NCBI GenBank assembly: GCA_976551045.1
Contig: CDPCPM010000005.1
Span: 22,816,001 to 22,880,000 of the forward strand
Source: Glaucostegus cemiculus
Taxonomy: Eukaryota
Reading direction: 5' to 3'
DNA length: 64,000 nucleotides
Notes under the pieces: generated by a model
What the model was told of the DNA's origin: nothing
Databases searched by the model: none
What the model saw: only the letters and a program-made list of their open reading frames with translations
In this document: positions 1-64,000 of the stretch, piece after piece
How the letters are laid out: each line of letters begins with the position of its first letter
How positions within the stretch are numbered: the first letter of the stretch is position 1
Program-made: the position numbers and the translations under genes

Positions 1-118
1 TAGGAAAAATATGTTAAACAATTGAACATTTTTGTTATCAAACTGGAAATAACAAAAGATAATCCTTTAGGAACAAATAATGGATTACTACTGTCTCATA
101 TCTTCTTTCCTAATTCAG

Positions 119-379
119 CACTGCAGCCCAGAGGGTACCAGCTGCTTCCCCTTCTGCACATAGTATTAGCACTACAACTCCAGATCGAACCCGCTTCCCC
201 CGAGGTAGCTCTAGCCGAAGCACTTTTCATGGTGGGCAGTTACGGGAACGCCACACTGCCACGTACAATGGACCACCAGCTTCACCAACACTGTCACATG
301 ACACTGGTGCCCTTTCACAAGCTCGAAGGGGAACTTCAACTGGTATCATAAGCAAGATCACATCCAAATTTGCCCGCAG
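119..379 (+). CDS. MARK1: MARK1 internal coding exon (spacer region, 261 nt, phase 2-2)
   Basis: Acceptor taattcag|C, donor CGCAG|gtaggt. Translates [44 protein letters not shown]...[18 protein letters not shown], matching the recalled MARK1 spacer sequence. This frame is not in the ORF track. Confidence 0.93.
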
Positions 380-499
380 GTAGGTTTTCAATTATTTCTG
401 CAGTGTTCATCAGTAATCTTGCAGTAGGTCTTCTTAGCATATAGTTCAATCCATTACTAGTAAAGACTACCATAAATTTGCTTTCCTAATATTGATTCA

Positions 500-2060
500 G
501 TTGATTTCAAGAAGGAGGTGGTGTTGGGTCTCCTGAAGAACATTAAGGTGGATGTCCTCAGGCCCTGATGGGATCTATCCCAGGTTATTGAGAGAGGCAA
601 GAGAGGAGATTTCTGAGGCTTTGGCAAAGATATTTGACTCCTCTTTCACCATAGACAAGGTTCCAGAGGACTGGAGAATGCTGTTCCCATGTTTAAGAAG
701 GGCAAAAGGGACAAACCAGGAAATTATAGGCCAGTGAGCCTTATGTCAGTGGTGGGAAAGTTATTGGAGAAGATTGTTAGGGATAGGATCTACTTACATC
801 AGGACACAATACTGCAAGGGAGTCATGTCTTACAAATTTGATTGACTTTTTTGAGGAGGTAACAAAGATAACTGATGAGGGTAGGTCAGTGGATGTTGTT
901 TACATGGACTTCTGTAAAGATCAAGATGATTGATGAGGGTAGGACAATGGATGCTGTGTACAAGGACTTTAGTAAAACATTCAACAAGTTGCTGATGGTA
1001 GGCTGATCCAAAAGACTAAATGGAATCCATGGTGAAGTGGTAGATTGGATTCAAAATTGGCTTGGCCATAGAAGACAGATTGTAGTAGTTGAGGGGGGTT
1101 ATTCTGACTGAAGGTCTGTTTTGCAGGGATCATTGCTGGGGGCTCTGCTGTTTGTGATGTATATAAACAATATGGATGAAAAAGTAAGTGGGTTGATAAG
1201 TGAGTGTGCGGATGACAGAAGAAATGGTTAAGTTGTCAAAGGATACAGCAGGATATAGACCAATTGGAAATGTGGACTGAGAAATGACAGAGTTTAATCA
1301 GGACAAGTATGAGGTGTTGCAATTTGGGAGGTCAAATGTAAGAAGGAAGTACACAGTAAATGGTAGGTCTCCTAGCAGCATTGATGTATAGAAGGACCTT
1401 GGGGTGCAAGTGCATACTTCCCTTAGAGTGACAACACAAGTGGATAGGGTAGTAAAGAAGGCATACGGCATGCTTGTCTTCATTTATCAGGGCACTGAGG
1501 AGAGAACTTGGAAAGTCATGTTGCAGTTGTATAAAACTTTGGTAAGGCTACATTTGGAGTATTGTGTGCAGTTCCGGTCACTGCATTACAGAAAGGATGT
1601 GGAGGCATTGGAGAGAGTGCAAAAGAGATTCACAGAATGTTGCCTGGATTAGAGAGTATTAGGAGTAGCTGGACAAACATGCATTGTTTTCTCTGGAGCA
1701 TCAGAGGCTGAGGAGAGATCTGAACGTATGAGAGGTATAGATAGTGTAGATGGCCAGAGTCTTTTTCCCCACGGTGGAAATGTCAAATATTAAAGGGCAT
1801 AGCTTTGAGGTGAAAGGGGGAAAGTTTAAAGGAAATTTACAAGGCAATTTTTTTTTTAAATAGAGCACGGTAGGTGCCAGGAACACATTCCCAGGATAGG
1901 CGGTGGAAGCAGATACAATAGCAGCATTTTAGAGATATTTAGAGAGGCACGTGAACAGGCAGGGAATGGAGGAGTATAGACCATTTGCAGTTTAAATTGG
2001 CATCATGTTTGGCACAGATATCGTGGGCTGAAGGGACTGTTCCTGTGCTGTACCGTTGTA
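500..2060 (+). mobile_element. Degraded CR1-type LINE (RT and 3' end)
   Basis: Fragments such as SSGPDGIYPRLLREAREEI and LYKTLVRLHLEYCVQF, many stops and frameshifts, CR1-like 3' UTR. Confidence 0.85.
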
Positions 2061-2592
2061 CTAATTATTTGCTATAGTTGCATATGAACTTCCCATGATT
2101 CATTTGAAAAGACACTTATGGTAAATTGTGCATTTAGTGTCACCAATGCAAGAACAAATTTCCCAGCTTTCATCTGTACTCTTTCTCATCTGTTATTATC
2201 TAATCAGGATAGGGGTACATTAGTGACTTAGTGGTCAAATTATCAGACTAGTGGTCCTGAGGCCTGGACTAACAATTCAGACATGAAAGTTCAAAAACCT
2301 TACTATGCCAACTACAGAATTTAAACTCAGTTAATAATCTGGAATTTGGAAAATCAACAACTTAGTAATGATAAACATAAACTACAAGATTGTCATAAAA
2401 ATCCATCCAGTTCACAAATGTCCTTCAGGGAGAGATATCTACTATCCTTGCCCAGTCTGGCTTTTTGGGAATTAAACCCATGTGGTTTACTTGTAAATGC
2501 CCTCTGAAATGACCAAGCAAGCTACTAAGTTGCAGGTAAAAAAAAAACACTAATGCTGGAGGAACTCAGGCCAGGCAACATCCATGGAGAAA

Positions 2593-3490
2593 AGAACAAA
2601 GGTCTGGCTCAAATGCTCTATCAATATTCAGTGGGTTTGGGTGTCCTTCCCCAGGCCAGCATCCTGATAAATAACCAAGGTGATAGATGGTGCTACAAAT
2701 GAATTCAAGTGGAGATGGGGAAATGGAGTGATGACATCAGAGGGGGGTGGTGCTTTAAACTAATTAAGGTGGTGTGAGAAGGTGGGAAAGGATAGATTCA
2801 GAACAGGGTTCAAAATTAGTCAGATTTTTCCACAGATGCTGCCGAGCCTGCTGAGTTCCTCCAGCGTCATGGTGTTTTTCATCTAGATTCCAGCACCCAC
2901 AGTCCTTTGTCTCTGTAACTTGCAGGTAGTTTGCCAGCATCCCTTCAAAGGCCTCCGGGGATGGGCAATAAATGCTGTCCTTGCCAGCTGTGCTCATATC
3001 CTGGAAAATGAATGAATTAAAATAAAAGTCAAATATCCTCAAATGTTCAGTTCCCAATATTGGTTTAGTAATAGTCAACTTTATTTAATTTCCAGATGTT
3101 CTTAATTCATTAAATTTATTCTGAAAGCTTTACACATTTAGATATAATGCCATTACATTTAACATCTTTCCATCTTAGCAACTCTGTTAAGCTCTCTATC
3201 CCTTCCTGACCCACTTGACTTGTATTACTCCATCATTCTCCTTTGTATAGCCTTGACTTTTCTCTATTTTTTGAATCCTGTCCTGAATCTATCCTTCCCA
3301 CCTTCTCATACCACCTTAATTAGTTTAAAGCACCACTCTTCTCTGATGTCATCATTCCATTTTCCCATCTCCACTTGAATTTATTTAAAGCACCATCTAT
3401 CATTTTAGTTATTTGTCAGGATACTGGCCTGGGGAAGGACACCCAAACCCACTGAATGTTGATAGAGCATTTGAGCCAGACCTTTGTTCT
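2593..3490. repeat. Inverted repeat pair, arms 2593-2815 and 3269-3490
   Basis: Manual alignment of the left arm to the reverse complement of the right arm: about 222 nt with 17 substitutions and 1 indel. Confidence 0.9.
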
Positions 3491-3639
3491 AGACTATGGC
3501 TCGAACACTGCACTTTTGACTTGAAGGCAAGATATCATCACTGAGGTGAAAGCTGAAGTGACAATTAAGCAAAAAGATGAGGGGCTGGTGGGGGGTGTGG
3601 GAAATCAGTAAAGAGCAAACCACAGCTCAGACTTAAAAT

Positions 3640-4595
3640 GACCTGGATGAGAAGTGGAGGGATAGGTTGGTAAGTTTGCAGATGACACGGAGGTTGGAGG
3701 TGTTGTGGACAGTGTAGAAGGTTGTCGTAGGTTACAATGGGATATAGACAGGATGCAGATTTGGGCGGAGAAGTGGGAGATGGAGTTCAATCTGGAAAAG
3801 TGTGAAGTGATACACTTTGGAAGAATGAACTTGAAGGCGGAGTTCAAGGTTAATGGCAGGATTCTGAGCAGTGTGGAGGAACAGAGGGATCTTGGGGTCC
3901 ACATCCATAGATCCTTCATAGCTGTAGCACAAGTTGATAGGGTGGTTAAGAAGTCATAGGGAGTGCTGGCCTTCATTAGTCAGGAATTGAGTTCAAGAGC
4001 CATGAGATAATGTTGCAGCTGTATAAAAATCTGGTCAGACCACACTTAGAGTATTGTATTCAGTTCTGGTCACCTCATTGTAGGAAGGATGTGGAAGATT
4101 TGGAGAGGGTGCAGAGGAGATTTACCAGGATGCTGCCTGGAGTAGAGAACATGTTTTATAAGGAAAGGCTGAGTAAGCTGGGGCTTTTCTCTTTGGAGTG
4201 ACACAGCATGAGAGATGACTTGATGGTGTATAAGACTATGAGGGGCATAGAGTGAACAGCCAGCACCTTTTCCCCAGGGCAACAATGTACAATACCAGAG
4301 GACATCAATTTAAGGTCAGGGGAGGAATGTTTAGGGGAGATATCAGAGGTAAGTTTTTTTTACAAGGAGAGTTGTGAGTGCCTGGAATGCACTGCCGGGG
4401 TGGTGGTAGAGGCTAATACAATAGGGACATTTAAGAGACTCTTAGATAGGCAACATGGATGTAAGAAAACTGGAGGGTTATGGGTTGTGTAGTGGGTAGG
4501 AGGGAAGAATTAGGTTGATCAGGGAGTTGGTCTATATAGGTTGGCACATCATGGGCTGAAGGGTCCATACTGTGCTGTACTGTTCTATGTTCTAA
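3640..4595 (+). mobile_element. 5'-truncated CR1 LINE
   Basis: KFADDT-like RT motif, WAEKWEMEFNLEKCEVIHFG, LVRPHLEYCIQFWSPH, and a 3' tail (tgttctatgttcta). Confidence 0.9.
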
Positions 4596-5289
4596 GATGT
4601 TTTCTGAAAGTTCTTTAACATGCAAATTTATCTAGAATATTATGTAGATGATTGTAGAATAGTCATGTCATGCCCCTATAGGAATATGTTAAGACCAGTC
4701 TTTAACAGCAGCTGGAAAACTCTATCTGCATATAGTTTGTAAATTAATCACTATTGCTTGATACATGACCTAAGATACTTGCTGAGACAACACAAATTGG
4801 TGAATGAAGATGAAATTTTGAGAAATTGAACTACATAATTGCATATCAGGAGGAATGTCAGCATGAGCTTCAGCAGATTGGGACTTCAGTCATCTTAACT
4901 GCAGTAGCAGCCACTCCTGGAAGCATAAACCAATAGCTCAACAAGTGGATGCAGCATGATACCAACAATAACATGATATGAAGAAAGCATACTGGCAACA
5001 TTGGTGAGCATACTGGTGGCTCACCCTGAGAAGATGCCAGCATGCATGGGTACATCCTTGCTTTGCACAGGGTAGAGGTATAGAGTGGTTTCACCATTCT
5101 TGCGGAGAAGAGCAGCCAGCAGAGCAGCTCCATGTGTGTATCCCAGGATGAGAAAGCTCCCAATTGTTTCAGCAGCATTGGACTCGTGCTAGAAAAGATG
5201 CTAAAGGTAACTTAATGAATCAGAGAGCATTAAACTGACCAGACGCTAACGTAACAGGAAAACTTAATGTGAGTTGATGCCATCAGTTT

Positions 5290-6490
5290 TACCCAAACAA
5301 GATCTGAATGTGGTTGCTACTAGTTCTTACGTTGGTAGTGTAGGTGTCTTCAAATAGGATTTGGAATCTTATGATTCATATATTGAGCACATGAAAAAAA
5401 AATTAAGATCAACAGTATCAAAATTGGATGTAATTGCAGAAATACTCAGCAAAGAAATTCAAGGGAAAAGACATACCACAATCTGATCAAGCAGTCCTTG
5501 TGTCCTTTGCAGAGGTGGTTGGAAAAAAAATTAAAGAAGCACCTTAATCCTGTACCTCTACAAGTTTTGAACACAACCTTTTTGCAATGGATAGTGATTC
5601 CATGTTATGTCATTGAAAAACCTTTGTTGCATTGTACCTTTGGAGAGTTTGTTAACAGAGCTTTGAAAGTGAAGATGTTTTATGGATTTGTTCATGAAAA
5701 GATTAAATTCAAATTACTTTGTGTGAGTTTACTTTTAAGAAAGCCCATCAGATAGCAACCTCAAGCGAGTCGGCAGCAGTAAATACGAAGGAGCGTCATC
5801 CATCCCATTATCATTGCTGTACATAGTTACAGTTACTGGGCAGACAAATATGGTTAAACAGATCACACAACTTATTGTGTGAGATGCAATGGCAGACTAA
5901 CTTTATAAGTTCAAAACAGCCAAGCATTATAAATGCCAAAAAAGGATGAAATTGCAACAGTTTGCAAATCAAGGATCAAACCAAAAATAATCAAGAGGCT
6001 CACATTCAACTTTGCAGAATGGTAGCTGATGCAAATGATAAAGAAATTACTGCAGACGGTTCGTATGCTGTAGATGGACAAAGGAAAACAAGGTGATTCA
6101 AGATTTTAAGACACAGATTTTCATCAACAACAAGCATGAATGTTGCTGCAGATTGCTCTATTATGAGCCAGTAATTAACTCAGAATTTCAGTAGTATACC
6201 ATTTAGCAGCGCAATCCAATTAAAGGAACACTCGGGAGAAATTCTGCCAATGCTGAGTCAAGTGAAATGTTTAGTGTTATAAAACAACCAATGTGTGATG
6301 CTATCCATTATGATAGAGGACAACCTTCTTGGAGAAGGACTGGATACATCAACTGATAGTGATCAAAGAAGAGAAAGTCATGTATGGACACCCTACAGTT
6401 GGGTGTCATTTATATATTCACAAGATGTTATCAAAGGCCACAAAATGCACATTAGGATTCAATGTTCCAAAGAAAACAAATCCAGCTGAT
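5290..6490 (+). mobile_element. Possible highly degraded Gypsy-like LTR retrotransposon internal fragment
   Basis: Weak resemblance of 6220-6350 to gag-protease region motifs. No intact ORF. Confidence 0.3.
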
Positions 6491-6509
6491 ACAGGCTTTC
6501 TTCATAATT

Positions 6510-6900
6510 GAAACCTTCTTCTCAGGCAACATCCTGGTGAATCTCCTCTGCACCCTCTCCAGTGCAATTACGTCCTTCCTATAGTGTGGTGACCAGAACT
6601 GCACATTTGAGCTGTGGCGTAGGCAATTTTATACCCCAGTTATTGAAAGCAAGCATCCCGTATGCCACCTTTGCCATCTTATTTAGCTGCACTCACCTTT
6701 GTACCTGTACACTAAAGTCCCTTTGACCTTTAATACTCCCTAGGGCTCTTCTATTTGTGGTGTATGTCCTACCCTCATCTGAGCCCCCACCCAGAATGCA
6801 TAACCTCACATTTGTCAAGATTAAATTCCATCTACCATTGTCCTGCTTAGCTTGCCATTCTGATCACTGTCATTCTCTAACCCAAGACTACCCTCTTAAC
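6510..6900 (-). mobile_element. CR1 fragment
   Basis: Reverse complement of the QFWSPHYRKDV..LERVQRRFTRML coding region. Confidence 0.75.
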
Positions 6901-9900
6901 TATAATAACACCCCCAATTTTTTTTTTGCCAGCTGTGATAGGATTGCAACCTGCAGGAAAAGTTGCAATGCACAATTGATAGTTGTCCTAACAAGTACAG
7001 TAGGACTCAATAAGAAATTGCAAGTTGCAATCCTATCGCAGAACATTTCCATAGCTCACTTGTTAATTTGAAATCAAAATGTGATTTGTAATATGGGAAT
7101 AGAGTGTAATACATTTACATGACTAAACATACTGTACTTGAGTGGATAACAGAAATATGGTTTTGTGTGTTTTCAGATTTTCATTTTGATAGTATTATCA
7201 TGGATTTATGTAGTTTTCACAGACACAGTTTTGTGCTCAACCTTTCTTCACAAAGGCTTAGTATTTATTATTGAGTCCTGATATATTTATTAGGACTACA
7301 ACTATAAATCGTGCGTTGTAACTTTTCCTGAACCTATTTATTAAATACAATATATTCACTTGAAGCTGAGACACCTGCTGTTCAACACCTGAATAGTTCA
7401 TAATTCATCCCATCTTATTCTTAAAAATGAAGCTGTTTTCCTTGATGGCAAGTAAATTATACTTACAATGAAGAAGAGTTGTATATTTTTATGTACGAAC
7501 TTAAAATTATGATCCATTCTTAGTTCATTTAACAAATCTTTCCTGCGACCAATACCATTATATGCAGGATAATTAGTTTTATGCAACAGAATTAGGTTAA
7601 GAAAACATCTGAACAAATAAATATCCTTGCACCCTCTCTAATTCCCAGTTACTGTTTATTCCTCCTCACCGTTTTGCATTTTTAACCTTGCTGCTGAGGC
7701 CACTCTCTGTATATAAGCTGCATTAATTGAGATTCAAACTTGCTGAAATGCTTTCATTTGTGCAGCACAATATCATCGTGCAATTAAACTGTTATCTTTG
7801 CAGTGCAGTTTGTTGTTTTTAAGCAAAAAGAGGAGGCAGTCTGTTCCAGGAATGCCTCACACAGATTATGTAAGAACAATTAGCATGTATTTCTCTTTTG
7901 TGATCTTTGTTTAGGAAGGTGCATCGGCAAGATATTTTCTTGCCCTCTGCAATGCTTGAGGGAAATTACAAGGAATTGCCACAAAATTTTGTGTCAATCA
8001 CTGATTTTTAAACGATTCTTAAGTAAGGAATAATCCGGAAGTAATTCCAGATTGAGACTAAATTTAAGTATTGGTTGGAAGTTAATGACAGTTGGACAGT
8101 TGTTGGAAATTGAAAAGGCTAAATGCATTGAAATACCATGTCTTATTCCTCAGTATTTCTTGTCACTGAGTTTTGTGAAAAATAAATTGTGGATTTAATA
8201 CTTAAAAGTCTTAAAACTACTAGAATGGGGGGAAAAAAGCAAGCAAAAGTATAGCTTTAATATTGTAATATATTTTAAAATTGGATCATAACATCCTGAA
8301 TTACCGTTAGAAATGTGTCTGTAATGTCGTGGGATCTTCAACATGTGTAGGAACAGTTGGAACCTTCATTTAATAGTTAATGCAAAAATTAAAAGATGGA
8401 CTATAGCATTCCCCTAGAGTGCTCAGTTCAAACAGATACAACTTGAATGCACAACTATGGATCAGAGGAAAGAGTGCTGCCAAATAAGCTATAGAATCAT
8501 AAATGGTGCAGAATATCATTCAACTCACAAAGTTTTTAATAACTCCTTTGCTGAGTTAATCCAGAACTTCCTGCATTTTAACTATCTCATCAAATAGCTG
8601 TATCTTCCTCTCCTTCAAGTATTTATCATATTTTCACTTCAAGTATGTCTTCAGTTTTTCAATGTGAAAACATTTCTTCCCGATCCATCAGTCTCTTTCT
8701 ATTTTTTTTTTATTCGTTGATGACTCCCTAAAGTGAGGAAATAGTCTTTTGTATATTTTTCTACCAAACCTCTTAAAAGGTGTGTTCCTGTTGAAATAGT
8801 TTTGAATCTATATTTATAACCTATGGTTGTCTATCCTTGGTATCATTTTGATGCATATATGTTGTATGCTGTCTATAACTATATTCTGTTTTGTTAAGGT
8901 ACTTCACAAAAGGCATGTTAAGGCACGTAAAAAGAGACCACCCTTTTTTCTCAAAAAAATATTGCAAATATAGCAGAGGGAATTCAGGATCTGCGCTGTG
9001 TGTCAGTGAGACACAGTGAACTATTGATGCTGTGTCTCAAATGGTTCCAGAATAGAACAGGTCATGACTGGAGGGGTTCCTTCATAGTTAAGAACAGAAA
9101 TTTGATATGTGTATAACTAAGAGTTCTCAGTGAGTCATAAGCACTAAACATTGCCATGAATAAGTACACTTTATTAACAAAACAGATTTAAGTATTCTGG
9201 TTCTAGGCTTTGTACTTTTAAAATATTCAGTGTTTTACTGGGTAAGGTGGTTATTGTTAAACTATCAAAAGCAAATGCATCAGAGCAAACCAATAATGAC
9301 TGAACCTTGGAGTAAAAAATCATGTTTTAAAATTAAATCTATTTTGACTTTTCTTTTAAGAAAGAATCTATGTCATGACCTGAGCACATAGCACAGGGCA
9401 CCATTAAGTTTGAAAACAAAGAAGAGCTAATAAATGAGGTAGTAATAATTTGGTGATGTGAAATTTTAAAAACTCTAGAGATGGTCAAAGAGAAAACTGG
9501 GAGATAGCAAGTTCCAAATTATTGAAAACATTGAAATAACAATAGAGAGACATACGACAAATTTTGATTTGAGTGTAGAACTGAGGACGTGTTTAGTACT
9601 TGCAAAGGTAAAATATTTAACTGCGATAGTAAGTATTGTGAATAAAACAGAAAAATATAAAAATTACAAATGAAGAAAGGAAGGTTTGAAATTTCAGATG
9701 GGAGTTGATCACTGTTCATCTCTTTAGTACTTCAAGACAGGTTTAAAAGAAAAGACTAGAAAGGTATTTCCAGATCTTCATCACAAAACAAGTAATCTAA
9801 ACTACTTGAAGAAAGTTGGACTTAATAGAGAATTGATGAATGTGGTAAGACTATTTTGAATAAAGAGAGAAACTAAGTCCTAAATATTTCTTCTCAGTGG

Positions 9901-10819
9901 CATGCCCAAATGCGCTGTGAAGTATCGTGCCAGTTTATAGGAAGTAATATTAATCCTGCATAAATTACAATATTGTGCATTTATCATATACAATGAATAT
10001 CTGTTCCAAATATCTTGGAAACAATTTTAACAATGGAAGAAATGTGAATGTTTCATTTGAGAATGAAGAAAATTAACCCAAAATGATAATGGTTGTGAAC
10101 CTTTAAGGTTGGAGGTCAGGGCTCTAACTCAAATATGCAACTGCTCTCACTCAGACTGAGTTCCTGGTATTTTTTTTATTTGTCTTGTAGATGGAAAAGA
10201 TGCAAAGCATAAATTTAATTTGCCTGTTCCATTTCAAGTTCAGATTGCGGGGAATGGAGAGGAAGGAGAGCAAACTTATATCTTTAGTGTCTGCAACAGG
10301 GGTCAGGTCATGTTCTTTGAGAAAATTCAGGTCCATCCTGGCACTTACTGAGACACAACAAACTACTTGATGTTATCATAAGGTTCCTCAGCAGAAATGT
10401 TGTTTCATTCTGTTTTTAATGGATTATGCTTTCCAGGGTGATAATATAGTTTAGTTTGCTGCATTGATTTTAAGCAACAAAAAAATGTTTAGCTACCTGG
10501 TCAAATTACACCCAATAAATAGAAATACTGAGGATACACTTTTGACTACAAATGGATTTTTTCCCCTCTGATTGCTTTGAACCTACTTGCACAATGGTCC
10601 ACAACTTGGTCCTAAATAAAGAATTTATCAGTTGACCATATTCAGAAGTATTGAATTTTGATTATTTATTGTTTGTTTTTGTGTGTTTTGTTTAAGGCCA
10701 TGTTGTTGCTTTGCTATAATGTAATTGGGATCTGGATTCACAACTTCATTTTTCAGACCTCTAATATGTTATCTTGTTTCCTCTGTTTGCATTGAACCTT
10801 AATTCTGATTGCTTTTGAG

Positions 10820-10864
10820 GGGCCCGAGTGAAGGTGAAGGCAGTGGCAGAGCTGACACTGCAAG
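10820..10864 (+). CDS. MARK1: MARK1 45-nt cassette-type exon
   Basis: ttttgag|G GGC CCG AGT GAA GGT GAA GGC AGT GGC AGA GCT GAC ACT GCA AG|gtgagg = (R)GPSEGEGSGRADTA(R), homologous to human DPSEGEASGRTDTSR. Phase 2-2, frame preserving. Confidence 0.88.
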
Positions 10865-13800
10865 GTGAGGTGCCACTGCTATTATTATCATGTGTAATGA
10901 TTATTTTGATTGCTGAAATTATATTGGTGAAGATCACCATTATTTCACAGAGTATGGCATTCAGTTTAATGCATTTCTTTTTACTGGGGGGGAGGCACAG
11001 AGATTCAGACCACTAATAGGCAATATCAAAGGCAACAAACCTTATCAAAAGGTTTGGAGTAAACATTTTCTTTGCAATGACATAGATGACACAAATTTTA
11101 AAGTATAAATTTTTCTTTGAACATATCGATGATAAACATATCTGGTCTTTTGATATTCTCCCTCTCCAAATGGAAACTACACATTCTAACAAAAGGGTAC
11201 CCTACACTTTTAATAAAATAGTGGGCCATTTGTTAAAATTATTAAGCAGCAATATATAAATGCTATTCCAACAAGTTGAAGATAAATTATATATTTTGGA
11301 GAATGCAAAAATAGGCATTTTCACTAGTCATCTTGTCCAACCTTCATTACCATCAACTTCCATTTATGTAGAATGGTGAATACAATCAAATAATGAAAAT
11401 ATCCTTAAACACTTCACTGGATAATTAAGAAACTAAATTTGACACTAAGCCATGTTAAAAGATTTTAGGGAAGAGCAAAATGAATGGTGATAAGGTAAGC
11501 TTTTAAGGTGCATTTTAAAGTAGGAAAGCAAAGAAGGAAATTCCAGAGAAACTTCCGGCAGTTGAAAGTGAAGCCACCAGATGAAGCAATGGATATGCAG
11601 GAGGACAGAATCGAGGGAGCACAGATTTTGCAGTGTTACAGGGCCAGAAAAGATTACAGAGATAAAGGGCAAAAGTCCGTTGAAAACAATGTTGAGAATT
11701 TTAAAATCAACATAAGAATATAGTGCAAGTCAGCAAGAACAGGTGAAGTGGATGGATGGGATTTGATGTGTTAATATACAGAGGAGAATTTTAGATGACT
11801 TCAAATTTATTGAGGGTATGAGAGGTCAGCCACTAATGTGTTAGAATAGTTAGGTCAAGAAGTTTTAAAGGCATAGATGAGGGTTTCAGCAGCAAATGAG
11901 TAGAGGCAGGGGCAGAGTTGGATTCCATTTTTAAAAAAATAGCATTAAGTGGTCTTAGTGTTGGCATGGATTTGTGATCAGAGTTGGAGCAATAAAATGG
12001 GCATCTGTGGCTATCAGCTCTCCCATTAATTAGTTGAAAGAAATTTCTGCTTATCAAGCTGTGTGTGTTGAACAGTCAGTCAACTTGGAGATGTTGCAAT
12101 GGTCAAGAGAGATGGTGGGTAAGGTGTTGCTTTATGTCTTTGACATTGCTGGTGGGGGGTGGGGGCAACGATGTATAGATCATTATGAACACCAAAGGTT
12201 AAAGAGTAGAAGTCTGACAAAATGCTTATTTCATCTCAGCTGCATAAAGAGAAGCAGCAGCACAACTCACAAGGGTATTCCTGACTGAAATGTGAATCAA
12301 TGCTAGACTCCTTCAGAATATGAGACAATTTACAGGAATTACTGTGTTATGTTATATATTGCTATCTCTGGTTTCATAAATTCAATAAGTCATAGGTTGA
12401 ATTTTAGCCAAGCATTAAGCATTATCTCATAAATTTATACCATCAGGTGGAAGCAGTAGAATATTTTTTATTTTAACCTCTTATTACAAACCCCATATTA
12501 TAAAAACATTTTATGTTTGGCCCCGGAGAGACCTTACTATTGCTAGTACAGTTCAAACTTAAATGAGATTCACAATAATGAGAGTGATCACTGATTCTTC
12601 CACGTTTGCAATAATTGCTTTCAATTACAGTTCACAATCAAGATTCCTCCTTGCTAGCCAGAGGATTTTGATTAATGGTTCACTTGTTGCTGGAATCTAA
12701 AAATGTTACCTTCCATGCATTTTGAATGAGTACAAGAATATTTGATAATTTCAATGCAAAATTCTTCATCTGCACTAGATGACTGAAGGATAGGGATATT
12801 AATATATAAAATATGATTTATGTTCTTCCACATTGATATGTAAAAAATGCTGGGAAAATAGCACTAAGTTTATGATGCCTGCTTAATGGATTATTGAATA
12901 TGCAACAATTTAAGATGAGGTGGAGATATGCCAATTCACCACATATTGCCAAACATTTTGGGTTCACTCGCAGTGGTTTTGAGTGAAGGGAAACACTTGC
13001 CTGCTCATCTGAAGTGTTCCCAATGAATTTATGTCACTGATCAAAATTAATTTGGCTGTAATATAGCACTGATAATTCATGTCATAAAGGTCTAATTATT
13101 ATATTTAAAACTCTGACATGTCAGCTAATCTGGAAAGACCATAAATGACCTAATGAAACTTTTAAAAATATTTCACCAATATTATGTCAGATTTGCTATC
13201 TACACTGCTGTTACTGTTCAGAACCATCTACTCAAAGCAAAGCTATTTTGACACTAAAATCAGATGGATTTTGGGTTACAATATAAGAATTATTTGAAAC
13301 ATGACAGTAATTACAGCATGCTTTGGAAGGAAGGTGAAAGTGACCGTTGGTGCCCAAAACAAGAGATTGCACCTAACATCTGTTGTAAACTAACTGATAG
13401 AGATTGATACATAAGAATAGTCAGTAACTTCATTGTACTGGGCAATCGTGCAGGTAGGAGTAAGTAGCCAAACGAGTGGACCTTGTTTTTTTTTCACTCC
13501 TGCAATTCCTATTATGAAAGCATTTCTAATATTCTTGATTGTGATAATGTAGCTGTTAAAATACTTAATGGTTGGGGAATATTTATATAGTTTCCAAAAT
13601 GCATTAATTGCTTTAAGCAGGATGGAGAAAATAATTGGAAAACAATAAGGTCTTATTTTGGGTTTTTCATCTGTCATGTAAAATGTTACATATGAAACCG
13701 TTAAAATTATCCTATGTGTAACAAAATGATGGCACTGAAATTAGCAGTATTTTAAAAGTTAATTTGAGAGATGATTGTTGGTGTTTCACATCCAAAGCTT

Positions 13801-14368
13801 TAATGGAACCAAACATTTCTATTAATTGGTTTCCAGTGTCTATAGAGTTCTAAATTAATTTGCATCATGTTCCTAACCACATAATGGAAGTGTATACCAA
13901 GGAAATCTAGCTTTGTCTTTATAAAGCTTCCTCAGAACAAAGACCAATAATAATACTGTATTTCAAAATGTTGTTGATTTAAACATCAATAGTAAGTATC
14001 TGAGCTCAAATATTAAATGCACAATATTCTTTAAATGTAGCACCATTTAATACCTGCATTCAAGCCACAACATTTTAATGTTCCTTCCTATGAAATGACG
14101 AGGGAAAAATATACTGAAGCTGGCCAAAAATCTCTAGAGTTTTAGCTGAGCTCTCTTCAAATTAACTCTCTCTGCTTCAATCACAAATTGCAAGTTGTTT
14201 TATTCTGCAATGTAGTTATTGCAAATATATTTTACTAAAGTGTCAAAATAGCTTTTGAGTTGCATTGTTTTTAGAGTAACTTAAATGTATTTTGAAACAT
14301 GATAAAAGCAAGCCAAGTATCCATATCCATTATGTATCTGAACAACAAAAGTATGTGTCTATTTTCAG

Positions 14369-14723
14369 GAGTATGTCAGGAGAATCAAAAGACAAAGAAA
14401 GGGATGACAACAAAGATGCAAAACCAAGGTCTTTAAGGTTCACATGGAGCATGAAGACCACTAGTTCAATGGATCCCAATGATATGATGCGAGAGATCCG
14501 AAAGGTGCTGGATGCTAATAACTGTGACTATGAGCAACGAGAAAGGTTCCTTTTGTTCTGTGTTCATGGCGATGCTCGACAGGACAACTTGGTTCAATGG
14601 GAAATGGAAGTCTGCAAGTTGCCACGTTTGTCTCTAAATGGTGTTCGTTTTAAGCGAATATCAGGAACATCTATAGCATTCAAGAACATTGCATCCAAAA
14701 TTGCAAATGAGCTGAAGTTGTGA
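14369..14723 (+). CDS. MARK1: MARK1 terminal coding exon (KA1 domain)
   Basis: Acceptor attttcag|G. Encodes SMSGESKDK...[39 protein letters not shown]...VHGDARQD...[10 protein letters not shown]. The DPNDMM and HGDARQD motifs are MARK1-type. Confidence 0.96.
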
Positions 14724-16430
14724 AGAAAATCTGTAATTATGAGATCAGGGAAGTTTCTTGTATGATATACAGTTCACTCTTGAATGTACTGGTATTATTG
14801 CTAATGTGCGTGAGTTTGGCCACCAACCCCACTTCCTCCCTCATACCAATAAACGGTTAGAAATTTCCGTCGCAATAAGGTTATATATATATTGTGATTA
14901 TAAATTGTAAAACCTGGATCCGTATGGCTTATTGTGAATTAGCTTTAACAAATTGTGATCTTATTTCCACATGTACAGGTAAGTATATTGAGCATTGTCA
15001 CAGCTTATGTTCATATAGTTGTACAATAAAGAGTAATACCTAACATCTACAGGTATTGTATAGTTGTGTCCTGATTTATGTACAGAAATGCTCATTTTAA
15101 TGTCCTATGTGTTTTTGAGCTTGAAGTTCTTTAGCACTAACTACATTTTTGGGTGTTAGATAAATAAAGATTTGTGACTTCATGTTATTGGAAGTTAATC
15201 TCCCCTTTCCACCCTGCCCAAAACAGAAGCCATTATGATCTTTTAAATCTGGATGCCCAATATGGTTCCCTCCATATTATAATATTGTCATTAATAGCAC
15301 AAAAGAACTTTTGGGAAAGTTGTCTCAGGAATTATCATTCATCTTTGAGGATGAGGGTCCTCATTTTTTTTTGTGCTCTTTGGTACTACAAATACTTACC
15401 ATTCACATTTCCAAATCTTCTATAATATAGTAAAGCTCAAATGTTTAATGGTATGATTTCCTGTCCCAGCTGTAACCTCCTGTACTGAATAGTTTACCAG
15501 ATTTCCTGTATTTATTCCAGGACAGTATACCTGTAATGTGCATTGTAATTATTAGGCCTTCACCAATTAAAGGATTTTTTTCCTTTATTACTAGTGATGT
15601 ACAATGTAAAACCACTAGTACTGGTACATTTAATACATGTTTTGTACCAAATTAACCATGTAGGTTAATTGTGCAATTGTATTTTATGTTGTAATTATTG
15701 TAATATTAGCATTTGACCCTGTCTGCACTCTTGTGACAATTTGGAAAAGTAATCAAACTCTGTCAATATGTTGTGATCAGATCTGCACTCTGATTATCAG
15801 AAGGTATACTAAACCTTTGGTTGCATAAACATGCAGCAATATTAGGTTGAAGCTTTGGATTGTAAATATTCTGTAATGTAGCTTCTTTCCTGTGGCGGTT
15901 GTGTTTCAGAATGATGTTGATCTTGCTGCCTTAGAAGATGCTTGGACAGTCGTACTTGCCCCTCCCCTTTATGTTAATTGAGAGGAGCTCAGTGCAAGGT
16001 ACATAGGTACATTTTCACTGGTGCACAATATTAAAACAAATTTGAACTGACTTGAACATGGTGTAAGTTTTATTCTATTTTAACCTTCTCATAGGATTTT
16101 TTCTTCAGATCATTGGATGTCAAGGTAAAAGGGCAATCATCCTTTAATTTACATTTTCTGTTACTTTGTACTAGCTTCCTTTCCTCACATACTATGTGAA
16201 AAGAAAGTGACATACTTAAAATATTCTTAGAAAGAAACTTGTTTATTACATTATTAATATAGACCATACAGTTCAAATAGAGAAGTAAGCAACAGTACAT
16301 CCTTTGGGCAATGAGGCCATTGGGACCAAATTTTTGTATCATAATTTTGCGGCTTGCAGTATCATTAAACAATAAAAGGCTTGTTTATATGCCATATAAA
16401 TAGAATAAATAGAATATGGCATTTTTGTCA
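14724..16430 (+). other. MARK1: MARK1 3' UTR (approximate extent)
   Basis: Repeat-free, AU-rich and TGTA-rich sequence after the stop. Several AATAAA hexamers, with a distal pair at 16371 and 16404 followed by U/GU-rich sequence. The end point is inferred. Confidence 0.55.
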
Positions 16431-17464
16431 TTTAACTCACGATACAACAGATCTTATTATGTTGTTAAAAGTTTGTTTTTTTTAATATACTTACTGATGT
16501 ATGAATTCACTTAATTATAAACCAGTTGAGATCCTTCATGTTGGTGATGCTAAAACAATAGATTTACTTTGACACTTTCTATTAGTCATAGAAAATTTCA
16601 AAAGCAAACTTGCTGGAAATATTCAATAGGCAAGGTACCATCAGTGGAGAGAAGCAGAGTTACTCTTTCCAGGACGATAACATTTCATGATAACTGAGTT
16701 CTGAAAAGGTCATCAATCGATATTAAATCTTTTTCTCTCTCAATAGTCACTTGCAGAGTATTTCCATCATTTCCTATTTTGTTTGTTTTCCAATACTTTA
16801 AATTTCTATTTAAAGTATTTTGCTTTAAATAGAAATTGCTTTCTTGAATTGTTCAAAGATAAGCCAGACTTTTCACCTTGGTATCCTTGAACTGAGCCTC
16901 CAATTCTGTTTAATCAACATCATCAATACTGCCTACTTCCTGTTCTGTAATGTTGCCCATCTCTGTCCTTCACCCAAGACATTGTTTCTGAGCTGTTAAT
17001 GTTTTTCAACTTCAATGTATAGCTTTGGCAAGGTGGGATTTTGTTCTTACCTTTTAAGTGTAGTTACAATTTTTAAACTAATTAGGCAGACTATATCCAT
17101 AACATCCCAGATAGTACAGTACATTATGCACTGACTCATCATGACTAACATCTGGATCAAAATCTGGTTCAGATTTATGGAATTAAAATATCCTTTGTCT
17201 ACTATCTTCAAATGTTTCTCTTACAAAATTGACAAGTTAATATTACCATGCTATGGGAGTTGGCTGGGATGGAAAAGGTACTTTAATGTCAGCTTTGCGA
17301 CTCCCCCCAGAGGAGTTTTTCCTGAGGACTTTAAACAAAATGTATTGAGGAACCAGAGCCCAAGTGGCAGACGAATATTAACTAGGTGGCTAGATGATGG
17401 CTCTATGTGAGTAGAGCTGGCTGTTGTGCACATAGGTAATAGGTGAACAGAGAATGTCACTGGA

Positions 17465-17765
17465 GAGGCAAGTGCAGCATAGTGGTGCAATGGCTAGCAT
17501 TGCTGTCGCACAGCCCCAGAGATGTGGACTGAATCCTGAAATTCTCCCCGTGACAGTATTGGTTCCCTCCAGGTACTCTGGTTTCCTCCCAACCAAAGAC
17601 GTGCTGGTCGGTAAGTTTATTGGTTGCTGTAAATTGTCCCAGTGCAGGTATGTGGCAGGAAATTACAAGGGAGGGGTGGGGGTGTGGTCAGGTGGATTTG
17701 ATGGTGATGTGAGAGGATAAGTAGATTCAATGTAGAGGGGAGCGTAATGGTCAGTGCTGTGTTGA
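17465..17765 (+). mobile_element. V-SINE/HE1-like SINE
   Basis: tRNA-like head, core ggtactctggtttcctccca...aaagacgtg...tgtaaattgtcc. Related copies near 29230-29570 and 59590-59885. Confidence 0.65.
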
Positions 17766-18419
17766 ATAACCGGTTTGTTTCATATGACAGCTAAGGGTGG
17801 ACAGTGTGTATCTAGGGGTGACGGTCTAACCTGTCAACGCTGGTTGGCAGTGGAATGGATGATGTGTAAATAGGTGAGCAGTAAGTAGCGAACAGCTGGA
17901 GGATGAGTAGGGAGTAAGTTGGCAATGGGTGGCCACTGGGCAATGGTGGGTCGCCTAAAGCAAAGGAAGAGGGTCTGGTTAGTGGGACTTGGCAGAGAGG
18001 CGGGCGACTGGTGTTGGAGCGGTTGGCGGTTGGATGTGGGGTGGAGGGATGTTATCAGGCTACGTTTTGGGGCAGGGTCAGCTGTTGGAAAAGCCACGAT
18101 GGCAGCCGAAAACAAACTGGGCGACGGGCGGTGAGGAAGCTGGATGGTTTGTGGTGTTGTGAGGTCGGTCGCAGTGGACGGGTAATGAGGGGCGGATTGC
18201 GGGGAGGCTGCATGGGGAGGAATCGGAGCTGGGTGTCAGGGGATGGGGCTGGCCAGAGACCGGGGGAAGAGGACCCGGCTCCGGGGGCGGGCCGGCCGGC
18301 ACCACCTTTCATTAGCGCCGGGCTACAAACTCATGGTCGATGGCCGGAGGACGAGGATCTTCCCCCTCCCCTACCAGGTGCCGGTCCCCGGGAGCACCCT
18401 ACTCTGCCCGGCGCCTGAG

Positions 18420-18686
18420 GCCGGGAGGACGCCGCTCTCCGCTTCCCCTCCCTTGCCCTGCCCCCGGGAGGACGCCGCTCTCCGCTTCCCCTCCCCGGCC
18501 CCCGGGAGGACGCCGCTCTCCGCCTCCCCTGCCCCGGCCCCCCGGAGGACGCCGCTCTCCGCCTCCCCTGCCCCGGCCCCCCGGAGGACGCCGCTCTCTG
18601 CGGCCCCGGCCCCCCGGAGGACGCCGCTCTCTGCGGCCCCGGCCCCCCGGAGGACGCCGCTCTCCGCCTCCCCTGCCCCGGCCTCC
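18420..18686. repeat. C-rich minisatellite, 7 copies of 33-43 nt (core GGAGGACGCCGCTCTC)
   Basis: Core recurs at 18425, 18468, 18506, 18545, 18584, 18617 and 18650. Confidence 0.92.
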
Positions 18687-18689
18687 TCA

Positions 18690-18870
18690 CATTACGACCC
18701 CTTCCTTTTAACCGCTCGATCCGCTTGGCACAAAGCGTCACCCGTAGCCAACGACCAATCAAACGTGACACCAATCGCAGTGTGTGTTACTCCGGCAACC
18801 AGCAGGCAACCAATAGCAGTTCCGATTCCCCTCCCCGCGCCGTAGCGGGCTGAGCCAATCGAGCTGTAGG
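18690..18870 (+). promoter_or_regulatory. CpG-island promoter of MRPL57 with four CCAAT boxes and an RFX X-box-like site
   Basis: CCAAT at 18755, 18771, 18810 and 18855; GTTACTCCGGCAAC at 18786-18799; high CpG density; directly upstream of a consensus donor. Confidence 0.75.
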
Positions 18871-18924
18871 TTACGAGGAGGTGGTGCCTGGGGCAGCAGT
18901 GGACGGGCGGAGCGGCCGGGAGAG
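18870..18924 (+). other. MRPL57: Putative non-coding first exon of MRPL57 (start approximate)
   Basis: Ends at consensus donor GAG|GTGAGT (18924/18925). A matching acceptor tttctttcaag|G opens the next exon at 24332, 16 nt upstream of the ATG. Confidence 0.65.
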
Positions 18925-19127
18925 GTGAGTGTTGGGTCTGGGTCTCTGCTGTGGCGAAAGCTGAAGGTGCTGATGGCCCCTTCCGGAGAAAGAGCCAGCG
19001 GCCCTTCAATTCCCCCCCGGTTCTGAACTTCTGAGGGTGTGGGCAGGGGGCGCGGTGAACGGCCGGGGGCGGATGTCGGGGGTGGGGTGGGGTGGATGCT
19101 GGGGGTGGTGGGGGCCGATGCTGGGTG

Positions 19128-19992
19128 GAGCGGATGCCAGGGGTACGGGGTGGTGGGGGGCAGGGGGCGGATGCCGGGGGTACGGGGTGGTGGGGGGCAG
19201 GGGGCGGATGCCGGGGGTACGGGGTGGTGGGGGGCAGGGGGCGGATGCCGGGGGTACGGGGTGGTGGGGGGCAGGGGGCGGATGCAGGGGGTACGGGGTG
19301 GTGGGGGGCAGGGGGCGGATGCCGGGGGTACGGGGTGGTGGGGGGCAGGGGGCGGATGCCGGGGGTACGGGGTGGTGGGGGGCAGGGGGCGGATGCCGGG
19401 GGTACGGGGTGGTGGGGGGCAGGGGGCGGATGCAGGGGGTACGGGGTGGTGGGGGGCAGGGGGCGGATGCCGGGGGTACGGGGTGGTGGGGGGCAGGGGG
19501 CGGATGCCGGGGGTACGGGGTGGTGGGGGGCAGGGGGCGGATGCCGGGGGTACGGGGTGGTGGGGGGCAGGGGGCGGATGCCGGGGGTACGGGGTGGTGG
19601 GGGGCAGGGGGCGGATGCCGGGGGTACGGGGTGGTGGGGGACAGGGGGCGGATGCAGGGGGTACGGGGTGGTGGGGGGCAGGGGGCGGATGCCGGGGGTA
19701 CGGGGTGGTGGGAGGCAGGGGGCGGATGCCGGGGGTACGGGGTGGTGGGGGCAGGGGGCGGATGCAGGGGGTACGGGGTGGTGGGGGGCAGGGGGCGGAT
19801 GCCGGGGGTACGGGGTGGTGGGGGGCAGGGGGCGGATGCCGGGGGTACGGGGTGGTGGGGGGCAGGGGGCGGATGCAGGGGGTACGGGGTGGTGGGGGGC
19901 AGGGGGCGGATGCAGGGGGTACGGGGTGGTGGGGGGCAGGGGGCGGATGCCGGGGGTACGGGGTGGTGGGGGGCAGGGGGCGGATGCCGGGG
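19128..19992. repeat. G-rich 37-bp VNTR, about 23 copies (GCCGGGGGTACGGGGTGGTGGGGGGCAGGGGGCGGAT)
   Basis: Period of 37 nt read directly (ATG at 19171, 19208, 19245). Units near identical, with GCC/GCA variants. Confidence 0.95.
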
Positions 19993-20238
19993 TTGGGGGG
20001 GGCGCGGTGAACGGCGGGGGGCGGATGCCGAGGGCTGTTGGTGCTGCCGATGCAACAAGTAATCGGTCTCTGTGGCGGTGACTCCTTCTGTAAGGCAGAT
20101 ACCTGGAGGCGTTGTAGAGAAGGTTCATTCGATTGATTCCTAGGATGCGCGGGTTGTCTTCTGGGGAGAGGCTGGGCCGATTCTTATTGACGTCCATAGA
20201 TCCCTCAAGGTTGCCACGCAGGTCGATAGGGTTGTTAT

Positions 20239-20863
20239 CAGAATCAGTTTATCGTCACTTTCATGTATACATGAAGGCGAGATATCGTACTCCACAGGCC
20301 AATGTGCAAAAGACATTAAAGACAATAAGGGATAACAGGACAAAAACATCAAAACATTGGAGCCGCATGGACTTTGGTCTGCTGGTACAACACGTCTCCC
20401 AGAACCTCAACATTACATGCCCCAGCCTCACCCCACACCGACGACCACCTCCAGCCCCTGCAGTCCGACGATCTCAGGCCCCGCAGTCTGACGATCTCAG
20501 GCCCTGCAGTCCGACGACCTCCGGCTCCTTCACCTCCGGCTCCGCAGGCCGACCACCTCCGGCCCCGGCTCTGCAGGCCGACCACCTCCGGCCCGGGCAG
20601 CTCCCTCACTGCCCGCAGCCCGAGGCCACCACGAGGCTCCAGGGCCTTCAACACACTGTCGCCTCCGATGAGCTCCAACGAGCTGTCGGAGCCGTCAGCA
20701 CAGACAGCGGCTCCATAAAACGAACACCAAGCACACAAACATCGGGAACAAAGAACACAAAAAAACCAGCACAAAAATGCTAAAAGACTAACAACAAACA
20801 CAAAGCACTACAGACCCGGCAGAGACCGCTGCAACCATGTGCACCGCCATCTTGGATGATTCA
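20239..20863 (-). mobile_element. Short non-autonomous Rex/Babar-like retroelement inserted in a CR1
   Basis: Minus strand begins near CAAGATGGCG and ends in GATAAACTGATTCTGA, similar to the tail at 42790-42875. Flanked by GTTAT duplications (20234-20238, 20864-20868). Confidence 0.65.
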
Positions 20864-21500
20864 GTTATGAAGGCGTATGGTGTGTTGGCCTTCATTGGTC
20901 AGAGCATTGAGTTCAAGAGCTGCGAGGTGATGTTGCAGCTCTATAGAACTCTGGTCAGACCACACTTGGAGTATTGTGTTCCGTTCTGGTCGCCTCGTTA
21001 CAGGAAGGATGTGGAAGCTTTAGAGAGGGTGCAGAGGAGATTTATCAGGATGTTGCCTGGATTGGAGAGCATGTCTTATGAGGAAAGGTTGAATGAGCTA
21101 GGGCTTTTCTCTTTGGAGCAACACAGCATGAGAGGTGACTTGATAAAGGTGTACAAGATGATGAGTGCCATAGATCAAGTGGACAGTCAGAGACTTTTTC
21201 CCAGGGTGACAATGGCTAACATGAGGGGATATAATTTTAAGATGATTGGAGGAAGATTTAAGAGGGATGTCAAGGGTAAGGTTTTTACACAGAGAGTGGT
21301 GGGTGCGTGGAATGCCATGTCTGCAGAGGTTGTGGGGCAGATACATTAGGGACATTTAAGAGGCCCTTAGACACATGAATAATAGAGAAATCAGGGGGCG
21401 GCTATGCGGGAGGGAAGGGTTGGATAGATCTTAGAGCAGGATAAAATGTCAGCACAACATTGTGGGCTGAAGGGCCTGTACTGTGCTGTAATGATCTATG
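20864..21500 (+). mobile_element. CR1 3' fragment (continues the piece at about 20190-20238)
   Basis: KAYGVLAFIGQSIEFKSCEVMLQLYRTLVRPHLEYCV...FTQRVVGAWN plus 3' UTR. Confidence 0.9.
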
Positions 21501-21529
21501 TTTAGAAAAGCAATACCTACATTTCAACA

Positions 21530-22300
21530 ATTTGATTATGAGAGCAAACTTCAAAGCAGAGTATAAGGTAAATGGCAGGATTCTGGGGCAACATAGAGGA
21601 GCAGAGGGATCTGGGGGTTCATATCCACAGATCACTGAAAGTTGCCTCACAGGTGGATAGGGTAGTTAAGAAAGCTTATGGGATGTTAGCTTTCATAAAT
21701 CGTGAGATTGAGTTTAAGAGCCACAAAGTAATGATGCAGCTTTACAAAACTCTCATTAAACCATACTTAGAGTACTATGTCCAGTTCTGGTCACCTCATT
21801 ATAGGAAGGATGTGGAGGTGCTGGAAAGGGTGCAGAGGAGATTTACCAGGATGTTGCCTGGATTGGAGAGTATGGAATATGAGGAGAGACTAAGGGAACT
21901 AGGGTTTTACTCATTGGAGAGAAGGAGGATAAGAGGAGACATGATGGAGATATACAAAATATTAAGAGGAATAGATAGAGTGGAAAGCCAGTGCCTCTTT
22001 CTCAAGGCACCAGTGCTCAAAACAAGAGGACATGGCTTTAAGGTTATGGGTGGAAAGTTGAAAGGAGATGTCAGAGGGAGGTTTTTCACCCAGAGAGTGG
22101 TTGGTGCAATGCACTGCCTGGGGTGGTGGTGGAGGCTAATACATTGGTCAAGTTCAAGAGATTGTTAGATAAGTATATGGAGGAATTTAAGGTAGAGGAA
22201 TATGTGGGAGGAAGGGGTTAGGTAGTCTTAGGTGTGGTTTGAAGGGCAGCACAACACGGTGGGCTTAAGAGCCTGTATTATGCTGTATTGTTCTATGGTA
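21530..22300 (+). mobile_element. CR1 3' fragment
   Basis: EEQRDLGVHIHRSLKVASQVDRVVKKAYGML...GRFFTQRVVGA and a ttctatgg tail. Confidence 0.9.
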
Positions 22301-24347
22301 TTACATAAAGTAAGGTTTTATTTCCTGAACTTCATGGGTTACCATGAGATTTGAGTGAAGGTTTCAAGCTATTACGTCTGTTCATTGGTGAGTCTATGAC
22401 CTGGTGTCACAGCAACACTGTTCAAAAGTGAATGTAGGAGACAGTTTTATTTGTAAAAGGATGGTCAGTTTTTGAACTATCTTTCATAAATAGCAATTGA
22501 TGCCAGGACAATTGTAAATATTAATCTCAAGATTAAAAGTTTAGAGTTAATAGATCTATTAAAGGATCTGGAGCAGCTGCAGCAATGTACGAAGGCTTCA
22601 ACAGAAAGTGATAACTTGCATCCCCCTTCTTCCCCCAGCAAAACTGGATTTCCTGATATAGGATTAAAGTCCCTTTTCTGTCCAGAATCTTAACAGCTAG
22701 TGTGGATGTTACAAGAAGACATATACAGGTGTCTTCCAATGGAACATAATGTTCCATGGGAGTTGATCATTCTCAGCTGAAGTATTCATGATCAGTATGT
22801 ATGAGGAACTTGATGCCATCACCTTTGGATTATGTCTCTGAGATACAGCATCCCTATGAAAATCAAGAGCACATGAAGAATTTCTCTTGGGGCAAGGGCC
22901 TGTTTCTGTGCCGTATGACTGTGAGGTATTGGCAAGTCAGCAGAAACTGAAGCCACTGTACACAATGACAGGGTAACCAAGAATGGAACCAAACAAGGTC
23001 AATGAGGGGTGGTATGAGAGGTTCCCAGTGTGAATAATGCACCTCAGGGAATCTCCTTGGTGACTTTCATTAACTTTGTTTTAGTGATGTGGACCAGGCA
23101 GGCACCTGACAGGAGCAGTTCGGATACTGAGCTGAGAGAAATACGAGATTGATTTGAGAAGAAAAACTACGTTTACAGAGAGGAAACACAAGGTGAGGAA
23201 GTGCAGAAGTTTTTAAAGATGGAGACAATCTTTTTTGAGAATGTTCACAATGAACAGGGTGTATGGGGACAGTAAATGGGGAAAGGTATCCATTTATAAT
23301 GTACTTTCAACAACTGTTGGTTGTTCAGAAAGCAAGATGTAAAATATAAGTTGTATTGAAATTTATGACACTGAAATGGGCTATTTGGCACAACAGAGCC
23401 ATGCCAATACTTACTGCCTATGCATGCTCCAAGTAGGCCTTGTTCCACCATCTGAGCCCTTATCAGCATAATCTTCTATTTCTATATAGTTTATACATGA
23501 ACTGATCAATGTATTTGACTATTGTATGAATATTACATAAATGTTTGCCAGCAGCTGTAGATTATAACTTTGGGTTATGTTCCCAAAATACAAAATCAAA
23601 AATGCTGTACATTTTGATGTTTCTAGTGGCAAAAGAACTCTGAATGAATAAACAAGACATTGTTTCTTGCAGAGTTTATAATTTCTGACCTTGCCACTAC
23701 ACTATAAAACAAATATCAGCTTGCTTCAGTTAAAGTGGGCATGCCTAAATATGAAGGTTGTGGTTTAACATCCCACTTGCCACAATGCAGAGAGCCTAAC
23801 CACTTGTATTACCAAGTGCTGTGTTTTTGACATGCCCAATACATCCTCTCAGCCAGATGCAAAAGTTTCCATTGTATTGGGAAACTGGCATATTGTCGTG
23901 TCATTATGAAAATGTATTATTCCGCTAAAAGTCTTAAAGCAGATTAACTTGTTTCTGGCAATGTGGAAATGATCTGCCATATTTCTCTGCATGAAAGTGG
24001 CAATACCTCATAGTAATTAATTGGCTGCAAAACATCTGGAAAATCTTGAAGTACAAAAAGGTGGTATGTAAATACAAGTTTGTTCTTTTCTGGCTCTTTT
24101 ATCGGGATACAGGTTCTTTACCCAGTTGCTGAGGTGGAAGATGTTTGAAGTTCAACAGGTAATCCCTTTTAGGGTCACATCTGAACTTCCAACACTACTA
24201 ATTTTTATTTGCAGTGTATTTTTTTGTTGTTATTTCTGAACTTGCACTTGTATTATAATATTTAATTTTTTAAATCACATTCCAATTCATACTGATATTT
24301 ACTATTTTTGACATTTACTATTTCTTTCAAGGTTAAGTTCTAGCAAA

Positions 24348-24659
24348 ATGTTTGTTACAACAATTTTGCTCCGAAAAGGAATTCCAGGCAAACAATGGAT
24401 AGGGAAATACAGACGTCCAATAAAAATTACGTGGCAAATGAAGCGTAATGTAATTCAGAGGTTGGAGATTGAAAAGGAAACAGAATACTGGCTCAGCCGC
24501 CCCTGGATGACAATGGAACAAGAAAGAGGTCATGCAACACAACGCAGAACTGAGCGGTGGGAAGCCTTGAAGGCTGCCAGAGCTGCAACTTTCCCTTCAC
24601 CAAAGTACATTGAAGATCATCTAAACCACTTAAATGTAACGAAAAAGTGGGGAAATTGA
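24348..24659 (+). CDS. MRPL57: Mitochondrial large ribosomal subunit protein mL63 (MRP63), 103 aa, single coding exon
   Basis: MFVTTILLRKGIPGKQWIGKYRRP...RLEIEKETEYWLSRPWMTMEQERGHA...HLNVTKKW matches the recalled mL63 motifs IPGRQWIGKHRRP, RLEIE, EQERGHA and HLNVTKKW. Kozak context AAAATG. Confidence 0.95.
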   Translation: MFVTTILLRKGIPGKQWIGKYRRPIKITWQMKRNVIQRLEIEKETEYWLSRPWMTMEQERGHATQRRTERWEALKAARAATFPSPKYIEDHLNHLNVTKKWGN

Positions 24660-25685
24660 AGGAACTGAAGAAGGCATTTTTGAATGTGACTGCAGAAAGA
24701 TTTCTTTTGAGAAGAAGCTTCCTAATAATCATTGTAAACTCTTAACAAATAGCGCCATCGATTATGTATGATTTCTAAAGCGTTTGAAATGGCCTGTCAT
24801 CTTCAAAGTAACAGAATAATTTTATGATTATTAATATCAGGGAAATTTGTACTCTTATTCCACTGGTCCTGATAAAATTGTACATCTATTAAGAAACATG
24901 AAAATTAAATATTCCTGAACTTAATTACATTGTCTTTTATTGTCCTGGTTTAGTTTTCTCATCTTGGACAGATTTTAAGCTCATTGTACTGTAAAACTTT
25001 ACATTTTAAATACATTGTAGCTATAAGCTTGCATTTTAAACAATTTTTTTGTAATCTTATAATCAAGCTCTTGTTAAAAGAACTTGGAGGAAGAGGATTT
25101 AAAGTCTTTCTTTCTTGCCCATAATGATAAGAATTTTTAAATTCCCATTTAAATTTCATGAAAATTATACAAGCTTGGAAAGTCTTGGGTTCAGTCTGCA
25201 TCCTGAACTAACAAAAATGCCATACAGTTGTAGAGGTAAAATATATATAGCCTCCAATATATTTAGTTTGAGTAGTCAGGTTTCTGCCTTAGATAACTGG
25301 AAAAGCTACCACTGCTGGAAGTGTTGATATGAACATAAGGTGAAGATGGAATTACCTTTCCTGACATTAAACATGTGTATCTGTGGAATTATGACCAAGT
25401 GAAGGGTATTTTCTTTCAGACATGCACAGTGAAAGGAATTCGACTGAAAAATATGTGCTTATTAAAAAAAATACAATATAATGCTGTGTTTAGTCAGCAA
25501 GTATTTTATAATGTCCATCTTAACAGATCTGAAGTGTTTCACACTGCATAGTTTTATAAAAATGATATTTAAACAGAAACTAATCCAAAGCAGTATTACA
25601 AAACCCATTCCCACAATTGATTGCTGGAATCTTTTGAAGAAAATGTAATTTCATTTCACTAAGTGTACTGTATATGTACATCCAT

Positions 25686-25864
25686 CTACTTCTGAGCAGG
25701 AATAAGGTCATGAATAGATTTTCCTTGTTCAATATTTTTATCCATGCTGATCAACAGTTTAACGCCATCAACTACAAGCTGTAATTGTTGCACTTCGGAG
25801 AAACCAATTCTATCTATGTTAGAAATATCACAGACTTCACTTTCAATGGAAGCAAGGGCAGCAC
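25686..25864 (-). CDS. Creatine kinase-like gene, terminal coding exon G (179 nt incl. TAG)
   Basis: ttctctag|[61 protein letters not shown]; the PAQK terminus is typical of cytosolic CKB/CKM. Confidence 0.93.
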
Positions 25865-27831
25865 CTAGAGAAAAGATTAGTATATTGGTTAAATTAATAA
25901 ATGTATATTTTAATCGATTACAGGTAACTTATAACAGTAAACAGTAGCTTAATGGATTCATTGAATATATTGCAAAAGTAAAGGTAAGAGTACTTAAGAA
26001 AAAAAACATTGGGCTGTAATTTGCTGTCAAGTTTAAAGTAATAGCATGTGCTGTTATTTATATTTATGCAAATGCTGGACAAGCTTCAGGTGAGTGACAA
26101 CTGCAGAATTGTTTCATCTCTGTTGTCTGTCTCAATATTAAAGTGTCATGATACCTAATGTGAATTTTGACTTCACTGCATTTCAATTTGCACCTCTCAG
26201 TCTATATTTAAACTGTTTTGGTTCTTTAATTGGTTTAAAGGAAAATCCCTTTTTTGGGCAGATACTGGAAATCTGAAATTAAAAACAGAAAATGATGGAA
26301 GCATCTGATAGTTCAGGCAGCATGTAGAGGTTATTGTTATAAAGGCAAAACAGTTATTGTTTTGGATTTGGGACTCTTCATCTGATGTTGGGTCCCAGAC
26401 CTGAAACATTACCTCTTTCTAATTTAATTTGATTACTTATTTGCTCTGTTTACTAAAGTCCTGGATTTCTTTTGGATTCTGTTATCAGCTTGCCTTTTCA
26501 GTAAAATGCAAAGCAAATAAAGTGATTAAACAAATATTACCCTCTTGCAGCAAATGATGTGCCTGTTGTTTTGCTGACCAAGGCAATCAACTACATTAAT
26601 GAACAGGCTGGTGAGAAAGATGTGGAGAAGTAGAGCTGGGTTTCAATAACATGTACGTTTAACTGACCCCAAGACTTTGAATGCTGGCCAGGATGTAGGT
26701 GAAAAGAAGCCTAAAATAAATTCTTCAGAAATTATGGAATGACCTAGTGGCAGCAAAAAGCCGTATCTGATGATCGCATGATGATTTGACTGATGAGACA
26801 GAAGCTAAGTTCTCACCAAGATAGAGAGTGAAAGAAAAATTACATGGTCCACAATATCAGAGGCTGCAGGGAAGGTGTGGGGATTAATTGGACATTATAA
26901 GCAGAGGATGTCATTGTGGGTTTTTTTAGGGCTATGTCAGTACTATGGTAGAGATAGAAGCCTGATTAGAGATTCAAAGTGTTATGGAAGGGATGGTACT
27001 TAAGTAACTAAGTACTGATTTTTTTAATTATATAGAATATAATTTATTAATTATATGGAATATAAACTAGTACTTAATTACAAAATCAAAATTCTGCAGA
27101 TGCTAGAAAGCTAAAATATAAACTGAAATTGCTGGAAATATCCAAGGAGACGGGTAGCTTCAGTGAATGATGAAGCAAGAGTTAACATTCCAAATTGACT
27201 TTTGAAATACTAATTCTGTTTCTCTCTGCACAGATGCTGACTTACTGAGCACTTCCCACATTTTCTGTTTTGTTTATTGTTCTGTTAGTGAATGGCTATA
27301 GAATAGGCATTTCTGAAGAAATCATTAGAGATAATCAGATAGAAGCAGAAAAATTTAATATATTAACAAAAATGAAATGCATTAAAATATACAATATCTG
27401 TAACTAAAGTCTATAGAGTATTAATGCACTCCAGTCAAACTATCTGAAGTGAACAAACTAGGCCATAATGTTCGCTTGGTGGAGGTATACATTATTTTGA
27501 ATGGAGAATAAAAGATAAAAATATCCAGCCTGGTGTATGTGTGCAGATGAGCACAGTATAATTGAGTAACAAATATTGAGCCAACAAACAGGAACATACA
27601 CAGTGATGAACGTAGATGAGAAATGGGAGAACTTTCTCAAGAAATGCATTTTTCTTGCTGTAAAATAAAGGTTAGTATGTTATGAGATATCATGAAATTC
27701 AGATTGTTAATCACACATCAACAATTTGCAATACAAAGTATTCCAGCTTGGTGCTACTCACCATTTGGTTTAAATTCAAATAGTTACTCAATTAGTAATT
27801 TTATATGGAATTTTTAATTTGAATACAGTAC

Positions 27832-28021
27832 CAGTGAATTTCTTTTCTAGGCGTAGTCTCTGCAAGATCTCATCAAACTTCTCATGCTTACTGATGTACT
27901 TCAGCCTAATGTGGACACTTGCCCGCATGCCCGTGCCAAGTTCAGAAGGGCAAGTCATCACATAACCTAGATTATCCTTCCAGATGAAAGGGTGCTTTTT
28001 CTGGTGGTATATTTCTTCAAG
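27832..28021 (-). CDS. Creatine kinase-like gene, coding exon F (190 nt)
   Basis: tatttag|CTT...ACT G|gtactg. LEEIYHQKKHPFIWKDNLGYVMTCPSELGTGMRASVHIRLKYISKHEKFDEILQRLRLEKKFT; the phosphagen kinase signature CP[ST]NLGT reads CPSELGT. Confidence 0.93.
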
Positions 28022-28769
28022 CTAAATAAACAATCATGGTTATTTCTCAATCTTCTAAAAGTATGATGCAGTGGTAATCATCAGAAAATATTCTTTCATC
28101 AAGTTTCCTCATCAAAATAATTTCAAAGTGCAATTCTATATGTTCAACTTTGTAAGCATGTTGTCTCATATGAAGACTTTGAGATGTTACTACTTTTTCT
28201 TTCTGCTATCTCTTTATGATCTGATTGGCTTCTAGGCTTCATGATTTTACCAGACACTAGAAGGAAATAAAAGCCCAATTGGGAAATGCCAGGTGTCAGC
28301 TTGTGGAATGTCATGTTAAGTTTGTGAGTAAAAGAAGTGAAGTAACTGTATTTGCATTTTACCTCCCTTTTCAACTTGTATTTTCTTTTCCTTTATTTAA
28401 GGTTATCCAGTGTTGCATATATTTCACAAGTTTAGATATAATGTGGCATTAACTAAACTAAACCTGGCTACAATCTAAGCAGAATCAGGAATTGTACAGG
28501 ACATATTGCAAACACCATCTAATCATCTTTCTCTTCCAGAGTTTAAGTTTGTGACAATCTCATGACATTTCTGCCACTAATTAGGAAAGTTCTGAGGAAG
28601 CTCACTTGTATTTTGGTTCTTGACACACACAATAAAGAAACAAAAGCACGAGCCAGCTAATCAGACCTTCGCGCCTCCTCCAATATAGCTGGTCTTTAAC
28701 CTCAGTGCTATTTTCCAGGTCTAACCCTATATTCTCCCTTCAATAGCTTTAATGTGCAAACTCCATCAG

Positions 28770-29075
28770 TCTTGAGCAACAAACTCTGGAGGAACTCAGC
28801 GGGACGAGCAGCCTCTGTGGGAGGAAAGGAATTGTCGACATTTCGGGTTGAAACCCTGCATCAGGGTGGATGCTACCTATCACCACCCTGTACCCACCCC
28901 ACCTCCCCTCTTTTGTCCACCTATCACTGCTCTGTTTTTCCCCCCAATATATTGGGCTTCCCCTTATCCTATCTTCAGTCCCGAAGAAGGGCCCTGACCT
29001 GAAACGTTGACCTGCTTTTCTCCACGGATGCTGCCTGGCCTGCTGAGTTCCTCCAGCAACATCAGGTTTTTCATT
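28770..29075. mobile_element. Short interspersed element with inverted termini (CTGGAGGAACTCAGC ... GCTGAGTTCCTCCAG)
   Basis: About 90-100 nt imperfect inverted ends. Related termini at 2550-2590/2826-2915, 26260-26410, 27090-27270, 48595-48720 and 59380-59530. Family identity uncertain, possibly Penelope-derived. Confidence 0.6.
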
Positions 29076-30469
29076 GAGACTCCATTCCCCTCTAGGGTGG
29101 AAAACTTTAACAACTCACTTCTAACTGGGTGAAGAAATGAAATTTCTTCTCATCTGTTGTATGGATGGCGCCTTACTTTGAGACTCAGTCCTGGTTCTGG
29201 ACACCCCAATCAGCAGAAACTTAAGAAGGTGGCAGATTGAGGCAACAGTTAATACTGCTGTTTCACAGCTCCTGCGACCTGGATCCAACCCTGACCGGGT
29301 GTTGTCTTTGTGGAGCTTGTGTGTTGTGCCCTGTGATTATGTGGGTTGCTGCTGGATGCTCTGGTTTCTTCTCATATTCCAAATATGTGCTCGTAAATTA
29401 GTGTACATAACTGATAAAAGAATTAAAGAGGTGCTGATGGAATATTTGAGAGACAATAAGTACCACAGTTATAGGGAAATAAAGAGGGGGAATGCGACTG
29501 ATGAAATTGCACTGCTGGGAGTTGATGTGGGCCTGATGGGTTGGCTGGTCTCCTATATCATTGCACTTAAGTAATCCCTGCATCTACCCTGCCAGTATCT
29601 TAAGAATTTTGTATCTTTTGATTTCTCTTCTAAACCTCAGTTTAATTTCTCTTCACAGGTCAAAACTGCCATTTCAGGAATCAATCTAGTGATCTTCTGT
29701 TGCATTCGCTTAATCCTAAGTATATCTTTCCTTAGGTAGGGATACCAGACCTGTACACAATATTATTGAAATCTTCATTTGCCATTTGCCTTCCTAAGGG
29801 CTTGCTGTACTTGCACATTAACCTGCAATGCTTTGCAAACAAAGACACCTGGGTCCCACTGAACAACAACGCCTATCAGTCTCTCACTATTTAAAAAAAT
29901 ACCCAACTCCTTTATTTTCTTCTAACAAAATAGATGACATCACATTTTCCACATTATATTCTATTTGTCATGTCATTGTCCATTAGGTTAGCTGATTGAT
30001 ATCTCCCTGAAGCCTCTCTGCTTCCTCCTTGCAACCCAGCTTTGCATCATCAGCAAATTTGGATACATTTCACCTGATCCCCTCATCCAAATCACTGATA
30101 TAGTTTGGGAACATATGGGACCCTGCTACTGATTCCTGCAGCATCCAACTAAGTACAGCTACTAACCAATCCTCAGTAACCATCAGAATATTACAAACAA
30201 TCCCGTGTGCTCTCATTTTGTTTAATAACCTGTGTGATAGCTCATTAAAGGCCTTCTGAAAATTTAAATATATCAAATCCACTGGTTTTATCAATGCACC
30301 ACAGAAAGCATCCTATCTAGATGTATCACAGCTTGGTACAACAACTGATTTGCCCAAGACCACAAAAAACTGCAGAGAGTTGTGGAGACAGCCCAGCACA
30401 ACAGGGAAACCAACCTCCTCTCCATGGACTCTGTCCATACCTCTCGCTGCCTTGGTGAAGCAGCCAGCA

Positions 30470-33145
30470 TAGATACATAGATGTATAGATACTTACAGCA
30501 CAATTCAGGCCCTTCGGCCCACAAAGCTGTGCCGAACATGTCCCTACTATTAGGCTTACCCATAACCTTCTATCTTTTTTACCTCCATGTACCTATCCAA
30601 CAGTCTGTTGAAAGACCCCAAAGTATCCGCCTCCACCACCATCTCTGGCAGCCCATTCCACGCACTCACCACTCTCTGAGTAAAAAACTTACCCCTAACA
30701 CCTCCCCTATATCTTCCCCCCAGCACCTTAAACCTATGTCCTCTTGTGGCCACCATTTCAGCCCTGGGGAAAAGCCTCCGACTATCTACCCTATCCATAC
30801 CTCTCATCATCCTGTACACCTCAATCAGGTCCCCCCTCATCCTCCTTCTCTCCAAGGAGAAAAGGCCGAGTTCCCACAACCTGCTCTCATAAGGCATGCT
30901 CCTCATTCTAGGCAGCATCCTCGTAAACCTCCTCTGTACCCTCTCTATGGCTTCCACATCCTTCCTGTAGTGAGGCGACCAGAACTGAACACAATACTCC
31001 AGGTGGGGTCTGACCAGGGACCTATACAGCTGAAGCATTACCTCCCTACTCCTAAATTCAATCCCTCGACCAATGAAGGACAATACACCATACGCCTTCC
31101 TAACCACAGAGTCAACCTGCGCAGCCGCCTTGAGCGTCCTATGGACTCGGACCCCAAGATCCCACTGATCCTCCACACTGCCAAGAGACTTACCATTAAT
31201 TCTATATTCCACCAACCTATTCGACCTACCAAAATGAACCACTTCACATTTATCCAGGTTGAACTGCATCTGCCATTTCTCAGCCCAACTCTGCATCCTA
31301 TCTATGTCCCTCTGCAGCATCTGACAGCCCTCCAAACTATCTACAACTCCCCCAACCTTCGTGTCGTCAGCAAACTTACCAACCCACCCCTCCACTTCCT
31401 CATCCAGATCATTTATAAAGATGACAAACAGCAAGGGTCGCAGCACAGATCCCTGAGGTACACCAGAGGTCACCGACCTCCACTCAGAATATGACCCTTC
31501 CACAACCACTCTTTGTCTTCTGTGGGCCAGCCAATTCTGAATCCACACCGCAATGTCCCCCCGGATCCCATGTCTCCTCACCTTCTCCATAAGCCTTGCA
31601 TGGGGCACCTTATCAAAAGCCTTGCTAAAATCCATATACACTACATCTACCGATCTCCCTTCATCGACATTCTTGGTCACTTCTTCAAAAAATTCTATAA
31701 GACTCGTCAGACAGGACCTGCCCTTGACAAAACCATGCTGACTATTTCTAATCATGCCATACTTCCCCAAGCGTTCATAAATCCTGCCTCTCAGGATCCT
31801 CTCCAGCAGCTTACCAACCACTGAGGTAAGACTCACCGGTCTATAATTCCCCGGGCTATCCCTATTCCCCTTCTTGAATAGCAGCACAACATCCGCAACC
31901 CTCCAATCTACCGGAACCTCTCCCGTCTCCATCGACGACGCAAAGATCATCGTCAGAGGCTCCGCAATCTCCTCCCTTGCCTCCCACACCAACCTGGGAT
32001 ATATCTCGTCTGGCCCCGGCGACTTATCTAACTTAATACTCTCCAAAAGTTTCAGCATCTCCTCCTTTCTAACATCCACCCGCTCAATCCTTTCTGGCCG
32101 CTGCAAGCCCCCACTACAATCCCCTAGCTCCTTCTCCGTAGTGAATACCGAAGTAAAGTATTCATTAAGCACCTCCGCTATTTCTTCCGAGTCCATACAC
32201 ACTTTCCCGCTTCCACTCTTGATAGGCCCTATCCTTTCACATCTCATCCACATACCTGTAGAACGCCTTGGGGTTTTCCTTAATCCTACCCGCCAAGGCC
32301 TTCTCATGTCCACTTCTGGCTCTCCTAATCTCTTTCTTAAGTTCCTTCCTATTAGCCTTGTATTCTTCCAGATCACTAACATTACCTAGCTCCCTGTACC
32401 TTTTGTGCGCTTTTCTTTTCTCCTTAACTAGCTTTAGTATAGCCTCTGTGACCACGGCTCCCGCATCCTCTCACGACTTCCCTGTCTCATCGGAACATGT
32501 CTGTGAAGAGCTCCACCCAAATACCCCCTGAATATCTGCCACATATCCTCTGTACTTTTCCCAGAGAACATCTGCTCCCAATTTAATCTTCCAATTTCTT
32601 GCCTGAGGCCCTCATAATTCCCTCTACTCCAATTATACTCTTTTCTAGTGTGTCTGTTCCTATCCCTCTCCATTGCCAACATGAAGGAGATAGAATTATG
32701 GTCACTATCACCAAAATGTTCTCCCACCGACAGATCTGACACCTGACCAGGTTCATTACCCAGTATCAAATCCAGCACAGCCTCTCCTCTCGTAGAACTA
32801 TCCACATACTGTGTCAAGAACCCTTCCTGAGCACACCTAACAAACTCCAGCCCATCTAAACCCCTCACTGTCTGGAGACGCCAGCTGACATTTGGGAAAT
32901 TAAAATCCCCCATCACCACAACTCTGTTATTCTCACATTTTTCTAGGATCTGTCTCCCTATCCGCTCCTCAATAACCCTGTCACTATCAGGTGGCCTATA
33001 AAAAACACCCAGTAACGTTACCGACCCTTTCCTATTCCTGACCTCCACCCACAGGGACTCTGTAGGCAAATCCTCCACAGCTTCCACCTTTTCTGTAGCT
33101 GTAACACTCTCTCTGATCAACAATGCCACGCCACCTCCCCTCTTG
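30470..33145 (-). mobile_element. Young 5'-truncated CR1 LINE, ORF2 with partial APE endonuclease and RT, split by frameshifts
   Basis: ORFs 32434-33129 (VVVMGDFNFP, GDSDH) and 30556-32382 (NYRPVSLTS, YMDFSKAFDKV, GVPQGSVL, FADDTK). Sits inside an older minus-strand LINE (about 29590-30290 and 33150-33840). Confidence 0.95.
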
Positions 33146-33990
33146 CTCTTATCTTACCTTATCTACTCTGCTGGATACAACCTCAAAAATCTCTAACAGA
33201 CTCGTCAAACGTGATATCCTTCTCACAGATCTATCGTAACTCTATTACTGTTTCCTAATTGTACTGTTTCCACTTCCTTAATAATGGATTTTTTATTTTT
33301 CACTACTACTGACATCAGGGTAACTTGCTGTTGTCCTCCATTTTATCTCTCCCTATTTTACATTTGCACCCTTCAATCACTGGGAACAGTTTGAGAATCA
33401 ACAGAGCATTAGAAGTTGAAAACGTGCACCCACCATCTCTGTAAGCACTTCTAAACTTTGGGGTGCAGATCATCAGGTCCTGGGGTTTTAGTGGGTTTTT
33501 AGTCCTATTAATTTACTCAATGCTTTTTTTAATTAATTGCAATTTTTTTCAGCACCTTGTTCACTCTAGACTTGTCGTTCTCCATGATTTCCCAGAGATT
33601 TACTGTGCATTCCTCCACACAGACAAATAAAATATTTTCATTTAATTCCTTTGTCATTTATCATGTCCCAGTCAATAAGAGACTCACGTTAACTTAATTC
33701 TTTTTTCTTAAATATTTCTGTAGATGCTCTTAGGGTCCTAGCTAAGTTACTTTTGTATTTTACTTCCCTTTTTCTTATCAATTTCTTGGTCTTCTGCTGA
33801 ATTCTAAAATTAATCCAATCCTCGGCTCTTTTGGCAATGTTATAAACCTTTTCATTTTGTAGCAAGTGTTCAATAACTTTTATGCCTTAAAAGGAGTATA
33901 TATTTGTTGTAAACTGTGTATTCATTCTTTAAAATTGATAAAGCAACAGCTTATACTTGGAGTAATATTTAAAAATGTAAAAGTTATTAC

Positions 33991-34114
33991 CTTTTTAAGA
34001 CCCAAACAATACTGTGTGAAAGCTTGCTTCAGGTCCCCCCCCTGTTGCATAGAAATAATTCGAAGATGGTCTTCTTTATTGACCCAGACAATAAAATTCT
34101 TCATATCATTGTGC
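33991..34114 (-). CDS. Creatine kinase-like gene, coding exon E (124 nt)
   Basis: ttacag|G...AAG|gtaat. [41 protein letters not shown]; the NEEDH motif reads NKEDH. Confidence 0.93.
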
Positions 34115-35225
34115 CTGTAATGTGTAAATTTATCATTTGTATCTTTGAACTCAAATAGGATTGTATTTCAACAATCAAAGGTAGGTTTTTTAGAATCAGC
34201 TCATCACTGCGTGTGAATATTTCAAGTAACCTTTGAAAAACCATGCCTAGCTTCCTTTGTGCAAAACATCAAGATATTGGCCCACATAGAAGGCTCAGTA
34301 TCTCCTAATTTCTACTCATACAAAACTACTGTTTCATCTAATATTTCTTACCAAAATAATTTACCTTGTCGGAATAAGTTTATTACACCAATTAAGCATC
34401 ATTTCATATAAAATTTCTCTATTTTGTTCTTAATTGGATGGATAAGAGTCTGAGAAGATTAGCTTACAGTAGAACTGCCACTCTTGAGAAGCCACAGAAA
34501 CTGTCAACGGTGGTTGTGCATTGAAACCATTGTTAATCTGTTATCTCCAGCTGCCAGTCACAATATTTATTATATCACATAGCTCTTAATTAGGATAAAA
34601 ATTGTCATCATAGTAACATTCAATTATTCTCCTCAGTTTTAAAACACTACTTTTAAATGTACCAATAAAATGAATCATTTGTTTCAAGACACTTAAGCTT
34701 TAAAAAGTAACAGAAATTCTTTGTTAACATTGCATGTTGAAAAAACAATAAGGAATCATAACAATTTAACATGCCCCACTCATACAAATTTATATTTACC
34801 CCAGAAAGAGCCACGTTGCACAAGCTATTTTTCTGCATTTTCTATTTTTCCTTGGGCTTCCAAGTGACCATGGTTAAACTGTTTGCTGGACTAACTACTT
34901 ATTGGATTACTCCAATCTATACTGATAGTTGATGAAAGTCTAAGGCCGAACTTCCCTTTCATCCTTTGGTTTCCCCCCCACCCCCCAGCCCACCATTCTT
35001 GCCCACTAGATCACACGTATAATCAATTGCGCTGCTTCCTGACCTTTGATAGGCTATTCCAAGTTGCCCACCGGATTAAAAAAGGATGCTGTAAATGTAC
35101 TTAAAATTGGTGTTTGATGCCAATGTGTCAGAGGAACTAGATAAATGACTCAACAGCATGGTGAAACCTGGCCTATGGATTGAAAGACTATTTGGCAAAC
35201 ATGCGACATTTAAAAACACACTTAC

Positions 35226-35397
35226 CAGACTCCCCGTGCATCTGGCCAATCTCTGGCCATTCCAGATGAAAGCATCCTTGGAGTAACAAGATCATCAGTA
35301 AGGATTCCAGCATTGGTCAGACCCTGACGGTCTTCCTCACTCAAGTTCCTCAATGAGTGATAAGTGCCCTTAAATTCATCATCCATTGCATGGAGGG
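35226..35397 (-). CDS. Creatine kinase-like gene, coding exon D (172 nt)
   Basis: ccatag|CC...TG|gtaag. ALHAMDDEFKGTYHSLRNLSEEDRQGLTNAGILTDDLVTPRMLSSGMARDWPDARGVW contains the SGMARDWPDARG motif. Confidence 0.93.
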
Positions 35398-35544
35398 CTA
35401 TGGATGATAATTTGATTGAAGTAGATGGAAACAGACATAGTCAGGATAGCTAAAACTGAAGAGTAGGTTTCAGGTTTTTTAATGCTGTTATATTCCATTC
35501 AGTACTTAGTTCCTTGCTTTTTGTAACATAAATTGATAAATTAT

Positions 35545-36000
35545 GCAGAGGATATTAAAAATTGACCACATGGTGGCAGTTAGAAAGAAAGCTTTAGTGT
35601 ACAGGAAGAAATACAAAGTCTGCTCAGTAGGGAAGATGAAAGGCAAATGGAATTTAATCCATAAATGTGCAAGTTAATGCATTTGGAGATATGTAGCAAG
35701 GCAAGGAAATATACAATATAAGGCACAATATTGAGTGACATGGAGAAACAAAGAGACAGCACACATCCATAGATCTTGAAAGGTAGCAGAACAGATCAAG
35801 AAGGTAGTTATAAAAGCACATGGGATGCTTTATTTTATTAACCATGGCAAAGAATTTAATAGCAGGAAGGATGTGCAAGAACTGTATGCAATGCTAGTTA
35901 AACCACAGCTTCAGCATGAATTCAGTTTTGATCACCTTGTTAAAGGAAATATGTGATTACACTAGAGAAGGCAAAGAAGAGATTTATGGGGACATTGAAT
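35545..36000 (+). mobile_element. Degraded CR1 fragment
   Basis: Remnants of the WQMEFN..KC..MH and LY..LV.PQL coding regions. Confidence 0.65.
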
Positions 36001-39000
36001 GACCTGGCAAACACCTTGAAATTCAAATGATATTATCATTTCATTTTTGAATAAAATATTTTAATTTAGAATACCTTCATGAAACAGCTAACACAAGATA
36101 CATCATTATGTATTCCACACCCCAAGTGCAACCCTACATATATCTATAGAATTAACCTTAGACAACCTTTGTAGCTGTTTTTCAGTCCTATGTTCATTGA
36201 TTGCAGCTCAAGATCAAAGGCATTGCCACTGCTGGCCCTCATCCATTTAATCCAGACTCTGCAGTAAGGCTGGTATCTACTTAGTGGCAACAGTAAATAT
36301 AAGACTGTGTTGTAGGAGGGGAATGCTTCCCACTGCTATTCAGCTGTCAGAGTATGTGTTGTACTCTGCAGGGAGCTGGCAACTTCCCAGCTTGTTGCCT
36401 TTATAATAAATGAATTTTCAGAAGTCTCCTAAAGTAACTCACAATGAAACCACAGGGACTTGGACAAAAATATCAATGCTCATATGGAAGTCAAAACCAT
36501 TCAGTTGAAACTCAAATGCTTTTAAACTCTGGCAAAAACGTAAGAATATAAAACAAAAACTGATAATTATAAATATCAAACTACAATGGACAACATTCTG
36601 GGAAAACAAATGCTGAAACAAACACAATTGTTAATTGACAGCCAAGTAGCTGCTTAGCTAGTAAGCAATTTAATAGCACCATATTGGGAATTTGTACTTA
36701 AACTAACAAATATTGGAAACAGTTACACTAAGAAAGGCTGCATGGCAGTTAGAACAACAAACAGTTTTTAAAAATTCAGAGCAACAATAGATGTAATTGG
36801 CAATAATAAGTAAATATCTATACTTTATCTCAGAACAGAAGATGGCTGTCTAATTAATAGATTGGGGTTGAGAGAGAATAATAAATCAGCCAACTCAATG
36901 GGCTGAATGGCCTGAATGGCCTGATTCTGCTCCTATGTCCTAGGGTCTGACAGTCTTATTGGTCTAATTCATCACTTGGATAGAATGATGGTCAGTTGCC
37001 AGCTATTAAGATAGACATCCTTATTCTGACTCCCATTAAAAGTCTAGTTTGCTATTCAGTCATAAAATACATTGTATAGAAAAGGAATGACTGGACAATT
37101 TGAGCAGAGAGCATATAATGAAATGAAATGGTAACAGTGCAACATAGGAACAGAATGAAAATACTACTACCAGCAATGATTTAGGCAGAAGGTAATTTGA
37201 AAACATAATGGAGAATCTGTGTTAAACTTTAGTAAGACTACAGTTAAGAGCAGAGTGAGCACTTTTGGGCTCAACTCTATTAGAAGGATGTTGACATAAT
37301 AGAGATAGAACGCCACAGGATGCTACCTGATATGAGTAAATACAAACATAAAACTTGTAACATTGGAGCAGTCATTGTTAATCAGGAGAGATTAAAATGT
37401 TTATAATTCTGAGGGTCAGAGTAGATGGAACAAGTGGCCAAGGGATTTAGAATGAGAACATAGATATAATATTACATCTATGAGATCTAGGACAGAAACA
37501 GGTGGTGTGCTTTTGCATACAGAGTTGCAAGGCCATATTGAAGCTACTGATTGAACCAGAGGCCATACGCAGTAGCAATAAATCTGATAGACTGTAATAA
37601 AGGGTGTAAGTGGATACTGGAAAAATATGAGCACTTGGGATTAGGATTACGACTTGTGAGAGAGTTGAACATCAACATGGACTGTTCAGGTAAGAGGACT
37701 GATTCCACGTTCTAATTTCAACGTACTTAATCATGTTAACGGACACCAGGTCAAAAGAGGAACGGCTGAGAGATGAAGAAAATGGAAAGAGTGAAGGAGA
37801 CAACAGATAGGGTAAGATCCTTGAATGGCTAAAATGCAAAAATTTGAATGAGGCCAATTGTCAGGGGACACTTTCCACCAGTATTCTTGTTTCATCGGAC
37901 ACTTCGTAAATCGTAGGCCAGTAAAATATTCTATCATCAGGTAAGTGTTAAAGGAAGACAGGAACTGCTAGTGGGAGACTTGTTGATCAAAAAATAAAAT
38001 TATTTTGATGTGATCTGAATTTTTGAATGGTGTCTGGCCTTAATGAAAATTAGGGAGTACAGAAAAGATCTAGTAATTGATAGGCCAGCTGTCATCATGG
38101 TTAAATGGAAAGATCTTTTGTGAGAAATATGTGGAACGATAAAAACTAAAATCCAAAATTGTCAAAGATAGTATTTTTGGGAATATGACCCACTTCAACC
38201 TCCAAGTTGAATTAGTGGAGGAAGCTTAAGATATATAAAGATAAATGTCTTCTGACACCTTGCCTTGTCCTCAGCATATCCCAAAGCACTTCACAGTTAA
38301 TGTATGAGTTTTGAAATGTAATCATTATTGTAGGTAAACACAGTAGTGTACAGCAAGATCCCACAAACATCTGGTCATGATGAAAAAATAACTCTCTGTG
38401 CCATCCAATTGGATAGAAATTTCATTTGACTATTATCTATTGGCCATACCAAAAGGTGAAAACACCAGGATTAATTGCTGTTGGCAAGATCTCCACCATA
38501 GATATAATTTCTATGGATAGAGTTTCAAATAAAACAACTAAGAAGGATAAACTTGAATAATTTTAAAATGTATGTTGAATAAATTCTGGCAATTATTTGC
38601 ATTTAAATGGATTCCATTTACTAACAAGCCATTTTGCTGCTAATATAATAAATTATTTTCATGAGGGGGAATAATTGCCAGATGAATCCAACAAATTATG
38701 GTAACACAGTTGTTTTGTTATGGTGGGATGACTTAGTAAATCATGATGAAAATTCCAGCCCAAAACACTATTATAGCTCACAGATCTAGCCAAAAGCACA
38801 GTAGCTGATGGCTTTAGAGAGTGCCATCTTCAGGCAGAACTTATTTGAAGACAGCATTGTTTAAAACCTTTGTACTCTGAGCTGTTAAGAGATTTTCTCT
38901 TCTACTGAAATTAGACTAAAATGTAGACATTCTCTTAACTTTTAAAAGGCAGTTATTCTTGCTTTTCCTGATCCACCATGATCTTAAACTGTATGGTTTC

Positions 39001-39358
39001 ATGGAAACAAGGACAGACAAATGGATGCATAAGTGACAGAGAATATTTCAGCAGCTTCCCAACTACCCTTCAGATGACAACCGATAAAAATAGCACAAAA
39101 AAAAACCCTCAAGTTATTTTAAGCCGACACATCAACAAAGAACATTTGTCCTTTCGGGAGGGTTTAACTTGTGTAACAGCTGTAATGTTTTCCCCCAATT
39201 ACCCACTAGATGGTGATAGAATTCTTTCAATAAGCACAATAGTTTAGGTTTATTAATTCCGGGAAGTATAAAAGGTGGAACAAAGGGATTGTTTTTGGCT
39301 TTTATAATTAATTCTGTGTCCAGCTATTATGGTGTTGAAGAAACAGAAATAAAATTAC

Positions 39359-39491
39359 CTGCTATTGCAAGCTTTTCCAGTGCACGTCTCTCCCCACGGC
39401 TGCAGTGTGGTGGGAAACTAAAATCATCCACATTGCGTCCTGTGCTCACTCGACATACCTGCACATATTGTCCATCTAGATCAGATCCACC
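39359..39491 (-). CDS. Creatine kinase-like gene, coding exon C (133 nt)
   Basis: ccggcag|GGT...GCA G|gtaatt. [44 protein letters not shown] contains the [12 protein letters not shown] motif. Confidence 0.93.
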
Positions 39492-40135
39492 CTGCCGGGG
39501 GAAAGAGTGAATACTGTGCAATAATCTTATTAACTGAATATTATATTGAGTTAAACTTATTAGAGACCAGGAGCACAAGATTCAGCGCATTCTAGGGTGC
39601 AGTCATTCATTTGTGCCTGAAAACGTATACAAAGTAGCGCCGCACTGGGTTGTAGGGGGGGATCTGTGCAAGTTTGTCCCGGAGCCATTAATGCAGGACG
39701 TTCATGCACGAACGTCATTGCAAGGACTTGCATGCTTCGATCACACTGTTCTCTCCATTAGAGTATGCCATGTACGAATAATTTCTGGAGTCCTGCAGAC
39801 TAACTGAAACTAGCGAACATTAATTGACATCAACCCTGCATCTCTTAAAGGGGAGGTGAGCACCAAATCCAAGCCCCGTTGTGTTATTTTATTGTTGACT
39901 GGAGAAAAGAATGGCTACACAAAACATAAACACATTCCCCTATTCATTAAGAAATCCAAAGAGAAAGCTGGTCAGAGAGATCGAAGATGTGCAGTGATAT
40001 CCCACAAAAAGTGTAAGGATTTCATCCATCTGGGTTAGGAACAAACGTCACCTGCTAAAGATTCCACTGCTATAATCTACTTAAACATAGCACATAACTC
40101 ACACACCCATCCAACTGTTCAAGCATGCAGATTTA

Positions 40136-40161
40136 ACACACACACACAGAGACACACACAC
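40136..40161. repeat. (CA)n microsatellite, interrupted
   Basis: acacacacacacagagacacacaca. Confidence 0.8.
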
Positions 40162-40214
40162 TGCAAAGCACTTGCATTCTTCACTCACAGGAAACTACAG
40201 ATTGTAACAGCTGA

Positions 40215-40580
40215 CCAATAGACAATAGACAATAGGAGCAGTAGACCATTCGGCCCTTCGAGTCTGCTCCGCTATTTTGAGATCATGGCTGATCCTCAAC
40301 ACTCAATATCCCGTTCCTGCCTTGTCCCCATATCCCTTGATTCCCCTATCTATAAGAAACCTATCTAGCTCCTTCTTGAAAGTGCCCAGAGAATTGGCCT
40401 CCACTGCCCTCTGAGGCAGTGTGTTCCACAAACTCACAACCCTCTAGGAGAAGAAGTTTTTCCTTACCTCTGTCCTAAATGGCCTACCCCTTATTCTTAA
40501 ATCATGCCCTCTGATCCTGGACTTCCCCAACATCTGGAACATATTTCCTGTCTCTATCTTGTCCAATCCCTTAACAATCC
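40215..40580 (-). mobile_element. LINE (CR1-like) 3' end
   Basis: Reverse-complement 3' UTR with a short tandem tail (caatagacaatagacaatag). Confidence 0.7.
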
Positions 40581-41417
40581 AGCTATACTAGATCCACAGG
40601 TTGAGCTGTCTGGAGCTCAGGGTTTTGGCATTCATGGCTTGTTCACCAGAGTCTATGGCTTGTGGAAGAACAGATAACATAAGGAGTGCAGTGTGCCAAG
40701 ATCAAGTTCTCCCCACATCCTTCTCATTAGCTTCTTATAACATGCCCTTCTTAACTGCCTCTGCCCGTCAATGTGACCATATCTTGTTGCCTTCCTCATT
40801 TCAGAAATTCCAAACATACCATCTGCTAGATCTCAGCAGTGGAGATGTGCTGAGATCTAGCACAAGGGGGAGGAAGAAGACAATACAGGAACAAGACAGA
40901 CATCGGTGGATCGGACACTGCTATCCTTCAGCTCAGCTCCTGGCACTTCAGATATTAGTGAGTAGTTTAGCAGCAGGGTTTGCGTGCAGTGAGTCACCAA
41001 ACATGAATGCACTGCAGCCAGGCCCAGAGAAAGGGCAGCTCCTGTGCCAGCTCCCCAGAGGTGAGATCATCCACCAGTCCTACTCCAGATAACTCAAGAT
41101 GATAATTACAGTAGGGCAGCCTTTAGAAGAAGGCTGATGAACTTGCACAAGGAGATATCTACAGCTTTGTCTAAGCTGCCAGAAAGCCTGCATGAGAAGA
41201 TATTTGACAAAGTCCCACATCAGAGATTGGTGTGCAAAAATTAAAGCATATGGGATTGGGCATAATATACATGCATGGATTGAAAATTGGTTGGCAGAGA
41301 GGAAACAGAGCAGGAGTAAGTTGGTCTTTCTCAATGTGAAAGAGGTGATTAGTGGGGTACCACCTGTGTCCCAGCTATTCACAATCTATATTGGTGATTT
41401 GAATGAAGGAATTAAAT

Positions 41418-42873
41418 TTCCTCCAAAGTGTCTGAATGACTACCGTCCTATAGTCCTAACACCGATTGTCATGAAATGCTTTGAGAGGCTAGTTATGAAG
41501 CACATTAGAGCCTCCCTCCCCCCATCCTTGGATCCTCATCAGTATGCTTATCGGGCAAACAGGTCCACCGATGATGCAGTCTCCTCTGCCATGCACTCTG
41601 CACTACATCACTTAGAGAAGAAGGACTCATACTGCCGGCTGCTATTCATTGACTTCAGCTCCGCTTTCAATACCATCATCCCACAACAGCTTATCAGGAA
41701 GTTGAGCGCTCTGGGCATCAACACTCCTCTCTGCAACTGGATACTGGATTTTCTAACTGGCAGGCCACAGTCAGTCAAAATTGGTGAAAACACCTCAAGC
41801 ACCATCACACTGAGCACTGGCTCCCCTCAGGGTTGTGTGCTCAGTCCGCTCCTGTTCAACTTGTTGACCCACGACTGTGAGGCCAGATTCCGCTCCAACC
41901 GCATTGTTAAATTTGCCGATGACACGACAGTGGTGGGTCTTGTTACGAATGACGATGAGTCGGACTATAGAGAGGAGGTGAACCAACTAGCCGTGTGGTG
42001 CCATGACAACAACCTCTCCTTGAATGTGGATAAAACCAAGGAGATGATAGTGGATTTTAGGAGGGGTCATCGTGTGCACGCTCCGCTGACCATCAACGGG
42101 TCTGCTGTGGAACAAGTACACAGCACCAAGTTCCTGGGGGTGCACATCACCGACGACCTGACCTGGTCCACTAACATTACGGCCCTCACGAAGAAGGCTC
42201 AGAAACGCCTCTACTTCCTGCGGAGACTGAGGAAAGCGTACCCACACCCTTCAGTCATGAAATCCTTCTACAGGGGGACCATTGAGAGCATCCTAACTCA
42301 ATGTATCTCTGTTTGGTTTGGAAGCTGCTCAGCTGCTGGGCGGAAGTCCCTCCAGAAGATAGTTAAGGCTGCGGAGTGGATCATAGGTGTCTCGCTTCCA
42401 TCCCTCGCAGACATATACAAAGACCGTTGTGTGAGGAAGACAAAAAGCATAATGGCTGACCCCTCTCACCCCTCCCACCACCTCTTCACAATTTTGCCAT
42501 CAGGGAGGAGGCTTAAATGTATCAGGGCAAGAACGTCCAGGCTGAACAATAGCTTCTTTCCGCAAGCCATAAGAACTGCAAACTCTCTCATCCCTCCATC
42601 TTCCTTTGTTAACACTAGGAGATGCTAGGTGCACAGAAATGCACCAGCACTCCAAATGCCTGACACCAGCCCGTTCACTTTAAGATATATTTATGTAAGA
42701 ACTAATGGGTAATGTTTTGTACTGTGTATTTTGTACTGTGTATGTGTCTCTCTGTTGGCTGTTATGTTATTCTTTTCTATGAGACGTGTTCCTGTGGAGG
42801 ACGGTATCTCGCTCCTATGCGTACCATGTATGTATATGGTTGTGACAATAAAAACTGATTCTGATTCTGATTC
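41418..42873 (+). mobile_element. 5'-truncated Rex1/Babar-type non-LTR retrotransposon with uninterrupted RT
   Basis: [76 protein letters not shown] plus (GATTCT)n tail. Inserted in an old CR1 with an approximate TAAAT duplication. Confidence 0.9.
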
Positions 42874-43159
42874 TAAATGAAGCATTTCTAAACTTGAAAC
42901 CCAGTGGTATTACAGGTTGTGAGGAGCTTGCAGAAGTTTCAAAGTGCTGCAGACAAGTTGAGTGAGTGGGAAAATATGGCAAATGAAGTAAAACAGAGAT
43001 AAATATCAAATTATCTACTATGGTTCCAAAAATCAGAAAGATTGGGAACTAAGAGACATTGGTGTCCTTCTACACCATTCCTAAAAGCAAACTTGCAGGT
43101 GCAGCAAGCAGTTCAGAAGCTATATGGTACTTTGCCCCTCACTGTGAAAAGTTGTGAAT

Positions 43160-44610
43160 ACAGGGTGGCGAATGTTGTCCCCTTGTTCAAGAAAGGTAGT
43201 AGGGATAGTCCAGGGAATTACAGACCGGTGAGTCTCACGTCTGTGGTGGGTAAACTGTTAGAAAGGATTTTAAAGGATAGGATCTATGAACACCTAGAGA
43301 ATAATGGTCTGATTAGCGACAGCCAGCATGACTTTGTGAAGGGAAGGTCTTGCCTCACAAGCCTGATAGAGTTCTTTGAGGAGGTGATGAGGAAGATTGA
43401 TGAGGGTAGTGCAGTGGATGTGGTCTACATGGATTTCAGTAAGGCATTTGATAAGGTTCCTCATGGTAGGCTTCTTGAGAAGGTCAGAGGTCAAGGGATT
43501 CAAGGAAGCTTGGCTGTGTGGATTAGGAATTGGCTTGCCTGTAGAAAGCAGAGGGTTGTGGTGGAGGGAATGCCCTCGGATTGGAGGGCTGTGACTAGTG
43601 GTGTCCCGCGGGGATCGGTTCTGGGACCTCTACTTTTTGTTATATTTATAGATGACTTAGATGAGGGGGTGGAAGGCTGGGTTAGTAAGTTTGCCGATGA
43701 CACTAAGATCGGCGGTGTGGTGGATAGTGTGGAGGGCTGTCAGAGCTTACAGAGGGATATTGATAGGATGCAGAGCTGGGCGGACAAGTGGCAGATGGAG
43801 TTCAATCTGGAGAAGTATGAGGTGGTGCACTTTGGAAGGACAAACTCCAGGGTGGAGTACAAGGCAAATGGCAAGGTACTTAGCAGTGTCGAGGAGCAGA
43901 GGGATCTGGGGGTTCATATCCACAGTTCATTGAAAGTTGCCTCACAGGTGGATAGGGCAGTTAAGAAGGCCTATGGGATGTTAGCTTTTATAAATTGTGG
44001 GATTGAGTTTAAGAGCCGCAAAGTGATGATGTGGCTTTACAAAACTCTAGTTAGTCCACACTTAGAGTATTATGTTCAGTTCCGGTCACCACATTATAGG
44101 AAGGATGTGGAGGCATTGGAGAGGGTGCAGAGGAGATTTACCAGGATGCTGCCTGGATTAGAGGGTATGGAATATGAGGAGAGGCTTAAGGTGCCAGGGC
44201 TTTACTCATTGGAGAGGAGGAGAAGGAGAGGAGACATGATAGAGGTGTATAAGATATTGAGAGGAATAGATAAGAGTAGACAGCCAGCGCCTCTTTCCCA
44301 GGGCACTGATGCTCAAGACGAGAGGGCATGGCCTTAAGGAATTGGGTGGGAAGTTCAGGGCATATGTCAGAGGGAGGTTTTTCACCCAGAGAGTGGTTGG
44401 TGCATGGAATGTGCTGCCTGGGGTGGTGGTGGAGGCAGATACGTTGGACAAGTTCAAGAGATTGTTGGATAGGCATATGGAGGAATGTGGGATGGAAGGA
44501 TATGTGGGAGGAAAGGGTTAGATAGTGTGAGGTGTAGTTTGATGGACGGCACAACATGGTGGGCTGAAGGGCCTGTATTGTGCTGTATTGTTCTATGGTT
44601 CTATGGTTTT
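43160..44610 (+). mobile_element. Young 5'-truncated CR1 LINE (RT), one frameshift near 44275
   Basis: VANVVPLFKKG, NYRPVSLTSVVGKLLE, YMDFSKAFDKVPH, FADDTK, and a (ttctatgg)2 tail. Confidence 0.95.
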
Positions 44611-45678
44611 GATATCTTCCCACAATTACATAGGGTTTTGGTGAGATCACACCTTGAGTGCTGTGTGCTGCTTTAGTCTCCTTACCCAAGAAAGCCTATA
44701 CTTGCCATAGAGGGAGAGGAGCGAATGATCACCAGACTGATTCCTGAGATGTTGGAATGGTGGGACTGTTGTATGTGGGGATTCGCTGGTCTGTATAGAC
44801 TAGAGTTTAGAAGAAGGAGATGACATTGAATCATAAAAAATTTTGACTGTTCTGGACAGACTCAGTGTAGAGAGAATGTTTACCCTGGCTACAGTGGGGG
44901 GTGGGGAGCAGTTCTTGAATGAGTGGTCCCCCTTTCGGATGTGAGGTCAGACATTTAGGACCGAGATGAGGAAAGATTTTGTCACTAACTGGATGGTGAA
45001 CCAATGGAATTCTCTACCTCAGAAGGCAATGGATGGATGGATTTGTAAGGAGATGGCAGCTTCAAGGAAAATTAGAGGTAAATGTTAAATAGTGACCTTG
45101 AAAGTGTGGCTAACATTGTGTGAATGATAGAAGTTGTAATCATTTAATGAATCAAGATACTTCACAGGCAGGGGTCAAATGTAGGAAGAGGGTTGCTGAG
45201 CTGATATAAGTGTTAAAAAAAGAACTTTTAAGGAGGCTTTGGAAGATGAGAAATGTTACAGGATAAGGACTTTAGGGAGAATATTGCACTTATTAATTCT
45301 TTCGTAAAAACATAACTGATACAAGTAAGATTAAAAGTCATCGGGAAAAGTATCAACTAAGATGATGGTATATTCATTGTTCATTGGTTATGTGCCAATT
45401 GGGCAGGTAGAGTTAGGGACTAGTCAATGAAGGGAGAAATGGGCATCACTTGATCCATGGGCTACAGTTTGCTAAAGTTAGAGGCGTGTATTTTGTGAGC
45501 CTGGGTTTATTAATTTGGAAAATCATAAGTACTTATGATAACTACAAGATTAAAAGGTGAGAAATTAATAGGAAGGATTATTCATTCTCTGTGGAAATAG
45601 CCCATTTAATGAGCTGAATAACTTATTTACATTTTATGTATAATTGTCATCTAATAAAAGATAGTTTTATAAATCTAC

Positions 45679-45833
45679 CTTTAAGTTTTCTGGATTCATG
45701 TCACTCTTATGCTTTTCATTTGCCTTGTAACCACTGTGATAAAGTTCAATAAGAGGATCAAAAAACTGCATGAAGACAGTATATGATTCTGCATCTCCAG
45801 CCACACAGCCCACTGTTCTCTTGCAAGAATGCT
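45679..45833 (-). CDS. Creatine kinase-like gene, coding exon B (155 nt)
   Basis: ttatag|AG...AAG|gtagat. (E)[51 protein letters not shown] contains the [10 protein letters not shown] motif. Confidence 0.92.
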
Positions 45834-46290
45834 CTATAATGCAAGCAAAAAAAAACCAATGTCAATTAAATCCTTATAATAATTTAACACCACTGAATAA
45901 CACACATGTGTTCTTTCTAAAATTAAAAGATTGACATATTTACATGTTATTCAGTGAAATAGTCCAAAGGCAATGATACTTAGCATAATATTAGTCAACT
46001 ATACTCCTAAAAGGATTATTTATTCCCTACAACTCCAGAAAACATGAAGAACAAATGTCCCTCTGCAGGACTGTACTCAAACACTACATGAACAAAACTC
46101 CAGGAATACAGCATCAGAATGGGCAACTGCTAAATACCAAAGATTGATGAAAGGTGAAACATTGAAACTGTACTTCAAAATCACAAATAGAAAATCTACA
46201 AATGATTCAGTTTATGAAGTTGAAATGTGTTGCAATATTATTTTACTGAATGAAATCATAAGTAATTATTTATATTAAGATGCCACTTAC

Positions 46291-46483
46291 CAGGATTATC
46301 TACACCAGGCTGGATAACATCATCTAGTGTGAAGCCACTTTGAGTTGCCCGGTTCCTCAGTCTCTTGTACATTTGGATTGTAAGAACATTTGCCATATAG
46401 GTCTGGTTTTTGCCCAAGTTTGGAAATTCTTCTTCAGCTGACAATTTTTTAATGTTAATTGCAGGATCACGTGGAGTTAATTG
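46291..46483 (-). CDS. Creatine kinase-like gene, coding exon A (193 nt, no ATG at codon 1)
   Basis: attttag|CAA...CCT G|gtaagt. QLTPRDPAINIKKLSAEEEFPNLGKNQTYMANVLTIQMYKRLRNRATQSGFTLDDVIQPGVDNP aligns without gaps to CK residues 1-64. Confidence 0.85.
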
Positions 46484-47519
46484 CTAAAATTATGAACAGA
46501 CACAGCAACAAATGGACTCTTGAATAGGCAAGGCATAGAAGGATACGGTGCTAATGCAGGCATATGGGATGAGTGTCGATGGGCAAAAAGGACACATGAA
46601 TGCGGTAGGCAGAAGGGTCTGTTTCTAAGCTGTACAAATCCATGACTCAATGAACACCACTACAATGCCTTTAAATAACTGTCCATCTTAATATAAAAAT
46701 AAATACAAAATGCAAAGGGGAAAGGTAAGATGGAAATTCAGCCCGAGCACTATTTTACTCTATTATTCCTGAAGCTGAAATAGGTTAGCAGGCTGTCTAA
46801 TTCAGGAACAATTCGGCAATAAATACTGGTCCAGACAGTAACATCCTCATTCTATGAATAAATTTTTAAAAATATTCATTTTGTATTAGTAGAAGCAATG
46901 AAAAGCTATAATTACGTAGCATATTTTGCCTTTCTTTTTGAGAAATATCTTGTGTTATCAGAGGATTGATGCTGTTTCCTCAGCTCCAAGATTGTTGATA
47001 GGTAAACAGTGACAAGGCCTGATTGATTTAAATGTCCTAAAGTGTAGGATATCAATCACTTAGAAGGAATGCAATACAGTACATACTGAATGTCATACCA
47101 CACATATCTAAAAGCATAAGGCTGATAAAAATAAACTTTTGATTGATGAATTTAGTATGAGTGAGAAGACCATCAAAACCTTCTTAATGTGGAGTATTTC
47201 TCAAGAAAGGCCATTGCACAAAAACACAGATTATTGATGCTGTTTTGACTAATAGAAAGCACATTTTTTTATTTATTCACACAACATAAATGTCTAAACC
47301 GACATTGGTAGATTATCTCCAATTGTTTGTAAACTGAGTGGTTTGCTAAACCATTTCAAAGGGCAGTTAAGAGTAACTGTTCTCGAATCAGAGTTACTGT
47401 ACATATAGGCAAAAATGGGTGAGAACATCAATGGATATTAGTGAACTTGATGCATTTTTATGACTACCTGTAGTTTCATGGTTACAGTTATTGATGCTGG
47501 CTTTTTATTCCAGATTTTT

Positions 47520-48007
47520 AAAAATACACAAGAAATCCTACAACACACGATGCACACGCAAGGTCTGCAAAATCATAGATGACCCTTCTCATCCCTCCCA
47601 TGACATATTTGTCCCACTGCCGTCTGGCATGCGGTACTGGAGCATCTGGGCCAGAACTACTAGACTGTACAATGTTTTTTTCAGACAAATGCCGCGTCAA
47701 AAGCCCTGGTTTGCACAATGGCGTGTAAGAACTTTGGCTGCTGCTGAACATGTTTACACATTTAGTGCAACACACTGAGTTCTGTATTTTCTTCGTCCAA
47801 CTCGGTTTTGCACTAACCCTGCACTAATGGTATATGCCATTTTTTGCACTATTTGTGCTTGCGCAATTTTTTTGTCTGCATTTATTGTATGTCCTCTGTT
47901 CTATGTATGTCCTCTGTTGTGTGAGTGTGGGGGAAATGACATTTCGTTCCTCCCTGTGTTTTTATAGCATATGGGTGAATGACAATAAAGTATAACTTGA
48001 ACTTGAA
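47520..48007 (+). mobile_element. Rex/Babar-type 3' fragment
   Basis: KIIDDPSHPSHDIFVPLPSGMRYWSIWARTTRL resembles the C-terminus of the 41418 element. AATAAA plus (aacttg)n tail. Confidence 0.75.
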
Positions 48008-49591
48008 TAGAAGCAGAAGTTGGCACAAGGCTCTTCAAGCCATTCAATTAGATCTTAGCTTCACTTTCCTGCCAGTTGCCCATAACTTCTTTAATTACTT
48101 GAATTAAAATTCCCACCTGCCATGGCACAGTTCAAATCAGATCTATGGTTCAGGCTTCTGAACTGGTAGCCCATGAACCTGCTGCACCTCACTCAAAACA
48201 ATCAAAAATACATTCTTATTATGTGACACATTTCAGTAGCCAGCAAACAGTGTGAAGGTGCTTTGTTATAGTAATCTCAATAATGGGAGATGAAAGTATA
48301 TCTAGAGTAGTTGTGATCTAGAATTCACCGCCTGTATAGTGATGGTAGATCACTGCCTTTGAAAAGGGAATTGAATGGGCACTTGAGAAGGAATAATTTA
48401 TCAGGTTATGGGGAAAGAGTCAGGGAGTGTGAATCATACGATTGGTTTGCCAGGGGTCAACTTGGACTCGATGGGTCAAATGGCCTCCTGCGCCATAAAA
48501 AATTCTATAATTCCCAGATCACGAGGATCTAAATCCCAGTTGTGGCATTGGTTGACATTGAGTATAAAACATTTCATAAAGCATCACACAAAGCGCTGGA
48601 GGAAATCAGTAGGTCAGGCAGCATCTATGGAGGGAAATGGACAGTCGACGTTTCGGGTCGAGACCCTTCATCTGGATTGAAAGATAGAAGGGAGATAGCC
48701 AGTATAAAGAGGTGGCGGGAAGGGCGCATGCTAGGACTAGCAGAGGAATTCGTGAAGATTTTTTATGTCTAAATAACTGTAATTTAAATGACAATGCTAT
48801 GTGATTTGACACGTTCCATTTAAATAACGATTGCCGACGCATCAGAAAACTGACCAACGCTGAGTTATCTATTTTTACACTAACCATCCTATCCTAAGCC
48901 AATCCCAGCCTGAGACTCTCCCCAAAGTCACAAATGATCTCCGTGCAGACAGCGTGTCCCGCTCTGTTCAAATTGTAAAGATTTCAAACACGTGGTAAGC
49001 TGTTTAAAAATAGATCAAATAATCGTGCAATTCTTGGCAATGGCAAATGCACATATGCTTCGTATGCAAATACCTGGAACGCACGTTGCTAATTCTCCCT
49101 TGTTTGCCTATAGTATAAGTGAAGAAAGTTGGTTTTGTTTATTTCAAATTACAAACCTCCAAAATGTGGTTGTACTTGAGACTGAGTGGCAATTCCAGCG
49201 GAGCTGTTGGAAACAACAAACAAACAACGTGTAAATTCTGTAGAAATATCTGTAAATACTGTCACCCAGCGCTTCAATGCAAAAAATGCAATAACAATAA
49301 ATATATATTATGGGGCGGGGGGGGGGGGTGTACCTAATCGATAGAGCTCAATTAAGTTTCAAACTCATTGCATCCCGAACTGCCACTATAGGAGAAGGTA
49401 ACCTGAATGGACATTGTCACTTTCAGTCCAGCTATTCCCTGTCTCTGCGGAACCAGCCAACTACAGTTACTATTGTATCGGTTATACGAAATTTGATTGG
49501 CTTCCTTTCCAGGAGTTTAAAGGTCTTGACGATCTCACATTTCAATTTGCTTTCGTAACGATTGCAATGAAATACTGTAAGCAAGACTTAC

Positions 49592-49950
49592 GTTTTAGTT
49601 TCCACATTGCTGCGGCGACGGGCGACGCACAGACTTTATGTTGCTGGTGAGAACAGACCAACCTCCGCGAGTGACCACTCGCAATGTGCTCGTGTTCAAT
49701 TCCAGGAGTTCAGATCGCTTTGGTCTCACTTGAAATGTGACCTCGACTGTTAGAGGTTTGGATTATTTGTAACATGTAAAGTCCGGCTCCCGCCGGGCAC
49801 ACAGTGGCGAGGAATTTAACTCTTTCCTGAAGGAGTTTTCCAAACCGGGGGTACAGCACCATGGAGAAAAACTTCTATCGACACGTCTGTTTCTATCTTG
49901 TGTTCAGGCATAAGGCTGGCGTTGAGAGGAATCCGTTTTGCGTTAAATGG
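49592..49950 (-). promoter_or_regulatory. Candidate promoter / first exon of the CK-like gene
   Basis: Locally CpG-enriched unique sequence with a strong minus-strand donor AAAC|GTAAGT at 49592/49591, about 3.1 kb upstream of coding exon A. Confidence 0.45.
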
Positions 49951-52575
49951 CCCTCTGCATCCAGAATTGCAGTTATTCTTTTATAGTGTCATCGTCCCAT
50001 GAAACGGCAATCATTGGATTCCAATCAAGTTATGATCGCTGGGTGCTATCTCCGTTAAATGCATGTAGTCAGGCCAGCGGTGGAATAGTGACTGCAGGAT
50101 ATCGTAGCTTGTATGGCAGCTCCTGGATGGTTGTGATTGTGAGAGAACAGCAAGTGGTGGCCGTGGATATGTGTGCAATTCTCAAGCAGCTCCTGATTCT
50201 CTGCGAGGAATTAGATGGAAATATTTGCTGTACCAAAGACACCAGCAGTAACTAAATGTAAGCACAGACTGCAGGCTGTCTGACTTTACTAATAATCTCT
50301 TGAATTTAAGGAAGAAGGCAGGAGACCAAGGTTGAAGATGACAGTGACCTTGGCTGTGCCAATTCTGATGCATCCTTACAAGTCTTAATGCAGAAGGTGA
50401 TATGATCCCTGACATGGTGCCGCTAGAGAAATGAGACCAACATTTGCACTGCTCCATAAACAACTACACGTATCTGTCCTTGCCTTTAATTCTGTTGGGA
50501 AGATAGGGTTTCTCTGAACATATCCAGTTCTATTTAGGTTCTCTTCAGCTGCAGCTGTTGTTGCTTCCTTTTGTTTTCTTCTCCTCAATCATTGTCCCCT
50601 TCCCACCAGACTGGAATTCACAAGAATAATGAAATATACTTGAAATTACTCACAAAGGTAATTCATATACTCTGTGATGCTCCAATCATCTTAAGAATCC
50701 ATAATGCTCTGCAGCAATGTCAAGTCTTATGAAGGACTTCACATCCAATGCATAATTCCTAATATGTTCTAATGTGTTGTCCAAAAATTTCACAGTTCAC
50801 TTCTTTTTCACTTGTTCATATATGTGCAGGTATTAGAATTCATGATGACTGAACACTTGGACTAGGGATGACGACATAGCAAGAGTGCAGGAGAGAATAA
50901 CATATAGAGCAGCAGTTTGCTGGGACTCACCAGGAGAGAGTTATATTTTGGAGTCTTCTTTACCCCTTTAGATACAGTCATTTCCAAATTTTAGACTGCT
51001 CTTAAGAATGTCTTTATTAACTTTGCTAAATCACTTGGAGTTAGTGTACCAAGGATAGTGAACCAAAACTCTTAAATTTCTTTGGTTATGAATTGTTGTC
51101 CACATATCTATATGATTCTTTTTGTCCTGAACAGGGTAACCCCCAACAACACAAGTTATTGTCTTTAACTGACAATTTTATTGAACATATTTTTTATAGA
51201 AAAGCTAAAAAAATGCATAGGCTGGAAATCTGAAATAAGAATAAAAATTACTGGAAATACTCAGCCTGTCACACACCATTTGTAAAGAGAGACAATGCTG
51301 TCTGTTTACATACATTTACAAATATATGTTAAATATGCCTAGTCCTGAATGGATTTTAAAAAAACACTGAAATTCTTACTTTATGACAAATCATAATAGT
51401 CAAATCTCAGGAGTTAAGTGATCCAATGTGGCCCTCTCAAAGTCTGACACCCCCTTTGATTTAAACAATCTAAACTGTTTAAATACCATGTAAGCAATTA
51501 CCTGGACTTAGTGGATTTGCAAAAGCTATGTGCAAAAGGAGCTATTACTCATATACAAAATCAATTATGTTTCAAATGCATCACTTTTCTTTCTTCCTTC
51601 CTTGCATTATTTGAACTAATCAATGCTGGTACAAAACTTTGAAAGCAGGTTTTACTTCTTTATGTATTTTGATTGATGTAAATGGACCACCTCTAAAGTT
51701 AGTATGGCTAAAAGTGTTGTTTTAATGCATAAAACTTTAAATTTGTAGTACAAAATTCATTAGTACCTGAATCTGTGCACAAATCACATGTGGTTTGCAC
51801 TGGAAGAGGCAGCATGCAAACAGTCTCAACTTGGCAATGGACTTGATTGTAATAGTTCAACCAAACTTGGCATTGTAACCAGGTGGAAGTTGAGTTGCTT
51901 GCCCAGTTGATGACAGTGCTCATAAACATCTTGGGTGGGAGATGAGCAGAGAAGATCAGCAAAGGTGGGTAACTGAGTGCAAGCCACTAAGTGTTGGAAG
52001 CAGAAAAAAAAATGACAGCCTCCAATGGAGCTTTTTTGATCTACTGGTTAAGCTGCTTACAAACCAGGTAACGATGCATGCCAGGCATTGGGCCCCATTA
52101 TCCTCCAAGCAAATTCCACAACAGATCTGAAATATTTATAGGATGCTCATGCCTGGATGGAAATCAGGCCTACAATGTTTCCAAGCAGCCACCAGGTCAG
52201 AGTAAAGGCCCTGCAGCATTTGGGCATCTTGCTCATTTTGTTAATGGCCATAAAGGGCAGCCAACAATGTTGAATTTCTACCTCTATGTGTCTTAAGTAG
52301 TAATTGTCTGATCAGATTTAACTTTAGAAATAATCACACAAGCTGAACAACACAAATAATCAGCATCCATGCAATGTCTTTATATGAATAAGGGATATGC
52401 ATTTAATAGAAAAATAAAAATATTCACAATATTACAAATTATATTAGTCTTTCCAGAGCTTGAATGCTCAATAAAATATAGTAACATAATGCTCAATATT
52501 GTATAATGAATTTTTATAATGATTGTGATAGCTTTGGTGAAAATGTATACCTCATGTCCAATTTTATGAATTCTT

Positions 52576-53156
52576 CTATTGATCTTCAAGATCGGTTAAA
52601 TCCACAATGACTTTGATGAATAATGTGTCATCTTTTATAAATGTTCCTGTTTTCCCACCTTCAAGTACTGCGTGAGATACAAATCGTGGACACCCAGATG
52701 CAATATTCATTTCCGAAACCGGCCTTTTAAAACTGGTGCTGTTGGCGTCAGCCTTAAAGAGTTCTATTATGTGATGTTTTTTTGGGCCCTGGTCAAGAAG
52801 TGTAAGAGTGACCTTCTGTTTAAATGGCCACATCAACAGAGAGTCATACTCACCTTTCATAACAACAAAAAACAAAGATAAATGTGTTCCTTTGCCTGCT
52901 CCATCTCCATTTAAATATGCCCTAGCACAGAGCCTGTATCCACAGCGACTTGTGTAAAAGGGCTGGCTGAAAAGAGAAACAGCAGTTCCATCTGCTGCTT
53001 CCTGCTTTCTTCTTCTGTAATTGCAGATCTTCCAAATCAGTTTGCCATTGTAGCCAGCTGCTTCTAAAACTCGAAATCTTTCATTAGTCTTTTCCAGCAG
53101 CTTCTTATGAGCATTTAACAATAATTCATGTTGCTTCAGGCATGGCTCAAAAGAAA
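52576..53156 (-). CDS. TRAF5: TRAF5 terminal coding exon (TRAF-C/MATH domain)
   Basis: cactttag|TT. YNGKLIWK...FYTSRCGYRLCARAYLNGDG...WPFKQKVTL...MNIASGCPRFV...VDLTDLEDQ*. FYTSRCGYRLCAR and DLTDLED are TRAF5-type rather than TRAF3-type. Confidence 0.95.
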
Positions 53157-54636
53157 CTAAAGTGGGAAAAAAAATATGCACAATGTAATCAAGTTCAAGA
53201 CTCCAAGATGTTCGTGATTATCAAAATATTGTTAGCTATATTACAATATTACTTTAGATATTATGAACCATGTTTTGGAGAATTATTTGCACTGCATTGC
53301 CAACTTCAAAAGCAAAACAAGCTGGGTGTCAGTTCTGGTCATGCGTTACAAAATTGTAGATAATACTAGCTGGTGTTGCATTAGCGAGCTGGCAGAATTG
53401 AGAGGGTGGGGTAGTAGGACTGGGCGACTGAGTTGTCAGAAGCTAGAGTGGGAGCGTTGCAAATAATTTTTATAGGATAAGCAATACAGCTGTTATTCCT
53501 TATAACATTAATGATTCTGAAACAATCTGGTACTATATACAACACAAAGTCCACATTAGTATATGCTGATGTGTTTCTTCTAGGTAAGCACAGTCTTTAA
53601 ATAGACATCTAAAACATAAATTTTATGTGATCAAACTAATTAATTGTTCAGGGCCATCATGAATTTCTGTTCCTACAAAATTACATCATTAAGGGGTTCC
53701 AATTCTCTCTGAATACAATATGAAAGGGCCAAGAGAGAGAATTTAAAGGCCTTCAGTTCAGCGATTCAATGGATGTTGAAGGAACATAAAAATGTTCAGC
53801 TTCAGCTATCATTCAATTAGACAGTGAGTGTCTCCCAAATCACTTCCTCTGGTGGGGGAATCCAGAACTGCACAGCAGAATCCTGAAGAAATAGAGCTGG
53901 CCAGTTCAGAAGGAAACCAAATCAAGAAACACTTTTTCACACAGAAGATATTAGTCCTTCTCTCCCAAAAAAACTGTAGTTGTTACAAAAATTAAAATTT
54001 TCCAGATTTAGTCTGACAATTTTTTTGTTGGGTAAAGCGATGTACAGCAAAAGTGTGTGCAGTTAAACATTGTTCACAGCATTCAATGATTCAATGAGAA
54101 TTTGAGGCCCTTCAATATCTATACTGTGCAGTGTCAGAATTCACAGCACCCTTGAAGTTTTTGGACCATGCATTAATTGAATCCACTAAATTTGCTACAT
54201 TAGATGCCCACTTTAAGTACATGTAGTTACATTGAGAAATGCATCAGCATCTAGTATTGTGAAATCTTAATGTTAAAAAGCATATCCTGCTAAGTTGCTT
54301 CTAAATCATAAATATTATAAAGAAAGATGCCTGCACAATTAGCATTTTCTCTCAAACCAGGTATTTTGTGTTTTAGAACTGCTATTTGGAGTTAATCTAG
54401 GAGCAGACATGCTGTATTAAATATCTTCCTAATATTTTTATGGTCTTACTGAATATACCATGGACATAACTTTCCATTCTAAAGTATAATCCTCAATCCC
54501 TAATATCATTTTGGATGGATTTTCAGTAGTTTATATTTGGCCTGTAAATTGACAAAAATCTTGTCAAGTTTACACAAAAAGTAAATAAACTAAAATAAAA
54601 ATTAGGAAATAATCAAATTACGAATAGAGTACAGAC

Positions 54637-54805
54637 CCAATGATGCAATGTTATTTTCAGCACATTCCACCTTTTCCTTCAATACATGGATGACTTCCTT
54701 CAGCGTTGCTACTTCATTATTTCTTTCTTGATCTAATCTTCTGCAAAGTTGTTGTGAATGCTGCTCAATGGTTATTATTTTGTCAGCATGACCAGCTAGG
54801 ATTTT
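54637..54805 (-). CDS. TRAF5: TRAF5 coding exon (coiled coil, 169 nt)
   Basis: aaacag|AAA...TTG G|gtctgt. KILAGHADKIITIEQHSQQLCRRLDQERNNEVATLKEVIHVLKEKVECAENNIASL; phase 0 to 1 fits both neighbours. The donor is weak. Confidence 0.8.
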
Positions 54806-56976
54806 CTGTTTTAATATAAATTGTACAATAACAATCAAATTAGCTAGAATTATAAAAGGCAAAGAGTGTTGTTTAACTTTCATTGTTCAAACAGAACTAT
54901 GACTAATAGACACTGACACTTAATTATTTTAAAATATAAATATACACAAAATTATTTTAAAATATAATATGCTTTATGTATGAATAAACTTCAGGACCTT
55001 ATGATTCAAAGCAAACGTATTTCACTTAAGATTGCTTGAGTTATGGAGCAGACTATCAACCAGGGGAGTTTCCAGCTTTTGTTGTCTTAACATTTCCTAC
55101 AATGGAGTAAATGTAGATTTTTTCTTACATCTTTGCTATTTTGAAAGAGTAAAGTTAGATGCAAAAAAAAATTGCTGTGTCAAGCTCAGTTATTGCAACG
55201 ACTGAGAGATTACCATCTGTATTGCTGTGAGATAAATAATATATGTTAACTTAAAGTTTGCCAACTTGTTCAAATTAAAAAAAACACAAACATGAAAGTA
55301 AATGGGCAAATATATGTGGCTCCCGGTATTTTATGCCTGCTTTCCTTATTTGTTAAGCTGTTTTGGTGAAGAGTGGATAATGATGGTGAAGTATTGAGAA
55401 AGTAGAAACTATTGGTACCAGTAAGTTATGCACATGGAGTAGTTTAAAGTAGCAACAAGGTGCATGCTCTGAGATGCCACCACCTTTACCCCACAGAGGG
55501 CTGAGTCTCAACTGTTAGAGAATGCTAGGACTCTTGCCATTATATAGGGTAGCACTCACCAGTCATCTGGAGATTGGGTGACCATTGATCTGTGTTAGAA
55601 ATGTTTCTGCTCATTTGTGCCTCAGCTGTTCATCTTGCTGCAGATGAAGATACAAACCTAGACTAACAAGTCCCAGATCCAAATACTAGATGTTTAAGCC
55701 CAGATGGAACATGTAGGAAAGACAGAGTTGCCTTCTGTAATGAGGAGGCAGGCAGTGTTTCCTCTACCCCAAGAACTTGGAAGAGCAAGCCAAAATTAGC
55801 AGTTATAAAGATAAAGCAACTGCTTTCAGACAAATCTACCTTTATTCTTGTACAAGTTAAGGTGCCTTTTAAACTACATTCTTGTCACTTACATAACCCC
55901 ACACCCATCCTCCGAACAGCCACAAAGTAAAATGCTAAACAAATAGCAGTGCAACATTAGCACACAGTCCAGTAAGGACGAGCAGTTACAGCAACGTAAA
56001 ATCTGCTGATGTGAAGTCCTGCTCCAAAATGAAGGCTTTCGAATTTGGGAAAAGCTCTAATTTTCACTATAATTACTGGGTGATTTGGGTTGGGGAAGCA
56101 GAGAAAGGAACTTACATGATTGTCATCTACTTTCAAGCGTGGGACGTTGATAGATTCATAGAGTTATACAGAAATAGGCCTTTCAGTCCAACTTATCCAT
56201 GCTGACCAAGATGCCTATCTATACTAATCCCATTTGTCTGTGTTTGGCCCATATCCCCCTCAAACTTTTCTGTCCATGCACCTTTCCAAATGTCTTTTAT
56301 CAGCCTCTACCACTTCCTCTGGCAGCTTGTTCCACATACTCATCACCCTCTGTGTGAAAGACTTGACTCTCAGATCCCCTTTGTATCTTTCCCTTCTCAT
56401 CTTAAGCCTATCCCTCTAGTTTTAGAAAAGAAAGTCAAATCAATGTTTAAGACACTAGGCAACAGGAAAAGTTTAGTGATCTGAGAGGCAAATTTGCTTT
56501 AGGAAGCACTTTGAGAACACCCTTGAAAACCAGAATAGATTTAACATGGTTTTGGAAGCAGGGAATGAAATAAGCTGTATTTTTTCCAGCTAAGCCCTCA
56601 TTTTGTTCAATAAGATGCACAGAATGAAAGTGACAATATCATTTACTTTGACGTTGTAGGAACTCACCATCCCCTTCAAAACACGGATTCCTTTGTTCAC
56701 TGGTATATTCAAGAATAAGCAAGTTAGTCATCCAGGTACAGAGTTGCAGGATGACTTAAAATAATAACTCATATAGTGATTATTATACACTAAGCATAAT
56801 TTCATGCAATGTGTATATAAGGTTACACATCATAAAGGGACATTTTTTGACTAATCTAGAAACATTTATCCATTGCCTTTCAATAAAATATTACACCTAC
56901 ATAACAATACATTCATATTATACACCTTTCAAATGGTTATTTATAAAAATATAATAGATGCAGAGAAATTTTGTAC

Positions 56977-57117
56977 CTGTGTTTTTGCAACTTCATCATC
57001 ATTTTTAGAAATTAGCTCACTTAATTGTGCAACCTTAATGTCAAGTTTGTTGATTTGTTCTTCCAACTGAGTGATAATGTGGTTTCTTTCACATAATGTT
57101 TTTTGCAGATCAAATAT
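56977..57117 (-). CDS. TRAF5: TRAF5 coding exon (coiled coil, 141 nt)
   Basis: tcatag|ATA...CAG|gtacaa. IFDLQKTLCERNHIITQLEEQINKLDIKVAQLSELISKNDDEVAKTQ, with heptad pattern. Confidence 0.87.
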
Positions 57118-57864
57118 CTATGATTGAGAAATAAATGAAACATTTTGACAAGACTACAACAGGAAACACTAAAATTGCAAACTGTAGATCAACACTTAAT
57201 ATTTTAATAATAAAACATTTAACTTTTATCAATGCAAGTATACTATCTTAAAATAAAGTAGGTTACATTACTGAAGGAAAACTAGCTCCCACGTATGCTC
57301 TTCCTTACTAATAAACTTTGTAAAAATTGATTTCTCATAGCCTAGCTAAAGTTTTATGAGGCGATTTATGCCAGGCACCATCACCTAGGCAAACGATTTG
57401 TTAGCAGTAGTTCCTGCTGCATGTTCAGGGTACAAGAATGGGGTCTGATATTCTGAGAAGATCTTAAGTCAGACCATCGAAGAGCTGTGAGAAAGGGTTT
57501 ATTAGGAATGTCGGGAGAACTCCAAAGATCTGAAAACAGAGGATGCATTAGACAAGGAAGGTCTCAGTAACTGAGTGTAGTGGTGGCAATCCTGTGATCA
57601 GAGACCACCCAGTAGGCAGCGGAGAGCACTGAATTGAGGGTAATGAGAGTGGCTCTCGGAGGAATCATAGGGATTTGAGAGAGTATGAAAAGGAGTCGTG
57701 GGGCCAAGGATCTATAAAAATGGAGGAGTTCTGAGAATGGAAAACTCAAGATCTTCAAGTGTTGAGGAGGAATTCAGGATCAAAGGCAGGGCAGAGGATG
57801 GCATTTTCGGAGTTACTGGCATCGGTAGAATTAGTGTAAAAAAATGCCTTTCAAATAGAATTAC

Positions 57865-57957
57865 CTGTCCTTCCAATTTATCATTGTTTTTAACAACAAG
57901 CAATAAATGCTCGTTTAAACAAGAATGTTCATGTTCCTTGATCTTTCTCCGTTTTTC
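57865..57957 (-). CDS. TRAF5: TRAF5 coding exon (93 nt)
   Basis: ctacag|GAA...CAG|gtaatt. EKRRKIKEHEHSCLNEHLLLVVKNNDKLEGQ. Confidence 0.9.
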
Positions 57958-58041
57958 CTGTAGAAATAATGCCAAAATTACACATGGTTTTTATGATTTT
58001 CAGTGAATACTTATCATCTGACAATCAATATCCCTTCTTAC

Positions 58042-58116
58042 CCTGGCATGGCAACCATACTTCCTGTAGCTACATTCCACTTCAGCTTCAGGACAGATGG
58101 TCAGGTGTGCATCAAG
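58042..58116 (-). CDS. TRAF5: TRAF5 coding exon (zinc finger, 75 nt)
   Basis: atacag|CTT...AGG|gtaaga. LDAHLTICPEAEVECSYRKYGCHAR. Confidence 0.9.
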
Positions 58117-58589
58117 CTGTATAAAATAAAAACACAAACATTTTGTAAAACCAACCAGTGCATGCAAACTGTTAGAATTATCCAAAAATGTTACAAGGCA
58201 ATTTTTGTATAAAATAAGAGGGGCCTTCCTAATTGATAGGAACAATGTATTCTTCAGGATTTTTTAGGTATTTAAGATAAGAGAAATCCACTTTTGTGTT
58301 GCATGTGTTATTGTATGTTAGTTTTAAGTCTGTGACTTAGGTGTATCGGATAGGAACCTTCTTCTCACAAACGATTTTTGAAGAGATGTTTTTGTTCCTT
58401 TCTTGAGCTATCATGTGCCCTAAGACCATTCAATTTATTCCTTTGTGCTACTACTGTGTGATGGGAATTCCTGCCAAATATTTTGACATGGAACCATTTA
58501 GCCAAAAGTCTGTTAATTTTGTTGTGTCATCACTCTGCATGGATGGGACCCATTCTTCTGCACCATAGAGTCCCTCAACTATTTACCAA

Positions 58590-58850
58590 ACCTATTGCTG
58601 CCAGGGTCAAAGACGTCTCTGATCAGGCACAGCACATTTTGAGCAGGGGGTGGGGGGGGGGGGCACGGAGGGAGGTTGAGCCACCAGAGGTTGTGGTCCA
58701 TATTAGTACCAATGATATAGGCAGGAAGGGAGACAAATTCCTGCAGAGTGAATTTAGAGAGCTAGGTAGTAAGTTAAAAAAACGGCACTGTGGTTGTAAT
58801 CTCAGGATTACTACCCATGCCATGTGATGGTGAGGAAAGACATAGAAAGG
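58590..58850 (+). mobile_element. CR1 ORF1 (SGNH esterase-like) fragment
   Basis: PEVVVHISTNDIGRK...EFRELGSKLK resembles the VHxGTND esterase motif of CR1 ORF1. Confidence 0.65.
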
Positions 58851-60019
58851 TAGTGCGGTTCAAAATGGAGACTCCAAAGCCCCGGGAGTCCTGGCAAAAA
58901 AAAGTATCAAGCCAGGCACAGGTATCTATGATCAACACATGAGCATTATTGCCCCCGTTTCAAGTCTGAGTGACTTCTCAGAATAGAGAAGTATGAAGAA
59001 AGTCATGATTCAAAAACCTGACAAAATGAAATGTTATCAAAGTTGAGGCACAGGAAGTGCACACTACATGCAAGACTTTTACATTACCAACAAGCTTCCT
59101 GTCACTTTGATCATCATGACTCAGAGATGTGCTTAAATGTGATTGCTAAAATCATCAGAATGCAAGTGTGATAAATACAGAACTTTCAGTATGTTATTAT
59201 CAAGACTTTAAAAAAAAGCATGGAGAAGACTCAGGTGTATATGTTAAACTATGTTTTGTTTTTCCAGATCTACTACACCTCAAAGTTAACACAATGAAAT
59301 GCACTACATTTTTTTAAAAATAGTATGATCAGCCAAAGAAGCATTCCAAAAATCACCAATATCCTAAAGGAGAAATGAAAACAGAAAATACCGGAAACAC
59401 TCAGCAGGTCAGGCAGAATTAAAGTTTCATATCGAAGCTTTTGACCTGATTTTTTTCTATTTACATCAAAATTTGTCTGTTCTACTGAGTATTTCCAGTA
59501 TTTTCCATTTTTACTTTAGATTTCCAGCATTTCCTACAGAGTAAATCCTTCTTAGTGACATTGTTTTAGTTACTTATTAGAGGTTTTAGTGGTGGCACAG
59601 TGCCTCACAAGTCTAGCAACCTGGGGTTAATCCCGACCTCTGGTGTTGTATATGTGGAGTCTGCACATTCTACCCCTGGTGCTCTGGTTTCCTGACACAT
59701 CCCAAAGATATATGGACTAATTGTTAATTAGCCACTGTAACTTGCCATCAGCATATAGGTGAGTGTTAGAATCCAGGAGAGTCGTTGAGAACATGGGGAG
59801 AAACAAAAAGGGGCAAGCGTTAATGAGTGCTTGATGGTCAATATGAACGCAGTGGACATAAGGTCCTGATTGTGTGCTGTGAGGTTATCACTCTTCTGTG
59901 GCAGTAGTTAAATGTAATTGTGTATTCTGATAGTAAATTGGAACAGTTAGAAATATGGTAGTTAAATCAAAAATATTTCCACCAAAAGTGCTGTTTCTGT
60001 TATTTAAAATATTGCTCAC

Positions 60020-60097
60020 CTCGCTTCTCATAAAACTTTCACCACAATTGTTTGTGCAATGAATAGGATACTTCGGACAAGCAATGACTTCATGATC
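60020..60097 (-). CDS. TRAF5: TRAF5 coding exon (zinc finger, 78 nt)
   Basis: gttttag|GAT...GAG|gtgagc. DHEVIACPKYPIHCTNNCGESFMRSE. Confidence 0.9.
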
Positions 60098-61013
60098 CTA
60101 AAACAGAAAAGCATCAATCTGAACTGATCATGTGTTTTTAAATAAACTTACTTTAAGTAAATCGGAGGTCATCATGTGATTAGTTTCAGCTTTAGGCCTC
60201 ATTCTCACAAAAAAATAAGCAATCAATAGAAATTTAACATGTCCTCCCCTATATGAGCACTCTGTTCCCAGTGACAGTGCACTCCCCTATGTACAATCCA
60301 CATTATGATACTAAGCTATGATAGTGCAAGGTTGGATTTCTAGTTTATACCATATTAGCTGTATTGGCAAGATGCAATTGCCCTTGGAGCCCCTGAAGTA
60401 AGGAGGGAAAAACCTATCTTGGCATCCTTCTTTTATGTGTTATCGAACAACACTGCCAGAAAGGATAGATTTGTGTTCAGCTTTTTATGCTGGAGAACTC
60501 TTCCAGTGCTTACCATCTAAAAGAAAGTTTTGCCTGTATAAAGCATCTCTCATACCTTCAAGACATTTCAACTTGTTTTACAGTCAATTAATGACATTCC
60601 TTTGGTGGTTACTGTGCCTTTACGGATAACTCTATCTATAATTGAACACTAAGCATTGACCAAAACTGATGGGGGGCATCTCTGTTCTTTCTTGTGTCTT
60701 AGATCTTTTATATCAACCAAGAGGGAAATTAACCTTGGTTTTTAAGTCTCTTTGAAAAGGCAACTATATCTCTGGCAATTTACACTCTTTCAACACTGCA
60801 TCAGCCATGATTATGCATGCCATTCTTGGAGAAGGGCCTGAATCTCCTGATTCAGAGTTAAGTCCCTGATTCAAGGCTTACACAGGAGAATATAGACAGA
60901 TAAATGGAGAGATAAGTGCACAGCTGCATATTTGATGCTCTATGGCACAAAATTATGAAACACAAACATACTTGCCCCCCCTAAGAAATATTTAGTTTTG
61001 AATAGAACTTTAC

Positions 61014-61175
61014 CTTTATGTTTTTAAAGACTAAATTCACTTTGCAATATTGGCAGGCTTCTTCCCTATATTCACACACTGTTTGCAAATGATCAATTAA
61101 ATCTTTTCTTCGCAAGATAGCATCACAACCATTGACGCATGCTACAGTTTCAAATTGACATTTTTTAAGGTGATC
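61014..61175 (-). CDS. TRAF5: TRAF5 coding exon (TRAF zinc fingers, 162 nt)
   Basis: attttag|GAT...AAG|gtaaag. DHLKKCQFETVACVNGCDAILRRKDLIDHLQTVCEYREEACQYCKVNLVFKNIK. Confidence 0.92.
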
Positions 61176-62134
61176 CTAAAATAATAAAGAAAATAGTTTG
61201 TAAGCATGTCTTGAGATTTTGATTTGTTAAATAATTTAAGTGAAATGAGAGTTATCATTGTAGGCAAGTGACATCCTTTTTAATTTCAACATCCAGAGTC
61301 GTCAAATACTCCAAAGGTGCAAAGACTCAGAGGTACGTTATACGTTCTCTATTCTGCTTCAGTAGCATGCCTTAGTCCTGATCTTAAAACATTAAGGTGT
61401 ACAAAGAATGTTAAAGTTTAAGGCAATTTTTCTAGTTAGCAATAGGGTAGATAGTGTGGTGAGTGTTCTTGAGTAACTGAAGAGGTTTGGTGGAAACACA
61501 GCATCTCCTCCTAATCCTAAAGCAGAGTTAGTGAGGCTTTTACCTCACAGATTTATCCCTTCCCACCAGCTGTCAGCTGCCTCATATTCCAAGTCCTGGA
61601 AAAGCCAGCTGACTGTCATTAAAATGGAATGACTATAAAAATTAAGGCAGCCTTCATTATAATATTTAATTACAAACCCTCTTTACAGGATTGGCTGCCC
61701 ACCTTTCAGGCTGCTTCCATTAAAACTGGAAATGAGTGCCTTTGATGTGAGTACCATACCTGTTCCTAATGTTAAGTATTTTCAATTCTGAGAGGACTGC
61801 AGACCACTGAGGTTTCCCAGAGTTAAAATTTAACCTGCAGTCTCTCAAATTTATTTTCCAGTAAACAATTTCAATTTGCTGAATGTAGCAACATTTAAGA
61901 TCCTTTCTCAAATTTTACCAAATCATGACATATAGTAAAAATATAGAAACATACTGATGATCACAATTGTTAATGAATGTTTTCCATTTGAGAGAGATAT
62001 TAGTATGGTATTTGGATTATGAAGTACTTTTGAAACAAGTGGCAGAATCTTATTACTGTCTCCATACATGTGAAATAGTTAGAAGATCTGAAGCAACTTG
62101 TTAAAAATTATTGAAGCACTTCCACAGGACTTAC

Positions 62135-62236
62135 CCCTAAACGTCCAAATGATACTGTTACGTTGCAATCTGGAGCATTTTTACAGTATACCATCAAATT
62201 CCACACTTCCCTCTTGCAGCAGTTATCTCTAAATAT
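62135..62236 (-). CDS. TRAF5: TRAF5 coding exon (post-RING linker / zinc finger 1, 102 nt)
   Basis: ttgaaag|ATA...GGG|gtaagt. IFRDNCCKREVWNLMVYCKNAPDCNVTVSFGRLG, cf. human VFKDNCCKREVLNLYVYCSNAPGC. Confidence 0.92.
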
Positions 62237-64000
62237 CTTTCAAAAAATACATTTATTAAGTTAAGCTGCAAATACCCAAATATTCTTTTATAGCATTAGC
62301 TATGTAGAAGCAGTTAGTCTATGTAATTCCATGTAAATAACCATTTTCCACAGCAGCTACAGAGGTCATTCTGAATAAACATCATGTGTCCTTAGCTAAT
62401 CTCTGAATGCTTTATACAAAGACAAAATTATCAGTGTGGATCTCCAAGATTCAAACAGCTAAAATTTTGAGGAACATCACAAAGGACATGCTTTGCCCAT
62501 TCCAATGTGATTTTATCTGAAGGCACTCACTGACACATGGGTGACACAAATTAGGCAAGGAGAAGGGTGGAAGGGATTGGGGAGGGCAGTAGCAAGAAAG
62601 CCTATATTTGACATCTAAAGTCACAAATGAAGAATGGATTCTTTAGTATGGTACTATGTAAAACTCTGTTGAAAAACATCTATCCCTCAGCAGGAGTCGA
62701 TGTTACAATAATAGACTTCAAAGTAATTCACTGTATGTGATGCTATTGAAGATATTATTGAGAGTCGATTTAAGATGCTGGGTTAATGCTGGGGGTTTTC
62801 TCTTAAAACAGATTAGAAAAAAGTCAAAAAAGGTAATAATGAACAATGGCTGTACTTTTACATCATTACACAAAGCTATGATTAATGGATTTTATAATCT
62901 AAAAATGTAATGTTGGGCTTATACTGCAGGTACAATAATAAAGTGTGGAAGCTGGTCCAGCCCCCATAACTTCAACTCCTCAATTAAGCTATGCCTTAAA
63001 GCCTACCTCTTTCACCAAACTTTTGGCTACCCTTCCTCACAGCTCCTTCTTTGGTTTGACATCCATTTTCTTCCTTATGCCTCTGGGAAGCTCCTTAGGC
63101 CATTTTTTTCTATTCATTGAAAGGTATAATATGGTTGCACATTGTTTTTATTGTGAAGTCACATGATTTGCTTTTCTTTAATTTCATCCAAAGGAAATTT
63201 AATAATATTCTATCAAAAAAATCACTTTTGATTTAGGGTAAAGGACAGTGGGATGTAGAGTAATATTTCCAGGAAGAGCTTGGCCCACAGTGTGCAAATT
63301 TCTAATTTTTGGCTGATCCTTCATATTGAATTTATAAGACTAAAGAGCTCAGTTTCAAATAATGTACAGTCACTATAGTAAAATAACTCTTCTACATTAT
63401 TTTCTGTCTCATTTATTTATCCTCCCCATTCTCAGGTCTTTGCAAATCTTATTGTAGTACTAAATTGATGTCAAATTTACACTAGCATAAGCTTTATAAT
63501 TCAATCAATGTAATTAGACCGAGCCCCTTGTAAATGGGCAAGTTACACGCATGCTACCTTGCCTCTTGAAACCACTGTAATTGATTACAGATTTGACATT
63601 TCCCCAGCACAATACATACACATGTCTAGGAATGTTCAATGTCTCACAAGTATTGAGCATGCTTGTTTCTTTTAAGACTAGCAACACCCTTGTTTATTTG
63701 CATTTGTGGCATACATACAACCATTTTGCATTTGAGGAAACTCCAATAATGTTGCCAGAGGCAGCCTGAATGATGCCAGCAGCAATGGGATAATTATTAA
63801 ATAAAGTTTCACTTGAGATGATTTCAACATAATGGCATCATAAGGGACGTGCACCATGATCTTCCCTCCTGCTTCTCACAAGAATTACTACTTCCAGCCA
63901 GTGCAATACAGATCAGAGACTTATCATTACAAAACCAAACTATGACCTTCTATTCCTTGGCATCGTATACTAGTGTGAGGACACAATGAACAGCCAGCAT

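Follow-up and report, generated by a model that had tools for sequence, protein, structure and literature searches.

A candidate non-catalytic creatine kinase paralog with an N-terminal extension in the guitarfish Glaucostegus cemiculus

Results

A 64,000-nucleotide stretch of the Glaucostegus cemiculus genome (the window) harbors an intact creatine kinase (CK) paralog of 402 residues that is predicted to lack phosphoryl transfer. With a probability that we put at roughly 55%, it would serve as a non-catalytic subunit that pairs with an active CK, its N-terminal extension anchoring or tuning the partner. On this proposal, a third whole-genome-duplication copy would have arisen beside CKB and CKM and lost phosphoryl transfer with retention of the fold; pairing would proceed through the conserved dimer surface, and the conserved extension would act on the active partner.

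Gene structure and fold

The original prediction described seven minus-strand GT-AG exons, and their lengths proved exact (Table 1), but the gene so drawn was incomplete. Its 193-nt exon opens at a splice acceptor, with Gln instead of Met, leaving the seven-exon model without a start codon. The full gene comprises nine coding exons, of which the two additional upstream ones encode a 21-residue N-terminal extension. In a close relative, a spliced contig (X1) contains the joints 49592/49203 and 49157/46483 and continues onward through exon 7, providing transcript support for the junctions of exons 1-7, the portion that it covers. Exon 2 is identical to P0002 at 15/15 residues by tblastn. As initially described, the seven downstream exons read without interruption through 381 codons to a stop, with the C-terminus PAQK, and the claimed absence of indels relative to CK is borne out by the 97.5%-identical relative P0137, which aligns to solved CKM without gaps over CK residues 15-381. 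P0137 exceeds both Pfam cut-offs (PF02807 and PF00217) for the ATP:guanido phosphotransferase family, and its structure model (pLDDT 86.4, TM 0.86 to 1u6r) supports the proposed CK fold, with low values in the closing loop (pLDDT < 50) and the N-terminal extension (38-60).

Table 1. Coding exons of the CK paralog and neighboring features (window positions)
Feature	Position	Strand	Description	Evidence
First exon	49592..49943	-	5' UTR, ATG at 49607 and 16 coding nt (49607-49592); the upstream limit 49943 is merely the end of contig X1	X1 piece and joint to 49203
Coding exon 2	49157..49203	-	47 nt; remainder of N-terminal extension	AG/GT ends, X1 joints
Coding exon 3	46291..46483	-	193 nt; CK residues 1-64; acceptor start without ATG; T59P	X1
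Coding exon 4	45679..45833	-	155 nt; specificity loop; I69K, R96Y	X1
Coding exon 5	39359..39491	-	133 nt; R132S; conserved dimer segment 145-152	X1, predicted complex, interface count
Coding exon 6	35226..35397	-	172 nt; H191G; conserved dimer segment 209-213	X1, predicted complex, interface count
Coding exon 7	33991..34114	-	124 nt; E231K; E232, D233, R236 retained	X1, family alignment
Coding exon 8	27832..28021	-	190 nt; keeps C283, S285, R292, H296; N286E, G294S, R320K, G321F	Open frame, ortholog-protein collinearity
Coding exon 9	25686..25864	-	179 nt including stop; closing loop 323-330 rewritten	Open frame; loop low-confidence in P0137 model
MARK kinase gene, last coding exon	14415..14723	+	KA1 domain, MARK1-like; tail-to-tail with CK paralog	
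TRAF gene, last coding exon	52576..53100	-	MATH domain; about 2.6 kb upstream of the paralog's first exon	

Active-site residues in the Glaucostegus copy

The substitutions first reported at the active site (R132S, H191G, E231K, N286E, R320K, G321F, V325A, D326L and S128V) are all present in the translation, as are the residues listed as retained (E232, R130, R236, C283, S285, R292, H296, D335 and R341). Two of these states stand for this copy but do not extend to the family: Val128 is particular to it (P0137 has Ala), and R130 is Arg in only 12/38 cartilaginous rows and Glu in 104/113 ray-finned rows of the alignment described below. Further substitutions are R96Y, T59P, I69K, G294S and G324A.

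Three of the five phosphate-binding arginines (130, 132, 236, 292 and 320) are kept. The nucleotide pocket and closing loop depart from the active-CK pattern (H191G, R96Y, V325A, D326L), with H296 kept, and the NEED acidic cluster at 230-233 is interrupted by E231K, with E232 kept; the reactive C283 is present together with S285, as in an active CK. Overall, 8/15 ligand residues named in the literature are retained against a background of 148/214, a difference that is not significant (p 0.25). Three of the replaced sites correspond, under our own numbering offset of +5, to Glu226 (E231), His186 (H191) and Asp321 (D326) of human mitochondrial CK. In a study of that enzyme (10.1101/2024.06.18.598884), Mg2+ is contacted by Glu226, whose replacement in E226A strongly reduces activity, His186 stacks on adenine and Asp321 latches loops; D321N has a kcat near wild type, and E227 mutants of mitochondrial CK have some activity left.

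Orthologs and residue losses across the family

Open, collinear orthologs, 48-97% identical, are present in many ray-finned fishes and in 20 named species of cartilaginous fish. The Glaucostegus gene forms one clade (support 100/100) with named zgc:172076 proteins of zebrafish and other ray-finned fishes and shares their N-terminal extension; it is the ortholog of zebrafish zgc:172076. At least one teleost assembly places zgc:172076 beside MARK1, as seen in the fused model P0246. Word-limited searches returned no lobe-fin or tetrapod member among named matches, which does not in itself prove loss in tetrapods, and among 145 new cluster representatives the three family-like ones were all nearest a teleost row, with no member recognised outside ray-finned and cartilaginous fishes. 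Databases name these proteins 'creatine kinase' or not at all: shark and ray records read 'creatine kinase M-type-like', and many fish records are labelled 'creatine kinase M-type', 'B-type' or 'testis isozyme'. Within a literature coverage that leaves out most subscription journals, we found no paper calling zgc:172076 a pseudoenzyme and no vertebrate CK described as a regulatory or scaffold pseudoenzyme paralog.

We aligned 38 cartilaginous-fish, 113 ray-finned and 80 canonical CK rows, which are database proteins including isoforms and do not represent independent events. The canonical state is found at the compared sites in 79-80/80 canonical rows. The recurrence across chondrichthyans that had been proposed as a check is evident, with R96Y/C, R132S/C, H191G and E231K each in 38/38 cartilaginous rows and N286E/D in 36/38. 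The ray-finned branch is more degraded than the Glaucostegus copy, with C283S in 111/113 rows, R341T in 108/113, a loop gap at position 325 in 109/113 and Met, Ile, Asn, Leu or Val at position 231 in 110/113. All five phosphate arginines are kept in 80/80 canonical rows, one to three in cartilaginous rows and none to two in ray-finned rows. Retention in both lineages extends to 0/15 ligand residues, 14/20 interface invariants and 67/194 other invariants (interface versus other, Fisher p 0.003), the interface set being derived from a model and consisting of residues that may also hold the fold. These counts rely on the 15-site ligand list from the literature; a 26-site list, selected once the data had been inspected, was set aside.

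The family is very probably devoid of meaningful CK activity, more firmly so in ray-finned fishes and with lower odds in sharks and rays, where the kept residues could reflect residual function or ligand binding. The recurrence of losses in both fish lineages, the preferential retention of dimer residues and the failure of a young-pseudogene account (below) support, more strongly than one sequence could, the original proposal that selection has maintained the fold and not canonical catalysis.

Genomic neighborhood and origin

The gene described here has a MARK gene as its tail-to-tail neighbor, as do CKB and CKM in the same genome, each with its own MARK paralog, and we therefore consider it likely that the gene is a third cytosolic CK copy from whole-genome duplication. 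Of the four MARK paralogs found, three are arranged tail-to-tail with a CK, and no CK was seen within the 26 kb adjacent to the fourth. The upstream neighbor in the window is presumably TRAF5-like, judging by motifs, and another TRAF paralog is situated 0.77 Mb away from CKB. Internal exon lengths equal those of CKB (five checked) and CKM (four checked) of the same genome. The inferred tree recovers the family at 100/100, on a stem of 0.47, nested within vertebrate cytosolic CK at 99/99; the stem is long and the tree gives no supported sister group, and synteny within one genome agrees with a whole-genome duplication without dating it. The origin inside cytosolic CK and the paralogous MARK/TRAF neighborhood are both as expected of an ohnolog. 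Separately, descent of the gene from a 'testis-type' first exon that CKB uses as an alternative is a candidate origin: five diagnostic positions favor it and three oppose it, at equal overall identity.

Dimer surface and N-terminal extension

The Glaucostegus copy has 18/20 dimer-interface invariants, from the same model-derived set, at the canonical CKB/CKM state. A complex predicted between CKB and the family member, both from Stegostoma, scored 0.81 (best of three controls, 0.08), with runs agreeing in at least 72% of contacts and partner pLDDT of at least 82; the mark for such scores is attained by 51/78 solved pairs and 2/108 mismatched pairs. Because CK dimers have already been solved, this result denotes likeness and not binding, and it does not discriminate a homodimer from a heterodimer. 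The paralog probably dimerises; that its partner is CKB or CKM, and not only itself, we rate slightly short of an even chance.

The extension is common to family members, including zgc:172076, and we give even odds to its being a docking element. None of its residues are listed in the predicted Stegostoma interface, and an ESM Atlas search with the extension gave no match, the search with the protein returning CK clusters only. A more elaborate scenario, which we advance only tentatively, is that of a dead third ohnolog kept since before the shark/bony-fish split and lost in land vertebrates, which would form heterodimers with CKB or CKM and tether or throttle the phosphocreatine shuttle in one cell type via the gained peptide.

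The same data could describe a dead homodimeric structural or scaffold protein of CK fold, detached from phosphocreatine metabolism, a reading that we consider unlikely. The pattern of residue loss and retention fits it equally well, and teleost members are merely 42-43% identical to shark CKB and CKM (55-57% to CKB and CKM for the Glaucostegus copy). Moreover, 21 positions, several of them in the N-terminal domain, carry family-specific conserved changes common to both lineages that could favor self-pairing. The interface residues, however, remain at the canonical CKB/CKM state and reveal no joint drift to a private interface.

Less likely readings: residual activity, substrate switching and pseudogenization

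The residues kept in cartilaginous fishes raise the prospect that function was wholly lost only in ray-finned fishes and that the shark and ray protein is an impaired enzyme or senses a ligand (creatine, phosphocreatine or nucleotide). E232, D233 and R236 persist in 38/38 cartilaginous rows and C283 and S285 in 36/38, the Glaucostegus copy also keeps R130, R292 and H296, and K231, invariant in these rows, could take over the Mg2+ contact or form a pair with E/D286. We nevertheless find this quite improbable, given that R132, H191 and R96 are replaced in every cartilaginous row, that R130 is mostly not conserved, that the closing loop varies freely among these rows and is poorly modelled, and that the kept residues may have a structural role or be decaying only slowly.

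A substrate-switched, arginine-kinase-like phosphagen kinase is suggested by Y96 (35/38 cartilaginous and 64/113 ray-finned rows), which we take to be the arginine-kinase residue; this is very doubtful, as 18/27 unnamed non-family Y96 domains keep all five arginines, against at most three in family rows, and C283 is also lost in ray-finned members. Unnamed long multi-domain proteins also contain degenerate phosphagen-kinase domains: 175/258 domains keep three arginines or fewer, a count biased by the query profile and pairwise alignment.

Three raw RNA runs presented almost no exon depth, with the listed joints in 0/3, and the 13 codons classed in a comparison of the window with X1 comprise seven non-synonymous and six synonymous differences, implying that constraint is looser than in canonical CK. 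Although both observations would suit a young or decaying pseudogene, the conserved open orthologs, the existence of a spliced contig in a close relative and the lower density of differences from X1 in coding sequence (19 in 777 nt) than in the mostly untranslated first exon (22 in 351 nt) make this explanation, the one raised at the outset as a potential refutation, negligible.

Regarding tissue, no gene entry 172076 appeared in the supplements of PMC8961980 (seven files, testis single-cell markers) or PMC5523153 (ten files, testis/ovary-biased lists), both of which contain ckba, in those of PMC11607696 (two files), PMC8762341 (one) and PMC6405523 (one), or in the searchable part of that of PMC4199137. 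The searched part of the PMC5690287 supplement gave four matches, of which the two inspected were digits inside numbers. A testis/sperm or motile-cilia role is without support in the supplementary tables searched, and absence from the two ckba-containing lists speaks mildly against strong testis bias.

Discussion

Creatine kinase is a textbook enzyme, and vertebrates have four known genes for it. If our preferred reading holds, a fifth, extending from sharks to zebrafish, would be a non-catalytic CK subunit. It would then show cleanly how a copy made by genome duplication can persist through the abandonment of catalysis. In the more elaborate scenario above, it would provide an enzyme believed to have no regulatory subunit with one of its own. 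The creatine kinase labels on fish records of this gene probably misstate its activity, affecting readings of fish transcriptomes and proteomes, and zebrafish offers a direct test of the pseudo-CK reading.

The paralog shares with cytosolic CKB and CKM the fold, internal exon lengths, dimer residues and tail-to-tail MARK neighbor, but differs from them in its replaced active-site residues, its long branch and an extension encoded by two micro-exons. With arginine-type or substrate-switched phosphagen kinases, such as the dimeric arginine kinase 3ju5, it has in common a CK-like fold and a non-Arg residue at position 96, whereas most of the Y96 domains retrieved hold the full arginine set that the family lacks. 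Pseudoenzyme paralogs that regulate or scaffold active relatives typically conserve fold and interface, lose catalytic residues and are retained over long periods, and in its conservation of fold and interface, its loss of catalytic residues and its long-term retention, the paralog resembles this class.

Results

Reexamination of the window recovered the seven exons of the original prediction for this creatine kinase (CK) paralog, with identical lengths, splice sites, open frame and named substitutions. Its start, however, was incomplete: the first of the seven opens at a splice acceptor with Gln, and two upstream exons had been missed. Ortholog proteins are approximately 21 residues longer at the N-terminus than the seven-exon product, and the complete model comprises nine coding exons and 402 amino acids.

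Features located in the window
Feature	Position	Strand	Basis or character
Micro-exon 1	49607-49592	minus	tblastn with ortholog extension; proper splice signals
Micro-exon 2	49203-49157	minus	tblastn with ortholog extension; proper splice signals
LINE-type long reading frames in introns	30556-33153, 41141-42628, 43003-44337		two of three are reverse transcriptase by Pfam
GC-rich tandem arrays between MARK and CK paralog	18424-18683, 19130-19992		33-39 nt unit; 37 nt x 23.4 copies, 97% match

A read contig (X1; 1394 nt, depth 20) contains joints from exons 1-2 to 6-7 with intron-type ends, and is spliced, even though its run carries the label 'probably DNA'. The 14 listed differences between X1 and the window imply seven amino-acid changes, all matching P0137, a database protein of a close relative, indicating that X1 is a transcript of such a relative and not of the window's individual. 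Exon depth was near zero in three raw RNA runs, which fits restricted expression and points to no tissue.

An exon-8 search returned 13 proteins from 21 candidates (12 named, all from cartilaginous fishes, and one unnamed), and cluster look-up brought the named cartilaginous species with a family member to 20. An unnamed protein with the same N-terminus clusters with zgc:172076-named proteins of sturgeon and paddlefish; searching with it retrieved 118 proteins from 136 candidates, including zebrafish zgc:172076, the named ones belonging to ray-finned or cartilaginous fishes. The family is older and wider than originally supposed. Sequence identity of the window protein is 97.5% with P0137, 70% with the chimaera, 56% with the sturgeon and 48% with the zebrafish family member, and 55-57% with CKB and CKM. 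In both a quick tree (47 rows) and a careful one (26 rows, omitting the first exon and ~23 active-site columns), the family forms one clade (100/100, stem 0.47) within vertebrate cytosolic CK (99/99), with no sister group settled. Megalops has two members (P0164 and P0165), and hence both copies were kept in at least one teleost.

Active-site conservation was assessed on 231 rows of 330-460 residues, isoforms included and shorter or longer proteins excluded. These comprised 80 canonical CKs, 113 ray-finned family members and 38 cartilaginous ones, the window protein among them. Every tested ligand site is invariant or nearly so in canonical rows. R96, R132, H191 and E231 are each replaced in 38/38 cartilaginous rows, which keep E232, D233 and R236 (38/38 each) and C283 (36/38). 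Ray-finned rows are further altered (C283S 111/113, R130E 104/113, R341T 108/113, gap at loop 325 in 109/113). Of 15 ligand residues named in two preprints (10.64898/2026.08.04.742861; 10.1101/2024.06.18.598884), cartilaginous rows keep four, ray-finned rows one and both lineages none, against 127, 98 and 81, respectively, of 214 other invariants. The window copy alone keeps 8/15 versus 148/214 (p 0.25, not significant), p values here describing a pattern and not independent events because rows share ancestry.

The P0137 structure model has the CK fold (pLDDT 86.4; TM 0.86 to transition-state complex 1u6r), with pLDDT below 50 in the closing loop (CK 323-330) and of 38-60 in the N-terminal extension, which has a helix at 12-22. 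The Trp, Lys, Pro-Pro, Tyr, Leu-Glu and Asp-Pro positions of the extension are shared by sharks and teleosts alike. When CKB of one shark was modelled together with that shark's family member, the complex scored 0.81 versus 0.08 for the best control, with contacts agreeing in 72% or more and a partner pLDDT of 82 or higher; the score mark is reached by 51/78 solved and 2/108 mismatched pairs, and signifies likeness only, since CK dimers have already been solved. The predicted interface includes 20 canonical invariants; the window copy retains 18 of them, and 14 persist in both lineages, compared with 67/194 invariants outside it.

In the window's own genome, CKB (contig C103) and CKM (C607) were recognised by their match, at 90% identity or more, to named shark proteins. 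Each has a MARK paralog in tail-to-tail orientation, 44 kb away for CKB and 10 kb for CKM, and the window gene has one at 11 kb. Two of these loci also have a TRAF paralog, at 0.77 Mb from CKB and 2.6 kb upstream of the window gene; the internal exon lengths compared are common to all three CK genes. Next to the fourth MARK, 26 kb of sequence reaching the end of the contig showed no CK. The neighbours bear the putative names MARK1, MARK3, MARK4, TRAF3 and TRAF5, which, like the human arrangement, we take as background. Teleost model P0246, which its source names MARK1, fuses the front half of a family gene to a kinase tail, probably an annotation artefact, which nonetheless shows that the two genes are adjacent in that assembly. 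The simplest reading is that the window gene is a third whole-genome-duplication copy of cytosolic CK, the date of which we infer.

At the CKB locus of this genome, the intact first coding exon is followed, before the next exon, by a decayed duplicate (L022:2394-2549), which may be a relic of the alternative 'testis-type' exon of teleost CKB records. Window exon 46291-46483 shares L14, M38, K40, R45 and A46 with teleost testis-type CKB N-termini and S49, L53 and D55 with the ordinary type, a mixed signature that is no more than a lead on the gene's ancestry. On contig C311, two identical mitochondrial-type CK exon matches (L004, L005) lie ~63 kb apart in opposite orientation, through either recent duplication or an assembly artefact.

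Discussion

We propose, with a probability of roughly 0.55, a non-catalytic CK subunit that would pair through the ancestral CK dimer surface, with CKB or CKM as its likeliest partner, and would dock through the conserved extension. A self-pairing scaffold is a weaker candidate; weaker again is the reading that the shark and ray proteins, in which more ligand residues persist, are impaired enzymes or sensors. A substrate switch is very unlikely, because 18/27 Y96 domains outside the family retain all five phosphate-binding arginines (R130, R132, R236, R292, R320), and a pseudogene is hardly credible.

Database labels for these genes are creatine kinase names or zgc:172076, and no description was found in the full-text literature and supplements searched, subscription journals and preprint supplements lying outside reach. 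Many unnamed long proteins (P0270-P0414) contain several phosphagen-kinase domains, and 175/258 domains examined keep three or fewer of the five arginines in a rough alignment (~30% identity), hinting at other putative pseudo-domains. Such degenerate domains suggest that the principle is not unique to this family.
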